A stretch of DNA of 60,890 nt from Clostridiales bacterium (GTDB lineage Bacteria; Bacillota; Clostridia; Lachnospirales; Lachnospiraceae), in assembly GCA_014799595.1 (NCBI GenBank), contig JAAVHR010000022.1, positions 1-60,890 of the forward strand, written 5' to 3'. A model generated the notes under the pieces. The model worked only from the letters and a program-made list of their open reading frames with translations, ran no database searches and was not told where the DNA came from. Numbering within the stretch: position 1 is the first letter of the stretch; the number at the start of each line of letters is the position of its first letter. Made by a program: the position numbers and the translations under genes. Below are positions 1 through 60,890 of this stretch, piece after piece.

Positions 1-206
1 CCAACTGTATTCGTATTTCGGGCTGTCGCCCTACATACTCATACAGTTTAGCCAGCCAAATGTCTATATTTCTTTGCAAGCAAGCTTGCACGAAATATAG
101 CCGTTTGTCAGGACTTTCAAGGTAAATTTTACAATGTTTAAGCCCCTTCGCCGAAGGCGAATATTCATGGGCTTAAACGTAACTGTTCATGGTTCTGAAC
201 AGTTAC
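1..206 (+). mobile_element. Type-1 GTAAC-box mosaic element, 5' part cut off by the window edge (modules B-partial, C, D)
   Basis: Near-identical to 9629-9834, 12167-12372 and 52029-52234. Ends with the hairpin GTAACTGTTCATGGTTCTGAACAGTTAC. Confidence 0.85.
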
Positions 207-273
207 AAATCCAAAAAGTAAATGGAGTTTCGCAGTAAACTATTATAGATAGAAAAGAGAGGAATATGGTAGT

Positions 274-741
274 ATGGCAAAAGAAACAAAAAAGCTAATT
301 GCCAATAATAAAAAGGCAAGATTTGACTATTTTATTGAAGATACCTATGAAGCGGGAATTTCTCTTCATGGTACAGAGGTAAAATCCCTTCGTATGGGAA
401 AATGTAGTATTAAAGAATCCTTTATTCGAATTGAAAAAGGGGAAGTGTATGTATACAATATGCATATTAGTCCTTATGAAAAAGGGAATATTTTTAATAA
501 AGATCCTTTAAGAATAAAGAAACTTTTATTGCACAAATACGAAATCAATAAAATATCCGGGCAGATTGCACAAAAGGGATATACATTGGTTCCGCTGAAT
601 GTATATTTCAAGGGCGGATTGGTTAAAGTAGAAATAGGTCTCGCACGAGGCAAAAAGTTATATGATAAACGTCAGGACATTGCAAAAAAAGATCAAAGAC
701 GGGAGGCAGAAAAGCAATTTAAAGTAAAAAACTTATATTAG
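274..741 (+). CDS. smpB: SsrA-binding protein SmpB
   Basis: 155-aa ORF with typical SmpB sequence ([28 protein letters not shown]...). The tmRNA gene lies directly downstream. Confidence 0.95.
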
Positions 742-850
742 AGAATAGAAAAGTCATTGACGAATTCAAAAAAGTGTGGTAATATATCAAAACAATATAA
801 AAGAGGAATTATACTTGAGTGAATAATTACCTATAAACCAAACAACTCAT

Positions 851-1191
851 GGGGTTGTACTGGTTTCGACGGGGATTTTGAAACTCTGGCAGCTATCCGT
901 GGACTAGGACCACGTTAAAACTTAGACTTAAATATAAACGCTGAAGACAATTTAGCTTACGCTGCCTAGTTGCAGCTGTCAACCCTAGGTTTCCTACGGC
1001 TTAGGACTTGGCATCAAACTAGTAGGGCACCTTATCTACAAAGCTTTGCGTAGGTAAGAGAAATATGAAGCTACTAAAGCTTGCAGGATGTCAGTTTCCG
1101 GCAAGTGGAGGGAATGTCAAATGACTGACTGTGATAGGAGATACCAGTGTGGAAGGGTTTTCGGACGCGGGTTCAACTCCCGCCAGCTCCA
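851..1191 (+). ncRNA. ssrA: tmRNA (SsrA), encoded tag AEDNLAYAA
   Basis: 5' GGGGTTGTACTGGTTTCGACGGGG pairs with 3' ...GGACGCGGGTTCAACTCCCGCCAGCTCCA, including a G3:U wobble. The 3' end has a T-arm-like GGGTTCAACTCCC. The tag ORF GCTGAAGACAATTTAGCTTACGCTGCCTAG is at 940-969. The terminal CCA is not encoded. Confidence 0.9.
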
Positions 1192-1194
1192 CTT

Positions 1195-1236
1195 GGCTGA
1201 AAGACTTGAAATTAGCTAAATACAAGACTTTCAGCC
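1195..1236 (+). terminator. Stem-loop after tmRNA, probable terminator or 3' processing hairpin
   Basis: GGCTGAAAGACTTG (1195-1208) pairs with CAAGACTTTCAGCC (1223-1236) at 13 of 14 positions. The T-tract is weak. Confidence 0.45.
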
Positions 1237-1812
1237 GATTGTTAAAAGTTTAAAAAGTGGGTTATTAATCCAATTCAAAGCAACTGAAACCTTACAAAGT
1301 GGGTTGTAACAATTGATAAAACGATGCACTATAATTTTAAATGGAAGCTACAATCAAAATCGTAAAAAAATAGGGTAGAAGAGAATGAATCTCAACTACC
1401 CTTTAGCTATTTTATTAATTTTAAGCCTCAAGAGAAATCTTGTAGGGAAAGGTTTTTTGCGGGAATATTATATCCATATGGGATATTAAAGAGCATGGGC
1501 TTATGAGAATTTGAGAGAATTGATATTTGAAAATGGAAAACTTATGGAAACTTTTGATCATAGTGAAATGGCAAAGAAATTAAGAAAGGAAATAGATGCT
1601 CAAACAAGCAATAAAGAAAGATCAAATGGAAACGTAAATATATCAATGTTTATTGAAAAAAGTTTTTTTTAAATATGGAAGATAAGGCTTGGTGGATTAA
1701 ATGAAATATAGTTTTTGTGATATATAAAGGAGAGGGGATATGTAAACATATCCCCTTAAAAAGTATGAAAAAATGAAAAAAAGTGTGCAACTATTCAAAA
1801 CCCCGAACTGAA

Positions 1813-1828
1813 GTAACTGAACAGTTAC
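1813..1828. repeat. Solo GTAAC-box near-palindrome GTAACTGAACAGTTAC
   Basis: Two element termini abut with no cargo between them. This is the same motif as the ends of the mosaic elements. Confidence 0.5.
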
Positions 1829-1922
1829 AAAAAGTTTATTGGTAATGAACCATGCAAGAATAGTATAGAAAAAAAGTGTGAAGAAAATGTGTAGAAAATG
1901 CGAAAAAAATAAGAAAAATGTG

Positions 1923-2209
1923 ATTATTGTTCTCTCACAAGCTTGACACTTGCTGTCAAGCTATGTGCCAAGAACATAGAACAGCCAAGATAACAGTTCA
2001 GGTAGGTCCGCACACTCCGCTGTGCAGACCGTAAAAAAGACTAAAACAGGATTGGAATTGGGCAATTTACATGCGAAGCTTGCCCAATTCCGTAACAGGT
2101 CAGTCCCTTGGCTGAACTGTTACCAGCTAAGAATCCAGCCCTTCGCCCAAGGCGAATTATAGATTGGCTGGATTCCGTTACTGTTAGCACCGTAGGTGTG
2201 AACAGTAAC
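1923..2209 (+). mobile_element. Family-2-variant GTAAC-box element carrying a nested family-3 element
   Basis: Reverse complement of the 14217-14361 element apart from an insertion. Flanked by a perfect 8-bp direct repeat AAAATGTG (1915-1922 and 2210-2217). The right end is GTGAACAGTAAC and the left end is degenerate (ATTATTGTTCTC). Confidence 0.85.
1990..2123 (+). mobile_element. Family-3 GTAAC-box element nested inside element 1923-2209
   Basis: Inverted copy of 6737-6872. It interrupts the host sequence ...GAACAGCCAAGAATCCAGCC..., which is intact in the 14217-14361 copy. Flanked by CAGCCAAG (1982-1989) and CAGCTAAG (2124-2131). Confidence 0.85.
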
Positions 2210-2308
2210 AAAATGTGAAAAGTAAAAAGTTCCATGGTTAGTACTTGGAATTCTTGTCAGGAAATAGTAAAATTAGAGTAGGTAAAAGAAAAAGAAGGGG
2301 GCGTACTT

Positions 2309-2878
2309 ATGGCAAAAGAAAAGTGGGAAGTGGCAGGATATGTTTTTGCAGATAAACAAGATTATGAAAAGGCAAAGAAAGAAGCAGATTCCATCTCTTA
2401 TATTAAAGAAAGAACAAATTGGAAGGATAAACAACAACTTTTAAAGATATACAATAAAGCAGTAGACAGCAAAATGTTTCATACCGTTTTGGGATATGAA
2501 TTTATGCACCAGCTTCAAGCTATGATAGCAAAGAGTGGAGTTGTAGAAGAAGAGTATATAAAATCCATACCAATTTACAAACAGGAAAGCGGGCAGGAAC
2601 TTCCAGAAGATGCACAAGAGGCTGCAAAGCTTGCAAATCAGTATCGTAGACTTTATGAGATGGCAAAAGAAGAAAAGAAAAGACTAAAAATTGTAGTTGG
2701 ATTTTTAATTTTAGCAGTTTGTCTAATGATGGGTCTGGCATATACAAATTATAGAACTTATGATGAGTCTGCTGTGTTGAATAAATATGCAGGCTGGGAG
2801 GCAGAGTTAGAGCAGAGAGAAGCAACAATTACTGCAAAAGAGAAAGAATTAGGAATTAAAGCAAATGATACAGAATAA
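2309..2878 (+). CDS. Hypothetical single-pass membrane protein with coiled-coil regions
   Basis: 189-aa ORF preceded by the RBS GAAGGGGG. It has one hydrophobic segment (IVVGFLILAVCLMMGLAY). I recognise no family. Confidence 0.6.
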   Translation: MAKEKWEVAGYVFADKQDYEKAKKEADSISYIKERTNWKDKQQLLKIYNKAVDSKMFHTVLGYEFMHQLQAMIAKSGVVEEEYIKSIPIYKQESGQELPEDAQEAAKLANQYRRLYEMAKEEKKRLKIVVGFLILAVCLMMGLAYTNYRTYDESAVLNKYAGWEAELEQREATITAKEKELGIKANDTE

Positions 2879-2922
2879 TTCACAGAAAATTAATAGAGGA
2901 GTGTTATAATAGAAAGAAATAC

Positions 2923-3067
2923 GTTACTGTTCACAGGTAGTACTTTGCACTTGCTGCAAAGTACGTAAGAATAAGTAGTGGTAGAAAAGAATCCAGCCTT
3001 TCGCCGAAGGCGAATTCCTAATAGGCTGGATTCCGTTACTGTTTGCACCGTAGGTGTGAACAGTAAA
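2923..3067 (+). mobile_element. Family-2 GTAAC-box element (AGGTAG hairpin, GAATCCAGCC...GGCTGGATTC hairpin, terminal hairpin)
   Basis: Starts GTTACTGTTCAC and ends GTGAACAGTAA(A). A perfect 8-bp direct repeat AGAAATAC lies at 2915-2922 and 3068-3075. The element sits 25 nt upstream of the response-regulator start codon. Confidence 0.85.
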
Positions 3068-3091
3068 AGAAATACTAAAGGAGGTAAGGAT

Positions 3092-3769
3092 ATGACTCAG
3101 CTAAAAGTGATGGTCGTTGATGATGAAAGCAGAATGCGAAAATTAGTAAAGGATTTTCTTGGAAAAAAAGGATTTGAAGTAATAGAGGCAGAAAATGGAG
3201 AAGAAGCTGTAGATAAATTTTTTGAACAAAGTGATATTGCTTTGATTATTTTAGATGTTATGATGCCGAAAATGGATGGGTGGCAGGTGTGTAAGGAAAT
3301 CCGGCAATATTCAAAAGTTCCTATTATTATGCTTACAGCAAAAAGTGACGAAAAAGATGAACTTCTTGGGTTTGAGCTTGGAATAGATGAGTATATCTCA
3401 AAACCTTTTAGTCCTAAAATATTAGTGGCAAGAGTAGAAGCGATTTTAAGAAGAACAAATACATTAGGCGATGAGAAAATAGAAATTGGCGGAATTATCA
3501 TTAATAAGACAGCAAGGGAAGTGACTGTAGATGATGAAATAATTGATTTAAGTTATAAAGAATTTGAACTTTTAACATATTTTGTGACAAATCAGGGTGT
3601 AGCATTGTCCAGAGAAAGAATTTTAAATAATGTATGGAATTATGATTATTTTGGAGATGCAAGAACCATTGATACCCATGTAAAGAAATTGCGAAGTAAA
3701 TTGGGACAAAAGGGAGATTGTATCAAAACTGTCTGGGGAATGGGATATAAGTTTGAGGCAGAGAAATAG
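3092..3769 (+). CDS. OmpR-family response regulator (receiver plus winged-helix domains)
   Basis: Receiver motifs are present (MVVDDE, ILDVMMPKMDG, LTAK) with an OmpR-type C-terminus (TIDTHVKKLRSKL...GMGYKF). I placed the start at ATG 3092, after the RBS AAGGAGG. The ORF-track start at 2978 lies inside the repeat element. Confidence 0.9.
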   Translation: MTQLKVMVVDDESRMRKLVKDFLGKKGFEVIEAENGEEAVDKFFEQSDIALIILDVMMPKMDGWQVCKEIRQYSKVPIIMLTAKSDEKDELLGFELGIDEYISKPFSPKILVARVEAILRRTNTLGDEKIEIGGIIINKTAREVTVDDEIIDLSYKEFELLTYFVTNQGVALSRERILNNVWNYDYFGDARTIDTHVKKLRSKLGQKGDCIKTVWGMGYKFEAEK

Positions 3770-3779
3770 GAGAGGAAAA

Positions 3780-5348
3780 ATGAGACTGAAGCATAATTTT
3801 CATTCTATGCGTTTCCGGCTAACCTGTATGCTTGCTGTTTTAATTTTGGCTACTTTCTTTCTATGTTGGTTTGCAAATCAGATGTTTCTTCCGATGTATT
3901 ATCAGTATAGCAAAACAAATACGCTAAAACAAACTTATATTAAAGTGTATGAAGAGTTAAATAAACTGAATAATGGGGAAGATGAAGATACTGGCCAAAT
4001 GGAATTATCTTTAGAAAAATGGAGTGAAGATAATAATTTAAGTATATATGTTATGAATTGGAGCCGTATTATACAAAATGGACAATGGAGCTATTTGGGA
4101 GAGTTTGTTTATCCCCAAAAAGAGGTATTAAATGAACTGGAAAGAAAACAGATATTATCCTTAATGGGGAAAAATATCGGAATATTAAAAGGTGAATCCG
4201 GATCCCAGGATAGATATTCTTTATATTCCTGTGATAATTATAATATTGTCCGGATTAATGACGACCGATTGGATTCTGAGTATTTGGAATTGGTGGGAGA
4301 GATGCAGGTAGGAGATACAACACATACTATATTTATGAGAAGCAATTATGAGAGTATTCAGGAAAGCGTACAATTATCCAGCCAATTTTTAATTTATGCT
4401 GGAATGGTTGCCACATTTCTTGGAGTTGTAGTTATGTTTGCGATTATCGGCTCTTTTACAAAACCAATTAAAAAACTTTCACATATAGCAGGTGAAATGG
4501 CAGAATTAAAATTTGAGACAAAATATACAAAACAACGCAAAGATGAAATTGGAGATTTAGGGCATTGTATTAATTTGTTGTCAGAAAAACTGGAGCAGAC
4601 AATATCAGAACTAAAAGCGGCGAATAATGAGTTACAGTCAGATATTGAGAATAAGATTCAAATTGATGAAATGCGGAAGGAATTTTTGTCTAATGTATCT
4701 CATGAATTAAAGACACCTATTGCATTAATTCAAGGATATGCAGAAGGATTACAGGAAAATATCAATGAGGATGAAGAAAGCCGGGAATTTTATTGCGATG
4801 TTATTATTGATGAAGCAAATAAAATGAACAAAATGGTTAAAAAACTCTTGAATTTAAATCAAATTGAATTTGGGAATAACTTAGTAGAATTTGAGCGTTT
4901 TGATATTGTCACAGTAATCCAGTCTGTAATAAATTCTACCCATATTTTGTTTGAACAGAAGGAAGTTACATTGATTTTTGAATCTTATGAGCCAATTTAT
5001 GTATGGGCGGATGAATATTCTATAGAAGAAGTGGTAACAAATTATATCAGTAATGCATTGAATCATGTGGATGGGGAAAAAATTGTAGAAGTTAAGATTA
5101 CCAAACAAGCTGGAAAAGTTCGCATATCTGTATATAATACAGGACAATCTATTCCAGATGAAGATTTGGAAAAAGTATGGATTAAATTTTACAAAGTTGA
5201 CAAAGCAAGAACCAGAGAATATGGTGGCAGCGGAATTGGGCTATCTATTGTAAAGGCAATTATGAATTCCCTACATCAGGAGTGTGGTGTGAGAAATTGT
5301 TCTAATGGAGTAGAATTCTGGTTTGAGTTAGATATGCAGGATGACTAA
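3780..5348 (+). CDS. Sensor histidine kinase (2 TM, HAMP, HisKA, HATPase_c)
   Basis: Has an H-box (FLSNVSHELKTPIA), an N box (NALNH) and a G box (GGSGIGLSIVK). ATG 3780 follows the RBS AGGAGAGG. Confidence 0.9.
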   Translation: MRLKHNFHSMRFRLTCMLAVLILATFFLCWFANQMFLPMYYQYSKTNTLKQTYIKVYEELNKLNNGEDEDTGQMELSLEKWSEDNNLSIYVMNWSRIIQNGQWSYLGEFVYPQKEVLNELERKQILSLMGKNIGILKGESGSQDRYSLYSCDNYNIVRINDDRLDSEYLELVGEMQVGDTTHTIFMRSNYESIQESVQLSSQFLIYAGMVATFLGVVVMFAIIGSFTKPIKKLSHIAGEMAELKFETKYTKQRKDEIGDLGHCINLLSEKLEQTISELKAANNELQSDIENKIQIDEMRKEFLSNVSHELKTPIALIQGYAEGLQENINEDEESREFYCDVIIDEANKMNKMVKKLLNLNQIEFGNNLVEFERFDIVTVIQSVINSTHILFEQKEVTLIFESYEPIYVWADEYSIEEVVTNYISNALNHVDGEKIVEVKITKQAGKVRISVYNTGQSIPDEDLEKVWIKFYKVDKARTREYGGSGIGLSIVKAIMNSLHQECGVRNCSNGVEFWFELDMQDD

Positions 5349-5460
5349 GAAATGATTTGCTTTTCTGGTGATTTCTTGCTATAATGTATAAATGAGAGTT
5401 GTCTGCCTTGCAATAGTAACAAATGGACAACCATTTAAAAAAGTAAGAGGGTGTGTGAAT

Positions 5461-6039
5461 GTGAAAAAGCAAACTGTTATAGGAATGGCATTGATTGCAG
5501 CTTTAGGAATTAGTGGTTGTGATGTAACGGAATTGAACGAGGAACAGAATGCTCAAGCTGCGGAATATTTAGCAGGTGTTATGTTAAAGTATACTGTAGA
5601 TTATGAGAAGAGTTTAATTTACACTATTGCTACACCAGAACCAACAGTATCACCAGAGCAAACACAAGCACCGTCTCCAACAGATAAGTCAGGAGACAAT
5701 ACGATGCCGGACAAAAGTGGTGACCCAGCATCAAATGAAAAGAATAACACTGTATTATCTGATTTGAATGATGTATTGGATATTGCCAAATGTAAGGTTG
5801 CGTATAAAAGTATGAAAGAATGTAATAGTTATAATGAATCAGAAAATACATCCATTGGTCTTTTTGCAAAAGATGGAAGGAAACTTATTGTTGTTAAATT
5901 TCAAATAAAAAATCCGTCTTCTAAGGATGTAAAGATAGACTTGCATAAGAATGATGTTACCTATCAGTTGGTGTTACCTGATGGCAAAGTAGTAACTTCG
6001 CAGCTTACATTGCTTGGTAATGACATGAATTATCTATAA
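5461..6039 (+). CDS. Lipoprotein with a Pro/Thr/Ser-rich linker and a DUF4352-like beta-sandwich. The domain appears cut short by an in-frame TAA.
   Basis: GTG start after an RBS. Signal peptide with lipobox LGISGC. The stop at 6037-6039 is followed by an A15 run, then 126 nt in the same frame that look like the missing C-terminal strands. See findings. Confidence 0.65.
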   Translation: MKKQTVIGMALIAALGISGCDVTELNEEQNAQAAEYLAGVMLKYTVDYEKSLIYTIATPEPTVSPEQTQAPSPTDKSGDNTMPDKSGDPASNEKNNTVLSDLNDVLDIAKCKVAYKSMKECNSYNESENTSIGLFAKDGRKLIVVKFQIKNPSSKDVKIDLHKNDVTYQLVLPDGKVVTSQLTLLGNDMNYL

Positions 6040-6052
6040 AAAAAAAAAAAAA
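6038..6052 (+). repeat. A15 homopolymer tract
   Basis: Fifteen consecutive A residues. The tract begins inside the TAA stop of the lipoprotein ORF. Confidence 0.95.
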
Positions 6053-6173
6053 AGGGAAAGGAAGCAGAAGGAATTGTTGTATTTGAGGTAAGTAAGAAAA
6101 CTAGTGTATCAGATGCAAAATTAAAAGTTATTGGCAAAAATACAACTGCCGAGATTGCTTTATAAATTTCTGG

Positions 6174-6308
6174 GTAACTATTTAGGTAGAAACACGCATT
6201 TACTGCGTGTTTTGTAAGAAAAAGTAAATTTTGTAATGTTTAAGCCCCTTCGCCGAAGGCGAATTATTATGGGCTTAAACGTAACTGTTCATGGTTCTGA
6301 ACAGTTAC
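6174..6308 (+). mobile_element. Type-1 GTAAC-box element, short form (modules A, C, D; module B absent)
   Basis: Starts GTAACTATTTAGGTAG and ends TGAACAGTTAC. Flanked by ATTTCTGG (6166-6173) and GTTTCTGG (6309-6316). Confidence 0.85.
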
Positions 6309-6362
6309 GTTTCTGGTTAAAAATGAGAGTATTATAGCTATTAAGAATGTAGGAGAGCAAAG

Positions 6363-6734
6363 ATGGAATTTACAGAGAGAAAAAGAACATTATTTTTGGG
6401 ATTACCAATATGTTTTACCAAGTATCATATTACAGATGAAAAGATTACAATCAAACGTGGTTTTTTAAATCTGGTTGAAGATGATGCTTTTATGTTTAAA
6501 ATTCAGGATGTACGTTTAAAGAAAAGTTTTTTTGAAAGAATTTTTGGGATGGGAACAGTGGTTTGTTACACTGGAGATGTGACACATCCAGAATTAGAAA
6601 TGATTCATATCAAAAATACAGATAAGATTAAAGAGTTTATTATGGAAGCATCAGAAGAAGCCAGAATTAAAAGAAGAACACTGCATACGATGAATATTGA
6701 TGGAGATTTTAGCGGCGGACAAGAAGTTGAATAG
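6363..6734 (+). CDS. Bacterial PH-domain (bPH_2 / YdbS-like) protein
   Basis: 123-aa ORF. The ITDEKITIKRGFLN...QDVRLKKSFFERIFGMGTV pattern is typical of bPH_2 domains. Confidence 0.7.
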   Translation: MEFTERKRTLFLGLPICFTKYHITDEKITIKRGFLNLVEDDAFMFKIQDVRLKKSFFERIFGMGTVVCYTGDVTHPELEMIHIKNTDKIKEFIMEASEEARIKRRTLHTMNIDGDFSGGQEVE

Positions 6735-6736
6735 TA

Positions 6737-6872
6737 GTAACAGTTCAGCCAAGGGCTGACCTGTTACGGAATTGGGCAAGCTTCGCATTGTAAATTGCCC
6801 AATTCCAATCCTGTTTTAGTCTTTTTTACGGTCTTGCACAGCGGAGTGTGCAAGACCTACCTGAACTGTTAC
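6737..6872 (-). mobile_element. Family-3 GTAAC-box element (three internal hairpins)
   Basis: Starts GTAACAGTTCAG and ends CTGAACTGTTAC. A perfect 8-bp direct repeat GAATAGTA lies at 6729-6736 and 6873-6880. Confidence 0.9.
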
Positions 6873-6901
6873 GAATAGTAGTACAAAATGTAAAAAAATA
6901 G

Positions 6902-6930
6902 TTGACAAAAGTAAAAAAATGTGTTTTAAT
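6902..6930 (+). promoter_or_regulatory. Sigma-A-type promoter of the rplU operon
   Basis: TTGACA (6902-6907), a 17-nt spacer ending in TGT, then TTTAAT (6925-6930), giving an extended -10. Confidence 0.6.
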
Positions 6931-7011
6931 CAAATGGTATGCCGCACAGCGAGGTTTAAGTTTTAGTGATAAACACCATAGCTGGCGAGTAATGATAATA
7001 GGAGGTGCCAT
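6931..7011 (+). promoter_or_regulatory. 5' leader of rplU, candidate L21-leader autoregulatory RNA
   Basis: The call rests on position only. Firmicutes carry a structured L21 leader here. I could not verify the fold by eye. Confidence 0.3.
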
Positions 7012-7320
7012 ATGTACGCAATTATTGCAACAGGTGGTAAACAGTACAAAGTAGCCGAAGGCGATATCATTAATGTAGAGAAACTTGGAGTAGAAGCTGG
7101 AGAGAATGTTACATTTGATCAGGTTCTTGCTGTAAATAATGGTAGCTTAGTAGTAGGACAGCCTACTGTAGCTGGAGCAACAGTTACTGCTTCTGTAGTA
7201 AAAGAAGGCAAGGCTAAGAAAGTTATTGTTTACAGATATAAGAGAAAAACTGGATATCATAAAAAGAATGGTCATAGACAACAGTTTACTCAAGTTAAGA
7301 TTGAAAAGATTAATGCTTAA
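7012..7320 (+). CDS. rplU: 50S ribosomal protein L21
   Basis: Begins [18 protein letters not shown]... Confidence 0.95.
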
Positions 7321-7343
7321 TTTGCCCAGTGAGGTGATAAGGC

Positions 7344-7670
7344 ATGTTGACAGTAACCTTTAGTAAGAATTCGGATGGTATTTATTATGAAGTGCGTATA
7401 GAAGGACATGCAGAATACGCAGAGATGGGACAAGATATAGTTTGTGCCGGGATATCTGCATTATTTCTTAATACAGCTACCTCTATAGTGGAGCTTACAC
7501 CAGATGAAGTGGAGCTTTGGCAGGAGGAAGAAAATGAGATATCAGGATTCCGGATTATTTCATCAACGATTAGTGATGAGGCAGTATTGCTTATGGATTC
7601 CTTAATACTTGGACTAAATGGTATTGCGGATGAATATGGTGATAAGTATATTGTAATAATTTATCGATAA
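7344..7670 (+). CDS. prp: Ribosomal-processing cysteine protease Prp
   Basis: Lies between rplU and rpmA. His/Cys dyad context is present (EGHAEY...DIVCAGIS). Confidence 0.9.
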
Positions 7671-7687
7671 TTTCAAGGAGGTGTAGG

Positions 7688-7978
7688 ATGATGTTTAAGA
7701 TGAACCTTCAGTTGTTCGCACATAAAAAGGGAGTTGGATCTACTAAGAATGGTAGAGATTCTGAGTCTAAGAGATTAGGTGCTAAGAGAGCAGATGGTCA
7801 GTTTGTATTAGCTGGTAATATCTTATACAGACAGCGTGGTACAAAGATTCACCCAGGTATCAATGTTGGACGTGGTGGAGATGACACTTTATATGCATTA
7901 GTAGATGGTGTACTTAGATTTGAAAGAAAAGGTAGAGATAAGAAACAGGCTTCTGTTTATCCTGTAGAATCTAAATAA
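7688..7978 (+). CDS. rpmA: 50S ribosomal protein L27 with a Prp-cleaved N-terminal extension
   Basis: [10 protein letters not shown]|[15 protein letters not shown] matches the Firmicutes L27 propeptide motif. Confidence 0.95.
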
Positions 7979-8002
7979 GATTTTGAATTATTAAAATAAA
8001 AG

Positions 8003-8046
8003 ATGCTCTGAATATTTGAACATTCATATATTTAGAGCATTTTTCT
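8003..8046 (+). terminator. Rho-independent terminator of the rplU operon
   Basis: ATGCTCTGAATAT (8003-8015) pairs with ATATTTAGAGCAT (8028-8040), followed by TTTT. Confidence 0.8.
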
Positions 8047-8048
8047 TG

Positions 8049-8075
8049 CTTTATAGGAAAATTCGTCCTATAAAG
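8049..8075. repeat. Conserved hairpin CTTTATAGGA-N7-TCCTATAAAG, copy 1 of 2
   Basis: About 45 nt, including this hairpin, recur after the rpmB terminator (55865-55910). Confidence 0.8.
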
Positions 8076-8252
8076 TAAAAACGCTCCGCTTAGGATGTGC
8101 ACAGATGCGTAAGGACTATGGGTGCAAAAAAACATGCAACACACATCTGGCACGCAAAGGGTGCAATCCCCTCATGAATGAGGGGTTAGGGGAGTTGATG
8201 TGGGCTTGCCCACTTTGTTCTTAGAGATAAATTTGAATAGTGAGGTGAAAAC

Positions 8253-9542
8253 ATGTTTGCAGATAGTGCTAAGATATATATACGTTCTGGTAAAGGCGGA
8301 GATGGTCATGTGAGTTTTCGCAGGGAATTGTATGTGGCAGCTGGAGGACCAGATGGTGGTGATGGCGGCAGGGGCGGCGATTTGATTTTTGAAATAGATG
8401 AGGGTTTGAATACCTTGAATGATTTCCGTCATGTCCGTAAGTATTTTGCTACAGATGGAGAGCCAGGTGGAAAGAGAAATTGTCATGGTGCAGATGGTGA
8501 GAATAAAGTCGTGAAAGTCCCACCAGGAACTGTTATCAAAGATGCAGAGACAGGAAAAGTTATTGCTGATATGAACTATGAGAACCGGAGAGAAGTGATT
8601 TTAAAAGGTGGTCGTGGTGGAAAAGGAAATCAACACTATGCTACACCTACTATGCAGGTTCCAAAATATGCACAGCCTGGTAAGCCGGGAATGGAAATGA
8701 CAGTTATTTTGGAACTGAAAGTAATTGCAGATGTGGGACTTGTGGGATTCCCTAATGTAGGAAAGTCTACATTTTTATCACGGGTGACTAATGCAAAACC
8801 AAAGATTGCCAATTATCATTTTACCACATTGAATCCGAATCTTGGTGTTGTTGATTTGGAAGGAACAGATGGATTTGTAATTGCGGATATTCCTGGATTG
8901 ATTGAGGGAGCAGCCGAGGGGATTGGTTTGGGTCATGAATTTTTAAGGCACATTGAACGGACAAAATTGATGATTCACATGGTTGATGCTGCTTCTACAG
9001 AAGGAAGAGATCCTTTGGTGGATATACAGGTGATTAATGGAGAATTGGAGGCTTACAATCCGGAACTTGCAAAAAGACCACAGGTAATCGCAGCAAACAA
9101 AACAGACATTTTTTATGGTGATGAAGAAGAAACAGTTATATCTTTGTTGAGAGATGAATTTGAACCAAAAGGAATACCAGTTTTTCCGATTTCTGCTGTT
9201 AGTGGAAAAGGTGTCAAAGAATTGTTATATTATGTCAAAGAACAGTTAAACGAAATTGGTGATGAACCAGTTGTATTTGAAAAAGAATATTTTGTAGAAG
9301 ACTTAATTGTAGCAGATGAACCGTTTACAGTAGAAAAAGACGAAGAAGAGAATGTGTTTGTGGTAGAAGGTCCGAGAATTGAAAAGATGTTGGGTTATAC
9401 AAACTTGGATTCTGAAAAAGGATTTGAATTTTTCCAAAGATTTTTAAAAGAGAGTGGCATTTTAGAACAACTTGAAGCATTAGGAATACAAGATGGTGAT
9501 ACCGTAAGAATGTATGGTTTACAATTTGACTATTATAAGTAA
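8253..9542 (+). CDS. obg: GTPase Obg/CgtA
   Basis: Has the Obg fold (GGDGGRGG), G motifs (GFPNVGKST, DIPGLIEGA, NKTD) and a C-terminal OCT domain. The stop codon TAA (9540-9542) lies inside the repeat element. Confidence 0.95.
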   Translation: MFADSAKIYIRSGKGGDGHVSFRRELYVAAGGPDGGDGGRGGDLIFEIDEGLNTLNDFRHVRKYFATDGEPGGKRNCHGADGENKVVKVPPGTVIKDAETGKVIADMNYENRREVILKGGRGGKGNQHYATPTMQVPKYAQPGKPGMEMTVILELKVIADVGLVGFPNVGKSTFLSRVTNAKPKIANYHFTTLNPNLGVVDLEGTDGFVIADIPGLIEGAAEGIGLGHEFLRHIERTKLMIHMVDAASTEGRDPLVDIQVINGELEAYNPELAKRPQVIAANKTDIFYGDEEETVISLLRDEFEPKGIPVFPISAVSGKGVKELLYYVKEQLNEIGDEPVVFEKEYFVEDLIVADEPFTVEKDEEENVFVVEGPRIEKMLGYTNLDSEKGFEFFQRFLKESGILEQLEALGIQDGDTVRMYGLQFDYYK

Positions 9543-9834
9543 CTATTCAGGTAGAAACACGCATTTACTGCGTGTTTCGTAAGAAAAAATGAAAGTTGAT
9601 TGCTATGTGCTACGCACTCTCGCAATCACCAACTGTATTCGTATTTCGGGCTGTCGCCCTATATACTCATACAGTTTAGCCAGCCAAATATCTATATTTC
9701 TTTGCAAGCAAACTTGCACGAAATATAGCCGTTTGTCAGGACTTTCATAGTAAATTTTGTAATGTTTAAGCCCCTTCGCCGGAGGCGAATTAGTATGGGC
9801 TTAAACGTAACTGTTCATGTTTCTGGACAGTTAC
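9539..9834 (+). mobile_element. Type-1 GTAAC-box mosaic element, full length (modules A-B-C-D)
   Basis: Starts GTAACTATTCAGGTAG and ends CTGGACAGTTAC. A perfect 8-bp direct repeat TATTATAA lies at 9531-9538 and 9835-9842. Confidence 0.9.
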
Positions 9835-9852
9835 TATTATAAATAAAAATAC

Positions 9853-9881
9853 TTGACACCTTCTTACTTTTTGTGTATACT
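9853..9881 (+). promoter_or_regulatory. Sigma-A promoter of ylxM-ffh
   Basis: TTGACA (9853-9858), a 17-nt spacer ending in TG, then TATACT (9876-9881). Confidence 0.7.
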
Positions 9882-9920
9882 ATCACCTGTAAAGAAAATT
9901 GCTTTACAGGTGGTGCTTTT

Positions 9921-10301
9921 ATGGAATTTGAAAAAAAACAAAAAGACAATGACGCATTAGCACATATTCTAGAGATGTCTCTGTTATATGATTTTTATGG
10001 TGCCTTGCTAAAGGAACATAAGAGACGGATATTTGAAGATTATATTCTGAATGATTATTCTCTTGGAGAGATAGCTCAGGAACAAGGAATGAGCCGGCAG
10101 GGTGTGCATGATATTGTAAAGCGTTGCAGCAGAGAGTTGGAACATTATGAAGAAAGTTTACATTTGATTGAGAAGTTCCAAAAAACTAAAGAGACTGTGA
10201 ATGAAATTCATGCGGCTGCCATGCGGGTAAGAGAGACAAAGGATTTAGAAGAAATTGAAAAAATAGAGGCATTATCCAGTCAGATATTAGAGGTATTATA
10301 A
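9921..10301 (+). CDS. ylxM: UPF0122 / YlxM putative DNA-binding protein
   Basis: Conserved position upstream of ffh, with an HTH region (YSLGEIAQEQGMSRQGVHDIVKR). The start is ATG 9921, after AGGTGGTG. Confidence 0.85.
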   Translation: MEFEKKQKDNDALAHILEMSLLYDFYGALLKEHKRRIFEDYILNDYSLGEIAQEQGMSRQGVHDIVKRCSRELEHYEESLHLIEKFQKTKETVNEIHAAAMRVRETKDLEEIEKIEALSSQILEVL

Positions 10302-10324
10302 TCTGATTGGGGAGAGGAGTGGAT

Positions 10325-11662
10325 ATGGCATTTGATAGTTTGACAGATAAATTGCAGAATGTATTTCGGAATCTGCGTGGTAAAGGTCGTCTGTCTGAAG
10401 CTGATGTGAAGGCAGCACTTAGAGAAGTAAAATTGGCATTGCTCGAGGCAGATGTGAACTTCAAAGTTGTGAAGGATTTTGTGAAAGCAGTGCAGGAACG
10501 GGCAGTTGGTCAAGACGTAATGAATAGTTTGACTCCTGGACAGATGGTAATCAAGATTGTTAATGAAGAGATGGTTAAGCTTATGGGAAGCGAAACAACA
10601 GAAATTACCCTTCGTCCAGCTACAGAGATTACGGTAATACTTATGTGTGGTTTGCAAGGTGCTGGTAAGACAACAGCTACAGCAAAGCTGGCAGGAACCT
10701 TTAAGAAAAAGGGGCGTAAACCATTATTGGTTGCCTGTGATATTTATCGTCCGGCTGCGATCCAGCAGTTACAGATTAATGGAGAAAAGCAGGGAGTACC
10801 TGTATTTACCATGGGCGACAACCACAAACCAGTGAATATTGCAAAAGCTGCTATGGAGCATGCAAAAACAAATGGTAATAACATAGTGATTATTGATACA
10901 GCAGGACGTTTGCATATTGATGAAGGTATGATGGAGGAATTGATTGAGATTCGCCAGAATATAGAAGTTGACCAAAGCATTTTAGTAGTAGATGCCATGA
11001 CTGGACAAGATGCAGTAAATGTAGCACAGACTTTCAATGAGAAGATAGATATTGATGGTGTGATTTTAACAAAGTTAGATGGAGACACCAGAGGCGGTTC
11101 AGCATTATCCATCCGTGCAGTAACTGGAAGACCTATTCTGTACATTGGTACAGGTGAAAAGCTGACAGATTTAGAACAGTTTTATCCTGATAGAATGGCA
11201 TCAAGAATTCTTGGTATGGGAGATATCCTGACCTTAATTGATAAAGCACAAGCAGAGATTGATGAAGAAAAAGCATTAGAATTAGAAAAGAAGATTCGTA
11301 AAGCAGAATTTAATTTTGATGATTTTCTGGATCAGATGCAGCAGGTGAAGAAAATGGGAGGATTAACCAGTATTTTAAGCATGCTGCCAGGTGTAGGGCT
11401 TCCAAAGGATATTGATATTCCAGATGATGCAACAAAAGGAGTAGAAGCTATTATATACTCTATGACTAAAGAAGAAAGACAGAATCCAAATCTTTTGAAC
11501 CCTTCCCGTAAGAAGCGAATTGCAAAAGGGGCAGGTGTGGATATTGGCGAGGTTAATCGTTTGGTAAAACAATTTGAACAGTCCAGAAAAATGATGAAAC
11601 AAATGTCTGGTATGATGGGTGGAAAGAAAAAAGGTAAGTTTAAAATGCCATTTGGCTTTTAA
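10325..11662 (+). CDS. ffh: Signal recognition particle protein Ffh
   Basis: Begins MAFDSLTDKLQ, has GLQGAGKTT and a Met-rich M domain. Confidence 0.95.
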   Translation: MAFDSLTDKLQNVFRNLRGKGRLSEADVKAALREVKLALLEADVNFKVVKDFVKAVQERAVGQDVMNSLTPGQMVIKIVNEEMVKLMGSETTEITLRPATEITVILMCGLQGAGKTTATAKLAGTFKKKGRKPLLVACDIYRPAAIQQLQINGEKQGVPVFTMGDNHKPVNIAKAAMEHAKTNGNNIVIIDTAGRLHIDEGMMEELIEIRQNIEVDQSILVVDAMTGQDAVNVAQTFNEKIDIDGVILTKLDGDTRGGSALSIRAVTGRPILYIGTGEKLTDLEQFYPDRMASRILGMGDILTLIDKAQAEIDEEKALELEKKIRKAEFNFDDFLDQMQQVKKMGGLTSILSMLPGVGLPKDIDIPDDATKGVEAIIYSMTKEERQNPNLLNPSRKKRIAKGAGVDIGEVNRLVKQFEQSRKMMKQMSGMMGGKKKGKFKMPFGF

Positions 11663-11686
11663 TATGGTAGCGTAAGCTACAAGTAG

Positions 11687-11752
11687 GCTGCTGTTCACTG
11701 GTAGGACTTTGCACTTGTTGCAAAGTTTGTAAGAATAGGTGTGGACAGTAAC
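11687..11752 (+). mobile_element. Family-2 GTAAC-box element, internally deleted, with a degenerate left end
   Basis: Reads GCTGCTGTTCACTGGTAGGACTTTGCA...GGTGTGGACAGTAAC. Flanked by ACAAGTAG and ACAAGGAA (6 of 8 match). Confidence 0.65.
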
Positions 11753-11783
11753 ACAAGGAAAATATTCCAAGGAGGTGAAACAA

Positions 11784-12023
11784 GTGGTAAAGATCAGATT
11801 AAAAAGAATGGGACAGAAGAAAGCTCCTTTCTATAGAATAGTAGTTGCTGATGAAAGATCTCCTAGAGATGGTAGATTCATCGAAGAGATTGGAACATAC
11901 GATCCAAATCAGGAACCAAGTGTTTTCAATGTGAATGAAGAAGCTGCTAAGAAATGGTTATCAAATGGTGCAAAACCAACAGAAACCGTAGGAAAGCTTT
12001 TAAAGATTGCAGGCATCATGTAA
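11784..12023 (+). CDS. rpsP: 30S ribosomal protein S16
   Basis: GTG start after AGGAGGTG; begins [21 protein letters not shown]. Confidence 0.9.
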
Positions 12024-12033
12024 TAAATATGTT

Positions 12034-12066
12034 AACAGCGGAAGGGATTTGCTCTCTTTCGCTGTT
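12034..12066 (+). terminator. Stem-loop after rpsP, possibly an attenuator
   Basis: AACAGCGGAAG pairs with CTTTCGCTGTT. There is no clear U-tract. Confidence 0.4.
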
Positions 12067-12077
12067 GTACTAAGTAC

Positions 12078-12372
12078 GTAACTATTCAGGTAGAAACACG
12101 CATTTACTGCGTGTTTCGTATGAAAAATGAAAGTTGATTGCTACGTGCTACGCACTCCCGCAATCACTAACTGTATTCGTATTTCGAGCTGTCGCCCTAC
12201 ATACTCATACAGTTTAGCCAGCCAAATGTCTATATTTCTTTGCAAGCAAGCTTGCACAAAATATAGCCGTTTGTCAGGACTTTCATAGTAAATTTTACAA
12301 TGTTAAAGCCCCTTTGCCGAAGGCGAATATTCATGGGCTTAAACGTAACTGTTCATGGTTCTGAACAGTTAC
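12078..12372 (+). mobile_element. Type-1 GTAAC-box mosaic element, full length
   Basis: Near-identical to 9539-9834. Flanked by CTAAGTAC (12070-12077) and CTAAATAC (12373-12380). Confidence 0.9.
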
Positions 12373-12438
12373 CTAAATACAATAATTGAGGTTTATAAAA
12401 AACACTTGTGAAGAATTGGGTATTTGGAGGTGAGAGAG

Positions 12439-12669
12439 ATGAAGGATTTGATTAGATGTATAGCCGAGTCTTTGGTAGATAATCCGGGTGAGGTAGTTGT
12501 AACAGAGAGTGAGACGGAGAAGGGGACCGTAATTAGCTTAAAAGTTGCAGAAGAAGATATGGGGAAAGTAATTGGAAAACAAGGTCGTATTGCAAAAGCG
12601 ATTCGTACAGTTGCAAAAGCAGCGGCTTCAAAAGATGATAAAAAGATTATTGTGGAGATTCAGCAGTAA
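12439..12669 (+). CDS. khpA: KH-domain RNA-binding protein (YlqC/KhpA family)
   Basis: Contains VIGKQGRIAKAIRTV (GXXG KH motif). Conserved position between rpsP and rimM. Confidence 0.8.
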   Translation: MKDLIRCIAESLVDNPGEVVVTESETEKGTVISLKVAEEDMGKVIGKQGRIAKAIRTVAKAAASKDDKKIIVEIQQ

Positions 12670-12717
12670 AAATATGCTAATGTTGCTAAAGGAAAAGGAA
12701 TAAGACATTGCACAAGC

Positions 12718-12806
12718 CAGATAAACGGCTGTATGAAATTGTGTGTTCTAAAGGAATAGGCTATTTGAGCCTCCATAGCATGCCCATTCATACAGCCGTT
12801 TGTCAG
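12718..12806. repeat. Long hairpin (18-20 bp stem, about 50-nt structured loop) related to module B
   Basis: CAGATAAACGGCTGTATGAA (12718-12737) pairs with TTCATACAGCCGTTTGTCAG (12787-12806). It shares AGCCGTTTGTCAG with the type-1 elements. Confidence 0.75.
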
Positions 12807-12813
12807 AATTTTT

Positions 12814-12894
12814 GTAACAGTTCAGCCAGAAAAAATATTTTTAGCCAATTTGTATATTCTGGCACTTTATGAATGGACTTGGCTGAACTCTTAC
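12814..12894 (+). mobile_element. Family-4 GTAAC-box element
   Basis: Starts GTAACAGTTCAGCC and ends GGCTGAACTCTTAC. A perfect 8-bp direct repeat GAATTTTT lies at 12806-12813 and 12895-12902. Confidence 0.9.
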
Positions 12895-12925
12895 GAATTT
12901 TTTAGTGTTAAAGAAGAGGAGTTTT

Positions 12926-13438
12926 ATGGAGAATAATATGCTAAGAGTTGGTGTTTTTGCCAATACACATGGAATTGCAGGAGAAATCAAAGTATATCCT
13001 ACTACAGATGATGTAGAACGTTTTAGGAAGTTAAAAAAGGTATATCTGGATACAGGAAAGGAACTGTTGGAGTGGGAAATTGCCAATGTAAAGTTCTTTA
13101 AAAATATGGTAATTTTAAAGTTTAAAGGAATAAATAATATTAATGATATTGAAAAATATAAAGGAAAAGATTTATATATAACAAGAGAACAGGCAGTACC
13201 ATTAGAAGAGGATGAATATTTTTTGTGTGATGTAATTGGCTCATTGGTTGTAACGGAAGATGGGATGGAATTAGGTGTAGTGAAAGAAGTGCTGCAAACA
13301 GGAGCAAATGATGTTTATGTGGTAGAAGATCAGCAGAAAAAGGAGATTTTATTGCCTGTAATTAAAGATTGCATTTTAGATATTGATTTTGAACATAAAA
13401 TTGTAAAGGCACATTTGATGCCAGGATTAATAGATTAG
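12926..13438 (+). CDS. rimM: 16S rRNA processing protein RimM
   Basis: Contains [21 protein letters not shown] and a PRC barrel C-terminus. The start is ATG 12926, after GAGGAG. Confidence 0.9.
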
Positions 13439-13451
13439 GCAGGAGAAAACT

Positions 13452-14141
13452 ATGCATTATCATGTATTAACATTATTTCCGGATATGATAGAACATGCAA
13501 TGGGACAGAGTATTACAGGCAGAGCCTTGCAGAACAGCTTGTTGAGTATGGATGTTATCAATATCCGGGATTTTTCAGAGAATAAATATAATAAAGTGGA
13601 CGATTATCCTTATGGTGGTGGTGCTGGGATGGTTATGCAGCCAGGACCAGTGTTTTGTGCGTATGAAAAGGTTAAAGAAAATATAGAAAAACAAGGAAGA
13701 GTGAGCAAACCAAAGGTTGTATATATGACACCACAAGGAAAAGTTTTTCACCAAAAAATTGCAAAAGAGCTTGCAAAAGAAGAAGATTTGGTGATTCTTT
13801 GTGGGCATTATGAGGGAATTGATGAAAGAGTTCTGGAAGAAATTGTAGATGAGAATATTTCTATAGGAGATTATATATTAACTGGCGGAGAATTGCCGGC
13901 GTTGGTGGTAATGGATTCCATAGCAAGATTACTTCCAGGAGTGTTACACAATGAAGAATCTGCCCAGTTAGAGAGCTTTTCTAATAATCTTTTGGAATAT
14001 CCTCAGTATACACGGCCGGTAGAATGGCATGGAAAAAGAGTTCCGGAGGTATTATTGTCTGGCCATCATGCTAATATAGAAAAATGGAGACAACAACAGT
14101 CGTTGGAACGAACAAAAGAAAGGCGGCCGGATTTGTTGTAA
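13452..14141 (+). CDS. trmD: tRNA (guanine37-N1)-methyltransferase TrmD
   Basis: Contains HVLTLFPDM, YPYGGGAGMVM and GHYEGIDERV. The stop TAA (14139-14141) lies inside the repeat element. Confidence 0.95.
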   Translation: MHYHVLTLFPDMIEHAMGQSITGRALQNSLLSMDVINIRDFSENKYNKVDDYPYGGGAGMVMQPGPVFCAYEKVKENIEKQGRVSKPKVVYMTPQGKVFHQKIAKELAKEEDLVILCGHYEGIDERVLEEIVDENISIGDYILTGGELPALVVMDSIARLLPGVLHNEESAQLESFSNNLLEYPQYTRPVEWHGKRVPEVLLSGHHANIEKWRQQQSLERTKERRPDLL

Positions 14142-14371
14142 CAGTTCAGCCAGAAAAAATATTTTTAGCCAATTTGTATATTCTGGCACTTTATGAATGA
14201 GCCCAGCTGAACTGTTGTTACAGTTCACACCTATGGTGCAAACTGTAACGGAATCCAGCCTATTAATAATTCGCTTTCAGCGAAAGGCTGGATTCTTGGC
14301 TGTTCTATCTTCTTGGCACATAGCTTGACAGCAAGTGTCAAGCTTGTGAGTGAACAGTAACGAACTGTTAC
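14138..14371 (+). mobile_element. Family-4 GTAAC-box element with a family-2-variant element inserted in its right terminus
   Basis: The left part matches 12814-12885. The right TIR CTGAACTGTT|AC is split by the insertion at 14217-14361. The outer flanks are GATTTGTT and GACTTGTC (6 of 8 match). Confidence 0.8.
14217..14361 (-). mobile_element. Family-2-variant GTAAC-box element, nested
   Basis: Starts GTTACAGTTCAC and ends GTGAACAGTAAC. A perfect 8-bp direct repeat GAACTGTT lies at 14209-14216 and 14362-14369. That target is itself the TIR of the host element. Confidence 0.9.
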
Positions 14372-14400
14372 GACTTGTCAAAAATCTAAAGAAAAAAAGC

Positions 14401-14429
14401 TTGCAATTTATGTAAAAGTATGGTAAAGT
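14401..14429 (+). promoter_or_regulatory. Candidate promoter of rplS
   Basis: TTGCAA, a 17-nt spacer ending in TGG, then TAAAGT, giving an extended -10. Confidence 0.5.
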
Positions 14430-14509
14430 TTGAATGTTGTGAGAAAAAAGATGGTCCGCTGTTACCAGTAGTGTAATAAGAACATCCTAATATTAAAGGA
14501 GGAAACACA
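14430..14509 (+). promoter_or_regulatory. 5' leader of rplS, candidate L19-leader RNA
   Basis: The call rests on position only. The fold is not verified. Confidence 0.25.
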
Positions 14510-14857
14510 ATGAATAACATTATTAAAAACATTGAAGATGCTCAGTTGAAGCAGAATGTAGATGAATTTAACGTAGGTGATACGGTAAGAGTTCATGCAA
14601 AGGTAAAAGAAGGAAACCGTGAAAGAATTCAGGTATTTGAAGGTACTGTCTTAAAGAGACAGAATGGTGGAATTAAAGAAACTTTTACAGTTAGAAAGAA
14701 TTCTAATGGAATTGGTGTAGAAAAGACTTGGCCTGTGCATTCTCCAATTGTAGAGAAGATTGAAGTAGTTAGACGTGGTAAAGTTAGAAGAGCAAAATTA
14801 TTCTACTTACGTGGTAGAGTTGGTAAGGCTGCTAAGGTAAAAGAATTGGTGAAATAA
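14510..14857 (+). CDS. rplS: 50S ribosomal protein L19
   Basis: Contains [26 protein letters not shown]. Confidence 0.95.
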
Positions 14858-14885
14858 TAGTAACTAATTTTAACAGCAAAAATAA

Positions 14886-14920
14886 GGAACCTTTTATCTT
14901 TGGATAAAGGGTTCTTTTTG
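14886..14920 (+). terminator. Rho-independent terminator after rplS
   Basis: GGAACCTTTTATC pairs with GATAAAGGGTTC, followed by TTTTT. Confidence 0.8.
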
Positions 14921-14988
14921 GGTTTACAAAAAGCTTGTCATGAAGTAAAATAAAAGCATAGATGAAAAAACAGTAAAGAAGGATTAGA

Positions 14989-15591
14989 ATGGAATTTGGA
15001 TATAAAGAGGAAAGCAAAAGCCCTTTTGCAGCGATAATCAGAGAGTGGCCGGTGCTGTTAATTGAGGTTATTGTAGCAATTGTATTGGGCTATCTTGTTA
15101 CAAGTCATGGTTTAGAAAGAATACAAGTATCAGGGAATTCCATGAACCTGATATTACAAGACGGGGATACTATCCTAGTTAATAAAATGGCATATAAAAT
15201 TTTTTCTCCAAGCAGGAATGATGTGATTGTATTCCGGCAAGAGGGACAAGAACATAATTATTATAGTGTGAAGAGAGTAGTGGCACTTCCAGGAGAAACT
15301 GTCCAAATTATGGATGGTATATTGTACATTAATGATAAACCTTATGAAGAAATTAATAAGGTGGAGAAGATGATTACTGCGGGAGTAGCAGAAGAAAAGA
15401 TAACATTGGAAAAAGGAGAGTATTTTGTACTTGGTGATAACCGGAACCAGAGTGAGGATAGCCGGTATTCCAGTGTTGGCATGATTACAAAAAAGGAAAT
15501 TATAGGAAAAGCATGGATTAGATTAAAGCCAACCTTTGATTTTATAAGCTGGCTAAAATACGAAGGGGAAGAAGAAGAGAAAGAGGTGTGA
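14989..15591 (+). CDS. lepB: Signal peptidase I
   Basis: Has the S26 motifs SGNSM, KRVVALPGE and GDNRNQSEDSR. Confidence 0.9.
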   Translation: MEFGYKEESKSPFAAIIREWPVLLIEVIVAIVLGYLVTSHGLERIQVSGNSMNLILQDGDTILVNKMAYKIFSPSRNDVIVFRQEGQEHNYYSVKRVVALPGETVQIMDGILYINDKPYEEINKVEKMITAGVAEEKITLEKGEYFVLGDNRNQSEDSRYSSVGMITKKEIIGKAWIRLKPTFDFISWLKYEGEEEEKEV

Positions 15592-15595
15592 ATAA

Positions 15596-16441
15596 ATGCA
15601 TTTTCAGTGGTATCCAGGGCATATGACAAAAGCAAAACGTATGATGCAGGAAAATATCAAACTAATTGATGTGGTAATTGAGTTGGTAGATGCCAGAATA
15701 CCAATAAGCAGTAAGAATCCGGATATTGATGAACTGGCAAAGAACAAATCAAGAATTATATTGTTGAATAAAAGTGATTTGGCACACAAAGGACATACCG
15801 ATGAGTGGAAACAATATTTTGAGGAAAAAGGATACTTTGTAGCAATGGTAAATGCAAAAAGCGGGAATGGTGTGAAATCTGTGCAGAACACTGTTATGGA
15901 TGCATGTAAAGAAAAAATTGAACGTGATAGAAAGCGTGGAATTATCAACCGTCCTATCCGTGCAATGATAGTGGGAATACCAAATGTTGGAAAGTCCACA
16001 TTTATTAACAGCTTTGCAGGAAAAGCATGTACCAAGACTGGCAATAAACCGGGAGTAACAAAAGGTAAGCAGTGGATTAAGTTAAATAAGAATGTGGAAC
16101 TATTAGACACGCCGGGAATTCTTTGGCCGAAGTTTGAGGATCAGACAGTTGGACTTCGTTTGGCGTATATAGGATCTATTAAAGATGAAATATTAAATAT
16201 TACAGATTTGGCGATTGAGTTAATTCGTTTTCTTGTAGAACACTATAAAGGGATTTTAGAGGGGCGTTATGAATGTCAAGAACAAGAAAATGCAGTTGCA
16301 ATTTTGGAACATATTGCAACTGTACGTTCTTGTAGAAAACCAGGAGATGAATTAGATTTGGATAAAGCAGCCAGAATTCTTATGGAGGATTTCCGAAGTG
16401 GACGGTTAGGGAAGATAACGTTGGAATTTCCAGAAGAATAG
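15596..16441 (+). CDS. rbgA: Ribosome biogenesis GTPase A (YlqF/RbgA)
   Basis: Begins MHFQWYPGHMTKA. The G motifs are circularly permuted (NKSDL ... GIPNVGKST). Confidence 0.9.
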   Translation: MHFQWYPGHMTKAKRMMQENIKLIDVVIELVDARIPISSKNPDIDELAKNKSRIILLNKSDLAHKGHTDEWKQYFEEKGYFVAMVNAKSGNGVKSVQNTVMDACKEKIERDRKRGIINRPIRAMIVGIPNVGKSTFINSFAGKACTKTGNKPGVTKGKQWIKLNKNVELLDTPGILWPKFEDQTVGLRLAYIGSIKDEILNITDLAIELIRFLVEHYKGILEGRYECQEQENAVAILEHIATVRSCRKPGDELDLDKAARILMEDFRSGRLGKITLEFPEE

Positions 16442-16463
16442 AGGGTGGATAACAAGATGGGAT

Positions 16464-17357
16464 GTGATTAGGATGAACAAGGAAGAAGAAATTGAGGATA
16501 GTTTACGTTTTTGTAAGGAGATACAGATCTATTATAAGTCCGGTTTGTTTGATAATCCCCAGAATGTTTTTGATTGGGAAAGGTATATCCCTCTTGCCTA
16601 TGAAGAAGTTCAAAAGAGGCATCAAGAAGAAAATGTACATCAAAATAAAGAATTAGAAGAAGTACTGCAATATACGGCTCAATTAGCAGAAACACGAAAT
16701 GAGAATGAAAAATCACTTTGTGCAACAGATAGTCATTTTTCTGTGGGAATATCTGGTGATGGAGCTGCTGTTTTGGAACCAACAGGGCAAATTGATATAC
16801 CAACACAGGAAGAAGAGGAAGAAGGCAGTTTTTTTAAGATTGTATTTTGGCGTTTTGTAGAAGTGGTTGTATGTATTGTTTGTGCATTTTTTATTTCTGC
16901 TGGATTTAACAAATTCATAGGTACTCACACTATGGTAGAGGGGACGTCTATGGAAGGGGCTTTGCACAATGGTGATTATCTGTTAGTAGATAAGTTATCT
17001 TACAATCTTGGAAAACCGAAAAGGTTTGATATTATAATATTCCCATATAATGAGGAGACATATTATATTAAACGAATTATCGGCATGCCGGGAGAGACGA
17101 TACGAATTGCAGAAGGTAAGATTTATATTAATGGAGTAGAATTACTAGAATCTTATGGAGCAGAGCCGATGTTAGATGGTGGATTAGCAACAGAGGAATT
17201 TACTATAGGACCAGAAGAATATTTTGTTTTAGGAGATAACCGCAATCATAGTACAGATAGCCGCTCGGAGAATGTAGGAACAATAAAAGAGGAAAAGATT
17301 GTAGGTAAAGCCTTTTTCCGTTTTTATCCTTTTGATAATTTCGGTGGAGTAGAATAG
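16464..17357 (+). CDS. Signal peptidase I paralog with an N-terminal extension of about 140 aa
   Basis: Has EGTSMEGAL, KRIIGMPGE and GDNRNHSTDSR. The start is uncertain (16464 or ATG 16473). Confidence 0.85.
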   Translation: MIRMNKEEEIEDSLRFCKEIQIYYKSGLFDNPQNVFDWERYIPLAYEEVQKRHQEENVHQNKELEEVLQYTAQLAETRNENEKSLCATDSHFSVGISGDGAAVLEPTGQIDIPTQEEEEEGSFFKIVFWRFVEVVVCIVCAFFISAGFNKFIGTHTMVEGTSMEGALHNGDYLLVDKLSYNLGKPKRFDIIIFPYNEETYYIKRIIGMPGETIRIAEGKIYINGVELLESYGAEPMLDGGLATEEFTIGPEEYFVLGDNRNHSTDSRSENVGTIKEEKIVGKAFFRFYPFDNFGGVE

Positions 17358-17407
17358 GTGTACTGTGATATGGAATAAGACGAGAAAGAATGGGGTAAGA
17401 ACAGAAG

Positions 17408-18166
17408 ATGGCAGAAAAGATAGCAGAAATAAAGAGTGCATTTGAAGCAGTTTCCATAGAAGAAAGACCTGGCTTGATTAAAAAGTATGAAAAAGATGCC
17501 AGGCAAGGTGTGCAAAAACTTATTGAAAAATATAAAAAAGAGCAAATTGCATTAAAGGCAGAATATGCAAGAACAGAGGCTATGAAAGAATTTGAATATA
17601 AGTACAAAGAGTACAAGTATATTTGTGGAATTGATGAAGTGGGAAGAGGTCCTTTAGCCGGACCGGTTGTAGCTGGTGCTGTTATTTTGCCGAAGGATGA
17701 GACAATACTTTATCTTAATGATTCGAAACAGCTTAGCGAAAAGAAAAGAGAAGAACTGTATGACGTAATTATGGATAAAGCAGTGGCAGTAGGTCTGGGA
17801 GTGGTATCCCCTGGAGACATTGATAAAATGAATATTTTGCAAGCGACTTATGAGGCAATGCGTATTGCCATAGGAAAGCTGGATGTGAAGCCGGATTTGT
17901 TGTTAAATGATGCAGTGACTATTCCTGGTGTAGATATAAAACAAGTGGGAATTATAAAGGGAGATGCCAGAAGTGTTTCTATAGCTGCAGCAAGTATTGT
18001 TGCGAAGGTCACTAGGGATCGTATGATGGTAGAATATGATAAAATTTATCCAGAATATAAATTCGCAAATAATAAAGGTTATGGTGCAAAGGTGCATATA
18101 GAGGCGTTAAAGGAAGTTGGACCTTCGCCAATTCATAGAAATACTTTTTTAAAAAATATACTATGA
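17408..18166 (+). CDS. rnhB: Ribonuclease HII
   Basis: Contains ICGIDEVGRGPLAGPVV and DSKQLS. The stop codon lies inside a repeat remnant. Confidence 0.95.
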   Translation: MAEKIAEIKSAFEAVSIEERPGLIKKYEKDARQGVQKLIEKYKKEQIALKAEYARTEAMKEFEYKYKEYKYICGIDEVGRGPLAGPVVAGAVILPKDETILYLNDSKQLSEKKREELYDVIMDKAVAVGLGVVSPGDIDKMNILQATYEAMRIAIGKLDVKPDLLLNDAVTIPGVDIKQVGIIKGDARSVSIAAASIVAKVTRDRMMVEYDKIYPEYKFANNKGYGAKVHIEALKEVGPSPIHRNTFLKNIL

Positions 18167-18253
18167 AAGTCCTGACAAACGGCTATATTTTGTGCAAGCT
18201 TGCTTGCAAAGAAATATAGCCATCAACTTTCACTTTTCTTACGAAACAGTAAT
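18161..18253 (-). repeat. Inverted, heavily deleted remnant of a type-1 element (parts of modules B and A)
   Basis: CTATGAAAGTCCTGACAAACGGCTATATTTTGTGCAAGCTTGCTTGCAAAGAAATATAGCC is the reverse complement of the 3' part of module B. No termini are retained. Confidence 0.75.
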
Positions 18254-18275
18254 ATATTAGGTAGGAGGGATATGT

Positions 18276-18566
18276 GTGACTGAGGAAGAGAGAAAAAGAT
18301 TAGAAGCAATTGCCTTATCGTATCAGGCAGGAGACGAAGCTCCCAAGGTTATAGCCTCTGGAAAAGGGTATGTGGCGGAGAAGATATTAGAAAAAGCAAA
18401 AGAGGTCAATATTCCAATACATAAAGATGAAAAGGTTGCAGATGCATTAGCAGATTTGGAATTAGGTGAGTATATACCCAAGGAATTGTATGAAGTAGTG
18501 GCAGAAATTCTGGTATTTGTTGGGAATATGGATAAAATTAAGGAGACCATTGATAAGAAAAGATAG
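18276..18566 (+). CDS. FlhB C-terminal-domain-like protein (EscU/YscU/HrcU family, YlqH-like)
   Basis: 96 aa containing APKVIASGKG...A..I...A....IPI..D. Same position as B. subtilis ylqH. Confidence 0.7.
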   Translation: MTEEERKRLEAIALSYQAGDEAPKVIASGKGYVAEKILEKAKEVNIPIHKDEKVADALADLELGEYIPKELYEVVAEILVFVGNMDKIKETIDKKR

Positions 18567-18582
18567 GAAAATATGGTAAAAA

Positions 18583-18963
18583 ATGACAAGGATGAATAAA
18601 CGCCGGTTAGGAATGGAATATGAGGAGAAGGCAGCAAGGTATCTGGAGGAGAAGGGGTATCAAATACTAGCCAGAAATTATCAAAATCTGTATGGAGAAA
18701 TTGATATTGTTGCAAAGGATAAAAAAGGTGAAATTGTATATTGTGAGATTAAGTTCCGGAGGAACAACCGGTATGGGGAACCGATGGAAGCAGTAGATGT
18801 ACGAAAGCAGAGGAAAATTTGCAAAACAGCATTATACCATTATGCCCAGCATGGATATATGGAGAACCAATCTTGCAGATTTGATGTGATAGGAATTTAT
18901 GGAGATGGAACAATTAAGCATATTAAGCATGCTTTTGAATATCAGGAAAAGGTGTTTTTGTAG
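18583..18963 (+). CDS. YraN-family (UPF0102) endonuclease-like protein
   Basis: Has the pattern RRLGMEYEEKAARYLEEKGYQILARNY...GEIDIVA...VEVK. The start may instead be ATG 18592. Confidence 0.85.
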   Translation: MTRMNKRRLGMEYEEKAARYLEEKGYQILARNYQNLYGEIDIVAKDKKGEIVYCEIKFRRNNRYGEPMEAVDVRKQRKICKTALYHYAQHGYMENQSCRFDVIGIYGDGTIKHIKHAFEYQEKVFL

Positions 18964-19019
18964 ATTAGGTAAATGTTTAAAGCGTGAATAATTTCGGATT
19001 ATTATATTGGAGAGAAAAA

Positions 19020-19952
19020 ATGAAAGAAGAAATAAAGTGGTGTGAGGAAAATAAAATAATATGTATGGCATATAACCAGAATGAACAAGATAGAGCAGTT
19101 TTGAAAAGAAAAGGAGAAGTATCTTATTTGGAATTTCCTGCTTTATCCAGATTGTCATTTTTGACACATGGATTTTCTACAAGAGAAGGCGGAGTAAGTG
19201 AAGGTTATCTCGGAACAATGAATTTGAGTTACAGCAGAGGGGATGATCCCCTAAATGTAGATGAAAATTTTAGGAGAATTTGTGAGGTATTAGGGATAAA
19301 TACAAAAGATCTGGTATTGTCGGATCAGGTGCATGACACGCTCGTAGAACGAGTAGGAAAAAAAGATTGTCAGGGAGAGAGTTTAAGAGATAGGAAATTG
19401 ACCGGTATTGATGGACTCATTACCAACGAAACGAAGGTCGTATTATGTACTTCTTATGCAGATTGTGTGCCACTATATTTTGTGGACAAAGTACACAAGG
19501 CAATTGGGCATAGTCATTCGGGATGGAAAGGAACAGTGGGGAAAATAGGGGCAGTGACAGTAAGGCGGATGAAAGAGGAATTTGAAACTAATCCAGAAGA
19601 CCTTGTTGCGGTGATTGGACCTTCTATCTGTCAGTCTTGTTATGAAGTTAGCCAGGATGTTGCAGATGCATTCTTGGATTTTGTAAATATAGAAACAATT
19701 GCAAAAGTGCAGAACATGGACAAAAATAAAATAAAAACATTAATTTCTGCAGTATGTGTACCAACAGGGGAAGGGAAGTATCATTTAGATTTATGGCTTG
19801 CGAATAAATTAATTTTAATGGAGGCAGGAATACCTGAAGGAAATATAAGCATTTCTTGTGTTTGTACCTGTTGTAATAGCCAGTTGTTATATTCTCATCG
19901 TGCCAGCAAAGGAAAACGCGGGAATTTGGCAGGTTTTTTATCCATAAATTAG
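19020..19952 (+). CDS. pgeF: PgeF / YfiH (DUF152) peptidoglycan editing factor, laccase-domain protein
   Basis: Contains HGFSTREGGVS, TADCVPL and HSGWKGT. Confidence 0.85.
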   Translation: MKEEIKWCEENKIICMAYNQNEQDRAVLKRKGEVSYLEFPALSRLSFLTHGFSTREGGVSEGYLGTMNLSYSRGDDPLNVDENFRRICEVLGINTKDLVLSDQVHDTLVERVGKKDCQGESLRDRKLTGIDGLITNETKVVLCTSYADCVPLYFVDKVHKAIGHSHSGWKGTVGKIGAVTVRRMKEEFETNPEDLVAVIGPSICQSCYEVSQDVADAFLDFVNIETIAKVQNMDKNKIKTLISAVCVPTGEGKYHLDLWLANKLILMEAGIPEGNISISCVCTCCNSQLLYSHRASKGKRGNLAGFLSIN

Positions 19953-20095
19953 ACAAAGTTGAGAAAATGTGGTATACTATAGTTTAGGTATGCCATTTTC
20001 TTGTTATATATGCTATATATAAGTATTTGTCATGCAGAATATAAGGAACACTCTGCTTGAGATGTTCTTGAATGAATAAAGGAAAGGATAAGGAT

Positions 20096-21130
20096 ATGAA
20101 GAAAAAAATTGCTGTGTTAGGATTGGCTGTTGGGCTTGTGTTAAGTACAACGGCATGTGGTACAAAAAATGTGGAAGTTGGCGAGTATAAAGGATTAGAT
20201 GTAGAATATACATGTACTCAGACCGAAGTGAAGGAAGGACATATTTATACCCAGTATTGGAATGATTTGTCAAATTATGCAGAAGAAGTCAAAGATAAGA
20301 AGTATAAAGCTGAGAAAGGGGACAAAGTCAATATTGATTACAAAGGATTAAAAGATGGAGAAGCCTTTGATAATGGATCTGACAGTGGCTATGAATTAAT
20401 TCTTGGTTCTGGTACTTTTATTGAAGGTTTTGAGGATGGACTAATTGGAAGTAAAGCTGGAGAAAAGAGAGATTTAAATCTTACTTTTCCTGCTTCATAT
20501 CAAAATAATCCGGATTTGGCAGGAAAGGATGTTGTGTTTGAAACAAAAGTAAATAAGATATATACTTTGCCAGAACTTACAGATGAATTTGTGAAAAAGA
20601 ATCTGGAGGGATATAATTCCGCAGAAGAGTATAAGACAGGTGTAAAGAAAAAATTGGAGGATGATTTGTCTGAATATATTCAGACACAGAAAGAAGATGC
20701 TGCATGGAAAATGGTTATGGCAGATGCAAAAGTGAATTCTTATCCAGATAAAGAACTGAAAGAAATAATTGAGGATGTAAAAGAATATAGAGAATATAAT
20801 TATCAGTATTATTATGGTGTAACAGTAGAACAGTATTTAAAGCAGACAGGGGAAACACAGGAAGATTATGATAAGTCTGTGGAAGATGAAGCAAAAGATG
20901 TTCTGGCAAATAGAATGGTTATGGAGAGTATTGCGAAGAAAGAAAACATCACCATAAGTGAAGATGCTTTTAATGCAAAGGTAGATGAATATATGGAACT
21001 GTCTGGTGCTAAAACGAAAGAAGAGTTGTTTGAGAAGGCACCAGAGGAGGAGATTCGTAACGAATTACTTGCTGAACAGGTTAAGGCATTTGTAGTGGAC
21101 AACTGCAATATGAAATTAACAGAAAAATAA
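20096..21130 (+). CDS. Lipoprotein with a trigger-factor-type FKBP PPIase domain and a trigger-factor C-terminal-like domain
   Basis: Signal peptide with lipobox (VLSTTAC|G). The FKBP region is GDKVNIDYKG..DGEAFDNGS......LGSG.FIEGFE.GLIG. It lacks the ribosome-binding N-domain. Confidence 0.75.
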   Translation: MKKKIAVLGLAVGLVLSTTACGTKNVEVGEYKGLDVEYTCTQTEVKEGHIYTQYWNDLSNYAEEVKDKKYKAEKGDKVNIDYKGLKDGEAFDNGSDSGYELILGSGTFIEGFEDGLIGSKAGEKRDLNLTFPASYQNNPDLAGKDVVFETKVNKIYTLPELTDEFVKKNLEGYNSAEEYKTGVKKKLEDDLSEYIQTQKEDAAWKMVMADAKVNSYPDKELKEIIEDVKEYREYNYQYYYGVTVEQYLKQTGETQEDYDKSVEDEAKDVLANRMVMESIAKKENITISEDAFNAKVDEYMELSGAKTKEELFEKAPEEEIRNELLAEQVKAFVVDNCNMKLTEK

Positions 21131-21133
21131 ATT

Positions 21134-21161
21134 GTAACTGTTCATGGTTCTGAACAGTTAC
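21134..21161. repeat. Minimal GTAAC-box hairpin GTAACTGTTCATGGTTCTGAACAGTTAC
   Basis: 11-bp stem with a 6-nt loop, identical to module D of the type-1 elements. Confidence 0.85.
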
Positions 21162-21323
21162 AAAACACCCATGCCTTGTGGGCTACGGCATCACCATAAA
21201 TATATTCGCATGGGTGTTTCATAAACGGGGATGCACACAAGTGCAAAAGCAGCACTTGGTGCTTTACGAACCTTGCAGCAAAGTGCAAGGTTCTACCTAA
21301 AAAGAGTGAATATATAGAAATAA
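21162..21323 (-). repeat. Hairpin mosaic adjoining the minimal element, ending with an AGGTAG-hairpin module in inverted orientation
   Basis: Contains AAACACCCATGC...GCATGGGTGTTT, AGCACTTGGTGCT and GAACCTTGCA-GCAAAG-TGCAAGGTTC followed by TACCT. The segment from about 21274 to 21323 recurs inverted at 60841-60890. Confidence 0.7.
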
Positions 21324-21382
21324 ATCTTAAAAACAGAGGGACATGAAAAAATATCATGCGTTCAAAAGAAGGAGAGAAGAAC

Positions 21383-23467
21383 ATGTATAAGAGTTTTACA
21401 ATGGAACTGGCAGGAAGAAAATTAACTGTTGACATAGGGAGAGTAGCAAAACAGGCAAATGGTGCAGCGTTTTTGCATTATGGTGATACTACTGTGTTAT
21501 CTACAGCTACCGCTTCTGAAAAACCTAGAGAAGGGATTGATTTCTTTCCACTTAGTGTAGAATATGAGGAAAAGATGTATGCGGTAGGAAAAATTCCGGG
21601 AGGTTACAATAAGAGAGAAGGTAAGGCATCTGAGAATGCAGTACTTACCTCACGTGTAATCGACAGACCAATGAGACCGTTATTTCCAAAGGATTATCGT
21701 AATGATGTGACTTTGAATAATCTGGTAATGTCTGTAGATCCAGAATGTAGTCCAGAGTTAACAGCTATGCTTGGATCTGCAATTGCAACAGCGATTTCAG
21801 ATATTCCATTTGATGGTCCTTGTGCAACCACACAAGTGGGAATGATAGAAGGAGAATTTATTATCAATCCAAACCAGACACAGATGAAGGAATCTGACCT
21901 TAAACTTACAGTAGCTTCCACGAAGGAAAAGGTTATTATGATTGAAGCTGGTGCCAATGAAATTCCAGAAGACAGAATGATTGAGGCGATTTATAAGGCT
22001 CATGAAGTAAATCAGGAAGTGATAGCTTTTATTGAACAGATGGTGAAGGAATGTGGTAAACCAAAACATACTTATACAAGTTGTGCCATACCAGAAGAAT
22101 TGTTTGCTGCTATCAAAGAAATTGTGCCACCAGATGAAATGGAAAAGGCGGTATTTACGGATGAAAAACAGGTAAGAGAAGAAAATATCCGTCAGATAAA
22201 AGAAAAACTGGAAGAGGCTTTTGTAGAGAATGAAGAGTGGTTGGAAGTTCTTTCAGAGGCAGTATATCAGTATCAGAAGAAAACTGTTCGTAAGATGATT
22301 TTGGTGGATAAAAAGAGACCAGATGGAAGAGAAATGACACAGATTCGTCCTCTTGCGGCGGAGGTAGATTTGATTCCTCGTGTGCATGGTTCTGCTATGT
22401 TTACCCGTGGACAGACACAAATTTGCAATGTGACTACTTTAGCCCCATTATCAGAAGGTCAGAGACTAGATGGATTAGATGAATTGGAGACAGGTAAACG
22501 TTATATGCATCATTATAACTTCCCTTCCTATTCTGTAGGTGAGACAAAACCTTCTAGAGGACCAGGACGTCGTGAAATTGGACATGGTGCTTTGGCAGAA
22601 AGAGCATTAATTCCGGTATTGCCAAGTGAAGAGGAATTTCCTTATGCAATCCGTAGTGTATCAGAAACTTTTGAATCAAATGGTTCTACTTCTATGGCAT
22701 CCACCTGTGCTTCCTGTATGTCTCTTATGGCAGCCGGTGTACCAATCCGTAAAATGGTAGCAGGTATTTCTTGCGGTCTGGTAACAGGAGAGACAGATGA
22801 TGAATATGTATTGTTGACAGATATTCAAGGATTAGAAGATTTCTTTGGAGATATGGACTTCAAAGTGACTGGTACCAAAGATGGTATTACTGCAATCCAG
22901 ATGGATATTAAAATTCATGGTTTGACCAGACCAATTGTAGAAGGAGCAATTAAACGTTGTAGAGAAGCAAGAATGTTTATTATGGAATCAACCATGATAC
23001 CAGCTATTGCAGAACCTCGTAAGGAAGTAGGAGAATATGCACCTAAGATTGTGCAGATTCAGATTGATCCGGCTAAGATTGGTGATGTAGTAGGACAGCG
23101 TGGTAAGACTATCAACGCGATTATTGAACAGACAGGTGTAAAGATTGATATTACAGATGAAGGAGCAGTATCTATTTGTGGTGCGGACACAGAACTGATG
23201 GCAAAAGCTGTGAAAATGATTGAAATTATTACTTCGGATTTTGAAGAAGGTCAGATTTTAGAGGGCGAGGTAGTAAGTATCCGGGAATTTGGTGCTTTTG
23301 TAGAATTTGCTCCAGGTAAAGAAGGCTTGGTTCATATTTCTAAGATTTCCAAAGAAAGAATTAATCATGTGGAGGATGTATTGACACTAGGCGACCATGT
23401 CAAAGTTGTTTGTCTTGGAAAAGATAAGATGGGACGAGTTAGCTTTAGTATAAAGGATGTAGAGTAA
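21383..23467 (+). CDS. pnp: Polyribonucleotide nucleotidyltransferase (PNPase)
   Basis: Two RNase PH domains followed by KH and S1 domains. ATG 21383 follows AAGGAGAG. Confidence 0.95.
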   Translation: MYKSFTMELAGRKLTVDIGRVAKQANGAAFLHYGDTTVLSTATASEKPREGIDFFPLSVEYEEKMYAVGKIPGGYNKREGKASENAVLTSRVIDRPMRPLFPKDYRNDVTLNNLVMSVDPECSPELTAMLGSAIATAISDIPFDGPCATTQVGMIEGEFIINPNQTQMKESDLKLTVASTKEKVIMIEAGANEIPEDRMIEAIYKAHEVNQEVIAFIEQMVKECGKPKHTYTSCAIPEELFAAIKEIVPPDEMEKAVFTDEKQVREENIRQIKEKLEEAFVENEEWLEVLSEAVYQYQKKTVRKMILVDKKRPDGREMTQIRPLAAEVDLIPRVHGSAMFTRGQTQICNVTTLAPLSEGQRLDGLDELETGKRYMHHYNFPSYSVGETKPSRGPGRREIGHGALAERALIPVLPSEEEFPYAIRSVSETFESNGSTSMASTCASCMSLMAAGVPIRKMVAGISCGLVTGETDDEYVLLTDIQGLEDFFGDMDFKVTGTKDGITAIQMDIKIHGLTRPIVEGAIKRCREARMFIMESTMIPAIAEPRKEVGEYAPKIVQIQIDPAKIGDVVGQRGKTINAIIEQTGVKIDITDEGAVSICGADTELMAKAVKMIEIITSDFEEGQILEGEVVSIREFGAFVEFAPGKEGLVHISKISKERINHVEDVLTLGDHVKVVCLGKDKMGRVSFSIKDVE

Positions 23468-23503
23468 GAGGTTAAAAATTCAAAAGAAGGAGAGTTGTGC
23501 GAT

Positions 23504-26500
23504 ATGAAGAGATCGATGAAGAAAAAGATGAGAAAAGCGATTGGTGTATCTATGGCGGTAGCAATGGCTATGACCAGTATGCCAGAAGGTAAACTATATA
23601 ACTGGGGGAGTTTGCGAGTACAAGCTGCAGATACCACAAAAACAATTGATGCGTCTGCAGTGGTACAACAGGTAGAATCTGCGGCGAGCAACCGTCCAGG
23701 AATTCCTGACGGAATTTTATTGAATGAACTGAAGAAACTGGTAAATACCAAATTGGGAAGAGCCGCAGACCACGAGATTACCTTCGCAGAACTTATGGCT
23801 TATGATGGAGAGATCGACTTAGCTGCAATTGGAAGCCAGATTACTTCAATTAGTGGATTAGGATATGCAAGAAAAGCAAAAAAGATTGTTTTAACAAATG
23901 TTCCAGTAAAGGCAATTGATGATTTTGAGTTTGATGGTTGTACGGGATTGCAGGAAATTGTACTTCCTGCTAATCTGGAAACCATTGGAAAAGCATCTTT
24001 TCGAAATTGTAATAGTTTGGAAACTATTGTATTGCCAGAAACAATGAAAACAATTGGAGAGTCTGCTTTTGATGCATGTACTAAACTTGCAAAGATTAAT
24101 TTGCCAAATTCTATTGAAAAAATAGATAAAGGTGCGTTTGGTGCGTGTAAAATATTGGAAGAAGTTACCATTACCAATCCTAAGATAGTATTGGGTGCAT
24201 CGGTATTTGAAAGTTGTGAGAATTTAAAGAGTGTTAATCTTCCAGAAGGAATTACAGAAATTCCTGCATCTTTTCTGGCACAGACTGGAATTACATCTAT
24301 AAAGGTACCTTCTACAGTTAAAATTATTAAACAAAGTGCCTTTAACCTTACACTGAATTTAAAAGAGATTGATTTGACAGGGTGTAATGGACTTACTACT
24401 TTGGAAAGCAGTGCTTTTGCCCAGAGTGGTATTGAAACTATAAAACTTCCAAATAGTCTGACGACTATCAAAAGTAACTGTTTTGATACTTGTGTAGGAT
24501 TAAAAGAGATTACAATTCCAGATTCTGTGCAGGGAAAAGGTGACGGAACAGGCACTGGTATAGAGACATTAGCATTTTGGAGATGTTATAATCTGAAGAA
24601 GATAAGTTTACCAGCAGGAATATCGGCTTTGCAGAAAGAATTATTTAATGACTGTTGGAATTTGCAGGAAGTAGAGATAAGAAATAGTGCAACTAGTGTG
24701 CTGGAAAGTATTGAGGCAGAGGCATTTGTGGGGTGTAACAGCCTTTCGGACACAAACTTCTTAAGAGATCTTCCTAATTTAAAACGAATTGAAGATGGAG
24801 CTTTTTCTTATCGGAAGTATAAATCGAATGACGATAACCTTAAATTTGCCAATATTACTGGAGTTTTTTGTAAATTAGATAATGATATCTTTAATGAGGA
24901 GCAGTATTCTTTGGGATTGCATTCCATTACCCTTCCGAATTCTGTTACTTATCTTGGAAAAGAAGTGTTTGCGGAACAGCCTAATGTAGAAATAGTTACT
25001 CTTGGCAATGGATTAAAGACAATTCCGGAAAATACTTTTAAGGGATTTAGTCATTTGGAGAAGCTTACCCTGCCATCAGAATTAAAGACAATTGGAAATT
25101 CTGCTTTTAACGGATGCTGCAGATTAGAAGATTTTACTTTTCCGAATACATTAGAGACGATTGGGGATTCGGCATTTTCCGATTGTGGTGCAGTAAAAAT
25201 GGCACAAAAATTAAATTATAATATTTGTTATGTTGCCAATGATGGGATATATGATGCCAGACCTGCTGGTAGTACAACGGTAAAAGAATGTTTAGTATAT
25301 CAGACGGATAATTCTGGGAATCAAGAGATAGTTGTGAAATTCTTGGAAATAGATAAATGTATAACGGAAAATGCATATAAGAAAGTAGAAAATCCTGAGA
25401 TATACACAAAAGTTACAATTGCTGCAGAAAAAAAATATGTGAAGGAAACAGATATTTTTACAAGCAAAAGTAATACCTCAAATTCTTATACAGATTATAC
25501 ATACAATATAGAGACAAAGAGAATTGTAAACAGTAGAACACTTTACACAGAAAGAAAAAATGATGTTTTAGCAGATGCAAATTGTATCTATACACCAACA
25601 GACGGATATATAGGTTTTTATGTCCGTAGTGGTGGTACTCAAATGCAGGAATATGTGAATACAGGAATTTCTAATTTGGTAATACCAAATAGTGTAAAAA
25701 CTATAGGAAAAAGTGCATTTTACAATTGTTATAATTTGAGGAATATAACTATCTCTGATCAGATAATTGAGATTCCTGAATCTGCTTTTGCAGTGGCGAA
25801 AGGTGATTTGCTGAGAAATAATAACTGGATTGATAAAGATTACGAAAGTGGTGCATATTTGTTTTACAGAACAGTAACTTTACCAAAAGAACTGGAAGTG
25901 ATAGGGAATAAAGCTTTTGAAAATAACAGTAATTTAAAAAATATAATTTCTGGTTTGCCACAAACACTTCTGACAATTGGAAATAGTTCTTTTAGATGCT
26001 GTTGTAGTCTGGAAAGTATAGTAATTCCTTCCAAGGTGAAATCCATTGGTGAATATGGATTCTGGGGATGTTCAGAATATGCTAAGTCAAAATTACCAGG
26101 GGCGGGTAAATTCGATGATTATTATATGGAGGAAGTATATGGACTGAAGGAACTTGATCTGACACAAGCATCTTCTTTGGAGTCTATTGGAGCCAGAGCT
26201 TTTGGATTGACAGCCATTCGTCAATGTACACTTCCTGAAAAAGTAACAGAAGTTTCACAAGGGTTGTTTGAATATTGCGAATTTTTAAATAAAGTGATTT
26301 GCTCTAATGATACCAATGCTATTCAAAATGATGTGTTCCGTGACTGTACAGATTTGGTTTCTATTACAATTCCTGCGAAGGCTACTGTAAGTTATTATGC
26401 ATTCCGAGGCAATGATATTGGTATGTTTAATTTCTCTATTACAGATCCGGAACCATATAGTGTCTCTATAGGAGAGAATGAAGTTCTACCAATTAATACC

Positions 26501-28591
26501 TTTTTGGATGATTATTTAAGAAGTAAACCCGAGATTAAAGAAAAAAATGGGGAAACTGGTTTCTTGGAAGGTGTAGAAGGCAAAGTGGAAAAAATTAATA
26601 GCTGGAATGTTCATAAGGTTGGCGTAAAAGGGTTAAAAGAGGGAACGACTACAGTAAGTATTGTTGGAACAAACAATTATTTGTTATATGGTACTACTGT
26701 ATTTACAAAAGCACCAGAAATTAATATTACTTTGAATATAACCAAGAAAAAATGTACAAACATTGTGGACGAACAGAATTCTGCTGTGATTAGTATGGAA
26801 AACACCCAAAAAGAAGTTTCTCTAAATCCTCAGGTGTTACCGGAAGATTGTTCTGAAGCAAATGTATGGTCAAGCAGTAACGAGAATATTGTAAGCGTAC
26901 TTCCAAAGACTTATATACAAAATGGAGTAGAAGCTGTAAGTTCTTCTGCTGTGTTGTATCCTAGAGGATTAGGAACTAGTAAAGTTACCTTAAAAACCGG
27001 ATCTGTAAAAAAGGATTATCAGGTTCATGTGGTAGTTCCTGCAACAGGAATTACTTTAGATAAACAGGAAATTTCCACTAAGGAAGGTTCAAAAGAGCGT
27101 ATTAAACTTAATGCAAATATGACTTATGATACAAGTAAGTATAGTGCATCTGATTGGGAAAATTTCAAAGATGTATTGGATTACCAAAGTGGAGATGAAA
27201 AGGTGGTAACAGTATCTGGAGAAGGTGTAGTAACTCCGGTTGGAGCAGGAACTACCCAGATTACTGTAACAGCACTTGGCAGTGGAAAGACAGCAGTATG
27301 TAATGTAAGAGTATTGCCAGATGAAACTTTAGTATTCTTTACCGATGCTGCTGGAACAGAGTGGAATACCACTAAAACTATAGAAGTGCAGGCAAAAGAT
27401 CCTATTGTATTAAATATTGGTACAGAACCAGTGAATTCTGTTGCAGAACTAACATGGGAATTCTCAGATAAAAATATGTTCACTTATGTAAAGAATACCA
27501 CAAAGTATGTAGAGACAGAGGATAAGGGGCAACAGGAAAAAGTGGTTTCTATGGAATTTACAGGTGATAAGATTGGAACAGGAACTATAACTATATATCC
27601 AAAGAATTGTAAGAATAAAGATGCGGTTTCTGCTAAGGTCACTGTTCAAATACGTGCAGATGTGAAGGAAGCAGCATTTGCAACAGTTAATGAAATGCAA
27701 GTAGGAACAGAGCAGTCGGTATTTGGCTATATCGTGACAGGAGCAGGGAAAGCAGAAAAGGTGGCAGATATTCAGAAAATAACCACAGACACTGTGTCTT
27801 TTGTTTCTTCAAATTCCAGTATTGCATCTGTAGATCCTAAGACAGGTGTAGTAAAAGCAGTTGGAGAAGGAAAAGTAACAATTTCCATGCAGATAGTGAA
27901 TTCTAAGGATAGCAATAAAAATATGGTAAAAAATCTGGAACTAAATATTGTGAGACCACAGGCAACCGATATGATAGTAACAGAGAAGAATAGCAAGAAT
28001 GTAGTTTCTGTAGGGGGAACTTTGCAGCTTGTAACAACCTTGATACCAAATGTGGCAGAAGATAACATTACCTTTGTATCAGAGAATCCGACTGTGGCAA
28101 GCGTAGATGCAAATGGTAAGATTACTGGACTTTCAGCAGGAACTGGTAAGATTACAATTAAGGCTGAAAAGAAAGGGATTACAAAAACATTTGAGTTTAC
28201 TGTAACTGGAGCGGTGGCAACAAATAAACCACAGACAAGCAATCCACCACAAGTAACCAACAAACCTAATACCACAGCAAAGCCAAATAAGATTACAGTT
28301 AGTAAGGTAACTGGGGTAAAGGCAGTCAATAAAAAAGGCAAGAAAATAAAGGTGAGCTGGAAAAAACTTGGAAGTGTAAAGGGCTATCGTATTACAGTTG
28401 CTTTGAATAAGAAATTTACTTCAGGTAAAAAGATTCTCTGGGTAAAGAAGGGAACTACGACATCGAAGATTGTAAACAAATTAAAGAAGGGTAAAACCTA
28501 TTATGTAAAAGTAGAAGCCTATAAGCTAAATGGTAAAAAGAAAGTATTTGGAAAACCAAGTGCTGTGAAAAAGGTAAAAATTAAGAAATAA
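23504..28591 (+). CDS. Giant secreted surface protein: BspA-type leucine-rich repeats, Big_2-like Ig domains, a Pro/Thr/Asn linker and a lysine-rich FN3-like C-terminal domain
   Basis: Has a signal peptide and dozens of LRR_5-type units (IxLPxSVxxIGxxAFxxCxxL). Big_2-like segments are present (e.g. VVTVSGEGVVTPVGAGTTQITV). The C-terminus is ...SWKKLGSVKGYRITVA...GKTYYVKVEAYK. There is no LPXTG motif. Confidence 0.85.
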   Translation: MKRSMKKKMRKAIGVSMAVAMAMTSMPEGKLYNWGSLRVQAADTTKTIDASAVVQQVESAASNRPGIPDGILLNELKKLVNTKLGRAADHEITFAELMAYDGEIDLAAIGSQITSISGLGYARKAKKIVLTNVPVKAIDDFEFDGCTGLQEIVLPANLETIGKASFRNCNSLETIVLPETMKTIGESAFDACTKLAKINLPNSIEKIDKGAFGACKILEEVTITNPKIVLGASVFESCENLKSVNLPEGITEIPASFLAQTGITSIKVPSTVKIIKQSAFNLTLNLKEIDLTGCNGLTTLESSAFAQSGIETIKLPNSLTTIKSNCFDTCVGLKEITIPDSVQGKGDGTGTGIETLAFWRCYNLKKISLPAGISALQKELFNDCWNLQEVEIRNSATSVLESIEAEAFVGCNSLSDTNFLRDLPNLKRIEDGAFSYRKYKSNDDNLKFANITGVFCKLDNDIFNEEQYSLGLHSITLPNSVTYLGKEVFAEQPNVEIVTLGNGLKTIPENTFKGFSHLEKLTLPSELKTIGNSAFNGCCRLEDFTFPNTLETIGDSAFSDCGAVKMAQKLNYNICYVANDGIYDARPAGSTTVKECLVYQTDNSGNQEIVVKFLEIDKCITENAYKKVENPEIYTKVTIAAEKKYVKETDIFTSKSNTSNSYTDYTYNIETKRIVNSRTLYTERKNDVLADANCIYTPTDGYIGFYVRSGGTQMQEYVNTGISNLVIPNSVKTIGKSAFYNCYNLRNITISDQIIEIPESAFAVAKGDLLRNNNWIDKDYESGAYLFYRTVTLPKELEVIGNKAFENNSNLKNIISGLPQTLLTIGNSSFRCCCSLESIVIPSKVKSIGEYGFWGCSEYAKSKLPGAGKFDDYYMEEVYGLKELDLTQASSLESIGARAFGLTAIRQCTLPEKVTEVSQGLFEYCEFLNKVICSNDTNAIQNDVFRDCTDLVSITIPAKATVSYYAFRGNDIGMFNFSITDPEPYSVSIGENEVLPINTFLDDYLRSKPEIKEKNGETGFLEGVEGKVEKINSWNVHKVGVKGLKEGTTTVSIVGTNNYLLYGTTVFTKAPEINITLNITKKKCTNIVDEQNSAVISMENTQKEVSLNPQVLPEDCSEANVWSSSNENIVSVLPKTYIQNGVEAVSSSAVLYPRGLGTSKVTLKTGSVKKDYQVHVVVPATGITLDKQEISTKEGSKERIKLNANMTYDTSKYSASDWENFKDVLDYQSGDEKVVTVSGEGVVTPVGAGTTQITVTALGSGKTAVCNVRVLPDETLVFFTDAAGTEWNTTKTIEVQAKDPIVLNIGTEPVNSVAELTWEFSDKNMFTYVKNTTKYVETEDKGQQEKVVSMEFTGDKIGTGTITIYPKNCKNKDAVSAKVTVQIRADVKEAAFATVNEMQVGTEQSVFGYIVTGAGKAEKVADIQKITTDTVSFVSSNSSIASVDPKTGVVKAVGEGKVTISMQIVNSKDSNKNMVKNLELNIVRPQATDMIVTEKNSKNVVSVGGTLQLVTTLIPNVAEDNITFVSENPTVASVDANGKITGLSAGTGKITIKAEKKGITKTFEFTVTGAVATNKPQTSNPPQVTNKPNTTAKPNKITVSKVTGVKAVNKKGKKIKVSWKKLGSVKGYRITVALNKKFTSGKKILWVKKGTTTSKIVNKLKKGKTYYVKVEAYKLNGKKKVFGKPSAVKKVKIKK

Positions 28592-28631
28592 CCGAGGAAT
28601 AAAATCAGAAAAGAACCTCAAAATAATAAAG

Positions 28632-28675
28632 AGTGGAGCAAATATAGAGAAAGAAATATTTGTTCCACTTTTTAT
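28632..28675 (+). terminator. Rho-independent terminator after the LRR gene
   Basis: AGTGGAGCAAATAT pairs with ATATTTGTTCCACT, followed by TTTTT. Confidence 0.85.
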
Positions 28676-28863
28676 TTATATTACGAAAGTATGACATAAA
28701 AGTTATGTAAATATTACAAAAAAATAAATACAATAAGAAAAAATATGAAATTTGCCATAATAAAACAAGGAAATAAAATCCAAAAAAATCCCGATTATAT
28801 TGAAAAAGTAATGAGAAAAAACAAAAAAAGGAAAAGGAAATTGTGAATAATTACAAAAAAGAC

Positions 28864-28892
28864 TTGCGTATAAGACAAAAAGCTAGTATAAT
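28864..28892 (+). promoter_or_regulatory. Candidate sigma-A promoter of the type IV pilus operon
   Basis: TTGCGT (28864-28869), a 17-nt spacer, then TATAAT (28887-28892). Confidence 0.6.
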
Positions 28893-28962
28893 AACTATAG
28901 TGCATTAAAGATAACACCCTTTTGGGTGTAGAAGATATTATAGGAAGTAAGGCGGTTTTAAC

Positions 28963-30684
28963 ATGCGTATTGGATTGACAGAGCAAAGAGGACGTAAGAA
29001 GAAACGTCTTGGAGATATTCTTTTGTCGGAAGGTGTCATTACAGAAGAACAATTAGAAGAAGCATTGGCACAGCAGAAGACTATGGGCAAGAAGCTTGGA
29101 GCGGTATTGGTGGATTTGAATATGACCACAGAAGATGATATTGTGAATGCCTTGCAGCGGCAGTTGTCTTTAGATCGTGTGAAGTTATCAGAGATTAAGG
29201 TTCCAGAGGAGATTCTGAAACTGGTGCGTGAAGACATTCTTCGAAAGAATATGCTTATGCCTTTTGCTTTTAGCATTGAAAATATGAATGTACTTCGGGT
29301 AGCTATGTCAGACCCGCTGGATATTGTAGCGATTGACGATTTGGCGATTCTTACAAATTTTCAGATTGAGCCGGTTATTTCATCGGCGAAAGATATTTCG
29401 GCAGCAATTGACCGTTACTACGGCAATACAGAAGCGATGAAAGTGGCGGAGAAGTTTGCAAAAGAAAGAAAAGAGCAGAATGCAGAACGTAAGAAGGAAG
29501 AAGAGGAGATTAAGGATGATGTCAGCAATGCTCCAATTGTGCAGCTTGTAAATAAGATGATTGAACAGGCTGTCCGTCAGCGAACTAGTGATATACATAT
29601 TGAGGCTTTGGAAGGCGAAGTCCGTGTACGCTTTCGAATTGATGGTGTATTGAAAAGTATGATGCATTATGATATTGAATTACTGCCAGCGATTGTTGCG
29701 CGTCTTAAGATTATAGGTGGTATGGATATTTCTGAGAAGAGAAAACCGCAGGATGGTCGTATTACAAGTATTGTAGATGGTCAGGAATTTGATATCCGTG
29801 TATCCATTCTCCCGACAGTATATGGAGAAAAGACGGTTATGCGTCTTACTTCGAAGAAAGGTCTTACAAAGGATAAGAAAGATTTGGGATTTGCTCCTGA
29901 TGAATTAATGCAATTTGATCATATACTTAGTAATCCACATGGTATTATATTGGTAACAGGACCAACAGGTAGTGGTAAGTCTACCACTTTGTATACTGCA
30001 CTTAGTGAGTTAAACACAGATGATGTGAATATTATCACAGTAGAAGATCCGGTGGAGGCAAATGTAGATGGAATTAATCAGGTGCAAGTGAATAATAAAG
30101 CAGAAATGACTTTTGCAAATGCACTTCGTTCTATTTTACGTCAGGATCCGGATATTATTATGATTGGTGAGATCCGAGATAATGAGACAGCAGAGATTGC
30201 GGTAAAGGCATCTATTACTGGACACTTGGTAGTAAGTACTCTGCACACCAATAGTTCAGCAAGTACCATTACCCGTCTGGCGGATATGGGGATTGAGCCT
30301 TATTTGATTGCGGATTCTGTAGTTGGAGTAATTGCACAACGTCTGGTTCGCCGGCTTTGTCCAAAATGTAAACAGAGTCGTATGGCAGATGCGGCAGAAG
30401 TTGAAATATTAGGGCTGGAAAACGGCTCTGATGCGGTGATTTATGAGCCTTGTGGCTGTCATGTGTGCAATAATACCGGATATTATGGTCGAATTGGTGT
30501 ATATGAAATTATGGAGATTAATTCGGAATTGAAGGAAGTAATTGCTAGAAAAGCAAATGCAGATGAGATAAAACAAGCAGCTCTGCGGAATGGTATGAAG
30601 ACACTTCGTATGTCTGCTACAAAATATGTATTAAGTGGAATGACTTCAATTGCAGAAATGAAGAGGATTTCCTTTGAAAATTAA
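28963..30684 (+). CDS. pilB: Type IV pilus assembly ATPase PilB (GspE family) with an MshEN-type N-terminal domain
   Basis: Walker A GPTGSGKST, Asp/His boxes and the tetracysteine CPKC...CHVC. The N-terminus matches the RLGxxLLxxGVIxxxxLxxxLxxQ motif. Confidence 0.9.
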   Translation: MRIGLTEQRGRKKKRLGDILLSEGVITEEQLEEALAQQKTMGKKLGAVLVDLNMTTEDDIVNALQRQLSLDRVKLSEIKVPEEILKLVREDILRKNMLMPFAFSIENMNVLRVAMSDPLDIVAIDDLAILTNFQIEPVISSAKDISAAIDRYYGNTEAMKVAEKFAKERKEQNAERKKEEEEIKDDVSNAPIVQLVNKMIEQAVRQRTSDIHIEALEGEVRVRFRIDGVLKSMMHYDIELLPAIVARLKIIGGMDISEKRKPQDGRITSIVDGQEFDIRVSILPTVYGEKTVMRLTSKKGLTKDKKDLGFAPDELMQFDHILSNPHGIILVTGPTGSGKSTTLYTALSELNTDDVNIITVEDPVEANVDGINQVQVNNKAEMTFANALRSILRQDPDIIMIGEIRDNETAEIAVKASITGHLVVSTLHTNSSASTITRLADMGIEPYLIADSVVGVIAQRLVRRLCPKCKQSRMADAAEVEILGLENGSDAVIYEPCGCHVCNNTGYYGRIGVYEIMEINSELKEVIARKANADEIKQAALRNGMKTLRMSATKYVLSGMTSIAEMKRISFEN

Positions 30685-30776
30685 ATGTGAACTTATTCAA
30701 AAATTTTAATATTTTTGAAGTTGAGAAGTTTGGTTGCGTGATAATAAAACCCGGAAGGGCAAGAAAGGAAAAATGT

Positions 30777-31835
30777 ATGGTTACAATACAGGAATTGTTG
30801 GCGGAAGCTAGACAAAGAGGTGCATCAGATGTACATATTTCGGTGGGAATACCGCCTAAGTTCCGAATTCATGGAATTTTGGAAGATATGATTAGCTGTC
30901 CAAGACTTATGCCAGAGGATACAGAACAGATTATCCAGCCAATGTTGACAAAGAAAACGACAGATACTTTAGTGCAAAAAGGGGAAGTGGACTTCTCGTA
31001 TTCTTTACCGGAATTAGGACGTTTCCGTGTGAATATTTTTAAACAGCGTGGTACTTATGCGTGTGTACTTCGTCTGGTAAATACAGAAATTCCTACACCA
31101 GAACAGCTTGGATTGCCAACATCTATTTTAGGACTTACTGAGAAAAGGAGAGGTCTGGTATTGGTAACGGGACCAACAGGTAGTGGTAAATCTACCAGTC
31201 TTGCCTCTCTTATGAATATTATTAATGAAACTTATGCACATCATTGCATTACTTTGGAAGATCCGATTGAGTATGTGCATAATCATAAAAAGTCAATTAT
31301 GAACCAGAGAGAAGTTGGTATGGATACTGGAGGATTTGGGGATGCACTTCGTGCGGCACTCCGAGAAGATCCAGATGTAATTCTGGTAGGAGAGATGCGT
31401 GACTTGGATACGATTCAGGTTGCATTGACAGCAGCAGAAACAGGGCATTTAGTGTTTTCTACTTTACATACAATTGGTGCAGCACCAACGATAGACCGTG
31501 TTATTGATGTGTTCCCGCCAGAACAGCAGCAACAGACACGTATCCAGTTGGCATCAGTATTAGAAGCAGTTATTTCGCAACAGTTGATTCCGACGGTAGG
31601 TGGACGTGGGCGTACCGCTGCATTTGAGGTGATGCTTGCAACGCCAGCAATTAAGAATTTAATCCGTGAGGCGAAGACACATCAGGTTCCTTCTCATATC
31701 CAGACAGGTAAGAAGGCGGGTATGATGCTTATGGATGATGCGATTTTTGATTTATATCTGAAACGTAGAATTGATGCAGAACATGCTTTATCTTATGCAG
31801 TAGATCCAGAGGCGATGGAGAAGAAGATGTTCTAG
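30777..31835 (+). CDS. pilT: Twitching-motility retraction ATPase PilT
   Basis: Contains ASDVHI, GPTGSGKST, EDPIEY and an AIKNLIREAKTHQ-type PilT signature. ATG 30777 is the chosen start. Confidence 0.9.
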   Translation: MVTIQELLAEARQRGASDVHISVGIPPKFRIHGILEDMISCPRLMPEDTEQIIQPMLTKKTTDTLVQKGEVDFSYSLPELGRFRVNIFKQRGTYACVLRLVNTEIPTPEQLGLPTSILGLTEKRRGLVLVTGPTGSGKSTSLASLMNIINETYAHHCITLEDPIEYVHNHKKSIMNQREVGMDTGGFGDALRAALREDPDVILVGEMRDLDTIQVALTAAETGHLVFSTLHTIGAAPTIDRVIDVFPPEQQQQTRIQLASVLEAVISQQLIPTVGGRGRTAAFEVMLATPAIKNLIREAKTHQVPSHIQTGKKAGMMLMDDAIFDLYLKRRIDAEHALSYAVDPEAMEKKMF

Positions 31836-31851
31836 AAGAAGAGGTGATGAC

Positions 31852-33063
31852 GTGGCAACTTATGAATATATGGCTGTGGATAAGGGCGGTAAACAGAAGA
31901 AAGGTACTATGGATGCCCAGACACCAGAGCGTGTGAAAGAGTTTTTAAAAAACGAAGGACTGATACCGATTTCGGTAAAAGAACAGAGTTTTTTGAATAA
32001 AGATATTAGTATTGGAGCTAAGAAAGTTAAAGCAAGGGATATGAGTATCTTTTGTAAACAGTTTGCAAGTATTATGCAGGCAGGTGTTACCATTATCAAT
32101 GCCCTACAGATGCTTTCAGAACAGACAGAGAATAAGACACTTCGTGAGGCGGTTAAGAGTGTACAGACAGATGTGGAAAAAGGAGAAAGTCTGGCTGGTG
32201 CCATGCGGAACCAGAAGGAAGTATTTCCTCCTATCTTGATTCACATGGTGGAGGCAGGGGAAGCTTCTGGTAGTTTGGACATTGCTTTTGAAAGATTGTC
32301 AGTCCAGTTTGAAAAACAGGCAAAGATAAATGGTTTGGTAAAACGTTCCCTTGCATATCCGATTGTAATTATTCTGGTGGCAATTGCGGTGGTAATTGTT
32401 ATGTTAGTTGTGGTATTTCCACAGTTTGAAGAGATGTTTGCAAGTCTTGATTCGGAATTGCCAGCAATAACAAAACTGGTACAAAGTATGAGTAATTTTG
32501 TGCAAAGTTTCTGGTGGCTTCTTGCAATGATTGGTGCAGCGATTGTATTAGGTATCCGGACTTATGCAAAAACAGAAAATGGACAGATTTTATTTTCGAA
32601 GATTGCCTTAAATGCTCCAATGTTTGGTAATCTTACTATAAAGTCGTCATCTGCTACATTGACAAGAACTTTGAGTACCTTGCTGGCTGCAGGTATTTCC
32701 CTTGTGGATGCAGTGGAAATTGTATCTAAAGTTATCAGTAATGCTATTGTAAGAAGTGCTTTGGAGAATTCGGTGGAAGAGATTCAACGAGGTGTACCAT
32801 TATCAGTACCTTTGGAACAGAGTGAAGTGTTTCCTCCTATGGTGTATCACATGACACGGATAGGAGAGGAAACTGGTAATGTGGAAGAAATGCTTAGCAA
32901 GATTGCCGATTACTATGAAGAGGAAGTGGAGAATGCAACAGCAGCTTTGACTTCTATGTTAGAACCGTTGATTATTATTTTACTTGGCGGTTTGGTTATG
33001 TTTATTCTGCTATCCATATACTTGCCTATCCTGAGCATGTATAGTGCAGTAGAAAATGGTTAA
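31852..33063 (+). CDS. pilC: Type IV pilus platform protein PilC (GspF family)
   Basis: GTG start. Two T2SSF repeats and three TM segments. Confidence 0.9.
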   Translation: MATYEYMAVDKGGKQKKGTMDAQTPERVKEFLKNEGLIPISVKEQSFLNKDISIGAKKVKARDMSIFCKQFASIMQAGVTIINALQMLSEQTENKTLREAVKSVQTDVEKGESLAGAMRNQKEVFPPILIHMVEAGEASGSLDIAFERLSVQFEKQAKINGLVKRSLAYPIVIILVAIAVVIVMLVVVFPQFEEMFASLDSELPAITKLVQSMSNFVQSFWWLLAMIGAAIVLGIRTYAKTENGQILFSKIALNAPMFGNLTIKSSSATLTRTLSTLLAAGISLVDAVEIVSKVISNAIVRSALENSVEEIQRGVPLSVPLEQSEVFPPMVYHMTRIGEETGNVEEMLSKIADYYEEEVENATAALTSMLEPLIIILLGGLVMFILLSIYLPILSMYSAVENG

Positions 33064-33217
33064 TAGTGTACTACTACTAGAGGGGTAGAACACTTTTAAT
33101 AAAGGTCTGCTTGTCAGACAAATAAAAATGGCTGTCCGAAAATGCCGATTAGCATTCGCTACTGAGGATTGGCGGAATAAGGGGTGAAGGACACCAAAAG
33201 AAAAGGAGATATGGCTT

Positions 33218-33712
33218 ATGATGAAGAAATTAATGGAAAGATTTAGAATGATTCGCGAGAATCAAAAGAAGAATGGAACAAAAGGTTTCTCTATGATTGA
33301 GTTGATTATTGTTATTGCAGTTATGGCAATCTTAATTGCTTTAATTGGAACACAATTGATTCCATATTTGGAAAAATCAAGAAAAACTAGAGATTTGGAC
33401 ACTATGAGTGCTATTTTGACAGCAGTGCAGTCTGTATGTACTGATCATGAGTTAGTTCCTGAAGATCTTACTGGCTTTGATGATATAACTGGGTATGATG
33501 AGTTTAATACATACCTTGGATATAATTGGAGTGATGTTGCGAATAAGTTTAGTTCAAAAGCATCTGGAGGTAAAGGTAGTGCTGAGCCTGTTTTAAAAGT
33601 GGTTACTATAAGTGGACAAAGCGCAATAATGATAGAAGTAGGTGAATTGTGGGTAACTACAGGTGGTCTTAGCAGTGCTAATACTGAAGATGCTGATAAA
33701 CCATCATCATAA
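33218..33712 (+). CDS. pilA: Major type IV pilin (prepilin with a 23-aa leader)
   Basis: The motif ...NGTKG|FSMIELIIVIAVMAILIALIG has the class III signal peptide: G at -1, F at +1, E at +5. Confidence 0.85.
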   Translation: MMKKLMERFRMIRENQKKNGTKGFSMIELIIVIAVMAILIALIGTQLIPYLEKSRKTRDLDTMSAILTAVQSVCTDHELVPEDLTGFDDITGYDEFNTYLGYNWSDVANKFSSKASGGKGSAEPVLKVVTISGQSAIMIEVGELWVTTGGLSSANTEDADKPSS

Positions 33713-33777
33713 TGGTTTAATTAGATAGTACACTGGGGGCAATAATATAAGACCCTCAGTCTTATACATAAATCATA

Positions 33778-33808
33778 TCTCCCGCCCCTTCCTCAGGGGG
33801 GCGGGAGA
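33778..33808 (+). terminator. GC-rich stem-loop after the pilin gene, either an attenuating terminator or an mRNA stabiliser
   Basis: TCTCCCGCCCC pairs with GGGGCGGGAGA in an 11-bp stem. There is no U-tract downstream. Confidence 0.45.
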
Positions 33809-33839
33809 AGATAAAAAAAGAAGAAAAGGAGAAGAGAAC

Positions 33840-34613
33840 ATGGCATTTCGTATTTGTGTATATACGTTAGTTGTAATATACGGTTTGGTAATAGGCAGTT
33901 TTTTAAATGTTCTGATTCTTCGTATTCCAGAAGGGGAAGATTTTGTACGAACCAGATCCCATTGTGTAAAGTGTGGGTATCAACTGGCTTGGTTTGATAT
34001 GATACCTGTGTTTAGTTATTTAGCACTTGGAGGTAAGTGCAGAAAATGTGGAGAGAAGATATCTCCTCAATATCCAATTATTGAGGCGTTAAATGCAGTG
34101 CTGTATTTAATTGTCTTTTTATGTAATGGCATAGGTTTTTTAAGTGTGATTTATTGTATGGTAACATCAGCACTGATTGTTATATCCGTAATTGATGAAA
34201 GAACCATGGAGATTCCTTTAGGGCTTACTATATTTATTGGTATTATGGGAGTGATTCGTGCCGGAATGGACTGGAAGCATATTTCTCTTTATATTATTGG
34301 AATGTGTTCCGTTGGTTTATTTTTGGAAATTCTGTTTGTTGGATCAGGAGGCAGATGGATTGGCGGAGGCGATGCTACTCTTATGATGGCGGCTGGTCTG
34401 GTGCTAGGCTGGAAGAATGTAATTGCAGGATTCTTCTTATCTTGTATTATTGGTTCAGTTGTACATATCATTCGTATGAAAATAACCAATGCAGATAAAG
34501 TATTATCTCTTGGACCTTATCTGGCAGTAGGAATTTATATTATGATGCTTTGTGGGGACAAGCTGGTGAATTGGTATTTAGAAGTAACCAATCTATCCGT
34601 TTTATTAGGGTAG
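33840..34613 (+). CDS. pilD: Prepilin peptidase / N-methyltransferase PilD (peptidase A24)
   Basis: N-terminal CxxC...CxxC (CVKCGY...CRKCGE), a polytopic membrane domain and a GGGD motif (IGGGDATLMM). Confidence 0.9.
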   Translation: MAFRICVYTLVVIYGLVIGSFLNVLILRIPEGEDFVRTRSHCVKCGYQLAWFDMIPVFSYLALGGKCRKCGEKISPQYPIIEALNAVLYLIVFLCNGIGFLSVIYCMVTSALIVISVIDERTMEIPLGLTIFIGIMGVIRAGMDWKHISLYIIGMCSVGLFLEILFVGSGGRWIGGGDATLMMAAGLVLGWKNVIAGFFLSCIIGSVVHIIRMKITNADKVLSLGPYLAVGIYIMMLCGDKLVNWYLEVTNLSVLLG

Positions 34614-34700
34614 TGTGTGACAGAAAACCTTGTGTTTTATGTCGCAGAGGGCTAATCAAGATATAACTACCAAGAATTAGTTTTGTGCGATGTAAAAGAC

Positions 34701-34845
34701 GTTACTGTTTACAGTTAGGACTTTGCACTTGCTGCAAAGTCCGTAAGAATAAGTAGTGGTAGCGAAGAATCCAGCCTTTTGCCGAAGGCGAATTTTAAAT
34801 AGGCTGGATTTTGTTACTGTGAGCATCATGGATGTGAACAGTAAC
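34701..34845 (+). mobile_element. Family-2 GTAAC-box element inserted between pilD and pilMN
   Basis: About 90% identical to 2923-3067. Starts GTTACTGTTTAC and ends GTGAACAGTAAC. Flanked by TAAAAGAC (34693-34700) and AAAAAGAC (34846-34853). Confidence 0.85.
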
Positions 34846-34908
34846 AAAAAGACATCGGGATATAGCATAAATGGTTATCAAACCGTGAAAATAAGGAGGA
34901 AGGCAGAC

Positions 34909-36669
34909 GTGGGTAAGAAAGTATTAAGTATAGAAATAGGGTTACACAGCGTCAAAGTTTGTGAACTTGAAGCTGGAAAGAAAAATCCACATGTATTAAA
35001 TTGTATCACATTTGATACACCAGAAAATATTGTTGAGGATGGCTTTATCTTAGATAAAGATTTGATGGCTCAGACTTTGAAAAGTCAGTTAGAAAATGCA
35101 AAAATGAATACAAAGGAAGTAATTTTCACCATTGCATCTACAAAGCTGGCAAACCGTGAAGTTGTTATTCCTGGGGTTCCAGATAGTAAGATTCAGTCAA
35201 TTATTGATGCAAGTGCAACAGAATATTTCCCATTGGATGTATCAGAATATACAATTTCTTACACTATTCTGGAAAAGATTAATACAAAAGAAGAGAAGAA
35301 ATTGAAACTTTTACTTTTAGCTGCTCCTAATAACTTAATTAAGAATATTTATAGTTTTGCAGAAATTGCCGGACTTCATGTAAATGCCATTGATTATATA
35401 GGTAATAGTACTTATCGTATTCTAAAAGGTAAGATAGGCACTGGTGTAAATGTTTCTGTGCAGATTAATGATCAGACAACTGTAGTTAATGTAATTGAGA
35501 ACGATAAACTTGCCTTGCAGAGAACTATTTCTTATGGGGCGATGAACATTGTCTCTGCTGTATTAGACAATACAGTGTTTGAGAAGAATTCTACTAAGGA
35601 GGCAATGCAGCTTCTTATGCAGGAAGGCATCATTAATGCTCATCTTGATATGGGTGGAGAATCCTCCAGAGGTATGTCAATGGCATCAGACGGATATGAT
35701 AAAGTGATGCGTGAGATTCGTGGCAGAGAGGAAGTTACAAATACAATCCAGTATATTATGAATAATATTAACAGGGTTCTTGACTACTATATGTCAAGAA
35801 ATTCTGATAAGAGAATCAATGCAATTTACTTGATTGGTGTAGGTGCTAAATTTAAAGGTATTGAAGTTTTAATGGCAAATGAAACTGGCTTTGATGTGAA
35901 GAAAATTGACAGTTTGTTTGGTGTGACTTTTAATAAAGGTCTTAATCTGGCATCACAAGCAGAGTATTTGTCTGCAATCGGAGCAACTATTGCACCCGTA
36001 GGTTTTGTCCCAGAAGAAGCCCGTACTTCCAATAATAGCGGTGGAGAAGCAAAAGCATTTATGGCATTGTTTGGAGGAGCCTGCATTATTGGAGCAGCAT
36101 TGATTATTGGTTCATTTGTAAATTTACAAATGGCAAGAATGAAGGGTGACAGTCTGCAAAAAGAGATTGATAATAAAAAATATATTGAAGATGTTTATGC
36201 ATCCCATCAGGCAGCAAAGGAATCTTATGAATATACAAGATATATGTATAACCAGACTTCTAACCGCAACTTTCAGTTGAATGAGTTTTTAGAAATGGCT
36301 GCAAAGGTTTTACCAAGTAATATGAAAGTATTATCTATTACATCAGATACCGATCATATCAGTATAGACATTGAGGCAAAATCAAATAAATATTCGATTA
36401 CAGAGCTGTTGTTGCAGCTTAAGAAAATTCCAAGCGTTGCAAATGCTACAGTTGCTGATATTACAGAGACTGAGGATGAGGGAGGCAAAAATGACAGAAA
36501 AGAAACTTTTACTGTTGTTTGTGTCTATAATCCTTATAATGCTTTTACAGATGAGAATACAGCATTAAAAGACGAAGTAGTAGAAGAAGAGCCAGTGCAA
36601 GAAGATGATACGGCAATACAAGGAACTGACAATACAACAGCACCAACTGATAATCAAGGAGCAGAGTAG
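34909..36669 (+). CDS. pilM: PilM-PilN fusion: actin-like PilM, a TM segment and a PilN-like periplasmic region with an acidic tail
   Basis: GTG start after AGGAGGAAGG. The PilM-like N-terminus is KKVLSIEIGLHSVKVCE. The TM segment is FMALFGGACIIGAALIIGSF. The ORF-track start at 34756 lies in the repeat. Confidence 0.8.
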   Translation: MGKKVLSIEIGLHSVKVCELEAGKKNPHVLNCITFDTPENIVEDGFILDKDLMAQTLKSQLENAKMNTKEVIFTIASTKLANREVVIPGVPDSKIQSIIDASATEYFPLDVSEYTISYTILEKINTKEEKKLKLLLLAAPNNLIKNIYSFAEIAGLHVNAIDYIGNSTYRILKGKIGTGVNVSVQINDQTTVVNVIENDKLALQRTISYGAMNIVSAVLDNTVFEKNSTKEAMQLLMQEGIINAHLDMGGESSRGMSMASDGYDKVMREIRGREEVTNTIQYIMNNINRVLDYYMSRNSDKRINAIYLIGVGAKFKGIEVLMANETGFDVKKIDSLFGVTFNKGLNLASQAEYLSAIGATIAPVGFVPEEARTSNNSGGEAKAFMALFGGACIIGAALIIGSFVNLQMARMKGDSLQKEIDNKKYIEDVYASHQAAKESYEYTRYMYNQTSNRNFQLNEFLEMAAKVLPSNMKVLSITSDTDHISIDIEAKSNKYSITELLLQLKKIPSVANATVADITETEDEGGKNDRKETFTVVCVYNPYNAFTDENTALKDEVVEEEPVQEDDTAIQGTDNTTAPTDNQGAE

Positions 36670-36682
36670 GAGGAGTAAGAAC

Positions 36683-37450
36683 ATGAACAAAAAAAAGCCA
36701 AGTGCATTATCAAATGTAACAGAAAGAGATAAGAAGCTTTTGTTTACACTGGGTACCATACTTGTTTTGGCACTTTCTTATTTCTTCGCATTTTCACCAA
36801 ACCAGGAAAAAGCAGATGAGGTAAAAACTCTTAATAAAGAAAAACAGGCGTATGTTACAGAGTTAGATGGCAAGATTGCAAATGAGCCAACAAAAAGAGC
36901 AGAAATCACTACATTTAAAAATGATAGAGAGACAATTCTTGCTAAATTTCCGGGTGGAATGACCCATGAAAAGGCAATTAAAATTTTAGCAGATTTAGAG
37001 AAGGATACAGATATTTTCTCTTCTCAGGTTACTCTTGCGGTAAATAATATTTTCTTTAATCAGGCAGAAGCCCGTACTAATGGTACAGTACAGGTTAAAA
37101 ATGAAAATATTGCAAGTACTTCTTCAGTAGCAGTGGTTGGTGTTGCAGAAGAGACTTATCCGGATATTGTAGGGTATAAGACTATTTTAACTTTATCTTT
37201 TAATTGTACGGATGAAGAATTAACGAAAGCTCTTGATTTTATTAATGAATATGAAGATAAGATGTCAGTAGAGTCCATTACGGTGGGTTATGATGAGACC
37301 ACAGGTGGATTGGTTGGAACTATGAACTTGTGTATGTTTGCAGTAGAAGGCGTAGATAATGAATACGAAGAACCTACAACAGAAGGTGTAGATTTGGGAG
37401 TTGTAAATATCTTTGGTGCAAAGAAATCTACAGCAAATAAGAAAAAATAG
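36683..37450 (+). CDS. pilO: PilO-like bitopic pilus assembly protein
   Basis: N-terminal TM (LLFTLGTILVLALSYFFAF) followed by a coiled coil, located after pilMN. The assignment rests on architecture and position. Confidence 0.55.
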   Translation: MNKKKPSALSNVTERDKKLLFTLGTILVLALSYFFAFSPNQEKADEVKTLNKEKQAYVTELDGKIANEPTKRAEITTFKNDRETILAKFPGGMTHEKAIKILADLEKDTDIFSSQVTLAVNNIFFNQAEARTNGTVQVKNENIASTSSVAVVGVAEETYPDIVGYKTILTLSFNCTDEELTKALDFINEYEDKMSVESITVGYDETTGGLVGTMNLCMFAVEGVDNEYEEPTTEGVDLGVVNIFGAKKSTANKKK

Positions 37451-37474
37451 TTCTGGCAGATAGGCAGAAAAAAG

Positions 37475-37512
37475 AGGTCAACTGGTAGAGGCATAAGCTG
37501 GTTGACCTTTTG
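37475..37512 (+). terminator. Rho-independent terminator or attenuator between pilO and the minor-pilin block
   Basis: AGGTCAAC pairs with GTTGACCT, followed by TTTTG. Confidence 0.65.
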
Positions 37513-37585
37513 TGGGATAATAAAATACTGTTTTATTTAGGCGGAATAGTTTTAAAATGGAAAAGATAAAGAAAGGAGTCAGGTT

Positions 37586-38812
37586 ATGATAAGAAGGAAT
37601 CGAAAAGGATTTACTTTGATGGAAGTTTTGGTTAGTATTGCATTAATTGGTATTCTTTTTACACCAATGCTTTCCTTTTTTTCACATAGTACTCAGATGA
37701 ATATCAAGGTGAAGAACATACAAAGAGCGAATACGGTTGCACAATCTGTAATGGAAGAAATCCGTTCCTATGCAACGATTGAAGCTCTGGCAAGTACTTA
37801 TTCGCAGAATACTGGTGCTGATGATAAGATGGATATGACAGACAGTGGGTATAATAATAAAATTACAAATATCTATAAAGCAGATGGTACTTTTGACGAG
37901 GCATCTAAATATTACTTTGTAAAACAGGAAATTGAAAGTGATGGAAAAAAATATGCAGCAAGAGTGGAAGTGGATCCAGGAATGTTTACAGGTGATCCTT
38001 CAAAACCAAACAACAAGACTTTGCCGATGATTTCTTCTCTTGGTTCTGAGAATACAGCAATTGCCATAGAAGAAGAAGAAACTAGAAACAAGATTTTGGA
38101 GTTTCAAAGACTTCATTTTAATGCGACTGGTATAAATCTTGATGAAGATGATATTGCAGATAAGCTGTTAAAAACTATGAAGGTTGAAGTTTCGGATGAA
38201 GGAAAAGAGGATAGTTTGATGGTTCATGTCCGTGTCTATAGTGAGTACACATTGACTTCTCCTATTACTGGATGTGATAGTGCCCAAGTGGGCAATGATA
38301 TTTATAATGGCTGGATGGAGCAAAGCCAGTTAAAAGGTATTTATATTTTTTACAGTTTTGATACTTCCAATAATGGGACACGGGCAATTATGCAGAAGTT
38401 GGAAGTGAATGTAGACTATTCTGCTCTTGCTCACCGTGACTGGGACTGTGATTTTACGGTATATACAATATGCCAAGGTTCAAAACAGGTTGATGTAGAT
38501 GGTGGGGAGCTTACTATGATAAGCGTAGATGATTATCTTCAAAGCAACCCTTCTGCTAAGGTAAGTCTTGCTTCAAAGGCAAATATTAAAGGTAACAGTT
38601 TTCAGGATGATGGAAATACACCAAGAATCTGGACGAATTTTCCATCTGGAGACAGTACAAGATACCCAAAGAAAAATATGGATGAAATCGTTGAAGAGGA
38701 ATCTATACAAAGATTATCTGGTGTAAAAGTTTGGATCTATAATCAAAGTGATTATGATAAGGCAGACTACACCCATCCAATAGTTACTGTTGAATCAACG
38801 AGAGGAGAGTAG
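37586..38812 (+). CDS. Large minor pilin (408 aa) with a prepilin N-terminal motif
   Basis: Begins MIRRNRKG|FTLMEVLVSIALIGILF. Confidence 0.75.
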   Translation: MIRRNRKGFTLMEVLVSIALIGILFTPMLSFFSHSTQMNIKVKNIQRANTVAQSVMEEIRSYATIEALASTYSQNTGADDKMDMTDSGYNNKITNIYKADGTFDEASKYYFVKQEIESDGKKYAARVEVDPGMFTGDPSKPNNKTLPMISSLGSENTAIAIEEEETRNKILEFQRLHFNATGINLDEDDIADKLLKTMKVEVSDEGKEDSLMVHVRVYSEYTLTSPITGCDSAQVGNDIYNGWMEQSQLKGIYIFYSFDTSNNGTRAIMQKLEVNVDYSALAHRDWDCDFTVYTICQGSKQVDVDGGELTMISVDDYLQSNPSAKVSLASKANIKGNSFQDDGNTPRIWTNFPSGDSTRYPKKNMDEIVEEESIQRLSGVKVWIYNQSDYDKADYTHPIVTVESTRGE

Positions 38813-38817
38813 ATAGA

Positions 38818-39819
38818 ATGAAAAGTTTTTTTAAAAAACATAATAAAGGTTCATCTTTGGTTTTTGTAATCATAGCTGTTGCTTTCGTTGGAATATTAGC
38901 AAGTATTTTGTTGAATGTTACACTAATTAATATTGAAACTAAGGGAACAGATAGATCAGTAAAGAAGAATTTTTACAAAACAGAAACTGTTATGGATAAG
39001 TTAAATATTACATTGGAGAATATTTCTGGAGAAGCTATGAAAATAGCTTATGTGGATTTGTTAACAGATTATACAAAGAGCGTTATGAACACCACAGACC
39101 AGACAAAAATCCAAAATCAATTTGCAAAAGTCTATATTGATAAAATTCTAGAAAAAATTGCAACATCTGTTGCCATAAGTGTGGATCCTCTTGACAACAC
39201 CAAAATGATGCTAAATGGTGGAAACTATGATATAGACAAGATTAAGACTGCACTGAATACAGATTTTTCTGGTGAGGGTTTGGATAAGTATATTACTACA
39301 GAGCCAGGAGAGGCAAATTTGGACTTATATTTTGATGGAAAACAGGTAGACGGCGAAAAATATTTACTACTAAAGAATATGAGGGTAAAATATTTTGAAA
39401 ATACAGATGGTTCTAATAAGGATTCAGAAATTTCTACATGGATTACAACCGATATTAAGTTTTCTGTTCCGGTTCTTCGTTTTGAAGGTGGCGGAACCTA
39501 TCCGAATTTTACAGAATATGCCATTATTGGTGATGAAGAAGTATTATCATCTGGTACAGCTGCTGTGGAAGGAAGCTTGTATGCTGGCAAGAATGGATTT
39601 AATATAAATGCATTAGCAGATGTAACCGTGAAGAGAAAATCAGCCAATATTATTACCCGGGGAAAAGTAAATGTACAACAGCAGGCAAGCCTTACTTTAG
39701 GAGAAGAAAATGATCTGGTGAATGTGTATGCGACAGATTACGTAACCAGCAAAAGTCCAGCATCTAATTCGTTACAAAAAGCTGCCTTAAGAGTGTATGA
39801 ACAGCTATATTATGGATGA
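38818..39819 (+). CDS. PilX-N-like membrane-anchored pilus-associated protein
   Basis: The N-terminus KGSSLVFVIIAVAFVGILASILL resembles PilX_N anchors. It has no E5. Confidence 0.5.
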   Translation: MKSFFKKHNKGSSLVFVIIAVAFVGILASILLNVTLINIETKGTDRSVKKNFYKTETVMDKLNITLENISGEAMKIAYVDLLTDYTKSVMNTTDQTKIQNQFAKVYIDKILEKIATSVAISVDPLDNTKMMLNGGNYDIDKIKTALNTDFSGEGLDKYITTEPGEANLDLYFDGKQVDGEKYLLLKNMRVKYFENTDGSNKDSEISTWITTDIKFSVPVLRFEGGGTYPNFTEYAIIGDEEVLSSGTAAVEGSLYAGKNGFNINALADVTVKRKSANIITRGKVNVQQQASLTLGEENDLVNVYATDYVTSKSPASNSLQKAALRVYEQLYYG

Positions 39820-41344
39820 TTTGTCTCTAGATGCTCCATATTCTGATGTTTATTTTGGAGGAGGAGGTGCCTATTATGGCTACAGCTTTAATAAGGACAA
39901 TACTACGGATACAAAAACTACATTGGATGCAGAATACAGTAGTGCAATATTGATTAATGGAAGCTATTCTTCATTAGATACGAGTGGAATGAGTAGTATT
40001 CTTCTAGGAGGGCGTGCATACATTTCTAATTTCCATCAATCCAACGAAAGTTATCATTTGCCTAAAAAGAATATTTTAATGGGTGAATCCTTATCTGTGA
40101 AGTCAAATCAGAATTTTTATCTGGTTTCTCCTGAACACTTGAAGAATGGATGTACTAATCCTATGACTTGGGCTGCTTATCAATCAAATGCCCCAGATGG
40201 TGAAGTATTATCAGATGAAGTAACCAGACCTTCCAGTAAACTTGGTAAATTGTTAAAATCTGGAACTGGGCAGGGTGTAGTCCCTTATATTTATGATATT
40301 AGCGGTACATCTGGTAATGCAGCTTTGGTGTATTTTTACTATAATTTTAAAAGCCAGGCTGCCGCAGATACCTATTTTAAACAATATTGTGATAAGGAAG
40401 ATTTGAGAAAGAAGATTGTAAGTAGTGAGTATTTGCAGTTTGGAGAGAATAGTATCAGTAAAATGGGTATTACGATTACATCTAATGTTGCTATGTTTGC
40501 TTCTGGTAACTGGATGACTTATACTAGTAATGGAAATAATCCGGGAACGTTTGAAGTACATGAAGAAAAAACTATTCCTGCAGGTGATGAGCCAATGTTA
40601 AAGCAGCAATCCATAGATTATGCACGTACTTTCAAAGCATTACAATTAGAACTTAGTACCCAGAATAAGGATAAATTTGAATCTACATATGAAGGTTCCG
40701 ATGCTAATAAAACAACAGGTTTTGGTATGTCACAGGAACAATTAGAAGGGAAGCAGATTTTTGATTCTATTATGACCATACGCGGTGACCGAAGCAGCAC
40801 CCAACATGATTTTGTTAAAGATGCAAGTGTTGCAGATAAAGGATTTAATCCTTTGCCTTCTACAAGTGTAAAGGTAAAAGCAGTTCCTGTAGATGTGAAC
40901 GGAACAAAGGTTTGGGCAATTTTTGTGGTTGATAGTAATCCGTCCTCTAGTGCATCACCAATCTCCTTGGATAGTATTTTGGCAAATATCCAATATAATG
41001 ATAATGGTACTACTATACATTTTAACAAGAATGATCATGTTGCAATTGTAGCAGCAAATTGTGGTATCTCTGCAAATTGTAAGATGAGAGGTCTTATTAT
41101 TTCTGATACAAAGGTAGTTTTGGCAAGTGGTGCAAATATTATTGCAGAACCAGCACTGCTTCGTGAGATGTTCCGTAAACAAAGAACAGAAGAGGGTGGC
41201 AAGCCCGATGCAAAAGATAAGTTTATTACATATTTTGAAGCATTCTCTGGTTTTTCGGCAGGTCAAAGTTCCAATGCTTCTGATGCTGTTGTAGATATCT
41301 CAAGATATATTACTTATTCAAATTGGAAGAAGAATAACGATTAG
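39797..41344 (+). CDS. Pilus-cluster protein of unknown function, with no signal peptide of its own
   Basis: 515-aa ORF overlapping the previous ORF by 23 nt (8 nt if ATG 39812 is used), in the +1 frame relative to it. Confidence 0.5.
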   Translation: MNSYIMDDLSLDAPYSDVYFGGGGAYYGYSFNKDNTTDTKTTLDAEYSSAILINGSYSSLDTSGMSSILLGGRAYISNFHQSNESYHLPKKNILMGESLSVKSNQNFYLVSPEHLKNGCTNPMTWAAYQSNAPDGEVLSDEVTRPSSKLGKLLKSGTGQGVVPYIYDISGTSGNAALVYFYYNFKSQAAADTYFKQYCDKEDLRKKIVSSEYLQFGENSISKMGITITSNVAMFASGNWMTYTSNGNNPGTFEVHEEKTIPAGDEPMLKQQSIDYARTFKALQLELSTQNKDKFESTYEGSDANKTTGFGMSQEQLEGKQIFDSIMTIRGDRSSTQHDFVKDASVADKGFNPLPSTSVKVKAVPVDVNGTKVWAIFVVDSNPSSSASPISLDSILANIQYNDNGTTIHFNKNDHVAIVAANCGISANCKMRGLIISDTKVVLASGANIIAEPALLREMFRKQRTEEGGKPDAKDKFITYFEAFSGFSAGQSSNASDAVVDISRYITYSNWKKNND

Positions 41345-41363
41345 TTAAGGAGGAGATGGAATC

Positions 41364-41876
41364 ATGAAGAACAATCGTCATAAAGGGTTTTCTATGATAG
41401 AGCTTATTCTTGTGATTGGAATTATGGGAATTTTTACTGCCTTGTCTTCTATTGGTTTCGGATATTTGCAATCAGGTAATGTGAAATCGGCAGCAAGAAA
41501 TATTGATGCAACGCTTACAAAATTAAAGTTAGACACAATGAAACAAACAAATTCTCCAACTATGTATATATATAAAAAGGGTTCTGATTATTATATGTAC
41601 TGTACCGCAAATACTTTTGTGGTTCCAGGAGAAGGCAGTGCAGCAGTTGGACAAAAGATTGGAAATAGAAATGTAACAATTTCTGCACAGAAAGGTGGCA
41701 GTGAGAAAACCTTAGCTTCAGGTGAAAGCTTTAACATTAAGTTTAAAAAGGGAAGTGGAGCCTTTAGTTCAACGGATATCACACATATTTATGTGAAACA
41801 CTCGGACGGTCAAGGCATAATCTATGATATTGAGATGGTACCAGAAACTGGAAAGCATTTTATTAATGTGAATTAG
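41364..41876 (+). CDS. Type IV pilin-like protein (second pilin, 170 aa)
   Basis: Begins MKNNRHKG|FSMIELILVIGIMGIF. Confidence 0.8.
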   Translation: MKNNRHKGFSMIELILVIGIMGIFTALSSIGFGYLQSGNVKSAARNIDATLTKLKLDTMKQTNSPTMYIYKKGSDYYMYCTANTFVVPGEGSAAVGQKIGNRNVTISAQKGGSEKTLASGESFNIKFKKGSGAFSSTDITHIYVKHSDGQGIIYDIEMVPETGKHFINVN

Positions 41877-41890
41877 GTGGTGATAGGCAA

Positions 41891-42553
41891 ATGAAAGGAT
41901 ATAAGAAAAATTCTGTTATAACAGAAGAATGTAAGAAAAACAGGAATGCAGGTTTTACTTTGGTTGAACTTTTGATTGCTATGCTGATGACCTTAATTAT
42001 AGTAAGTTCTGTTGGGCAGTTTATGGCAACAACTTCACGTACCTATCAGATTTTAGACAATCAGGTAAATTTGCAGGTAGAAGCACAATGTACAATTAAT
42101 ATGATTGCAGATATGGTATTAGAAGGAAATAATGTGGTCTTTGATAGTACAAATAAGATGCTTCGTATTTATAAGAATTTAGGTTCTACAGATTCAAGTG
42201 GTACTTTGTTGGATTACCGGACTGCAGAGCAAAATATTATTTGGTTTGATGAAAGTAGTGAAAATATGTATTTGTTTATCTGTAAAAATGGAACAGATTA
42301 TGACAATGCAGTTTATGCACATAATGATGGAAAGCTGATGGCAGAGGGAATTGATGATTTTAATGTAACTTGTCCTACTGTTTCAGATTTATCAATGGGA
42401 CTTACTAAAACAAGAGATTTGGCACAACAGCATTGTCTTACTGTAACGGTTAAATTAAAGACAAAGGCAGTTTATGACAGCAGTAATGATGATGATTTTA
42501 CATACGAGGCAGTAGATAACATCTATCCTCGTAATGAGATTGTTGAATTATAA
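41891..42553 (+). CDS. Minor pilin-like protein (220 aa)
   Basis: Contains ...KKNRNAG|FTLVELLIAMLMTLIIV. Confidence 0.75.
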   Translation: MKGYKKNSVITEECKKNRNAGFTLVELLIAMLMTLIIVSSVGQFMATTSRTYQILDNQVNLQVEAQCTINMIADMVLEGNNVVFDSTNKMLRIYKNLGSTDSSGTLLDYRTAEQNIIWFDESSENMYLFICKNGTDYDNAVYAHNDGKLMAEGIDDFNVTCPTVSDLSMGLTKTRDLAQQHCLTVTVKLKTKAVYDSSNDDDFTYEAVDNIYPRNEIVEL

Positions 42554-42578
42554 TATTTCAAATAGGGGGGATGCAAAG

Positions 42579-43067
42579 GTGGAGATTGAAAAAAAATATA
42601 AAATAAAAAGACTACCAGAGAAGTTAGAGACATATACTTGTCTGGATATTGAACAAGGGTATCTTTGTACCGAACCAGTTGTTCGGATTCGCAAGATGAA
42701 TGAGGAGTATATTCTCACATACAAATCAAAGACACCTTTGCAGGAATCCCAATATCATACAAAAATTTCCAATGAAGCAGAGTTCCCTTTGACTAAGAGT
42801 GGTTATGCACATCTACGGAAAAAAGTAGATGGGAATCTGATTCAAAAGAAAAGATATCTGATTCCCTTGGAGAATGGATTAAAGGTGGAATTAGATGTGT
42901 TCAGAGGACACTTGGAAGGATTGGTGTTTGCTGAGGTGGAATTTCAAAGTGTGGAGGAAGCAATAGAGTTCATTCCACCAGATTGGTTTGGTGAAGATGT
43001 GAGCCTGGATAAGCGTTTTAATAATAGCTATTTATCACAGATAGATAAATTACCAATCTCGTTATAA
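42579..43067 (+). CDS. CYTH-domain protein (triphosphate tunnel metalloenzyme; CyaB-like cyclase or triphosphatase)
   Basis: GTG start after AGGGGGG. The N-terminus VEIEKKYKI carries the ExExK signature, and FAEVEF lies near the C-terminus. Confidence 0.8.
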   Translation: MEIEKKYKIKRLPEKLETYTCLDIEQGYLCTEPVVRIRKMNEEYILTYKSKTPLQESQYHTKISNEAEFPLTKSGYAHLRKKVDGNLIQKKRYLIPLENGLKVELDVFRGHLEGLVFAEVEFQSVEEAIEFIPPDWFGEDVSLDKRFNNSYLSQIDKLPISL

Positions 43068-43180
43068 AGTTGATATGCCTGCTGATGCAGGCATCACCAT
43101 GAATGAAACTGAAATAACCCAGACTTCTGGTAAAACACCTTTGAAGTCTCCAATAATTAAGAAAGGAAAGGCTGGTTAGA

Positions 43181-46100
43181 ATGATGAAAAAGCATTGGAA
43201 AGCGATAGGAAGCGGCATTGTTTGTGTTATGGTCTTACTGGCTGTTGTGTTTGGATTTTTAAAAACACATCCGTTAGTGCAAGATGAACAAAATAAAAAT
43301 GTCCAAGCCGCAGCATTGCCTAGCTATGATGCAAGAGATAACTATATTGTCTTGGAAATTGTGCCAGACTCATGCTATAAGCAGTTATGTTATCTTCAAG
43401 CAGGTAATGAACCGGTTGATATTTTTGAAGTCAGCAATGCAGGAGATGCAGATAAGATTGCAAAAGTAGCAGGAAACGGTGTACAGCTTGTAAATCAAAT
43501 AAATGGTGTACAATATGAACAACTGGAAGAAGTTTATGGTACAGACAAAATGGAGGAGAATTTTATTAAAACGGTATCTGGTGCTGGTGCTTATGCAAAA
43601 CAGACCAAATATGAATTACAAGATAAGAAAAATTTTCCAATTAACAAAAACCTTATTGAGGATAAATTTGCTGGTTTGATTCAAGACAAAGGTGTAGAGG
43701 ATATTCAGGTTATTAGTGTAACTTCTGATGACTTGAATGGTGCAAATATAGATAATGTGAAGGATTTAATTAAAGCTGCTGATGTGATTGTTATGAATCA
43801 GAGTTATGTGAAGGGGGCAGAATCAGAGCATGAGACCTTAGGGAGTTATGTGAAAAATTCCCAGGGTGGCAAGAGCTTTGTGGATAAGGATTTAAACTGG
43901 AATGTAGCAAAGGCTTTATTTACTAGAGTGAGTGATAAGAAAAATCCCGTGCCTATCATAATGGACAGCTCTATATATACAAATGCATTAGATAAGTCTA
44001 GTAAGACAGTAAAAACATATCAATATAAATTGAATCGTGAAGTAAAGTACGAAAATGGAAAATTTAATAATAGTTATCAAAAAGTTGGTAATAATGGTTT
44101 GTTTAATAAAACAGACTTTGAGGCTGGCAATAGCAAGGCATCTAACAATAATGCATATAAGTTGTTTTTAATGTCTATGTTTAGAGATCCAATTGAATTT
44201 TACAATATATTTATGGAAAGTGGTTTAATTGAATCAGGAGGAAAATACCAGTTACAAAGTGGTGATGCTAATAGTTATTGGAATACTTATACATTCTTAC
44301 CATGTACTGGTGATTTGGCAAGTGATAATGGAGTGTTTGAGCGTGCTGATGAGACTTATTGGAAAGACAGCATGGGAATTACTCTTGATTTGAATTCTAA
44401 GAATTACATAAATTGTAATATTGTTTCATGGGATACAAGCAGAGAATCATTTATTAGTGGAATTAACAATTCACAAAGTTTTAAGGATAGTGTAAAGAGT
44501 GGTTCAAAGGATTACACATTAGTGGAGCTTATAAAGCTATTGCAGGACTATACTCCAAAAGCAAATGTGGACGGTAAGGAATATAAAGTATTAGAGTTGC
44601 AACCTGCAAAGGGATATGATTTATCACCAGTCGTTATTGAGCGTATGATTCCTTATACCAGCTATTCTAATAACAGTACTATTAGTTTGAAGATTACAAA
44701 AATGACAACAGCAGAATTTATCGGAAGAACAGATGAATTGACTTCTTGTTATGATATGATTTACATTGGCAATAACACAAAGGGATTATGGCAGAAAGAT
44801 GGAAACACATATTATGGTGCAAACAATGATGATATGAATGGTGTAATTTATGCACATGTTGGTGCAAAGGTAAACTTTAATTATGGTTCACCATCAGATC
44901 ATTCATCTTCTGCTTATGGAAACTCCAATGGTTATGCACTTTTTAGAAAAGGAGATAGTGGAAGTTTACGTTATTCGGGAAATGATATTACAAATTTAAA
45001 GAAGAAGGATTTGGAAACTTATCTGACTACTGGTTTACCAATTGTTGTGGCAAGTGGTTTGTGTGAAGATGCAATGAAATCTTCACCAACATATTTTAAT
45101 TTCCCTGACAACAATAATATGCGGAATTTTCTTAAAGGAAACAAAGATGACCTGATGGATTTGCAGTTTAATTATCGTACGGCTTCTGCAAAGGACTTAG
45201 AACAACAGCTTTCCAGATTAACAAAGGCAAAGCCTAATTTAACAGTAACTAGGATTAGTGGTAGTGGAAGAGCAAGTGGTCCGGCTGGCTCTTATAGTGG
45301 AGATCACTTAAATAAAAATATGGAATTTACATTTTCAAGTACAACCAACAGACATCAACTTACCATTGATTACAAAATTGATGATGAAGGTGCAGGAGAT
45401 AATTATACCCTTGAATTATATGTAGATAAGAACGCAGATGGACGTTTTATTTCCACAGAGCGTGTGGGAAGAAGAGCAGCCAGATCTGGTGGGGTTACGC
45501 AAAGTTATGCCTTTAATGTGAATACAAACTATCGTGGTGCCCTTACATGGAAGCTGGTAGTTTACCCAAATAGCAATAAGACTTTGAAATGTTCACAGGA
45601 AGGATATGCCACCATCAAGTTTGATGATGTAGTAGGTGGAAAGAAAGTTAAGGTGCTTCAGGTACAGGCAGCCAATGCCACGCATGCAACAAGCTGGGGA
45701 GGAGAAAAGGCTCGTCAGGTACAACTTACAGATGCAGCATTTACAAATTTATTTGACCAGATACGTAACGATTATGATATTCAAATTGACTTGATTGATT
45801 TACAAGATTTTACTTATGGAGGTGGAATGTCAGGTGCAGGCTCAGACGATAATCATGGAAAATGGAAAGATTCCAGTGGCAATGTACATACCAGAGAAAC
45901 CTTGCAAACCGATTATCATATGATTATCTTTGGTTTTGCAGACAGTTATCGTGATTTAGAGTTTAATGATATTAAGATTGCAAAGGATGTTGATGATTAT
46001 ATTGCTGCAGGTAAGAGTGTACTTTTTACTCATGATTTGACTTCACAGATTAATAATGAAGATGTTATAAATGAAACGGGTGCTCACTTGGGATCCTTTA

Positions 46101-47299
46101 TGGAAACTACTAATGGAAAAGGATTTAATAAGTGGATGAGAGACAGAATGGGATTAAACCGTTTTGACCAGGATGTAAGAGTTGGTTCCAATAAAGCAAG
46201 TAAGGCCTATGATTCTATGACATCAGGAACAGATAAATATGGATTTACATATACCACATTGATGCAATATAGTAACTTTAGACGTGCCTGGCCGGAAAAT
46301 GTCAACAGTATTGCCAACGCTGTTAAGGATAAAGGTTTTTATGGTCCATACAATAATTTATTGTGTAATCTGTATACAGCAAACAGAGATTGGCCGGATA
46401 TTGGAAACGGATATCAAAGTAACCGTATCACGAATGTAAATAATGGGCAGATTACTTCTTATCCATTCGACTTATCTCAAGAAACTGGTGATATTACTTC
46501 AGATGGAAAATATAAAATTGCCCCAACCCATGGGCAGTATTACCAGCTTAACATGGAAGATGAGGAAATTGTCTGCTGGTATGCTCTGAGTGATGATAAT
46601 GGAGATGGAAAAGGCTGGTATACTACTTCACCAAATGATGTTTCTAACAACTATTATATCTATAATAAGGGAAATGTAACTTATTCTGGTGTAGGGCATT
46701 CAAAAACAGGAGAAATGACAGTTTTTGAAAGAAAGCTGTTTGTAAATACCATTGTAGCTGCTCTTCGTGCAGGAATTGAAGGACCTGGAGCAACAATTAC
46801 GAATGGATTTAATGTGCCTGAGAACGGAGAAGACTGTTTTGCTGTATATGCAGATGTGGATGCAGATTCTCTTGATACAGAATTTAACAGGAAAGAAGAT
46901 ATTGAGTTTTATGTTACTGATGATGGAACAAATAAAGATTGGGTTAATGTTGCCATTGAGTTGTATGATGAAGACGCTGGTGAATATAAAGAGATAAGAC
47001 CAAGTGATTTTGGAGGTAAATTAGAGATAAAGAGAGCAAATGGATCTGTTTTATCTGGTGAAAAGCAATGGCAAAGAACCGTGGGTGGTGTAACGACTAC
47101 GCATTATGGATATCAGATGGAGCGGACAGATGAATCTGCTGGTGAAGATAATATAAAAGGGTATATTTTGCGAATGTCAAGAGAATATGTAAAAGATCAG
47201 AGTTCCCAGAAGATTAGGATTGTGGTTTATGATGATGAAGGAGCTATGGGTTATACTAATGGAATTTTAATTCGCAGACCTTTATTTAAACTGGATTAA
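43181..47299 (+). CDS. 1372-aa N-terminally anchored extracytoplasmic protein of unknown function with three repeated Rossmann-like modules
   Basis: One N-terminal TM (IGSGIVCVMVLLAVVFGFL). Three module starts are YIVLEIVPD, YKVLELQPAKGY and VKVLQVQAANA. Each is followed by a hydrophobic D(V/M)I(V/Y/I) strand. The last module ends NKGNVTYSGVGHS...ERKLFVNTIVAAL. Confidence 0.8.
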   Translation: MMKKHWKAIGSGIVCVMVLLAVVFGFLKTHPLVQDEQNKNVQAAALPSYDARDNYIVLEIVPDSCYKQLCYLQAGNEPVDIFEVSNAGDADKIAKVAGNGVQLVNQINGVQYEQLEEVYGTDKMEENFIKTVSGAGAYAKQTKYELQDKKNFPINKNLIEDKFAGLIQDKGVEDIQVISVTSDDLNGANIDNVKDLIKAADVIVMNQSYVKGAESEHETLGSYVKNSQGGKSFVDKDLNWNVAKALFTRVSDKKNPVPIIMDSSIYTNALDKSSKTVKTYQYKLNREVKYENGKFNNSYQKVGNNGLFNKTDFEAGNSKASNNNAYKLFLMSMFRDPIEFYNIFMESGLIESGGKYQLQSGDANSYWNTYTFLPCTGDLASDNGVFERADETYWKDSMGITLDLNSKNYINCNIVSWDTSRESFISGINNSQSFKDSVKSGSKDYTLVELIKLLQDYTPKANVDGKEYKVLELQPAKGYDLSPVVIERMIPYTSYSNNSTISLKITKMTTAEFIGRTDELTSCYDMIYIGNNTKGLWQKDGNTYYGANNDDMNGVIYAHVGAKVNFNYGSPSDHSSSAYGNSNGYALFRKGDSGSLRYSGNDITNLKKKDLETYLTTGLPIVVASGLCEDAMKSSPTYFNFPDNNNMRNFLKGNKDDLMDLQFNYRTASAKDLEQQLSRLTKAKPNLTVTRISGSGRASGPAGSYSGDHLNKNMEFTFSSTTNRHQLTIDYKIDDEGAGDNYTLELYVDKNADGRFISTERVGRRAARSGGVTQSYAFNVNTNYRGALTWKLVVYPNSNKTLKCSQEGYATIKFDDVVGGKKVKVLQVQAANATHATSWGGEKARQVQLTDAAFTNLFDQIRNDYDIQIDLIDLQDFTYGGGMSGAGSDDNHGKWKDSSGNVHTRETLQTDYHMIIFGFADSYRDLEFNDIKIAKDVDDYIAAGKSVLFTHDLTSQINNEDVINETGAHLGSFMETTNGKGFNKWMRDRMGLNRFDQDVRVGSNKASKAYDSMTSGTDKYGFTYTTLMQYSNFRRAWPENVNSIANAVKDKGFYGPYNNLLCNLYTANRDWPDIGNGYQSNRITNVNNGQITSYPFDLSQETGDITSDGKYKIAPTHGQYYQLNMEDEEIVCWYALSDDNGDGKGWYTTSPNDVSNNYYIYNKGNVTYSGVGHSKTGEMTVFERKLFVNTIVAALRAGIEGPGATITNGFNVPENGEDCFAVYADVDADSLDTEFNRKEDIEFYVTDDGTNKDWVNVAIELYDEDAGEYKEIRPSDFGGKLEIKRANGSVLSGEKQWQRTVGGVTTTHYGYQMERTDESAGEDNIKGYILRMSREYVKDQSSQKIRIVVYDDEGAMGYTNGILIRRPLFKLD

Positions 47300-47503
47300 A
47301 AGATAGATTAATTATTCGTAATTTTGAATGGTTAAAGTTTAAATTGAAAACATGAAGAAACCCTTAGGGTAGTGTAATTAACAAGCTGCTCTGGGGGTTT
47401 TTGTATTTATGGTAGTGAATCCGGATGGGCTGGAGTTATAGTGGTGTCTTGTAAGCGGGAAAAATGGTAATACTTTATAATAGTATTGTAAAAAAACCCT
47501 TGT

Positions 47504-47532
47504 TTGACAAAGAAAGGTATACTTAGTATAAT
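47504..47532 (+). promoter_or_regulatory. Consensus sigma-A promoter
   Basis: TTGACA (47504-47509), a 17-nt spacer, then TATAAT (47527-47532). Confidence 0.7.
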
Positions 47533-47578
47533 GAAAGAAGTATGTCTTTTGGTTTATTTATCAGAGAGGAGTGGATAT

Positions 47579-48436
47579 ATGAAGTTTCTAAATCAATTAG
47601 AACGAAAATTTGGCAGATATGCAATTTCGGATTTGATGAAGTATGTACTGATCTTATATGGAGTAGGTACTGCTATCGGCTTTTTTGCACCAGCTTTGTA
47701 TTGGAGATATCTGTCATTGGATTTTTCTATGATTGCAAGAGGACAGATTTGGAGATTGGTTACATTTATTATGCAGCCTTATTCCATAAATGGGCAGCCT
47801 TTGAATATTATATTTTTTGCAATTGAAGTGTATTTATATCTTATGATTGGAAGAGGATTAGAGCAGGCATGGGGAAGATTCCGGTTTAACCTGTATTTTC
47901 TTAGTGGAATCCTTTTTAATATATTAGCAGGGTTAATGATTCATTTTGTTTTTCAAATGGTATATCCAGTAGGATTGACTTATATTTTGCAATCTATGTT
48001 TTTGGCATTTGCTGTTTTATATCCGGATATACAATTACTGCTTTGGTTTGTGATACCAGTTAAGATAAAGTGGCTGGGATATTTATATGGAATTATACTA
48101 GGGTATAACATTATTTCACAATTTCTTGAAGGAACCTCTACTGGATATGTATTGGGAATTGCTATACTTATTTCGGTAGCAAACTTTTTGTTATTTTTCC
48201 TATGGTCAAGAAAAAGTCAAATGATTTCCCCTGCACATGCCAGACGTAGAAGAGCAATGAAGAGGGCAGCCAGAGGAATGTCTAACTCATCTGGTGAGCC
48301 AAGACATAGATGTGCTATTTGTGGAAGAACGGAACAGGACAACCCAGACTTGCAATTTCGCTTTTGCTCAAAGTGTGAGGGAAATTATGAATACTGTAAC
48401 GACCATTTATTTACACATACTCATGTAAAAAGATAA
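47579..48436 (+). CDS. Polytopic membrane protein with a rhomboid-like WR motif but no obvious Ser/His dyad, plus a C-terminal zinc ribbon
   Basis: Has QIWRLVTF, 5-6 TM segments, a basic linker (ARRRRAMKRAARG), then CAICG...CSKCEG...C..H. ATG 47579 follows GAGAGGAG. Confidence 0.55.
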   Translation: MKFLNQLERKFGRYAISDLMKYVLILYGVGTAIGFFAPALYWRYLSLDFSMIARGQIWRLVTFIMQPYSINGQPLNIIFFAIEVYLYLMIGRGLEQAWGRFRFNLYFLSGILFNILAGLMIHFVFQMVYPVGLTYILQSMFLAFAVLYPDIQLLLWFVIPVKIKWLGYLYGIILGYNIISQFLEGTSTGYVLGIAILISVANFLLFFLWSRKSQMISPAHARRRRAMKRAARGMSNSSGEPRHRCAICGRTEQDNPDLQFRFCSKCEGNYEYCNDHLFTHTHVKR

Positions 48437-48523
48437 AGAAAAATCATAAAAAATACAAAAAATAATGGTACAGTTTATATTAAGAAAATATAATATCGTG
48501 TGTATACACAGAAGGAGGAGAAG

Positions 48524-51500
48524 ATGACACTTGTAAATATTCTCACAATGCTCTATTTAATATTGGTAGTTGTCTGTTATGTTGTTTTCATTCAGAACTC
48601 CAGTACCCAAGAGACAATGGGTGTAAAAAAGAAAATCAATTGGTTAAATTTAGGTATTTTATTGATGTTAGGATTGGTTGTCCGTTATATTCTGGCTTGT
48701 ATTGATTCTGGATATGAGGTTGACATGAATTGTTTTTCCTATTGGGCAGATATGGTGTATAGAGATGGATTTCGTAATTTTTATACTGCCGATGTATTTA
48801 CAGATTATCCGCCTGGATATATGTACATTTTATGGGTAGTGGGTGCAATTCGTAAAATGGTTCCAGCATTAGCTAGTTCTACCATTTTAGTAAAGATGCC
48901 AGCAATGCTTTGTGATTTAGTTACAGCAGGTTTAGTATATAAGATTGCTCATAAGCATTTTAATGAAATATCTTCTATTTTATTTGCTGGTTTTTACCTG
49001 TTTAATCCAGTTATTTTAATTGACTCCGCTATGTGGGGGCAGGTAGATTCTGTTTTTACTATGTTAGTTGCTTTTGTAGCATATTGTGTGGCAGAGAAGA
49101 AACTGACACGATCTTATTTTATTTTTGCGATTGCCGTATTAGTAAAACCACAAGCTCTTATTTTAACACCAATTCTTTTGTGTGGTATATTAGATCAAGT
49201 GATTTTTAATAACTTTAAATGGAAGCGTTTTTGGATAGAGTTAGGTATGGGACTTCTTGCCATTGCAATGATGGTGTTGCTGGCAGCACCGTATGGTGTG
49301 AAAGAAGTATGGAATCAATATCTGCATACTATGGGAGAGGAATATCCTAAGGCTACCGTAAACGCATATAACTTATGGGCAATGTTTGGTTTGAATTGGC
49401 ATGAACAGACAGAAGTAGGCTTGGGCTTGCGATATAGCACATGGGGAATGATATTTATTGTACTGATAGTTGCTGCATGTCTTACATTCTGTTATTTATG
49501 CCGTAAGAAGCAGAATGGAGAGAAGTATTTCTTTTATGGTGCATTTGTAGGATTAGGGTTCTTTACCCTTTCTGTACGTGTGCATGAAAGATATATGTTC
49601 CCTGTTTTAATTTTATTGCTCCTTGCTTATTTATATAAGCCAAGGAAGAATATATTATATGCTTTTCTTTTGCTGACCATTGTGGCAGCCAATAATGTAT
49701 GGCATGCTTTTAAATTCTATATTCCAGAAACTTTTGATTGGGAGGCAGTTTTCCCAAGGGTTATTGGACTATTTGAGGTATGTGTATTTGGCTTTGTAGT
49801 ATATCTGGGAATTAAATATTATATTTTGGAGAGAAATGAAGAAGAGACTTCAACTAATACAGGAAAAAAAGTGGAGAATATTGTTCCTGCTTTTCTTGTA
49901 CATCCTTCTGATGCACCAAAAGTATTTGCCAGTGATAAGAAGCAAAAATTCACAAAACAGGATTGGATTGCTGTACTTGCAATTACCATTATATATGGTG
50001 CCATTGCTTTATTTAATCTTGGAAATATGGACTCTCCAGAGACACATTGGGATTCTGAAACTATGTATGACCAATCTTTGGTATTTGATGTTTCTAATAA
50101 ACAAGGGAATATTACGGAGATAGAGTATTTTCTTGGTAACTATGAGAACCGCTCCTTTTCAGTACATCAAAGTGCAGATGGTGTAAACTGGTATTTAGTT
50201 AGTGTAAATGGTGGTGATACAGTTGCCCAGGGAGAAGAAGCGGCTAAGTTTACGATGGAGAGTGTATTCTGCTGGGGAAGCACAACCGTATCTATTACAG
50301 AGCCGTATGTGCGTTTTGTATGCAATTCAGATAGAACAGTAATCAATGAATTGGTATTCAGGGATGAGACAGGTAATGCTGTTGTTCCAGTGAATGCTTC
50401 TGAGTTTGAGGCACTTTTTGATGAACAGGATTTATGTCCAGAACTTAGTACATTCCGTGACAGCACTTATTTTGATGAGATCTATCATGCCAGAACAGCT
50501 TATGAGATGACAAATCCAGGAACTTATTGTTATGAAAATACACATCCGCCACTTGGTAAATTTATTATTTCTATTGGTATCCGTATTTTTGGTATGTGTC
50601 CATTTGGTTGGAGAATTATGGGAACCCTGTTTGGTATTGCAATGCTTCCATTTTTCTATTTATTTACCAAAAAGCTGTTCCGGGAAACTTGGATAGCAGC
50701 CATTACTACAGTATTATTTGCGGCTGATTTTATGCACTTTGCCCAGACACGTATTGCAACCATTGATGTGTATGTAACATTCTTTATTATTTTGATGTAT
50801 TATTTTATGTATCAATATACTAGAATGAGTTTCTATGATACACCATTGAAAAAAACATTTGTTCCGTTAATATGTTGTGGTATTTCTATGGGATTGGGAT
50901 GTGCCTGCAAATGGCCTGGTGTTTATGCTGGTATTGGACTTGCAATTTTATTCTTTGCTACTATGTTAAGAAGATATTTAGAATACCGTCATGCAAGTGG
51001 AAGTCCAAACAGTTCAACAAATGGTATTGGGCATAGTAAGATTTTAAGTTCTTTTCAAGGAAATTTGATTAAAACATTAGCATTTTGTATATTAGCATTT
51101 ATTGTAGTTCCAGTTATCATCTATACGGCATCCTATATTCCATTCAATGATGGAAACCAGATTGGTTTAATTAGTTATGTAACAGATACACAGCTTGCAG
51201 ATGATGGGGAACATACCATATCTAATATACCCCTTGACAATGGAGAAAACATTACTCTTGATACACGTTATACAAAAGTAGCATTAAAGAGTGAACTGGG
51301 AGATCCGGAATCTTTTACTGGCAAACTTGCAATTAAGTGGAATGGTTCTTCTTTTAACCGTTTGTTGGGACGAATGGTACGTAATCAGGAAACAATGTTT
51401 AGTTATCATTCTGACCTTGTAGCAGAGCATCCATTTTCTTCTTGGTGGTATGAGTGGCCATTAATGTTGCGTCCTATTTGGTACTATACTAAGACGATTA

Positions 51501-51931
51501 GCGGTAATGTGCAGGAAAATATTAGTGCTTTTGGTAATCCAATGGTTTGGTGGGCTGGCATTCCGGCGTTTGTTATTATGATTTATTTTGCATTGAGAGA
51601 GAAAGACAGGAAGAGCGGGTTCTTGTGTATTGGATATTTGGCACAGCTTGTACCATGGATGAATGTATCACGTATTACTTTTATTTATCATTATTTCCCG
51701 AGTGTACCATTTATTACCATTATGATTGGTTATACAATGTATCGTATAGTAACACTTAAGAAAGAAGAGGGATACCAAAAAACTGCGAAACGTGTTTGTG
51801 TTGCTTATGCAGTAGGAGCAGTATGTCTGTTTGTTCTGTTCTATCCAGTTTTGTCTGGTTATCCGTTTGATGCAAATTTTGTGGCAGAACATCTCCGTTG
51901 GTTAGACAGATGGCAATTGGTTTCTATGTAA
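48524..51931 (+). CDS. Fusion of two GT-C glycosyltransferase modules with a central beta-sandwich (discoidin/CBM-like) domain; the C-terminal half is PMT/GT39-like
   Basis: The N-terminal half has DMNCFSYWADMV...DYPPGYMYILW and many TM segments. The middle has NYENRSFSVHQSADGVNWYLVSV. The C-terminal half has FDEIYHARTAYEM...THPPLGKFIISIGIRIFG...FGWR and a 4-TM C-terminus. Confidence 0.8.
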   Translation: MTLVNILTMLYLILVVVCYVVFIQNSSTQETMGVKKKINWLNLGILLMLGLVVRYILACIDSGYEVDMNCFSYWADMVYRDGFRNFYTADVFTDYPPGYMYILWVVGAIRKMVPALASSTILVKMPAMLCDLVTAGLVYKIAHKHFNEISSILFAGFYLFNPVILIDSAMWGQVDSVFTMLVAFVAYCVAEKKLTRSYFIFAIAVLVKPQALILTPILLCGILDQVIFNNFKWKRFWIELGMGLLAIAMMVLLAAPYGVKEVWNQYLHTMGEEYPKATVNAYNLWAMFGLNWHEQTEVGLGLRYSTWGMIFIVLIVAACLTFCYLCRKKQNGEKYFFYGAFVGLGFFTLSVRVHERYMFPVLILLLLAYLYKPRKNILYAFLLLTIVAANNVWHAFKFYIPETFDWEAVFPRVIGLFEVCVFGFVVYLGIKYYILERNEEETSTNTGKKVENIVPAFLVHPSDAPKVFASDKKQKFTKQDWIAVLAITIIYGAIALFNLGNMDSPETHWDSETMYDQSLVFDVSNKQGNITEIEYFLGNYENRSFSVHQSADGVNWYLVSVNGGDTVAQGEEAAKFTMESVFCWGSTTVSITEPYVRFVCNSDRTVINELVFRDETGNAVVPVNASEFEALFDEQDLCPELSTFRDSTYFDEIYHARTAYEMTNPGTYCYENTHPPLGKFIISIGIRIFGMCPFGWRIMGTLFGIAMLPFFYLFTKKLFRETWIAAITTVLFAADFMHFAQTRIATIDVYVTFFIILMYYFMYQYTRMSFYDTPLKKTFVPLICCGISMGLGCACKWPGVYAGIGLAILFFATMLRRYLEYRHASGSPNSSTNGIGHSKILSSFQGNLIKTLAFCILAFIVVPVIIYTASYIPFNDGNQIGLISYVTDTQLADDGEHTISNIPLDNGENITLDTRYTKVALKSELGDPESFTGKLAIKWNGSSFNRLLGRMVRNQETMFSYHSDLVAEHPFSSWWYEWPLMLRPIWYYTKTISGNVQENISAFGNPMVWWAGIPAFVIMIYFALREKDRKSGFLCIGYLAQLVPWMNVSRITFIYHYFPSVPFITIMIGYTMYRIVTLKKEEGYQKTAKRVCVAYAVGAVCLFVLFYPVLSGYPFDANFVAEHLRWLDRWQLVSM

Positions 51932-51939
51932 GGAAATAG

Positions 51940-52234
51940 GTAACTATTCAGGTAGAAACACGCATTTACTGCGTGTTTCGTAAGAAAAATGAAAGTTGAT
52001 TGTTACGTGCTACGCACTCCCGCAATCACTAACTGTATTCGTATTCTGGGCTACCGCCCTACATACTCATACAGTTTAGCCAGCCAAATGTCTATATTTC
52101 TTTGCAAGCAAGCTTGCACGAAATATAGCCGTTTGTCAGGACTTTCATAGTAAATTTTGATTGTTCTAAGCCCTTCACTGAAGGTGAATTTTCATGGGCT
52201 TAGAACGTAACTGTTCATGGATCTGAACAGTTAC
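51940..52234 (+). mobile_element. Type-1 GTAAC-box mosaic element, full length
   Basis: A perfect 8-bp direct repeat GGAAATAG lies at 51932-51939 and 52235-52242. Confidence 0.9.
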
Positions 52235-52254
52235 GGAAATAGAAGGAGAGCATT

Positions 52255-53673
52255 ATGAATAGTATAAAAAATCTCGTTTATGAATTAAACAGAGGAAAAC
52301 AATTAGATATCAATATACCTTTCTATAAAGATGTATTAAAAGAAATTTATAATCAGACTTCTTTTCTTCATCTTGCCATGGAGTACTATGTACTTTATGA
52401 AATTTTGCAGGAAAGAGAGGGAAGAGATAATGCATATTTATCTGAGGACTTGTCTGTTGTTCATAAAGTAATGGAACAAGTTTTTTGTAGAGAAAAGGAT
52501 TTATCTTTACAAGAAGTAGAAGAATGTATTACAGAAATAGAAGAGGTTCGTAGTGATGTAATTCGTAAAATGGAACTTTTGACAATGTATACAGATAAAT
52601 TGCAGATTTATGAGCATGTTGTTAACCGGATGGAACTGCAATTTGAGACAGATTTTGAGGAAACAGACGTGGAATCTTTTGTAAAGCAGACTTTACAATT
52701 TATTTTCAGTGGTGAAGACAACGTAGTTATTAATGAGAATATAAAAGAAGTTCTTGCAGAACTTCCAGTTCGTATGGCACGTTCTAAGTATTTTCAGTTG
52801 ATTGAAAATAGTATGTCTGTTTATAAAGGTTCGGACAAATCTGCCCTAGATCGTTTTGTATACATGTTGGAAACCAGTGCTATGTTGTATGAACCTGAAG
52901 GCGTTGGGGAATATTTTAATGAGATTCAGGAATTTGCAGATAGTCTCGACCAGTGTATCTTTGCAGAGATGTCAGAGCATGATTTTAGTGATTTATATGA
53001 TTCATTGGAGGAATATGCTGGTAGGATTGAAGAGATAGCAAATTTATATGTGGATATCCAGACAGTATTAAATTCCTTGTATGGTTATTTACTTTCTTAT
53101 AGCGGGCGAGGTTGTACAGATAACAGCGAAGAGGCTTGTCTTGATATTTTAAGAACATTACATCAGATGTTTGTAGAATCAGAATGGAAAGCTATTCCAG
53201 AAGAAGTGGCAGAAAAACTAGTACTTACAGAAGGAAAACAAGAAAAACTTGCTGAGGATATGATACAACTACAGGGTGCATTTTATAAGTTAGTGGAGGG
53301 CCATCAGGATAAGATAGAAAAGCTGGGATTAGTAGAGGAATTTGTAAGACTTGAAATGGAACAGCAGTTATTATCTGTGGGAAGTACATTTGTTGATTTT
53401 CATACGGAAGAGGAAGAGGTAATTGCAGAGGAGGATTATGTTCTTGAGAAAACAGAGGAATTAATCGGAAAATTAAAAGATAGATTTGCAAAACAGGAAA
53501 TGTGTGTAAATCGTGCAGTTATTGCAGCTACTATTAGTAAATTCCCTGTTTTCTTCACTTCTTCTAAAGAAGTGGAGGAGTATATACGAGAAGCATTGAC
53601 CCGATGTAAGGATATTGCAGAAAGACAAGCAAGTATGAATTTAATACAGCTTTTATGGGATGGTACAGAATAA
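52255..53673 (+). CDS. Hypothetical acidic cytoplasmic protein (472 aa)
   Basis: Long ORF preceded by the RBS GAAGGAGAG. I recognise no family. Confidence 0.6.
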   Translation: MNSIKNLVYELNRGKQLDINIPFYKDVLKEIYNQTSFLHLAMEYYVLYEILQEREGRDNAYLSEDLSVVHKVMEQVFCREKDLSLQEVEECITEIEEVRSDVIRKMELLTMYTDKLQIYEHVVNRMELQFETDFEETDVESFVKQTLQFIFSGEDNVVINENIKEVLAELPVRMARSKYFQLIENSMSVYKGSDKSALDRFVYMLETSAMLYEPEGVGEYFNEIQEFADSLDQCIFAEMSEHDFSDLYDSLEEYAGRIEEIANLYVDIQTVLNSLYGYLLSYSGRGCTDNSEEACLDILRTLHQMFVESEWKAIPEEVAEKLVLTEGKQEKLAEDMIQLQGAFYKLVEGHQDKIEKLGLVEEFVRLEMEQQLLSVGSTFVDFHTEEEEVIAEEDYVLEKTEELIGKLKDRFAKQEMCVNRAVIAATISKFPVFFTSSKEVEEYIREALTRCKDIAERQASMNLIQLLWDGTE

Positions 53674-53674
53674 T

Positions 53675-54007
53675 ATGATTGTATGGTATAAGCATTTGTA
53701 TTACAAAAATCATGCAGGACATCAAATTGAGGAATGGAAGAAAAAGGTAGAAAAAGAAAAGCCTATGTTCCCGATTTATTGTGTATGTCTTGCATCGAAT
53801 CCTTGTAATTTATTGGATATTATGAATGTAAATGAATTATTATTTTCTTATTATCAAAAGAGAAAAGTTGTTATTGTCGGATTGGCTGCAAATCGTAAGG
53901 AAGCCATGGAATTAGCAGCAGAAATTGTAGAGGAAGTTTATACAAAGACTGGTGATTTTGATATTCGGGGTTTTGTGGAAGAAAATCAGAACGATAGAGA
54001 GGTGTGA
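53675..54007 (+). CDS. Hypothetical protein (110 aa)
   Basis: Tightly coupled to both neighbours: TAA-N-ATG upstream and a GTGA overlap downstream. Confidence 0.5.
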   Translation: MIVWYKHLYYKNHAGHQIEEWKKKVEKEKPMFPIYCVCLASNPCNLLDIMNVNELLFSYYQKRKVVIVGLAANRKEAMELAAEIVEEVYTKTGDFDIRGFVEENQNDREV

Positions 54008-55056
54008 GCAGGTTGCATATTTTGTTGCTGATTTTGAAAATTATTGGCATTCTTATATTAGTAGTATTGGGTTTCCTGCTTACTTTATTTCTATTGGTAT
54101 TATTTGTACCAATTCGTTACAGAATAGATGGAGAGAAAGAAAGTCAAAGCAATTTAAAAGGAAAAGTACGGCTGAATTGGCTCATGCATATACTATCTAT
54201 ACGCATTCTTATAGATGAAGAAATATCTACGGATATTAAGATATTTGGAATACCTGTTTTTTTGAAAAAAAGTAAAGAGGATTTTAAGTCTAAGAAGGAA
54301 GATAAGAAAGTATCAAAACATAAAAAAAGAGAAAAAAATACAAATCATCCAAACCGAAAAAAGAAAGAGGCAGGGGTTGAAACAAAACATAAGAATCCAA
54401 AAGATGAAAGTACTGTCTTTATAAAGGAATCTAAAACAGAAGAGAAAGAAGTACAAACGGAAGAACTCAAAGAAATAGTCCCAGTAGATATAAAAGAAAA
54501 GAAGAAAGTTAAGGAGCAACCCCTGCAACAAAAAGAAAAAAAGAAAAAAAATATTTTTTACAAAATTCGGAAAAAAATGATTTGGTTTTGGCATGAGGCA
54601 AAAAAAATATATAATCAAATTCTTTCTTTTTTGCAAAGTTTGAAATATCATTGGACAGAATGGTTCGATAAGAAGGAAATACTTATTCAGGCATGGCACA
54701 ATAAGGAAAATCAAAGAGGAATTCATTTTGTGTGGGAAAGCACAAAAGGATTGTTACAACATATCGCACCAAAGAAGTGGACAGGATATATTCATTTTGG
54801 AATGGATAACCCAGAAAGTACTGGTAAAATTCTTGGACTAATTGGTATATTTGGTGGTATAATAGGTATATTACCAGAAATCCAGCCGGATTTTGAAAAG
54901 AAGATTTTTGAAGGAAAAGTTATGTTAAAGGGCAGAATTTATAGCTTTTATTTGATACAACTGCTTATACGAATTTGGAAGAAAAAGGAAGTTCATAAGT
55001 TAATTGACAATATTAAGAAAGTATGGGAGGAATTATCATGGCAGAAAACAATATAG
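54004..55056 (+). CDS. YtfI-like (DUF2953-like) membrane protein with a long Lys/Glu-rich insert
   Basis: The N-terminal TM is followed by VPIRYRIDGEK. It lies directly upstream of a ytfJ homolog. The family assignment is from memory. Confidence 0.5.
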   Translation: MSRLHILLLILKIIGILILVVLGFLLTLFLLVLFVPIRYRIDGEKESQSNLKGKVRLNWLMHILSIRILIDEEISTDIKIFGIPVFLKKSKEDFKSKKEDKKVSKHKKREKNTNHPNRKKKEAGVETKHKNPKDESTVFIKESKTEEKEVQTEELKEIVPVDIKEKKKVKEQPLQQKEKKKKNIFYKIRKKMIWFWHEAKKIYNQILSFLQSLKYHWTEWFDKKEILIQAWHNKENQRGIHFVWESTKGLLQHIAPKKWTGYIHFGMDNPESTGKILGLIGIFGGIIGILPEIQPDFEKKIFEGKVMLKGRIYSFYLIQLLIRIWKKKEVHKLIDNIKKVWEELSWQKTI

Positions 55057-55415
55057 GCGAGACTGTGGAAGCTTTGTTTCAAGGATTGGATAGTTTTTTA
55101 ACCACCAAAACAGTGGTTGGAGATGCCGTAAAATTTGAAGATGGTACGATTATTTTACCATTAGTGGATGTAAGCTTTGGTGTAGGTGCAGGTGCGTTTG
55201 CAAATGGGGAAAAGAAGAAAAATAATGCAGGTGGAGGTATGGGTGGATCCATGCAGCCAAGTGCAGTGCTTGTGATTCAAAATGGAACAATAAAACTGGT
55301 TAATGTGAAAAATCAGGATGGTATAACAAAGATTTTGGATATGGTGCCAGATTTTGTTAATAAAGTAATTTCAGGGAAAAAGGAAGTAACGGACGATACA
55401 GAAGAGTTTGAGTAA
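55038..55415 (+). CDS. ytfJ: GerW-family sporulation protein YtfJ
   Basis: Contains TTKTVVGDAVKFEDGTIILPLVDVSFGVGAGAF...GGGMGG...P.AVLVI. Confidence 0.85.
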   Translation: MAENNIGETVEALFQGLDSFLTTKTVVGDAVKFEDGTIILPLVDVSFGVGAGAFANGEKKKNNAGGGMGGSMQPSAVLVIQNGTIKLVNVKNQDGITKILDMVPDFVNKVISGKKEVTDDTEEFE

Positions 55416-55552
55416 CCGTTTGGTCATGCAAAAGTATATGTGCAACTTCGACAAGGGAGCTTCCTCACAGAGAGCAAGTTGTACATTGTGGCAAAATAGG
55501 AATGGAATGGCTGAATGAGTGCGAAAGAATAAAAGAAAATTAAAAATTTTTC

Positions 55553-55581
55553 TTGCATTATGTAGAAATATTTGATAGAAT
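55553..55581 (+). promoter_or_regulatory. Candidate promoter of rpmB
   Basis: TTGCAT (55553-55558), a 17-nt spacer, then TAGAAT (55576-55581). Confidence 0.6.
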
Positions 55582-55641
55582 AGATTTGTTTGGTGCGTGG
55601 AATATGTATCTGCGCATAATAAACATAAGGAGGTGCTTTCG

Positions 55642-55827
55642 ATGGCTAAATGTGCAATTTGTGAAAAAGGAGCTCACTTCGGTATCAAAGTGAGTCACTC
55701 ACATAGAAGAAGTAATAAGATGTGGAAATCTAATGTAAAATCTGTAAAGGTTAAAGTGAATGGAGCTGCTAAGAAGATGTATGTTTGTACTTCTTGTTTA
55801 AGATCCGGTTTAGTGGAACGTGCTTAA
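55642..55827 (+). CDS. rpmB: 50S ribosomal protein L28
   Basis: Begins MAKCAICEKGAHFGIKVSHSHRRSNKMWKSNV, after AAGGAGGTG. Confidence 0.95.
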   Translation: MAKCAICEKGAHFGIKVSHSHRRSNKMWKSNVKSVKVKVNGAAKKMYVCTSCLRSGLVERA

Positions 55828-55840
55828 TTCATTTGAAAAG

Positions 55841-55870
55841 GATGTCATACTTTGGTGTGGCATCTTTTTT
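55841..55870 (+). terminator. Rho-independent terminator after rpmB
   Basis: GATGTCATAC pairs with GTGTGGCATC (two G:U pairs), followed by TTTTTT. Confidence 0.8.
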
Positions 55871-55871
55871 G

Positions 55872-55898
55872 CTTTATAGGAAAGTTCGTCCTATAAAG
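55872..55898. repeat. Conserved hairpin CTTTATAGGA-N7-TCCTATAAAG, copy 2 of 2
   Basis: Same sequence context as 8041-8085. Confidence 0.8.
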
Positions 55899-55960
55899 TA
55901 TAAAAGTTCCAAAAATATATGTGTAAGTTTTAGGAGAGTATATAAAGGGACAGTCCTCCT

Positions 55961-56098
55961 TTAACATGTAAAGAGATTATAGCCAAGAACAAGACAAAAT
56001 ATGATAAGAAAAATGGCAAGTAAGCCACTGGTTACAAAAAGCATAATAGTCATTCCTATAGCAATCCAAAAGAGAATAAAACCGAACATACGTTTCAT
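55961..56098 (-). CDS. Candidate 45-aa small membrane protein (below the ORF-track cutoff)
   Basis: The minus strand reads ATG AAA CGT ... TGT TAA, giving MKRMFGFILFWIAIGMTIMLFVTSGLLAIFLIIFCLVLGYNLFTC. That predicts two hydrophobic helices. The RBS is weak. Confidence 0.35.
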   Translation of the reverse strand: MKRMFGFILFWIAIGMTIMLFVTSGLLAIFLIIFCLVLGYNLFTC

Positions 56099-56400
56099 AG
56101 ATTTACCTGGCCTTTCAAAAGATTTTCATTATGATTTACATGATTAAATAAAAAACTATTGTATATATAAGTGTATGCTGTATAAGATAAAAAGTGACAG
56201 GAAAGATAATAAAGTCTTTATCTGTAATACAATTTGCAAATAATTGAAATTTGTAATATTTTTAGTCATGTTTGTATATTTTGGCAAAACATGTATGATA
56301 TGGCTAAACTGTTATGTTTATTTTTAATTCAGGGTAGAAAAGTAAGTAAAAAAAAGTTATACTATATGGTAGGAATGAAAAATATAAAAAAGAAAGGGTT

Positions 56401-56766
56401 ATGATAATGAAAGGACATATTTCAAGTCAAAAGGGAAGTGTACAAATTGATAATGAAGTTATGGCAAAGTATGCTGGTTCGGCTGCTGTAGAGAATTTTG
56501 GAATCGTAGGAATGGCATCAGTAAATATGAAAGATGGTTTGGTGACGCTTCTAAAAAGGGATAACGTAAGTCATGGTGTAAATGTTGTGATAAATGAGAA
56601 TAATAAGTTGAAGATTGACTTACACATTATTGTAGCTTATGGAGTGAGTATTTCTGCAGTGTGCGAGAATCTGATTAGCAATGTGAAGTATAAAATTGAA
56701 GAATTCACAGGTATGGAAGTAAAGAAGATTAGCGTATTTGTTGAAGGTGTAAGAGTACTGGATTAA
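56401..56766 (+). CDS. Asp23/Gls24-family envelope stress protein (YloU-like)
   Basis: 121 aa containing the typical Asp23 pattern V.I...V....A..A..E..G. Located upstream of yloV. Confidence 0.85.
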   Translation: MIMKGHISSQKGSVQIDNEVMAKYAGSAAVENFGIVGMASVNMKDGLVTLLKRDNVSHGVNVVINENNKLKIDLHIIVAYGVSISAVCENLISNVKYKIEEFTGMEVKKISVFVEGVRVLD

Positions 56767-56779
56767 GGAGGTTACGATT

Positions 56780-58465
56780 GTGGTTATCAAGGCAATTGAT
56801 GCGGCAATGCTACAAAAAATGTTTCTTGCAGGAGCAAAAAACATTGAAGCAAAAAAAGAATATATAAACGAATTAAATGTATTTCCAGTTCCTGATGGAG
56901 ATACTGGAACGAACATGACATTAACAATTTTGTCAGCTGCTAAAGAAGTAGCAGCAATAGAAAATCCCACAATGGATAGCTTGTCAAAAGCAATTTCCAG
57001 CGGTTCACTTCGTGGTGCAAGAGGTAATTCAGGTGTTATTTTATCCCAGTTATTCCGTGGATTTACACGTGGATTGAAAGGCGTAGAGGAGATTACAGTT
57101 CCGGTTATGGCAGAAGCTTTTGGCAAAGCAGTAGAGACTGCTTATAAGGCAGTTATGAAGCCAAAAGAAGGAACAATTTTGACTGTGGCAAAGGGCGGTG
57201 CAGATAAAGCGGCAGAGCTTTCTGGTAAAGTAGAAGATATCAAAGAATTTTGTAAGGAAGTTCTTTCATACATGGAATATGTATTGTCTCAAACACCTGA
57301 GATGCTTCCGGTATTAAAAGAAGCCGGAGTGGTAGATTCTGGTGGACAAGGTTTATTGACTGTATTGCAGGGTGGATATGATGTATTGCTTGGAAAAGAG
57401 ATTGATTTTGAGGCAATCAAAGCAGAACCGGTAAAAGCAGTAGCATCTACTATGAATTCCAGTGAAGTATCTACTGCAGATATTAAATTCGGATATTGTA
57501 CAGAATTTATTATTATGTTAGAAAAAACATTTACCATGGATGATGAACTGCATTTTAAAGATTTCTTGGAGAATCTTGGAGATTCTATTGTTGTAGTAGC
57601 AGACGAGGAAGTTGTAAAGGTACATGTGCATACAAATGATCCTGGTCTTGCTATTCAAAAAGCATTGACTTATGGTGCACTTACAAGTATGAAGATCGAT
57701 AATATGCGTCAGGAGCATAATGAAAAGGTAATTCGTGAGGAAGAAAGAAGAATTGCCCAAGAAAAAGAAACAAAGAAAGAAGAAATAGCTACAAACCAGC
57801 AGAAAAAACCATTTGGATTTATTAGTGTGTCTGTTGGCGAAGGATTAAGCGAAATCTTCCGTGGGCTTGGTGTCGACTATTTGATAGAAGGCGGACAAAC
57901 TATGAATCCAAGTACAGCAGATATGTTGGATGCCATTGCAAAAGTCCATGCAGAGACGATATTTATTTTACCAAATAACAAAAATATCATCCTTGCGGCA
58001 GAACAGGCAGCAGAGCTTACAGAAGACAAAGAGATTATTGTCATTCCTACCAAAACTATTCCACAGGGAATTACTGCCTTAGTGAATTTTATGGAAGAGA
58101 AGAGTGCAAAGGAAAATGCAGACAATATGACTAGTGAAATTGAAAATGTGAAGTCTGGACAGGTAACCTATGCAGTAAGAGACACTTCTATTGATGGCAA
58201 AGAGATACATGTGGATGATATTATGGGAATTGGTGAGAAAGGCATTGAAACAGTTGGACAGGATATTGAACAGACCACTTTGGATTTGTTAGATACCATG
58301 CTGAATGAAGATTCCGAATTAGTATCTATCTTCTATGGTGAGGGAGTAACAGAGAAAGATGCAGATGCAATTGCAGAGAAACTCTCAGAAAAATATCCAG
58401 ATACAGAAGTAGAAGTACAGTTTGGTGGACAGCCAATTTATTACTATATATTATCTGTAGAGTAA
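56780..58465 (+). CDS. yloV: DAK2-domain fusion protein YloV
   Basis: Contains DGDTGTNM, an N-terminal Dak2 domain and a DegV-like C-terminal half. Confidence 0.9.
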   Translation: MVIKAIDAAMLQKMFLAGAKNIEAKKEYINELNVFPVPDGDTGTNMTLTILSAAKEVAAIENPTMDSLSKAISSGSLRGARGNSGVILSQLFRGFTRGLKGVEEITVPVMAEAFGKAVETAYKAVMKPKEGTILTVAKGGADKAAELSGKVEDIKEFCKEVLSYMEYVLSQTPEMLPVLKEAGVVDSGGQGLLTVLQGGYDVLLGKEIDFEAIKAEPVKAVASTMNSSEVSTADIKFGYCTEFIIMLEKTFTMDDELHFKDFLENLGDSIVVVADEEVVKVHVHTNDPGLAIQKALTYGALTSMKIDNMRQEHNEKVIREEERRIAQEKETKKEEIATNQQKKPFGFISVSVGEGLSEIFRGLGVDYLIEGGQTMNPSTADMLDAIAKVHAETIFILPNNKNIILAAEQAAELTEDKEIIVIPTKTIPQGITALVNFMEEKSAKENADNMTSEIENVKSGQVTYAVRDTSIDGKEIHVDDIMGIGEKGIETVGQDIEQTTLDLLDTMLNEDSELVSIFYGEGVTEKDADAIAEKLSEKYPDTEVEVQFGGQPIYYYILSVE

Positions 58466-58502
58466 TAAAAACCAAAGAAAGATAGAGTTATTATAATATT
58501 TA

Positions 58503-58638
58503 GTAACTATTCAGGTAGAAACACGCATTTACTGCGTGTTTCGTAAGAAAAAAGTGAAAGTTGATTGTTCTAAGCCCTTCGCCAAAGGCGAATTTTCATG
58601 GGCTTAGAACGTAACTGTTCATGGTTCTGAACAGTTAC
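58503..58638 (+). mobile_element. Type-1 GTAAC-box element, short form (module B almost entirely deleted)
   Basis: A perfect 8-bp direct repeat AATATTTA lies at 58495-58502 and 58639-58646. Confidence 0.9.
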
Positions 58639-58649
58639 AATATTTATAA

Positions 58650-58676
58650 GTAATGTTCATGGTTCTGGACAGTTAC
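58650..58676. mobile_element. Minimal GTAAC-box hairpin with its own flanking repeat
   Basis: GTAATGTTCATGGTTCTGGACAGTTAC is flanked by ATTTATAA and ATTTCTAA (7 of 8 match). Confidence 0.55.
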
Positions 58677-58682
58677 ATTTCT

Positions 58683-58712
58683 AAAACGAGGGTGTAGAAT
58701 CCCTCGTTTTGT
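58683..58712. terminator. Bidirectional-type terminator hairpin
   Basis: AAAACGAGGG (58683-58692) pairs with CCCTCGTTTT (58701-58710). Confidence 0.65.
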
Positions 58713-58744
58713 AGTTTAATTATATTAAGTAAGGTATAAAAAGT

Positions 58745-58760
58745 GGGTGTGAACAGTAAC
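58745..58760. repeat. Solo right end of a family-2 element (GGGTGTGAACAGTAAC)
   Basis: Matches the last 14-16 nt of 2923-3067 and 34701-34845. No partner end is nearby. Confidence 0.5.
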
Positions 58761-58780
58761 GGGAAGAAGGAAGGTATGTT

Positions 58781-60820
58781 ATGAAAATTACAGATTCTAT
58801 TGTTGCGATTAAGGGGATAGGAGAAAAGACCCAGAAAAATTTTGAAAAACTGGATATACAAACAGTGGGAGATTTGCTGGAACATTACCCTAGAGATTAT
58901 GATGAATATAAGCCTATATGTCCAATTGGGGAATTGAGGGAAGGCGAAGTTGCAGCGATTGAAGGAAGTCTTGACCGATTGCCTAAAATGAAGGTAGTAA
59001 GAAAATTAAAGATACTTACCTGCTCTATAAAAGATGGGAGTGGCAGTATTGGATTGACTTGGTTTAACATGCCTTTTTTAGTTGGTTCTCTTCATGCTGG
59101 AACAAAATACATTTTTCGTGGAAAAGTAATCCGGAAAAATGGTGTATTGGTAATGGAACAGCCACAACTGCTTACCAAAGAGCAGTTTTATAATAAATTA
59201 CATATTTTACAACCGATTTATCCTTTGACAGCAGGAGTTACAAATAATGCAGTAACAAAAGCCATTACCAATGCAGTAAAAGAAGTGGATTATGAGGAGG
59301 ATTATCTTCCAGCAACTCTTAGAAAAGAATATAATCTTGTTAGTTATAAACAAGCCATAAAAGGGATTCATTTTCCTAGTAACAGAGAAATCATGATGAA
59401 AGCAAGAAGGCGTGTAGTATTTGATGAATTTTTCCTTTTTTCCTTGTCTATGAAACAATTAAAAAAGAATAAACAAAAAAAGAAAAATAATTATAAAATA
59501 ACAAATGATAGTGCCAGCAGCCAGTTAATAGAAAGCCTGCAATACGAATTAACCAATGCACAGAAAAAGGTATGGGAAGAGGTAAAAGCAGATCTTGGAG
59601 ATATAGGAGTAATGAACCGTCTGATTCAAGGAGATGTAGGATCTGGTAAAACCATTATTGCAGTATTGGCATTACTTATGGTTGCAAAAAATGGATATCA
59701 GGGGGCTATAATGGTGCCTACAGAAGTGCTGGCTAAGCAACATTTTGAAAGTATGGAAGAACTTTTAGAACCTTTTGGTGTAAAAATGACTTTATTAGTT
59801 GGATCTATGACAGTGAAAGAGAAAAGAGAAGCATATACCCAGATTAAAAATAGCGAAGTGCAAATTATTGTAGGTACACATGCGTTGATTCAGGAGAAAG
59901 TAGAATATGATAATTTGGCACTGGTGGTTACAGATGAGCAGCACCGTTTTGGGGTAAGACAAAGAGAATGTTTTGCAGGGAAAGGATTGGAGCCGCATAT
60001 ATTAGTTATGAGTGCAACTCCGATTCCAAGGACACTGGCGATTATTCTTTATGGTGATTTAGATTTGTCTGTTATGGATGAATTGCCGGGAAACCGTATT
60101 CCTATCAAAAACTGTGTGGTTAATACCGGATACCGCCAGACAGCATACCGTTTTATCGAAAAGGAAGTAGAAGCAGGCAGACAGGCGTATGTTATTTGCC
60201 CTATGGTGGAAGAAAGTGAAAATATTGAAGCAGAGAATGTATTAGATTACACAGAGCAATTGAAAGGTTATCTAAAACCGGAAATTGAGGTAGCATATCT
60301 TCATGGAAAAATGAAACCAAAAGAAAAAAATAACATTATGGAAAGCTATGCAAAAGGGGAAATTCAGGTATTGGTGTCTACTACAGTTATTGAGGTTGGC
60401 ATTAATGTACCTAATGCCACTGTTATGATGATTGAAAATTGTGAAAGGTTTGGTCTTGCCCAATTACATCAGCTTCGGGGAAGAGTAGGAAGAGGTGGTT
60501 ATCAGTCCTATTGTATTTTTATGATAGGACAGGAAGGAAAAGAGACTAGGGAGCGAATGGAAATTATGGGAAAAACCAATGATGGATTTCGGATTGCAAA
60601 AGAAGATTTGCGGTTGCGTGGACCAGGAGACCTGTTTGGAGTACGTCAAAGTGGTGTGCTGGAATTTAAGATGGCAGATGTTTTTAACGATGCATCTATT
60701 TTGCAGGAAGCACACGAAGCAGCCCAGCAATTCGGAGAAGATGATATGAAGTTAATGTGCAAAAAGTATAAGAGATTGCGGGATAAGATTTTTGACTATT
60801 GCCAGGATGTGTCGTTATAA
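58781..60820 (+). CDS. recG: ATP-dependent DNA helicase RecG
   Basis: Has a wedge domain, helicase motifs (GDVGSGKT, DEQHRFG) and QLHQLRGRVGRG. Confidence 0.95.
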   Translation: MKITDSIVAIKGIGEKTQKNFEKLDIQTVGDLLEHYPRDYDEYKPICPIGELREGEVAAIEGSLDRLPKMKVVRKLKILTCSIKDGSGSIGLTWFNMPFLVGSLHAGTKYIFRGKVIRKNGVLVMEQPQLLTKEQFYNKLHILQPIYPLTAGVTNNAVTKAITNAVKEVDYEEDYLPATLRKEYNLVSYKQAIKGIHFPSNREIMMKARRRVVFDEFFLFSLSMKQLKKNKQKKKNNYKITNDSASSQLIESLQYELTNAQKKVWEEVKADLGDIGVMNRLIQGDVGSGKTIIAVLALLMVAKNGYQGAIMVPTEVLAKQHFESMEELLEPFGVKMTLLVGSMTVKEKREAYTQIKNSEVQIIVGTHALIQEKVEYDNLALVVTDEQHRFGVRQRECFAGKGLEPHILVMSATPIPRTLAIILYGDLDLSVMDELPGNRIPIKNCVVNTGYRQTAYRFIEKEVEAGRQAYVICPMVEESENIEAENVLDYTEQLKGYLKPEIEVAYLHGKMKPKEKNNIMESYAKGEIQVLVSTTVIEVGINVPNATVMMIENCERFGLAQLHQLRGRVGRGGYQSYCIFMIGQEGKETRERMEIMGKTNDGFRIAKEDLRLRGPGDLFGVRQSGVLEFKMADVFNDASILQEAHEAAQQFGEDDMKLMCKKYKRLRDKIFDYCQDVSL

Positions 60821-60840
60821 CAAATAGTATTCTTTTCTGC

Positions 60841-60890
60841 TTATTTCTATATATTCACTCTTTTTAGGTAGAACCTTGCACTCTGCTGCA
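60841..60890 (+). repeat. Start of another AGGTAG-hairpin element, cut by the window edge
   Basis: Reverse complement of about 21274-23 (...TTTTTAGGTAGAACCTTGCACTCTGCTGCA). Confidence 0.7.

Follow-up and report, generated by a model that had tools for sequence, protein, structure and literature searches.

Two nested non-coding miniature transposons of a gut Clostridia bacterium, each flanked by a separate 8-base target duplication

Bacterial miniature transposons (MITEs), such as Correia of Neisseria, RUP of Streptococcus pneumoniae, ERIC/IRU, Nezha of cyanobacteria and MITEAba12, are short, non-coding, intergenic and strongly folding. They carry inverted repeats, produce a duplication of fixed length, reach high copy numbers and are polymorphic between strains, and nesting is expected where their density is high. 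The REP/BIME repeats and the pneumococcal BOX repeats are also modular intergenic hairpin units whose modules vary between copies, as do those of the elements described here. To our knowledge, REP/BIME and BOX repeats lack target duplications; REPs are linked to RAYT (Y1) enzymes. We know of few MITEs that have been attributed to the IS66 family. Within that family, ISDge4 of the ISBst12 group is reported to have the ends GTAACTGCTCAGCA and an 8-bp repeat (PMC12898284).

We analyzed a stretch of 60,890 nucleotides from a gut Clostridia bacterium, called the window below, which has about 35% G+C, a strong positive GC skew and nearly all of its genes on one strand. The boxes GTAACNGT and ACNGTTAC occur 32 times in it, compared with about 7 expected, and bound several repeat families; the repeat system takes up 4.2% of the window, a high density compared with the bacterial MITEs named above. 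The window elements also differ from those MITEs in that their termini and 8-bp duplication indicate a different parent family, several sub-families use one end type, and the right end is a self-contained hairpin that survives alone after deletion. At 1923-2209, in the 1.1-kb spacer downstream of the tmRNA gene and before ORF 2309, we confirmed a nested pair in which a 134-base non-coding mobile element lies within a 153-base one, each with its own 8-base target duplication. The features of the pair, and the two reference copies with which it was compared, are as follows.

1915 to 1922, unstranded: left target-site duplication of the outer element, AAAATGTG, 8/8 identical to 2210-2217.
1923 to 1989, plus strand: left arm of the outer MITE, B' type, 96% identical to the reverse complement of 14294-14360, in which the left inverted repeat ATTATTGTTCTC occupies 1923-1934 and hairpin 1 about 1936-1967, followed by a spacer whose last bases are CAGCCAAG.
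1982 to 1989, unstranded: left copy of the inner target duplication, CAGCCAAG, which belongs to the outer element.
1990 to 2123, plus strand: inner MITE ("family 3"), 134 nt, 96.3% identical to the reverse complement of 6737-6872, with the inverted repeats ATAACAGTTCAG and CTGAACTGTTAC, hairpin 1 (2005-2030), hairpin 2 (2054-2091) and a terminal hairpin (2092-2123).
2124 to 2131, unstranded: right copy of the inner target duplication, CAGCTAAG, with C>T at 2128.
2132 to 2209, plus strand: right arm of the outer MITE, 86% identical to the reverse complement of 14215-14302, with hairpin 2 (2131-2175), which contains an inner TTCGCC..GGCGAA hairpin, and the terminal hairpin GTTACTGTTAGCACCGTAGGTGTGAACAGTAAC (2177-2209).
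2210 to 2217, unstranded: right target-site duplication of the outer element, AAAATGTG, 8/8 identical to 1915-1922.
6737 to 6872, minus strand: reference copy of the inner family, with a perfect GAATAGTA duplication at 6729-6736 and 6873-6880.
14217 to 14361, minus strand: uninterrupted paralogous B' copy, the reference for the outer element, with GAACTGTT at 14209-14216 and 14362-14369 (8/8).

Just upstream of the pair are smpB (274-741), then the tmRNA gene (851-1194; tag peptide AEDNLAYAA) and, at 1817-1832, a 16-nt palindrome, GTAACTGAACAGTTAC, without an obvious duplication. A 42-codon ORF is called within the same spacer in related contigs.

The outer element spans 1923 (ATTATTGTTCTC...) to 2209 (...GTGAACAGTAAC). 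The inverted repeats of its family are GTTACTGTTCAC and GTGAACAGTAAC, and the left terminus is degenerate here, with 3/12 positions of ATTATTGTTCTC changed relative to the family form; terminal inverted repeats are thus found in the inner element and in the outer family, with decay at the focal outer left end. The inner element begins with ATAACAGTTCAG (G>A at base 1) and finishes with CTGAACTGTTAC. The outer element measures 145 nt, or 153 nt with the extra 8-mer, and no ORF of at least 80 amino acids was found in 1923-2209.

A preliminary description of this DNA had taken 1923-2209 to be the inverted counterpart of 14217-14361, interrupted by an inverted copy of 6737-6872, and the alignments bore this out. 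Against the reverse complement of 14217-14361, the only large gap was a single one of 142 columns, the combined length of the inner element (1990-2123) and one 8-mer. As AAG is present on either side, the aligner's placement of this gap at 1987-2128 is equivalent to 1990-2131, and the gap boundaries fall on the GTAAC-box termini of the inner family. The arms aligned at 96% over 67 nt on the left (1924-1990) and at 86% over 88 nt on the right (2124-2211), and the inner element differed from the reverse complement of 6737-6872 by 1 mismatch and 4 gap positions. CAGCCAAG runs directly into AATCCAGCC in the reference copy as well as in 10 further B' copies, and the uninterrupted target ...GAACAGCCAAGAATCCAGCC... 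is present in those 10 outer-type copies. The flanking direct repeat of the outer element proved as perfect as had been claimed (chance rate of an 8/8 match at spacing 287, computed in the window, 6.6 × 10−5). The further claim that both sets of duplications are preserved is correct for the outer set and needs a qualification for the inner one, in which the 8-mer is duplicated but imperfectly, CAGCCAAG and CAGCTAAG agreeing at 7/8 positions (chance rate of a match of at least 7/8 at spacing 134, computed in the window, 6.6 × 10−4).

The two B' copies had also been presented as a before-and-after pair with an intact reference. They form such a pair by family but not by locus, 14217-14361 being a paralogue and not the ancestral empty site; and the reference, although uninterrupted, is itself nested, lying with its duplication GAACTGTT within the right terminus of a third element.

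14138 to 14371, plus strand: third MITE, host of the reference copy, of an 81-nt type like 12814-12894, with the flanks GATTTGTT and GACTTGTC (6/8).

Its sister at 12814-12894 has a perfect GAATTTTT duplication. With its insert, 14138-14371 is a second nested pair in the window, and its junctions differ in a same-species MAG (L051 1-225), which suggests conversion between copies.

An alternative reading takes the structure at 1923-2209 to be a mosaic, formed by homologous recombination or gene conversion among dispersed copies without a second transposition. Recombination among copies does occur, as seen in solo hairpins that remain once the stretch from the left repeat to its internal copy has been deleted, in the junction beside the reference copy that differs between the window and L051, and in a Clostridiales-1 module (see below) present in the window and missing at the orthologous A element of the MAG (locus L021). 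However, the end points of the interruption coincide exactly with the inverted repeats of a full family-3 element, the bracketing 8-mer is single in uninterrupted copies, and the B' spacer and family 3 have no homology to guide recombination. We consider a mosaic origin very improbable.

Next, we examined the families to which the two elements belong. Full-length copies were collected from the window and, in addition to it, from about 540 kb of same-species or related DNA, with 72 loci retrieved by scanning species-representative genomes for the 28-nt hairpin GTAACTGTTCATGGTTCTGAACAGTTAC. Most of the 72 loci belong to one MAG, named "uncultured Clostridiaceae bacterium," whose identity to the window is about 96%; the others include Lachnospiraceae, Eubacteriales and Ruminococcus MAGs and Faecalicatena orotica, of which strain DSM 1287 has this hairpin box. 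Over 75 distinct copies from five sub-families, about 49 had 8/8 duplications and about 15 had 7/8, against the same chance rate for 8/8 (6.6 × 10−5), so a target-site duplication of constant length (8 bp) is present at most copies. The counts by sub-family were as follows.

B': 12 copies, 8/8 in 7 and 7/8 in 3.
B: 9 copies, 8/8 in 5 and 7/8 in 2.
Family 3: 12 copies, 8/8 in 7 and 7/8 in 2.
A-short: 42 copies, 8/8 in 28 and 7/8 in 9.

In related metagenomes, where the repeat system amounts to roughly hundreds of copy-equivalents, contigs with differing flanks break exactly at 1924, 1990/1991, 2123 and 2209, and the termini are therefore fixed independently. Each family shares a fold of left inverted repeat, hairpin 1, hairpin 2 and terminal hairpin (z = −6 to −9), the terminal hairpin pairing the right repeat with an internal copy of the left repeat. 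The DNA fold of the inner element has z = −5.9, and 10/38 base pairs in the family-3 hairpins show compensatory changes. Among the 75 reconstructed 24-nt targets, 11 hold a GTAAC/GTTAC box compared with a background of 4.3%, so that insertion into or beside the ends of other elements is enriched about 3.4-fold. The nested elements are members of a very abundant miniature-transposon family in a gut Clostridia bacterium.

Several further features of the repeat system were recorded along the way. Relative to the G-rich (leading) strand, 49 copies are co-oriented and 23 anti-oriented (AGGTAG end taken first). Solo 28-nt hairpins of the form GTAACTGTTCATGGTTCTGAACAGTTAC stand at 21134-21161 and 58649-58676 without an obvious duplication; together with the palindrome at 1817-1832, these probably represent minimal elements or collapsed ones. 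Another family, about 187 nt long (21134-21323, 60841-60890 and L051 721-906), has a left end of CTATATATTCAC...AGGTAG-hairpin and the 28-nt box hairpin as its right end.

We then compared strains that are about 96% identical, beginning with a sister of the focal elements.

2923 to 3067, plus strand: sister B-type MITE, 700 bp downstream of the nested pair, with the duplication AGAAATAC at 2915-2922 and 3068-3075.

Three alleles occur at this site. The window has the full 145-nt element, metagenome runs X3 and X5 have an empty site, and L021 and run X2 have a solo hairpin of 32 nt. The sites in X3 and X5 are precisely empty, with a 153-nt skip that equals 145 nt plus 8, and the solo hairpin, GTTACTGTTCACACCTATGGTGTGAACAGTAAC, has the same duplication as the full element. 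In addition, the A element at 6174-6308 is absent from L021, which has a single 8-mer there. Conversely, at two places where the window shows one 8-mer only, ATGGAATA (17393-17400) and ACTAATTT (14863-14870), L051 contains additional elements. The copy duplicating ACTAATTT in the MAG belongs to the family of about 187 nt. Sister copies, but not the focal pair, thus showed presence/absence differences with precisely empty sites, and the mobility of the sister copies is recent. At 2923-3067, a mechanical ORF list contains a GTG-start ORF, 2978-3769, that overlaps the MITE; its true start is probably the ATG at 3092.

The census and the empty sites also bear on whether the repeats are transposons at all. 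They could be read as structured repeats of the REP/BIME or BOX kind, or as small RNA genes, with the flanking 8-mers coincidental: hairpin formation is strong (z = −6 to −9) with compensatory changes, the elements are modular and intergenic, and a sister family holds an Rfam sRNA motif. Against this, most of the 75 copies carry perfect 8-bp duplications, precise empty sites are observed, the termini are identical to IS66-family ends, and the focal elements match no Rfam family even at E ≤ 1. Between them, the census of duplications and the empty sites refute this reading, to which we give practically no credence. Assignment to the REP/BIME or BOX type was rejected likewise, the window elements having duplications and empty sites.

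Because the ends begin with GTAA and come with an 8-bp repeat, we tested the IS66 family on real elements, examining matches in Geobacillus, Clostridia and metagenomes. Single-ORF IS66-family (ISBst12-type) elements share the 8-bp duplication of the MITEs and have termini that match theirs, GTAAC[T/A][G/A]TTCAG or GTTACTGTTCAC. One such element, on the Geobacillus plasmid pHTA426, encodes a protein that matches DDE_Tnp_IS66 (E = 1.9 × 10−64), zf-IS66 and DUF6444, has the ends GTAACTATTCAGCCC and GTATCTATTCAGCCC and the 8-bp duplication AACTCGTC, and is annotated "IS66-like element ISGka4 family transposase." IS66-family elements on low-G+C gut and Clostridium-type contigs (L080, L161-L165) terminate in GTAACTGTTCAGCTAT or GTAACTATTCAG. 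Furthermore, 51/80 metagenome relatives have GT[ATG]ACT[AG][CT]TCAG at both ends, 1.3 to 2.1 kb apart (most about 1.55 kb), and nine metagenome relatives have perfect 8-bp duplications. The MITE ends GTAACTATTCAGG, GTAACTGTTCAG, GTAACAGTTCAGCC and GTTACTGTTCAC fit this motif at 11 to 12 of 12 positions, and we therefore filed the elements as MITEs with ISBst12-type IS66 ends.

Set beside the ISBst12 group as a whole (the pHTA426 copy, ISDge4 and the Clostridium elements), the MITE ends are identical over 12 to 14 nt to GTAACT[A/G][C/T]TCAG, the GTTAC variant of the terminus occurs there too, and the target duplication is 8 bp in both, so that an IS66/ISBst12 derivative is matched in terminal repeats and in direct repeats. 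The two differ in size and content: the window elements are 81 to 295 nt long without an ORF, whereas the IS66 elements are about 1.55 kb with a DDE_Tnp_IS66 transposase of 480 to 500 amino acids, and the interiors of the MITEs (three hairpins) are unrelated to those of the IS elements examined. From the shared termini, we infer that the mobilizing enzyme would be a single-ORF IS66-family (ISBst12-type) DDE transposase, presumably encoded in this organism. With a Geobacillus IS66 transposase as the tblastn query, neither the window nor about 540 kb of DNA from this or related species yielded an IS66-family transposase; IS copies are usually lost from MAG assemblies. No element of 600 to 4,000 nt with GTAAC-type ends and a duplication of at least 7/8 was found in 600 kb, and multi-copy ORFs among the loci were considered as transposases and rejected, since they are not transposases. 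None of the MITE families was found in the IS-bearing contigs (L076-L080, L161-L165) or in 80 metagenome IS loci; a single 22-nt match (E = 0.002) was discounted. IS200/IS605-type hairpin elements, which lack inverted repeats and duplications, and IS630/Tc1-type MITEs, which have a TA duplication, were rejected on anatomy. On contig L163, an intact IS66-family element (3140-5089) is preceded, 38 nt before its left end, by a solo right end (…TAGCTGAATAGTTAC) at 3084-3101, which resembles what an earlier copy at that position would have left behind.

A search of a plasmid collection with a family-A copy (distant-mode search) gave no match, and full-text searches of a paper library found no description of these GTAAC-box families, which appear to be undescribed, yet of a known kind.

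The Rfam sRNA motif of the sister family is the Clostridiales-1 RNA, Rfam RF01699 (Weinberg et al. 2010, PMC2864571). The window has four matches to it (9590-9747, 12128-12285, 51990-52147 and 1-122), all on the minus strand and opposite to the local genes, and 4/4 fall inside family-A GTAAC-box MITEs, three of which are listed here.

9539 to 9834: family-A MITE hosting an RF01699 match, 8-bp duplication TATTATAA.
12078 to 12372: family-A MITE hosting an RF01699 match, 8-bp duplication CTAAGTAC/CTAAATAC.
51940 to 52234: family-A MITE hosting an RF01699 match, 8-bp duplication GGAAATAG.

The matched sequence belongs to a 160-nt module, ATGAAAGT...ACTTTCAT (8-bp inverted repeat), that always lies between hairpin 1 and hairpin 2 of the A family, flanked by hairpin1-CGTAAGAAAAA and AGTAAATTTTG. 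The module is missing from the short A copies 6174-6308 and 58503-58638, and it is present in the window and missing from the orthologous A element of the same-species MAG (L021 7114-7248). The Rfam candidate sRNA "Clostridiales-1" is thus an optional 160-nt internal module of the sister MITE family A. The focal elements belong to the same repeat system but do not match the model: no match to RF01699 or any other Rfam family was found in 1780-3100 at E ≤ 1.

At the focal site itself, the MAG (L021 97-112) reads AAAATGTG-GTTATTGTTCACTCGC-AAAATGTG, in which GTTATTGTTCACTCGC is a 16-nt remnant of the left end, and run X2 has the same remnant allele. Both copies of AAAATGTG surround the remnant, and the outer insertion therefore predates the strain split, i.e., it is old; the outer element was therefore later almost wholly deleted in the MAG lineage, the end points of the L021 deletion having a 4-nt microhomology, ACAA, in common. 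No empty outer site at this locus was found among the strains compared, and no allele with the outer element present and the inner one absent was found at the orthologous locus, where the X3 and X5 contigs break inside repeats. One contig with a 142-nt skip, in X5, has a depth of 20 compared with 6 for single-copy DNA and is multi-copy, not locus-specific.

The sequential transposition proposed in the preliminary description is supported as an element-in-element insertion, and we infer that both events took place at this locus. A rival account needs only one event here: either the nested composite formed elsewhere and arrived as a unit by means of the outer inverted repeats, or CAGCCAAG in B' is a preferred target of family 3. 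We searched runs X2, X3, X5 and X9 for the junctions (window 1962-2018 and 2086-2166). Left-junction contigs in all four have about 2 to 3 times the single-copy depth and diverge downstream, and a right-junction unitig in X2 with the unmutated CAGCCAAG (C at 2128) has a depth of 70 compared with 22.7 for single-copy DNA; the main X2 strain has only the remnant at the orthologous site, the composite being absent. The enrichment of insertions at the ends of other elements (11/75 targets) also speaks for the rival account. However, a search of 600 kb for a further copy of either junction gave none, and the right junction was not found at an identity of at least 93% in the four runs. Moreover, the junction contigs of X3, X5 and X9 are not intact composites, one being cut off 19 nt into the inner element and another carrying a solo hairpin only, and depth ratios are soft evidence with several related genomes per metagenome. 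The junctions on other contigs could reflect propagation of a composite or of pieces of it, a hot spot or rearranged descendants. As outer/inner junctions occur elsewhere in related metagenomes, nesting in situ at 1923-2209 is not proven, but we judge the single-event account to be rather unlikely.

Our preferred reading, in which we have considerable confidence, is that the pair consists of two nested non-autonomous DNA transposons (MITEs), moved in trans by the putative IS66-type enzyme in two successive insertions that were followed by decay. Both elements lack coding capacity and therefore must be moved in trans. A 145-nt B' element would have integrated between the tmRNA gene and ORF 2309, and filling in of the staggered cut at AAAATGTG would have produced the 8-bp outer duplication. 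A 134-nt family-3 element of the same superfamily would then have entered the outer spacer at the foot of hairpin 2, duplicating CAGCCAAG. Point decay after the insertions would account for C>T at 2128, G>A at 1990 and the three changes in the outer left repeat, the last of which probably immobilized the outer element. Recombination between the left repeat and its internal copy accounts for the solo hairpins at occupied sites.

The nested pair is an ordinary, unsurprising outcome of the very high density of MITEs in this genome. More broadly, we put forward, with confidence evenly balanced by doubt, that the GTAAC-box repeats are a large, recently active and apparently undescribed MITE superfamily of gut Clostridia, driven by an ISBst12-type IS66 transposase, in which the Clostridiales-1 RNA is an optional MITE module and not a free-standing sRNA gene, compensatory change maintains the hairpins, and fresh insertions tend to land in or beside older ends. 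If this is true, nested arrays like 1923-2209 would be a predictable product and not an accident. The analysis places an abundant repeat system of gut Clostridia in the single-ORF branch of the IS66 transposon family. It reinterprets Clostridiales-1, a candidate sRNA of Rfam, as MITE cargo, and it warns annotators that ORF calls may extend into MITEs, as the GTG-start ORF does at 2923-3067. Finally, the MITEs are polymorphic between strains about 96% identical and therefore break short-read assemblies and can be used as strain markers.

Follow-up and report, generated by a model that had tools for sequence, protein, structure and literature searches.

Short inverted-repeat elements with 8-bp target duplications and IS66-type ends in Lachnospiraceae, and their Clostridiales-1 RNA passenger

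The element at the 3' end of obg and its relatives in the window

The window, i.e. the whole 60,890-nt stretch analysed here, carries at the 3' end of obg a 296-bp MITE (9539..9834, plus strand) composed of a left terminal inverted repeat (TIR), a first hairpin (H1), a Clostridiales-1 RNA insert, a second hairpin (H2) and a 28-bp terminal palindrome. It begins with GTAACTATTCAGG, ends with CTGGACAGTTAC and is flanked by two identical copies of TATTATAA (9531..9538 and 9835..9842), the target-site duplication (TSD). The left TIR GTAACTATTCAG (9539..9550, plus strand) is identical at 12 of 12 positions to the left inverted repeat of the insertion sequences (ISs) ISGka4 and ISGst1. H1 (9554..9578, plus strand) is formed by AAACACGCA and TGCGTGTTT between the conserved motifs GGTAG and CGTAAG, with compensatory changes in seven of its nine pairs over 36 copies. 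The passenger, on the minus strand (9590..9747), is a full-length Rfam RF01699 Clostridiales-1 RNA with its four-way junction (117.4 bits, model positions 1-166 of 166). H2 (9764..9806, plus strand) has the outer stem TTTAAGCCC/GGGCTTAAA, with compensatory changes in eight of nine pairs, and the inner hairpin CTTCGCC-GGAG-GCGAA. The terminal palindrome (9807..9834) consists of two facing TIR copies, GTAACTGTTCA-6 nt-TGGACAGTTAC, and has the form of the free-standing mini-elements described below. Folded as single-stranded DNA the element reaches -65 kcal/mol, against -27.6 +/- 3.5 for shuffled sequences (z = -10.7), so its description as a multi-hairpin structure in the first-pass annotation is correct.

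The terminal GTAAC of the element contains the stop codon of obg (TAA, 9540-9542); the empty site would encode the identical ...YYK* end. The GTAAC of a second copy (14138..14371) holds the stop codon of ORF 13452-14141. Since copies lie directly 3' of genes and supply the stop codon in these two cases, they can affect where genes end and the 3' regions of their transcripts. A role of the obg element as terminator or promoter was considered and rejected, as the scan revealed neither a terminator-like site nor, on the RNA strand, a sigma-70-like promoter.

In the window 17 units are bounded by TIRs on both sides and three fragments are present in addition (1-206, 18153-18248 and 58750-58760), for a total of 2,661 bp or 4.4% of the stretch; the earlier estimate of about 20 copies, 2.9 kb and 5% was fair but slightly high. 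The ten copies which that annotation had listed were all confirmed in coordinates, ends and flanks. Units range from 27 to 296 bp, and have no coding capacity (the ORFs overlapping them are flanking genes which terminate in a TIR); copies are 90-97% identical to each other. The 12-bp TIR, GTAAC-W-R-TTCAG, reads GTAACWRTTCAG or, in the D subfamily, GTTACTGTTCAC at both ends.

The base architecture across the family is a form of about 135 bp with three copies of the repeat, two of which make up the terminal palindrome and the third of which stands singly at the opposite end, with the two hairpins between them. The 296-bp form is this unit plus a 160-nt insert in the linker between the hairpins. 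Full copies of 295 bp are found on the plus strand at 12078..12372 (TSD CTAAGTAC/CTAAATAC; Clostridiales-1 at 12128-12285, minus strand) and 51940..52234 (TSD GGAAATAG twice; Clostridiales-1 at 51990-52147, minus strand), and the right 206 bp of a further one are cut by the window edge (1..206, plus strand; Clostridiales-1 at 1-122, minus strand, 72.2 bits). Two shorter units had been annotated as internally deleted derivatives. This holds for the 136-bp unit 58503..58638 (plus strand; TSD AATATTTA twice), a derivative of the 296-bp type which was deleted between two TTGATTGTT repeats and has 13 nt of the insert left, but not for the canonical 135-bp A-type unit 6174..6308 (plus strand; TSD ATTTCTGG/GTTTCTGG), which lacks the RNA insert exactly and represents the base form.

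The remaining units differ in their hairpins. B-type elements are the 136-bp unit 6737..6872 (plus strand; TSD GAATAGTA twice) and a 134-bp unit on the minus strand (1990..2123; TSD CAGCCAAG/CAGCTAAG), which interrupts a D-type element (1923..2209, plus strand) with a decayed left TIR and the perfect TSD AAAATGTG. Other D-type elements are the 145-bp units 2923..3067 (plus strand, TIR GTTACTGTTCAC; TSD AGAAATAC twice) and 34701..34845 (plus strand; TSD TAAAAGAC/AAAAAGAC), a 66-bp derivative reduced to TIR, H1 and TIR (11687..11752, plus strand; flanks ACAAGTAG/ACAAGGAA), and a 145-bp unit on the minus strand (14217..14361; TSD GAACTGTT twice). The C-type element 14138..14371 (plus strand) is split by the last of these, which is inserted in its right TIR; a second C-type element has 81 bp (12814..12894, plus strand; TSD GAATTTTT twice). 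The mini-elements include one of 27 bp (58650..58676; TSD ATTTATAA/ATTTCTAA) and a solo one of 28 bp without TSD (21134..21161). The latter is old, as a palindrome in decay occupies the orthologous place in another species (L126; L numbers designate loci of other assemblies). The fragment 18153..18248 (minus strand) is a decayed copy without TIRs in which the first Clostridiales-1 hairpin is fused to the H1 side; it scores 28.6 bits, below threshold.

Alignment of the copies showed that 94% of cells in the hairpin stems are paired, as against 25-39% when the partners are slid, and that 20 of 35 hairpin pairs carry compensatory changes; none of 500 shuffles reached the observed values. Mismatches of the G-U type (26) and of the A-C type (31) were counted as equal. 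The hairpins appear to be maintained as structures of the DNA and not of a single RNA strand. Covariation between repeat copies can in part reflect descent from subfamily founders.

Target-site duplications and recent insertion

Among the 17 units of the window the TSD is perfect in eight, as had been noted before, and has one mismatch in five and two mismatches in two, while two units have none. Thirteen of the 17 have at most one mismatch, the chance of two random 8-mers agreeing at seven or more of eight positions being about 4e-4. At least 113 loci carry the terminal palindrome; they come from at least 56 assemblies, of which most bear the label Lachnospiraceae. Within about 0.8 Mb of these other genomes, TIR pairs at the loci listed have 48 identical 8-bp flanks and 24 flanks with one mismatch, whereas control flanks offset by 10 bp gave no identical and no one-mismatch pair; a general lack of duplications, which the first-pass annotation had named as evidence against a mobile family, is therefore not what the genomes show. 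The targets are AT-rich: the 56 perfect TSDs of the listed loci and the window have a G+C content of 32% against a background of 47%. Duplications so far above chance, in the window as in other assemblies, bear out the proposal that the units are non-autonomous and MITE-like and that they insert through staggered cuts, in a DDE-type reaction which duplicates 8 bp.

Comparison of close relatives gave five sites which are filled in one genome and empty in another, so occupied sites are not shared by all relatives. The B-type element 6737..6872 at GAATAGTA is present in the window and in L377, while L375 is empty with a single GAATAGTA and L379-L381 have only a remnant at this site. A 135-bp element at ATCTAAAT is present in L375 and absent from the window, and another in the rpmA-obg spacer is present in L379 and absent from the window and L375. 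A 31-bp mini-element at AATAGTTC is carried by L384 and missing in L382 and L383. The fifth pair is L173 versus L137. Empty sites carry one copy of the 8-mer, which insertion duplicates. Two insertions in the window are nested in other units, each with its own TSD (1990..2123 in 1923..2209 and 14217..14361 in 14138..14371). Copies have thus inserted recently, both in intergenic DNA and in each other.

The view that the elements have lost their mobility and are fixed sequences of ancient origin, with a structural or regulatory role such as that of a terminator or attenuator, is true of individual old copies, such as the solo palindrome 21134-21161 with no duplication and its decayed orthologue in another species. 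All six contigs recovered have the element at the obg site itself; an exact look-up of Obg returned only near-identical contigs with identical occupied sites. An exact look-up of S16 returned a species whose divergence was too great for the spacer to be aligned. Applied to the entire family, this view is refuted and we give it practically no credence, in the face of the five polymorphisms, the 90-97% identity between copies, the nested insertions with intact duplications and the obg element devoid of a terminator-like site.

The smallest units able to insert are very short. In other genomes the listed loci fall into size classes of 28-32 bp and 131-156 bp, and 31 free-standing elements of 28-32 bp have a TSD that is perfect or has one mismatch. 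Such mini-elements account for 21 of the 56 perfect TSDs, and for one of them a matching empty site is available. Two repeats facing each other across a loop of 4-8 nt (28-32 bp in total) are sufficient for insertion as a unit, and the 12-bp TIR is the unit required by the enzyme.

A minimal unit which is a palindrome of 28-32 bp recalls the REP/BIME elements spread by RAYT enzymes (IS200-like, Y1). The likeness extends to the modular build, to the intergenic position, often just 3' of stop codons, and to an IS110-family element inserted in one terminal repeat (L124), relatives of IS110 being known to insert at REPs. To our knowledge REPs have not been reported to make target duplications, whereas the units described here have perfect 8-bp duplications at 56 sites, a single 8-mer at their empty sites and ends which belong to a DDE-type IS family. 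Mobilisation by a RAYT enzyme is extremely improbable, and the earlier rejection of REP/BIME elements was justified because these make no TSD.

Short, non-coding, structured, intergenic and TIR-bounded multi-copy repeats, some with passengers, are also known as Correia elements in Neisseria, RUP, BOX and SPRITE in Streptococcus and MIC231 in Bacillus cereus. These differ in origin and duplications: the duplication is TA in Correia elements, RUP goes with an IS630-type element, and MIC231 goes with IS231 and has duplications of 10-12 bp. We know of none among them with the ends found here.

Ends common with IS66-family insertion sequences

The ends of the MITEs begin with GTAA and fit the GTAACnnTCAG repeat of the ISBst12-like group of the IS66 family. 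ISGka4 of Geobacillus plasmid pHTA426 has the ends GTAACTATTCAGCCC and GTATCTATTCAGCCC and the TSD AACTCGTC, and its transposase matches the Pfam profiles DDE_Tnp_IS66 (218 bits) and zf-IS66. ISGst1 and an IS66-family element of Bacillus thuringiensis have the same ends and perfect 8-bp TSDs, and for ISDge4 the TIR GTAACTGCTCAGCA and an 8-bp direct repeat have been described (PMC12898284). In metagenomes GTAACWRTTCAG was found 237-297 nt from the IS66-type transposase motif DNN.AER at at least 120 loci; among those listed, a homologue of the transposase profile is encoded at 109. Many complete copies of these ISs have perfect 8-bp TSDs. GTAACTATTCAG is the commonest right-end 12-mer there (93 of 121 IS-end matches among the loci listed). 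Identity between MITE and IS ends is 12/12 and reaches 16/16, as for GGTTCTGAACAGTTAC, the right-end 16-mer of the A family in the window, which recurs unchanged where the ISs of L385, L386 and L367 have their right end. At the loci listed the GTAACWRTTCAG-type 12-mer goes together with IS66-type transposases in hosts whose G+C content spans 27-72%. An IS with such ends and 8-bp TSDs, the search for which had been proposed at the outset, does therefore exist in the IS66 family, but in other taxa.

The ISs of this group (ISGka4, ISGst1, ISDge4 and ISBst12) have in common with the MITEs the terminal 12 bp, GTAAC-T/A-A/G/C-T/C-TCAG, and the 8-bp duplication, and some have a short hairpin directly after the repeat (e.g. 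L306). They differ in being 1.55-2.6 kb long and encoding a DDE_Tnp_IS66 transposase of 450-515 amino acids, sometimes with a small upstream ORF, whereas the MITEs are non-coding units of 27-296 bp whose interiors beyond about 16 bp are unrelated to the IS ends examined. We consider it quite probable that the elements are recently mobile MITEs, that an IS66-family DDE transposase moves them and that their 296-bp form carries Clostridiales-1 as a passenger. The enzyme most likely belongs to the single-ORF, ISBst12-like group; this assignment is made because ends and duplication length are identical. Such a transposase would act on the 12-bp TIRs and duplicate 8 bp of AT-rich target. It would be encoded elsewhere in the MITE-bearing genomes, its ORF flanked by GTAACWGTTCAG and by 8-bp duplications.

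The partner in the MITE-bearing genomes themselves is deduced indirectly, because tblastn with an IS66-type transposase gave no match in the window or in about 0.8 Mb of MITE-bearing Lachnospiraceae DNA; the earlier statement that the window encodes no transposase accordingly stands for the IS66 family, the only one searched. No transposase was seen beside orphan TIRs in the MITE-bearing loci, and an all-against-all blast of these loci revealed no IS-like long repeats. In 0.8-0.86 Mb no TIR pair with TSD longer than 300 bp, as expected of an autonomous copy, was found except for one unit in L124. This unit (4149-4969), the only pair of 500-5000 bp with a perfect TSD, was rejected as an autonomous copy, being a MITE with a truncated IS110-family gene in its left repeat; the pairs of 500-5000 bp with one or two TSD mismatches fit chance. 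An IS66-type element of Lachnospiraceae was also sought more widely, by protein search, by cluster names, on encoding contigs, by tblastn of plasmids and phages and in viral loci. Many ISs with matching ends and duplications came to light, but none could be assigned to this family of bacteria and none adjoins a MITE. The end-matching ISs come from Bacillaceae, Deinococcus, Bulleidia and unidentified metagenomic hosts, and no MITE was found on their contigs. Evidence from Lachnospiraceae themselves is indirect, one strain of Clostridium clostridioforme having been reported to have 27 IS66 transposases (PMC11318856).

With no IS66-type gene beside, or in sequence with, any Lachnospiraceae copy in about 0.8 Mb, the mover could be a DDE transposase of another family with 8-bp duplications (ISL3, IS256, IS1595 or IS6) or an undescribed enzyme, and the likeness to IS66 a coincidence. 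In agreement with this, GTAACAGTTCAG, the AG variant of the repeat and the commonest in Lachnospiraceae, is rare in the sampled IS66-type elements (3 of 121 IS ends among the matches listed). Such a coincidence would have to account for ends identical at 12/12 and up to 16/16 positions, for the common duplication length and for the tie of the 12-mer to IS66-type transposases over so wide a range of G+C; moreover, the ends of the other families with 8-bp duplications begin with GG or GA and not with GTAAC. We regard another enzyme as unlikely.

With the IS66 family as the preferred source, the elements are non-coding units below about 500 bp, with TIRs and an 8-bp TSD, multi-copy and polymorphic, whose ends are common with autonomous ISs. 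A literature search found no published IS66-derived MITE, and the family is a new one of a known kind. The first-pass annotation had held that a match to a catalogued repeat or IS would speak against a mobile family. The ends do match the IS66 family and the core of the long form matches RF01699, and this strengthens the mobile reading. Lachnospiraceae are among the commonest bacteria of the human gut. With about 4% of a housekeeping region made up of its copies, and with at least 56 assemblies that contain it, the family is a notable source of structural variation between strains and also a likely cause of assembly breaks. To judge from the mini-elements, two 12-bp repeats may be all that an IS66-type enzyme requires, a useful indication for a poorly understood family of transposases.

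Blastn of the canonical 133-bp element and of the 296-bp element against the PLSDB plasmids gave no match. In viral contigs a 16-mer TIR pattern gave 117 matches, all of them dismissed as chance occurrences within coding DNA, the pattern being too short for a collection of this size; the stricter pattern FDNNQAERD had no match there.

The Clostridiales-1 RNA as a passenger

Clostridiales-1 was described as a candidate small RNA gene and was not flagged as repeated or mobile (Weinberg et al. 2010, PMC2864571); since 2010 it has figured among the small RNAs to which no function is assigned, and it abounds in DNA from the gut. The RF01699 model is matched over its entire length by the 158-nt core of the 296-bp form, and the full copies score 117.4, 124.1 and 122.2 bits (range 117-124) against a gathering score of 48 bits. 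In distinction to the original description as a gene, the RNA is found here mostly inside MITEs: of ten independent Clostridiales-1 loci examined, nine lie inside a TIR-bounded MITE. The exception (L376 and L378) stands alone without MITE ends, in sense orientation and followed by a hairpin and a T-run.

Strong Rfam matches and this stand-alone copy are what would be expected if the repeats were primarily useful structured small RNA genes with inverted ends that are incidental. Against this, only four of the 17 window units carry the RNA, in addition to the edge-cut fragment 1-206, and most members of the family elsewhere lack it. In all four full or truncated window copies its strand is antisense to the flanking genes, and in the obg copy, to which the scan was confined, the RNA strand is devoid of a sigma-70-like promoter. 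The module is moreover gained and lost inside an otherwise unchanged MITE: L390 and L393 have the same MITE without the module and with two substitutions beside the junction, and at the 6174 site the orthologue in L375 has the 160-nt insert which the window copy lacks. Small RNA genes as the primary identity of the repeats are accordingly very unlikely.

Presence of the passenger hence varies at orthologous copies of near-identical strains, and its turnover may proceed by gene conversion between 135-bp and 296-bp copies. The MITEs offer a new context for this orphan RNA motif: the abundance of Clostridiales-1 may largely reflect hitch-hiking on a transposon, which should change the annotation of its copies and the choice of copy for experiments.

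It is rather unlikely that the 160-nt module is not a passive passenger but itself a second, nested mobile unit. It could home into the MITE or act for the transposon, e.g. as an RNA controlling or guiding the IS66-type enzyme, and most 'Clostridiales-1 sRNA genes' of gut metagenomes would then be parts of a composite mobile element. The module ends in its own inverted repeats of 7-8 bp, TGAAAGT...ACTTTCA, it also occurs free-standing (L376 and L378), and near-identical strains have gained or lost it at a single exact position in the linker of the MITE.

Copies in the window and their architecture

The focal element, a 296-bp MITE at 9539-9834 directly 3' of obg, starts with GTAACTATTCAGG, ends with CTGGACAGTTAC and has TATTATAA on either side. 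The first-pass annotation had proposed a family of such elements with 8-bp target-site duplications (TSDs), and every copy that it listed was found with the coordinates, ends and flanks it gave. A wider census counted 17 units bounded by terminal inverted repeats (TIRs) in the window; the 8-bp flanking repeats are perfect in eight, carry one mismatch in five and two mismatches in two, and are absent in two. Together with three fragments the units occupy 2,661 bp (4.4% of the window). In two places one unit is nested in another: a D-type element (14217-14361; types A to D are subfamilies) has inserted into the right-hand repeat of a C-type element, duplicating GAACTGTT, and a B-type element (1990-2123) lies within the D-type element 1923-2209, with the flanks CAGCCAAG and CAGCTAAG. 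The unit at 58503-58638 is derived from a 296-type copy by a deletion between two TTGATTGTT repeats, and the one at 6174-6308 lacks exactly the four-way junction described below. Both obg (8253-9542) and an ORF at 13452-14141 terminate within a MITE, at the TAA of its GTAAC end (9540-9542 and 14139-14141, respectively); an empty site would leave the C-terminus encoded by obg unchanged (YYK*).

When it is folded as single-stranded DNA, the focal element has an energy of -65 kcal/mol, as compared to -27.6 +/- 3.5 for shuffles (z = -10.7). The fold is composed of four modules: the hairpin H1, which adjoins the left repeat on its inner side and is bracketed by the conserved GGTAG and CGTAAG, a four-way junction of 160 nt, the hairpin H2 with an inner hairpin CTTCGCC-GGAG-GCGAA, and a terminal palindrome of 28 bp. 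As this palindrome consists of two facing copies of the terminal repeat, a full element contains three repeat copies. The forms of about 135 bp have all modules except the four-way junction.

When 36 canonical copies, drawn from 20 assemblies or more, were aligned, 94% of the cells were paired across the four helices scored, versus 25-39% when partners were slid by 1-3 columns. Two-sided changes were present in 20 of the 35 pairs, and none of 500 shuffles matched the observed helix values. RNAalifold paired the outer repeats with each other too, position 6 co-varying between the two. The equal frequency of G-U and A-C mismatches (26 vs 31) gives no sign of one strand being a functional RNA, which points to palindromes maintained at the level of DNA. 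Descent from different founder copies may account for part of the covariation.

Distribution and filled and empty sites

A scan for the terminal palindrome, with each species represented by one genome, gave at least 113 loci in at least 56 assemblies. The matches listed are mostly labelled Lachnospiraceae or its genera, and include Fusicatenibacter, Acetatifactor, Blautia, Eisenbergiella, Hungatella, Clostridium symbiosum, Faecalicatena, Parablautia and Oribacterium. Over 0.8 Mb of these loci, the 8-bp flanks of TIR pairs spaced by 25-4000 bp were identical in 48 cases and differed by one mismatch in 24, while control flanks shifted by 10 bp gave zero in both classes. Two size groups are found among the matches listed: 31 mini-elements of 28-32 bp, composed only of repeat, loop and repeat, and about 35 elements measuring 131-156 bp, laid out like the 135-bp form of the window. 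The target sequences, AT-rich at 32% G+C (background 47%), have no fixed consensus.

The possibility that the copies are an ancient fixed structure, rather than a mobile family as first proposed, is answered by five comparisons of filled and empty sites, which show recent mobility. The locus L173 carries a 138-bp element flanked by TACCATTT and TGCCATTT, and L137, 95% identical to it over 5.7 kb, has a single TACCATTT and no element. In a set of contigs whose ribosomal protein L21 is identical, a B element lies at a duplicated GAATAGTA in the window and in L377; L375 has a single GAATAGTA and L379-L381 only a 15-bp remnant. A 135-bp element at a duplicated ATCTAAAT in L375 is absent from the window, and another, in the rpmA-obg spacer of L379, is absent from both the window and L375. 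Finally, a 31-bp mini-element lies between two AATAGTTC in L384, whereas a single AATAGTTC marks the empty site in L382 and L383; it follows that a mini-element inserts as a unit. Individual copies can be old despite the mobility of the family; the locus L126 contains a decayed orthologue of the solo palindrome 21134-21161. On the minus strand, 21354-21528 lies next to this solo mini-element and matches Listeria rliD weakly and below threshold (23.4 bits vs 50, E = 0.02), probably by chance. With respect to the literature searched, the abundance of the family across Lachnospiraceae appears to be new, as does the self-mobile minimal form of 28-32 bp together with the three-repeat layout.

Insertion sequences with matching ends

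By standard practice, MITEs are paired with insertion sequences (ISs) that have the same ends and the same duplication length. Because both are identical here, the family is assigned on sequence grounds to IS66-type (ISBst12-like) transposases as its putative partners. For ISDge4, of the ISBst12 group of the IS66 family, the reported TIRs are GTGACTACTCAGCA and GTAACTGCTCAGCA, with a direct repeat of 8 bp (PMC12898284). ISGka4 of Geobacillus pHTA426 has the ends GTAACTATTCAGCCC and GTATCTATTCAGCCC and the TSD AACTCGTC, and its transposase matches DDE_Tnp_IS66 (218 bits) and also zf-IS66. ISGst1 has the ends GTAACTATTCAGCC and GTAACTATTCACCC and the TSD AAAAGAAC, and an IS66-family element of B. 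thuringiensis has GTAACTACTCAGCTT at each end and the TSD AATTTATC.

A metagenome scan for GTAACWRTTCAG at 237-297 nt from the reverse complement of the DNN.AER motif gave at least 120 loci. Among the matches listed, the right-end 12-mer is GTAACTATTCAG in 93, GTAACTGTTCAG in 24 and GTAACAGTTCAG in three, host G+C ranges from 27 to 72%, and 109 of the 120 have a gene for a homologue of the transposase profile. Complete IS copies measure 1.55-1.76 kb, or 2.0-2.6 kb with an additional upstream ORF; perfect 8-bp duplications flank many of them, in the case of one IS at four different sites. The right end of the window's A family, GGTTCTGAACAGTTAC, shares a 16-base identity with the IS right ends in L385, L386 and L367. 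IS66-type elements of the two sizes with these ends are found in L255, L256, L313, L325, L358-L370 and L387. The extra ORF of the larger class has 116-132 aa or about 290-300 aa, and the ORFs of 116-132 aa have no Pfam match on record.

A search of the window and of the 113 Lachnospiraceae loci listed found no IS66-type gene, and the only long TIR-bounded unit found in those loci is L124 4149-4969. None of the ISs whose ends match could be assigned to Lachnospiraceae. One cluster bears the name Bulleidia sp., others lie in contigs with diderm-type or Firmicutes-type neighbours, and the contigs bearing these ISs contain no MITE. The 27 IS66 transposases reported for Clostridium clostridioforme LM41 (PMC11318856) are the sole support for an IS66-type partner from within Lachnospiraceae. 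MITEs as a kind of element, IS66 as the likely parent family and the Clostridiales-1 motif are already known; a MITE family on IS66-type ends appears to be new in the literature searched.

The unit in L124, a Hungatella MAG, is a MITE with the perfect TSD TTCTCACC. Its left repeat is split into GTAACAG and CAGATAGG by an IS110-family gene in truncated form (194 aa; 48 bits to DEDD_Tnp_IS110), and thus IS110-type elements appear to target the MITE ends for insertion, just as they target REPs in Proteobacteria.

The Clostridiales-1 passenger

The four-way junction is the Clostridiales-1 RNA (Rfam RF01699) on the minus strand, matched over the whole model with 117-124 bits (gathering score 48); the copy cut by the window's edge scores 72 bits. 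No further Rfam family matched any MITE module, even at E <= 0.1. [quoted passage not shown] That it is largely a passenger of a MITE appears to be new with respect to the literature searched.

At the focal site, all six contigs sharing the downstream protein (L390-L395) carry MITE sequence with the unusual right repeat TGTTTCTGGACAGTTAC, of which only the right end is visible in the truncated L394 and L395. The 296-bp form is present in L391 and L392 and the 135-bp form in L390 and L393, which have two more substitutions within 30 nt of the junction. At the 6174-6308 site the window has the 135-bp form and L375 the 296-bp form (120.6 bits). The clustering of substitutions at the junction fits gene conversion between paralogous copies; that the Clostridiales-1 module is independently mobile, as a second nested mobile unit, we consider improbable.

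Stand-alone Clostridiales-1 copies without MITE ends are found in the rpmA-obg spacer of two contigs (L376 2547-2704 and L378 2547-2704; 107-115 bits), in sense orientation and followed by a GCCTCGCTTGCGAGGC hairpin and a T-run. This stand-alone copy, not present in the window's spacer, may resemble the original gene. The same two contigs have a more diverged copy upstream of rplU. All four Clostridiales-1 copies in the window, full or truncated, run antisense to their neighbouring genes. A scan of the focal copy alone revealed no promoter-like site on the Clostridiales-1 strand and no terminator-like site in the interior of the focal element.

A different short repeat, without GTAAC ends and with a hairpin CTTTATAGGA...TCCTATAAAG inside it, occurs twice in the window (8037-8087 and 55860-55910, 88% identical), and its copy number varies in the rpmA-obg spacer of relatives (L377, L379, L381). 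Other features of the window are a tmRNA gene (851-1194; Rfam RF00023, 178 bits) downstream of a 155-aa ORF (274-741), and a 1698-aa ORF (23495-28591) whose internal repeats (family D8) are spaced by about 900-1000 nt. This ORF is followed by paralogous ATPase genes with a common 46-nt stretch at 29941 and 31152.

Follow-up and report, generated by a model that had tools for sequence, protein, structure and literature searches.

What is the short module, the tag AGGTAG followed by a hairpin and GTAAG, that recurs in this clostridial DNA, and what keeps its stem paired while the stem sequence changes? We addressed this question starting from the copy at 9549..9583 of the window, that is, the whole stretch of 60,890 nucleotides analysed here. 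The combination AGGTAG-N10-36-GTAAR appears nine times in the window versus 1.85 expected, a number that was not reached in any of 100 shuffled sequences, and eight of these nine are real modules. The AGGTAG hexamer is not enriched by itself (29 versus 22.3), and the signal is therefore the composite module. In all, the window contains 12 copies of the module, with an element density of approximately one per 4 kb (Table 1).

Our results show that the module is the left end of the elements of a very abundant family within the ISBst12 group (IS66 family), all of them miniature transposons without autonomy (MITEs); this supports the previous proposal that it is subterminal in a mobile element. 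These MITEs are 31–373 nt long (66–296 bp in the window), lack a transposase ORF and are bounded by 12-bp terminal inverted repeats, GTAACNNTTCAG, with the left form GTAAC(T/A)(A/G)TTCAG and the inverted end CTGAA..GTTAC; the right end usually folds onto a further copy of the repeat lying inward of it, and thus is itself a hairpin. Perfect 8-bp target duplications were found for 66 elements, and duplications with at most one mismatch for 103, with the same inverted termini bounding all of them. Precise empty sites were also seen at MITE positions in strains of roughly 97% identity. For example, the site lacking the MITE at 9539..9834 (9539|9844) is present in contigs from two gut metagenomes, the MITE at 6174..6308 is missing in a related strain (empty site 6174|6318) and that at 6737..6872 is likewise missing in a related strain. 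There are hundreds of copies per genome, read depth over the MITEs is 100–250 times the single-copy depth, and the family is still mobile.

The first 12 nt of the MITEs, GTAACTATTCAG, are identical to those of an element from pHTA426, a plasmid of Geobacillus kaustophilus, which has an annotated IS66-like transposase, the left inverted repeat GTAACTATTCAGCC and the 8-bp duplication AACTCGTC. The termini also match at 11 of 12 nt the terminal inverted repeat of ISDge4, GTAACTGCTCAGCA, a member of the ISBst12 group with an 8-bp repeat (PMC12898284), and those in the window conform to the consensus of the group, GTAACT(A/G)(C/T)TCAG. The transposases of the relatives carry PF03050, PF13005 and PF20042, and share 58% identity with that of ISBst12. 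Among 80 metagenomic ISBst12-like elements, 66 have both termini, eight of them with perfect 8-bp duplications, and the same termini occur in Clostridia and in metagenome-assembled genomes (MAGs) of Desulfobulbaceae.

An IS66-family DDE transposase, supplied in trans, presumably moves these MITEs through recognition of their termini. The cognate transposase was not found in ca. 0.46 Mb of readable DNA of the species, window included; ca. 0.4 Mb of a conspecific MAG yielded neither a multicopy ORF nor a tblastn match to the transposase, as read from assemblies of a type that collapse repeats, and the clostridial loci contained no duplication-flanked element larger than 400 bp. Two paralogous ORFs of ca. 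540 aa near the MITEs appear, judged by eye alone, ATPase/nuclease-like rather than transposases. A plasmid collection gave no match to the MITEs, and a scan of viral contigs for GTAACNNTTCAGGTAG, used as a negative control, retrieved only chance matches inside coding sequence, all of which lacked a partner terminus. Literature searches with the terminal sequences returned only primers and 16S rRNA text, and we found no IS66/ISBst12-derived MITE family described in the searchable literature.

Table 1. Module-bearing and module-less elements of the window, with their parts; duplication, target-site duplication; Clostridiales-1, Rfam RF01699.
Feature	Position	Strand	Details
Type-1 long MITE, truncated by the window start	1..206	+	Clostridiales-1 at 1-122 (minus strand); right fold-back at 179-206
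Type-4a MITE	1990..2123	+	Module 2000-2035; stem GGTCCGCACA / TGTGCAGACC, one C.A mismatch; inserted within a module-less sister MITE (1923-2209); duplication CAGCCAAG / CAGCTAAG
Type-2 MITE	2923..3067	+	Module 2935-2969; stem GTACTTTGCA / TGCAAAGTAC (2940-2964); duplication AGAAATAC
Type-1 short MITE, without Clostridiales-1	6174..6308	+	Module 6184-6218, closing pair G.T; duplication (A/G)TTTCTGG
Type-4b MITE	6737..6872	-	Module 6825-6862; 11-bp stem GGTCTTGCACA / TGTGCAAGACC (6826-6857, minus strand); duplication TACTATTC
Type-1 long MITE holding the studied module	9539..9834	+	Left repeat, module, RNA and fold-back mapped
Left terminal repeat of 9539..9834	9539-9550		GTAACTATTCAG
Module of 9539..9834	9549..9583	+	AGGTAG, stem, loop TTTAC, stem, GTAAG; arms GAAACACGCA (9554-9563) / TGCGTGTTTC (9569-9578)
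Clostridiales-1 RNA of 9539..9834	9590-9747	-	
Second hairpin of 9539..9834			Between Clostridiales-1 and right fold-back
Right fold-back terminus of 9539..9834	9807-9834		
8-bp duplication of 9539..9834	9531-9538 and 9835-9842		TATTATAA
Short degenerate type-2 derivative	11687..11752	+	Only left end, module and right terminus; tag TGGTAG (11699-11704); module 11699-11733; stem GGACTTTGCA / TGCAAAGTTT, two G.T
Type-1 long MITE	12078..12372	+	Between rpsP and the next operon gene; module 12088-12122, then CGTATG; Clostridiales-1 at 12128-12285 (minus strand); duplication CTAA(G/A)TAC
Module-less sister MITE, 81 nt	12814..12894	.	Same termini; perfect duplication GAATTTTT
Module-less MITE, second copy of the 12814..12894 type	14138-14216		
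Module-less MITE, another type	14217-14361		
Type-5 element	21134..21318	-	Module 21263-21298; stem GAACCTTGCA / TGCAAGGTTC (21268-21293, minus strand); right end a normal fold-back terminus (21134-21161)
Type-2b MITE	34701..34845	+	Tag AGTTAG; module 34713-34747; stem GGACTTTGCA / TGCAAAGTCC (34718-34742), compensated with respect to type 2; duplication (T/A)AAAAGAC
Type-1 long MITE	51940..52234	+	Module 51950-51984; Clostridiales-1 at 51990-52147 (minus strand); duplication GGAAATAG
Type-1 short MITE	58503..58638	+	Module 58513-58547; duplication AATATTTA
Second type-5 copy, truncated by the window end	60846..60890	+	Tag 60866-60871

The stop codon TAA of obg (9540-9542) falls within the terminal GTAAC of the MITE at 9539..9834, and the MITE at 51940..52234 lies between a stop codon and the ribosome-binding site of the following gene. 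The type-5 element at 21134..21318, whose left end, TCTATATATTCAC, differs from the canonical terminal repeat, is antisense to, and just upstream of, a gene starting at 21356.

The Clostridiales-1 RNA turns out to be an optional internal cargo of the type-1 MITEs. In four copies of the window it adjoins the module; it runs on the other strand from the tag, and is a unit separate from the hairpin rather than a part of it; in the MITE at 58503..58638 it was lost through a deletion between two TTGATTG repeats. This motif is very common in gut Clostridia, and its original description (Weinberg et al. 2010; PMC2864571) does not place it in a mobile element. In the supplementary alignment of the motif, no match between the flanks and the MITE termini could be established. 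The location of an orphan Rfam family inside a mobile element leads to a rereading of its abundance and of its apparent lack of gene association.

The stems listed in the preliminary description are all present where it had placed them, although that at 6831-6856 really comprises 11 bp. Likewise, the tag (C)AGGTAG exists but tolerates variants, both in the window (AGTTAG at 34713, TGGTAG at 11699) and elsewhere (AGGCAG, AGATAG, AAGTAG and AGGTAA). The module had also been assigned to every subfamily, which does not hold: it is missing from several sister subfamilies that share the termini, including the three module-less MITEs at 12814-14361 (Table 1) and minimal elements of 31–33 nt in related loci. 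As RNA, the module hairpins fold at −15.5 to −22 kcal/mol, most of them with z from −2.5 to −4.8 (−17.6 kcal/mol and z −4.3 for that at 9549..9583), and as DNA at −11 to −12 kcal/mol.

To what extent is pairing preserved? The alignment comprised 13 distinct stem variants, taken both from the window and from the conspecific MAG and chosen for intact stems, which favours pairing; in them, 97.7% of the stem cells pair, versus 70.7% in shuffles, none of 500 of which reached the observed value, and pairing falls to 26–48% when the partners are slid. Eight of the 11 stem pairs show double-sided changes, with 40 double-change cells versus 12.5 in shuffles, and no stem pair shows a single-sided change. 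The double-sided changes include G:C to T:A transversions (in L053) and a one-base insertion in both arms (type 4a to 4b), and position 2 of the type 2 stem occurs as T:A, G:C and C:G; the top of the stem, GCA-loop-TGC, is invariant. The alignment thus bears out the previous claim that pairing, and not sequence, is kept across subfamilies. Indeed, the founders of all five large subfamilies have perfect stems, each with a different sequence, formed by Watson-Crick pairs with zero G.U.

The stems had also been described as perfect, and this is so for 66 of 97 copies (61 with the subfamily consensus and five perfect but compensated); the remaining 31 are imperfect, 17 with one unpaired position and 14 with two or more, and include those at 2000-2035 (C.A), 6184 (G.T) and 11699-11733 (two G.T) in the window. 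Compensated changes had been expected to prevail over unpaired ones among genome copies, but single copies are imperfect in 31 cases and compensated in five, and the constraint is visible only in amplified lineages. Because the founders are perfect and resident copies decay uncompensated, the constraint would act on which copies spread or persist. Stems diverge (5.8%) about as little as the terminal repeat (5.1%) and less than linkers (9.2%; p = 4e-5) and loops (9–24%). Wobble-forming transitions are not in excess in the stems (15 versus 16; background, 233 versus 126). The MITEs are built almost wholly of hairpins, and the most abundant subfamilies all carry the module. Damaged stems have amplified too: a variant with a bulged A has five copies, and one lacking the upper stem (TTTAAAGACC) has three plus two further-mutated copies (TTTAAAGACC in L027 and TTTAAAGATC in L013).

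Comparison with autonomous elements places each part of the module. AGGTAG marks the left repeat's inner edge, since AG ends the terminal repeat, GT continues it, as at both ends of the autonomous relatives, and the final G opens the stem; the variants GTGG and GTCG of GTAG are also found in left repeats of autonomous IS66-family elements. CGTAAG aligns to the stretch preceding the ATG of the transposase in compact autonomous relatives (GTAACTATTCAGGTAG-N27-CGTAAGGATTGCTG-ATG), and in the autonomous elements L045 and L199 GTAACTATTCAGGTAG is found directly ahead of the transposase gene. The spacer between the left repeat and CGTAAG is occupied by the perfect palindrome of 10–11 bp, which in types 1, 2 and 4 begins 16 nt into the element (at nt 16), and the distance from the terminal repeat to GTAA is 41–44 bp. 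This strong hairpin is peculiar to the MITEs. It is absent from ca. 64 distinct autonomous left ends, and none of the autonomous elements inspected, nine retrieved via protein matches and 66 via a metagenome scan, shows it. Only four of 55 autonomous left ends have a perfect stem of at least 7 bp, and on average the folding energy is no lower at autonomous left ends than at the right ones. In Desulfobulbaceae MITEs the hairpins after GTAG are weak and inconsistent (z from 0.1 to −3.2). Some relatives (L195 and L216) and the Desulfobulbaceae MITEs have the terminal repeat a second time, in direct orientation, at +44; because this occurs in just 3–4 of 64 autonomous elements, the idea of a bipartite end is tentative.

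The module had been proposed to be a transposase-binding subterminal hairpin, in the sense of IS200/IS605. This finds no support, given the 12-bp inverted repeats and 8-bp duplications, termini that are DDE-type ends of the ISBst12 group and the ca. 64 autonomous relatives without a comparable hairpin. Further, module-less MITEs, down to those of 31–33 nt, inserted with perfect duplications, so that neither recognition nor movement requires the hairpin. We infer that the stem is no sequence-specific protein site and is unneeded for transposition. Both the inverted repeats with 8-bp duplications and the mobility of module-less copies led us to drop IS200/IS605 elements, or a miniature derivative of them, as the identity of the repeat. 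Two other leads were suggested by the GTAG-plus-hairpin arrangement, REP/RAYT and, together with the adjoining structured RNA, omega-RNA, and both were dropped on account of the 8-bp duplications and the inverted termini.

What, then, might the hairpin do? The most likely reading, which we hold tentatively and at somewhat less than an even chance, is that it acts as a nucleic-acid structure in transcripts that read through the inserts, where a non-terminating stem would make the insert harmless or stabilise the neighbouring message, like REP, ERIC and Correia repeats. The account as a whole, an ISBst12-group MITE with a hairpin most likely acting in read-through transcripts, seems to us probable, if only just. 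The copies occupy 3' and intercistronic spacers, also inside operons, and are co-oriented with genes in a ratio of 50:14 (27:5 for type 4, 15:5 for type 1 and 8:4 for type 2). A perfect palindrome folds alike from both strands, so the hairpin alone cannot explain this bias; gene and replication directions coincide in this genome, and thus the bias could also come from the transposition mechanism. Neither promoters nor terminators were predicted in the module, and no terminator-like site was found on any module scanned in 1-15000 or 21050-21450. On the tag strand, the stem is followed by an A-run; on the other strand, it is followed by CTACCTGAA and preceded by a U-run. The covariance models of Rfam 15 leave the module uncovered even at E ≤ 1, with only Clostridiales-1 and tmRNA matching. 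Among RNA data sets, runs labelled with the host contributed zero reads, none of the metatranscriptomes with raw reads contained the element, and the one metatranscriptome in the set consists of contigs without strand direction, in which DNA may be present. There are also features that run against a role in RNA, namely founder stems without G.U, changes that are all double-sided and no excess of wobble transitions. Stems free of G.U and double-sided changes, transversions and the paired insertion among them, resemble the outcome of pairing at the DNA level, or of templated correction in one step, more than typical RNA covariation.

A possible but rather unlikely alternative is the closest surviving form of the transposase-binding hairpin: the module would act in cis, as DNA, and help the ISBst12-type transposase to mobilise the element more efficiently. 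For example, the hairpin, extruded in the spacer of ca. 30 bp, could place the terminal repeat beside the subterminal, repeat-like CGTAA; or, where the DNA is single-stranded at a replication fork, it could label the left end. The fixed position at nt 16 is consistent with this, as are a repeat-to-GTAA spacing that matches the second repeat at +44 in L195, L216 and the Desulfobulbaceae MITEs, the purely Watson-Crick founder stems, a stem conservation equal to that of the terminal repeats and the presence of the module in all of the most abundant subfamilies; the strand bias could stem from replication coupling. However, the module-less MITEs, including those of 31–33 nt, moved without it, the autonomous left ends lack a comparable stem (barring the four of 55) and fold no better than right ends, and damaged-stem variants amplified regardless. 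We know of no precedent in IS66-family biology for a subterminal hairpin that aids mobilisation.

About as unlikely is that the palindrome has no function, and that a single ancestral palindrome diverged while intrastrand template switching (quasi-palindrome correction), a process established in E. coli genetics, kept its arms complementary. Mutations would be copied from arm to arm, and the covariation would therefore be mutational, not selective. This would account for between-subfamily changes that are all double-sided and never single-sided, for transversion pairs and a compensated insertion (4a to 4b) without a viable wobble intermediate, for the invariant stem top and for a module without terminator, promoter or Rfam signal. 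Nevertheless, 31 of 97 copies hold uncorrected mismatches, so correction is not pervasive; stems diverge below linkers, and about as little as terminal repeats, and the composition of the MITEs, almost wholly of hairpins, suggests that structure as such is favoured.

Less likely still, and with a wider scope, the palindrome could be a structure-specific, sequence-independent cis signal by which the DDE system or a host factor favours some MITEs, the same vehicles delivering an RNA cargo. This cargo would comprise Clostridiales-1 RNA and the outward-acting type-5 modules, always in front of genes. If true, the gut Clostridia would harbour a modular MITE system for the delivery of RNA and hairpins, beyond plain junk repeats.

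A role of the hairpin as transcription terminator, or as 3' end of an adjoining Clostridiales-1 small RNA gene, is very improbable. In its favour, the stem is stable, comes right behind the stop codons of obg and of other genes, and lies 6 nt past the point where the minus-strand match to the Rfam Clostridiales-1 model has its 3' end. Against it, the stem is not followed by a T-run on either strand, the Rfam model stops at 9590 and excludes the module, Clostridiales-1 is missing from most module copies (types 2, 4, 5 and short type 1), and downstream operon genes must be transcribed through the inserts. HUH elements make no target duplications, and we consider it least credible of all that a Y1 HUH transposase (RAYT or TnpA) processes the module as a REP-like or IS200/IS605-like single-strand DNA hairpin. 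For this reading speak a GTAG tag directly 5' of an extragenic palindrome (types 1, 2, 4 and 5) and hundreds of intergenic, strand-biased copies; against it stand the inverted repeats and 8-bp duplications, a GTAG that belongs to the left repeat of autonomous IS66-family elements, termini equal to those of DDE elements and an unsystematic look in which no Y1 gene was noticed beside any copy.

In all, a striking repeat is explained by an active MITE family of the little-studied ISBst12 group. Its differing perfect stems, decaying resident copies and module-less sisters amount to a natural experiment on hairpin upkeep, and their comparison could separate RNA selection, transposition selection and hairpin-templated mutation. 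The elements of 31–33 nt consist of only two terminal repeats; they are expected to be among the smallest transposable units and define the minimal transposase substrate, while the MITE at 12814..12894 is a control for the module being dispensable.

The arrangement of GTAG and palindrome resembles the REPs of the REP/RAYT literature. As in REP/BIME, GTAG lies directly 5' of an extragenic palindrome, the copies number in the hundreds and are strand-biased, and stems differ between families with pairing kept; in contrast, REPs have neither terminal inverted repeats nor duplications and depend on a Y1 HUH enzyme. IS200/IS605 subterminal hairpins are also alike, situated a few bases inside the element end and with structure prevailing over sequence across relatives. 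However, those hairpins are transposase recognition sites, used on a single strand, and their elements lack inverted repeats and duplications, whereas the window MITEs can dispense with the hairpin and are presumably recognised at their 12-bp termini. Correia/NEMIS from Neisseria, RUP and BOX from pneumococcus, ERIC from enterobacteria and MITEAba12 are likewise short and non-autonomous, with inverted termini and target duplications, and are intergenic, of very high copy number, modular, rich in hairpins and co-transcribed with their neighbours. They derive from IS630-type, IS5-type or unknown parents, and generate TA or 9-bp duplications. They also have demonstrated RNA effects, which for the window MITEs are only proposed. 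The difference in parent IS and duplication draws in part on PMC6382973. Finally, the insertion sequences of the ISBst12 group differ from the window MITEs in that the latter lack a transposase gene and have a right end formed by a fold-back of two terminal repeats; in some members of the group, as in the MITEs, the left repeat continues into GGTAG, with CGTAAG located just before the start codon of the transposase.

Every copy of the AGGTAG-hairpin-GTAAG module is part of a larger element that starts with GTAAC(T/A)(A/G)TTCA and ends with TGAAC(A/T)GTTAC, the right end usually being a fold-back of two terminal repeats, and AT-rich target DNA stands on both sides of these elements as an 8-bp direct duplication (see table). 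In a systematic test of the window and 75 loci from a genome scan, 66 elements had perfect 8-bp duplications and 103 had at most one mismatch. The source of most of these loci is a MAG with the label 'uncultured Clostridiaceae', of the same species as the window (97% identity across one shared kilobase). Gut-metagenome contigs of ca. 97% identical strains join 9539 to 9844 and 6174 to 6318, so that the element and one copy of the duplication are exactly absent in those strains, and gut-metagenome reads cover the elements 100-250 times as deeply as single-copy sequence. Because of the duplications, the exact empty sites and the high read depth, we identify the elements as MITEs that have been active recently and number in the hundreds. 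At obg, the stop codon TAA is supplied by the MITE terminus, whereas in the strain that lacks the insertion obg closes with a native AAG TAA; the insertion thus left the Obg protein unchanged. Minimal elements also occur, in which a short loop separates two inverted terminal repeats and nothing else is present; two of them, at different loci, have perfect 8-bp target duplications. Such elements suggest that larger MITEs end, on the right, in a fold-back that is a mobile unit in itself.

Features of the window and of retrieved loci (L-numbers)
Feature	Position	Strand	Details
Module under study	9548-9590		GTAACTATTC-AGGTAG-AAACACGCA-TTTAC-TGCGTGTTT-CGTAAGAAAAAA; starts at obg stop codon
Type-1 MITE holding it	9539-9834		8-bp duplication TATTATAA
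End of obg	9531-9545		frame stops at TAA inside MITE terminal GTAAC
MITE	51940-52234		8-bp duplication GGAAATAG; between stop codon and next ribosome-binding site
Type-1 MITE	58503-58638		8-bp duplication AATATTTA; Clostridiales-1 lost by deletion between two TTGATTG repeats
MITE	6737-6872		8-bp duplication TACTATTC
Inserts in ffh-rpsP-khpA region	11687-11752; 12078-12372
Module-less sister MITE, host of nested insertion	1923-2209		different hairpin AGCTTGACA/TGTCAAGCT at module position, loop CTTGC again
Nested type-4 MITE	1990-2123		own duplication CAGCCAAG/CAGCTAAG
Minimal elements, 31-33 nt	L030:7037-7069; L042:3919-3951; L075:6623-6653; also window 1787-1828
Clostridiales-1 RNA (RF01699)	1-122; 9590-9747; 12128-12285; 51990-52147	-
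Clostridiales-1 miniature, 75 nt	18149-18223	+	outer stem and one inner hairpin
Type-5 element	21134-21318	-	others in L029, L053, L054, L074
Type-5 element	60846-60890	+
Separate repeat family	8037-8221; 55860-55910		hairpin CTTTATAGGA-N7-TCCTATAAAG and neighbouring sequence
tmRNA gene	851-1194		tag AEDNLAYAA; between two MITE-bearing spacers
Tandem array (Chitinophagaceae MAG)	L060:4894-5062		42-nt units: GTAACTTTTCAGGTAG, then short hairpin (GGCAATAC...GGATTGCC)

The termini lead to the ISBst12 group of IS66. IS66-family inverted repeats read GTAAGCGTCC... and GTAACCGTCCGGGCA (PMC12888890), and ISDge4, of the single-ORF ISBst12 group, has terminal repeats GTGACTACTCAGCA / GTAACTGCTCAGCA and an 8-bp repeat (PMC12898284). 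An ISBst12-type element of the Geobacillus plasmid pHTA426, with a transposase annotated as IS66-like (domains PF03050, PF13005 and PF20042; 58% identity to a protein named ISBst12), starts with GTAACTATTCAGCCCGTAC, identical to type-1 MITEs over the first 12 nt, and ends in ...GGGCTGAATAGATAC, with AACTCGTC at either flank. In L045, a genome-scan locus from a Verrucomicrobiales MAG, a homologous transposase gene starts 55 nt beyond GTAACTATTCAGGTAG. Relatives of L045 (L194-L199) show the compact order terminal repeat, GT(A/G/C)G, TTAAGAAAG..., CGTAAG/CGTAAC and ATG, the transposase stop codon lying within the right repeat; L195, L199 and relatives are very compact autonomous elements of ca. 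1.5 kb, with the start codon only ca. 55 nt from the left tip and the stop as C-TGA-ATAGTTAC. A metagenome scan added 80 relatives, 66 with both termini (1.52-1.9 kb), eight of these with perfect 8-bp duplications. MITEs of 152-373 nt with the terminal 16-mer GTAACTATTCAGGTAG and perfect 8-bp duplications are also present in Thermodesulfobacteriota/Desulfobulbaceae MAGs (JAYEPA01, JANTFJ01, JANTGB01, JAOZOY01, DRKH01; a subset of L004-L077), ordered as terminal repeat, 32-nt spacer of variable sequence and constant length, second direct repeat GTAACTGTTCAG, core and inverted repeat.

In ISBst12-type MITEs, the module forms the left end. The AG of AGGTAG is the end of the 12-bp terminal repeat and GT its continuation (autonomous elements read ...CAGGT at both ends), while the final G is the partner of the C in CGTAAG. 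The stretch directly before the start codon in L045 (CGTAAGGATTGCTG-ATG) and L194 (CGTAAGAACTGTTG-ATG) aligns to CGTAAG(A/G)A, and at +44 L195, L216 and the Desulfobulbaceae MITEs have the terminal repeat a second time, in direct orientation. The palindrome occupies the ca. 23-27 nt between the two landmarks. None of the autonomous elements examined was a source for it: among 55 distinct left ends from the metagenome scan, a perfect stem of at least 7 bp is present there in only 4, AT-rich, Firmicute-like elements have none, and folding is no better at left ends than at right ends.

In the window, AGGTAG-N10-36-GTAAR occurs nine times against 1.85 expected (reached in 0 of 100 shuffles), eight matches being true modules, although the AGGTAG hexamer by itself is not enriched; looser searches raised the modules to 12 (10 on the plus strand, two on the minus). 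The stems reported in the preliminary description are all present at the positions given, and the folding energies of the stems (RNA, -15.5 to -22 kcal/mol; DNA, about -11 to -12 kcal/mol) are in most cases well below those of shuffled controls. Its claim that both arms change together between subfamilies was borne out. In an 11-pair alignment of 13 distinct variants, chosen as intact and hence biased towards pairing, although intact stems are the majority of copies, 97.7% of cells are paired (slid controls, 26-48%) and 8 of 11 pairs changed on both sides. Double-change cells number 40 (shuffles, 12.5, with none of 500 as high). Among the double changes are transversions and a one-base insertion shared by the two arms (type 4a to 4b); single-sided, G.U-type changes are absent from this alignment.

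The perfect stem it described holds for the founders of every sizeable subfamily, which differ in sequence, but not for single copies, 31 of 97 having unpaired positions (17 with one, 14 with two or more); 61 equal their subfamily consensus and five are perfect compensated variants, indicating that single copies decay without compensation. Per-site divergence is 5.8% in stems, 5.1% in terminal repeats, 9.2% in linkers (p = 4e-5 vs stems) and 9-24% in loops, and wobble-forming transitions are not enriched in stems. What amplifying lineages have in common is pairing, not sequence, and we infer a constraint on the spread or persistence of copies.

Type-1 MITEs contain Clostridiales-1 as an optional internal module, bounded by inverted ATGAAAGT/ACTTTCAT and lacking in short copies; the original description of this RNA, from 2010, does not connect it with mobile DNA. 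The Clostridiales-1 miniature lies in no recognisable MITE, on the strand opposite to the other copies. In type-5 elements the left end is non-canonical (TCTATATATTCAC...). In at least five of six copies it is antisense and precedes a ribosome-binding site and start codon by 30-60 nt (the signal in L074 is unclear). These elements might provide or alter a promoter or 5' leader; no consensus promoter was found. The separate repeat family, at ca. 50 times single-copy depth in gut metagenomes, is unrelated to the MITE termini.

A requirement of the hairpin for transposition is ruled out, as sister subfamilies without it have perfect duplications, and so do 31-33-nt elements of two repeats. No terminator or promoter consensus matches the module, and no Rfam family includes it; in its element, the Clostridiales-1 match lies on the opposite strand and ends before reaching it.

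Inserts occupy short spacers between co-directional genes, so transcription must cross them. Gene and replication direction were approximated by the flanks' strong purine skew; by this measure, the tag strand is co-oriented in type 4 (27:5), type 1 (15:5) and type 2 (8:4), and Clostridiales-1 is antisense to flanking genes 8:1 across loci; as both directions coincide here, their effects on this bias are inseparable. Window genes are nearly all on the plus strand, and GC skew stays between +0.2 and +0.36 over the whole window.

We tentatively favour an effect of the hairpin in read-through transcripts: a stable, non-terminating stem would make the insert tolerable in operons or stabilise the neighbouring message. 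In favour of this are the operon setting and the richness of all these MITEs in hairpins. The lack of G.U pairs and the compensated transversions and insertion point instead to two DNA-level readings: an effect on mobilisation, which we consider somewhat less likely, and a palindrome without function, its arms matched through hairpin-templated template switching, which we consider slightly less likely again. A REP or IS200/IS605 type is rejected because those make neither inverted termini nor duplications.

We found no described IS66/ISBst12-derived MITE family in the searchable literature; MITEs as such are a known kind, and this family adds a structural twist. For an effect in read-through transcripts, the model is known intergenic hairpin repeats, which stabilise the neighbouring message or keep the insert tolerable.
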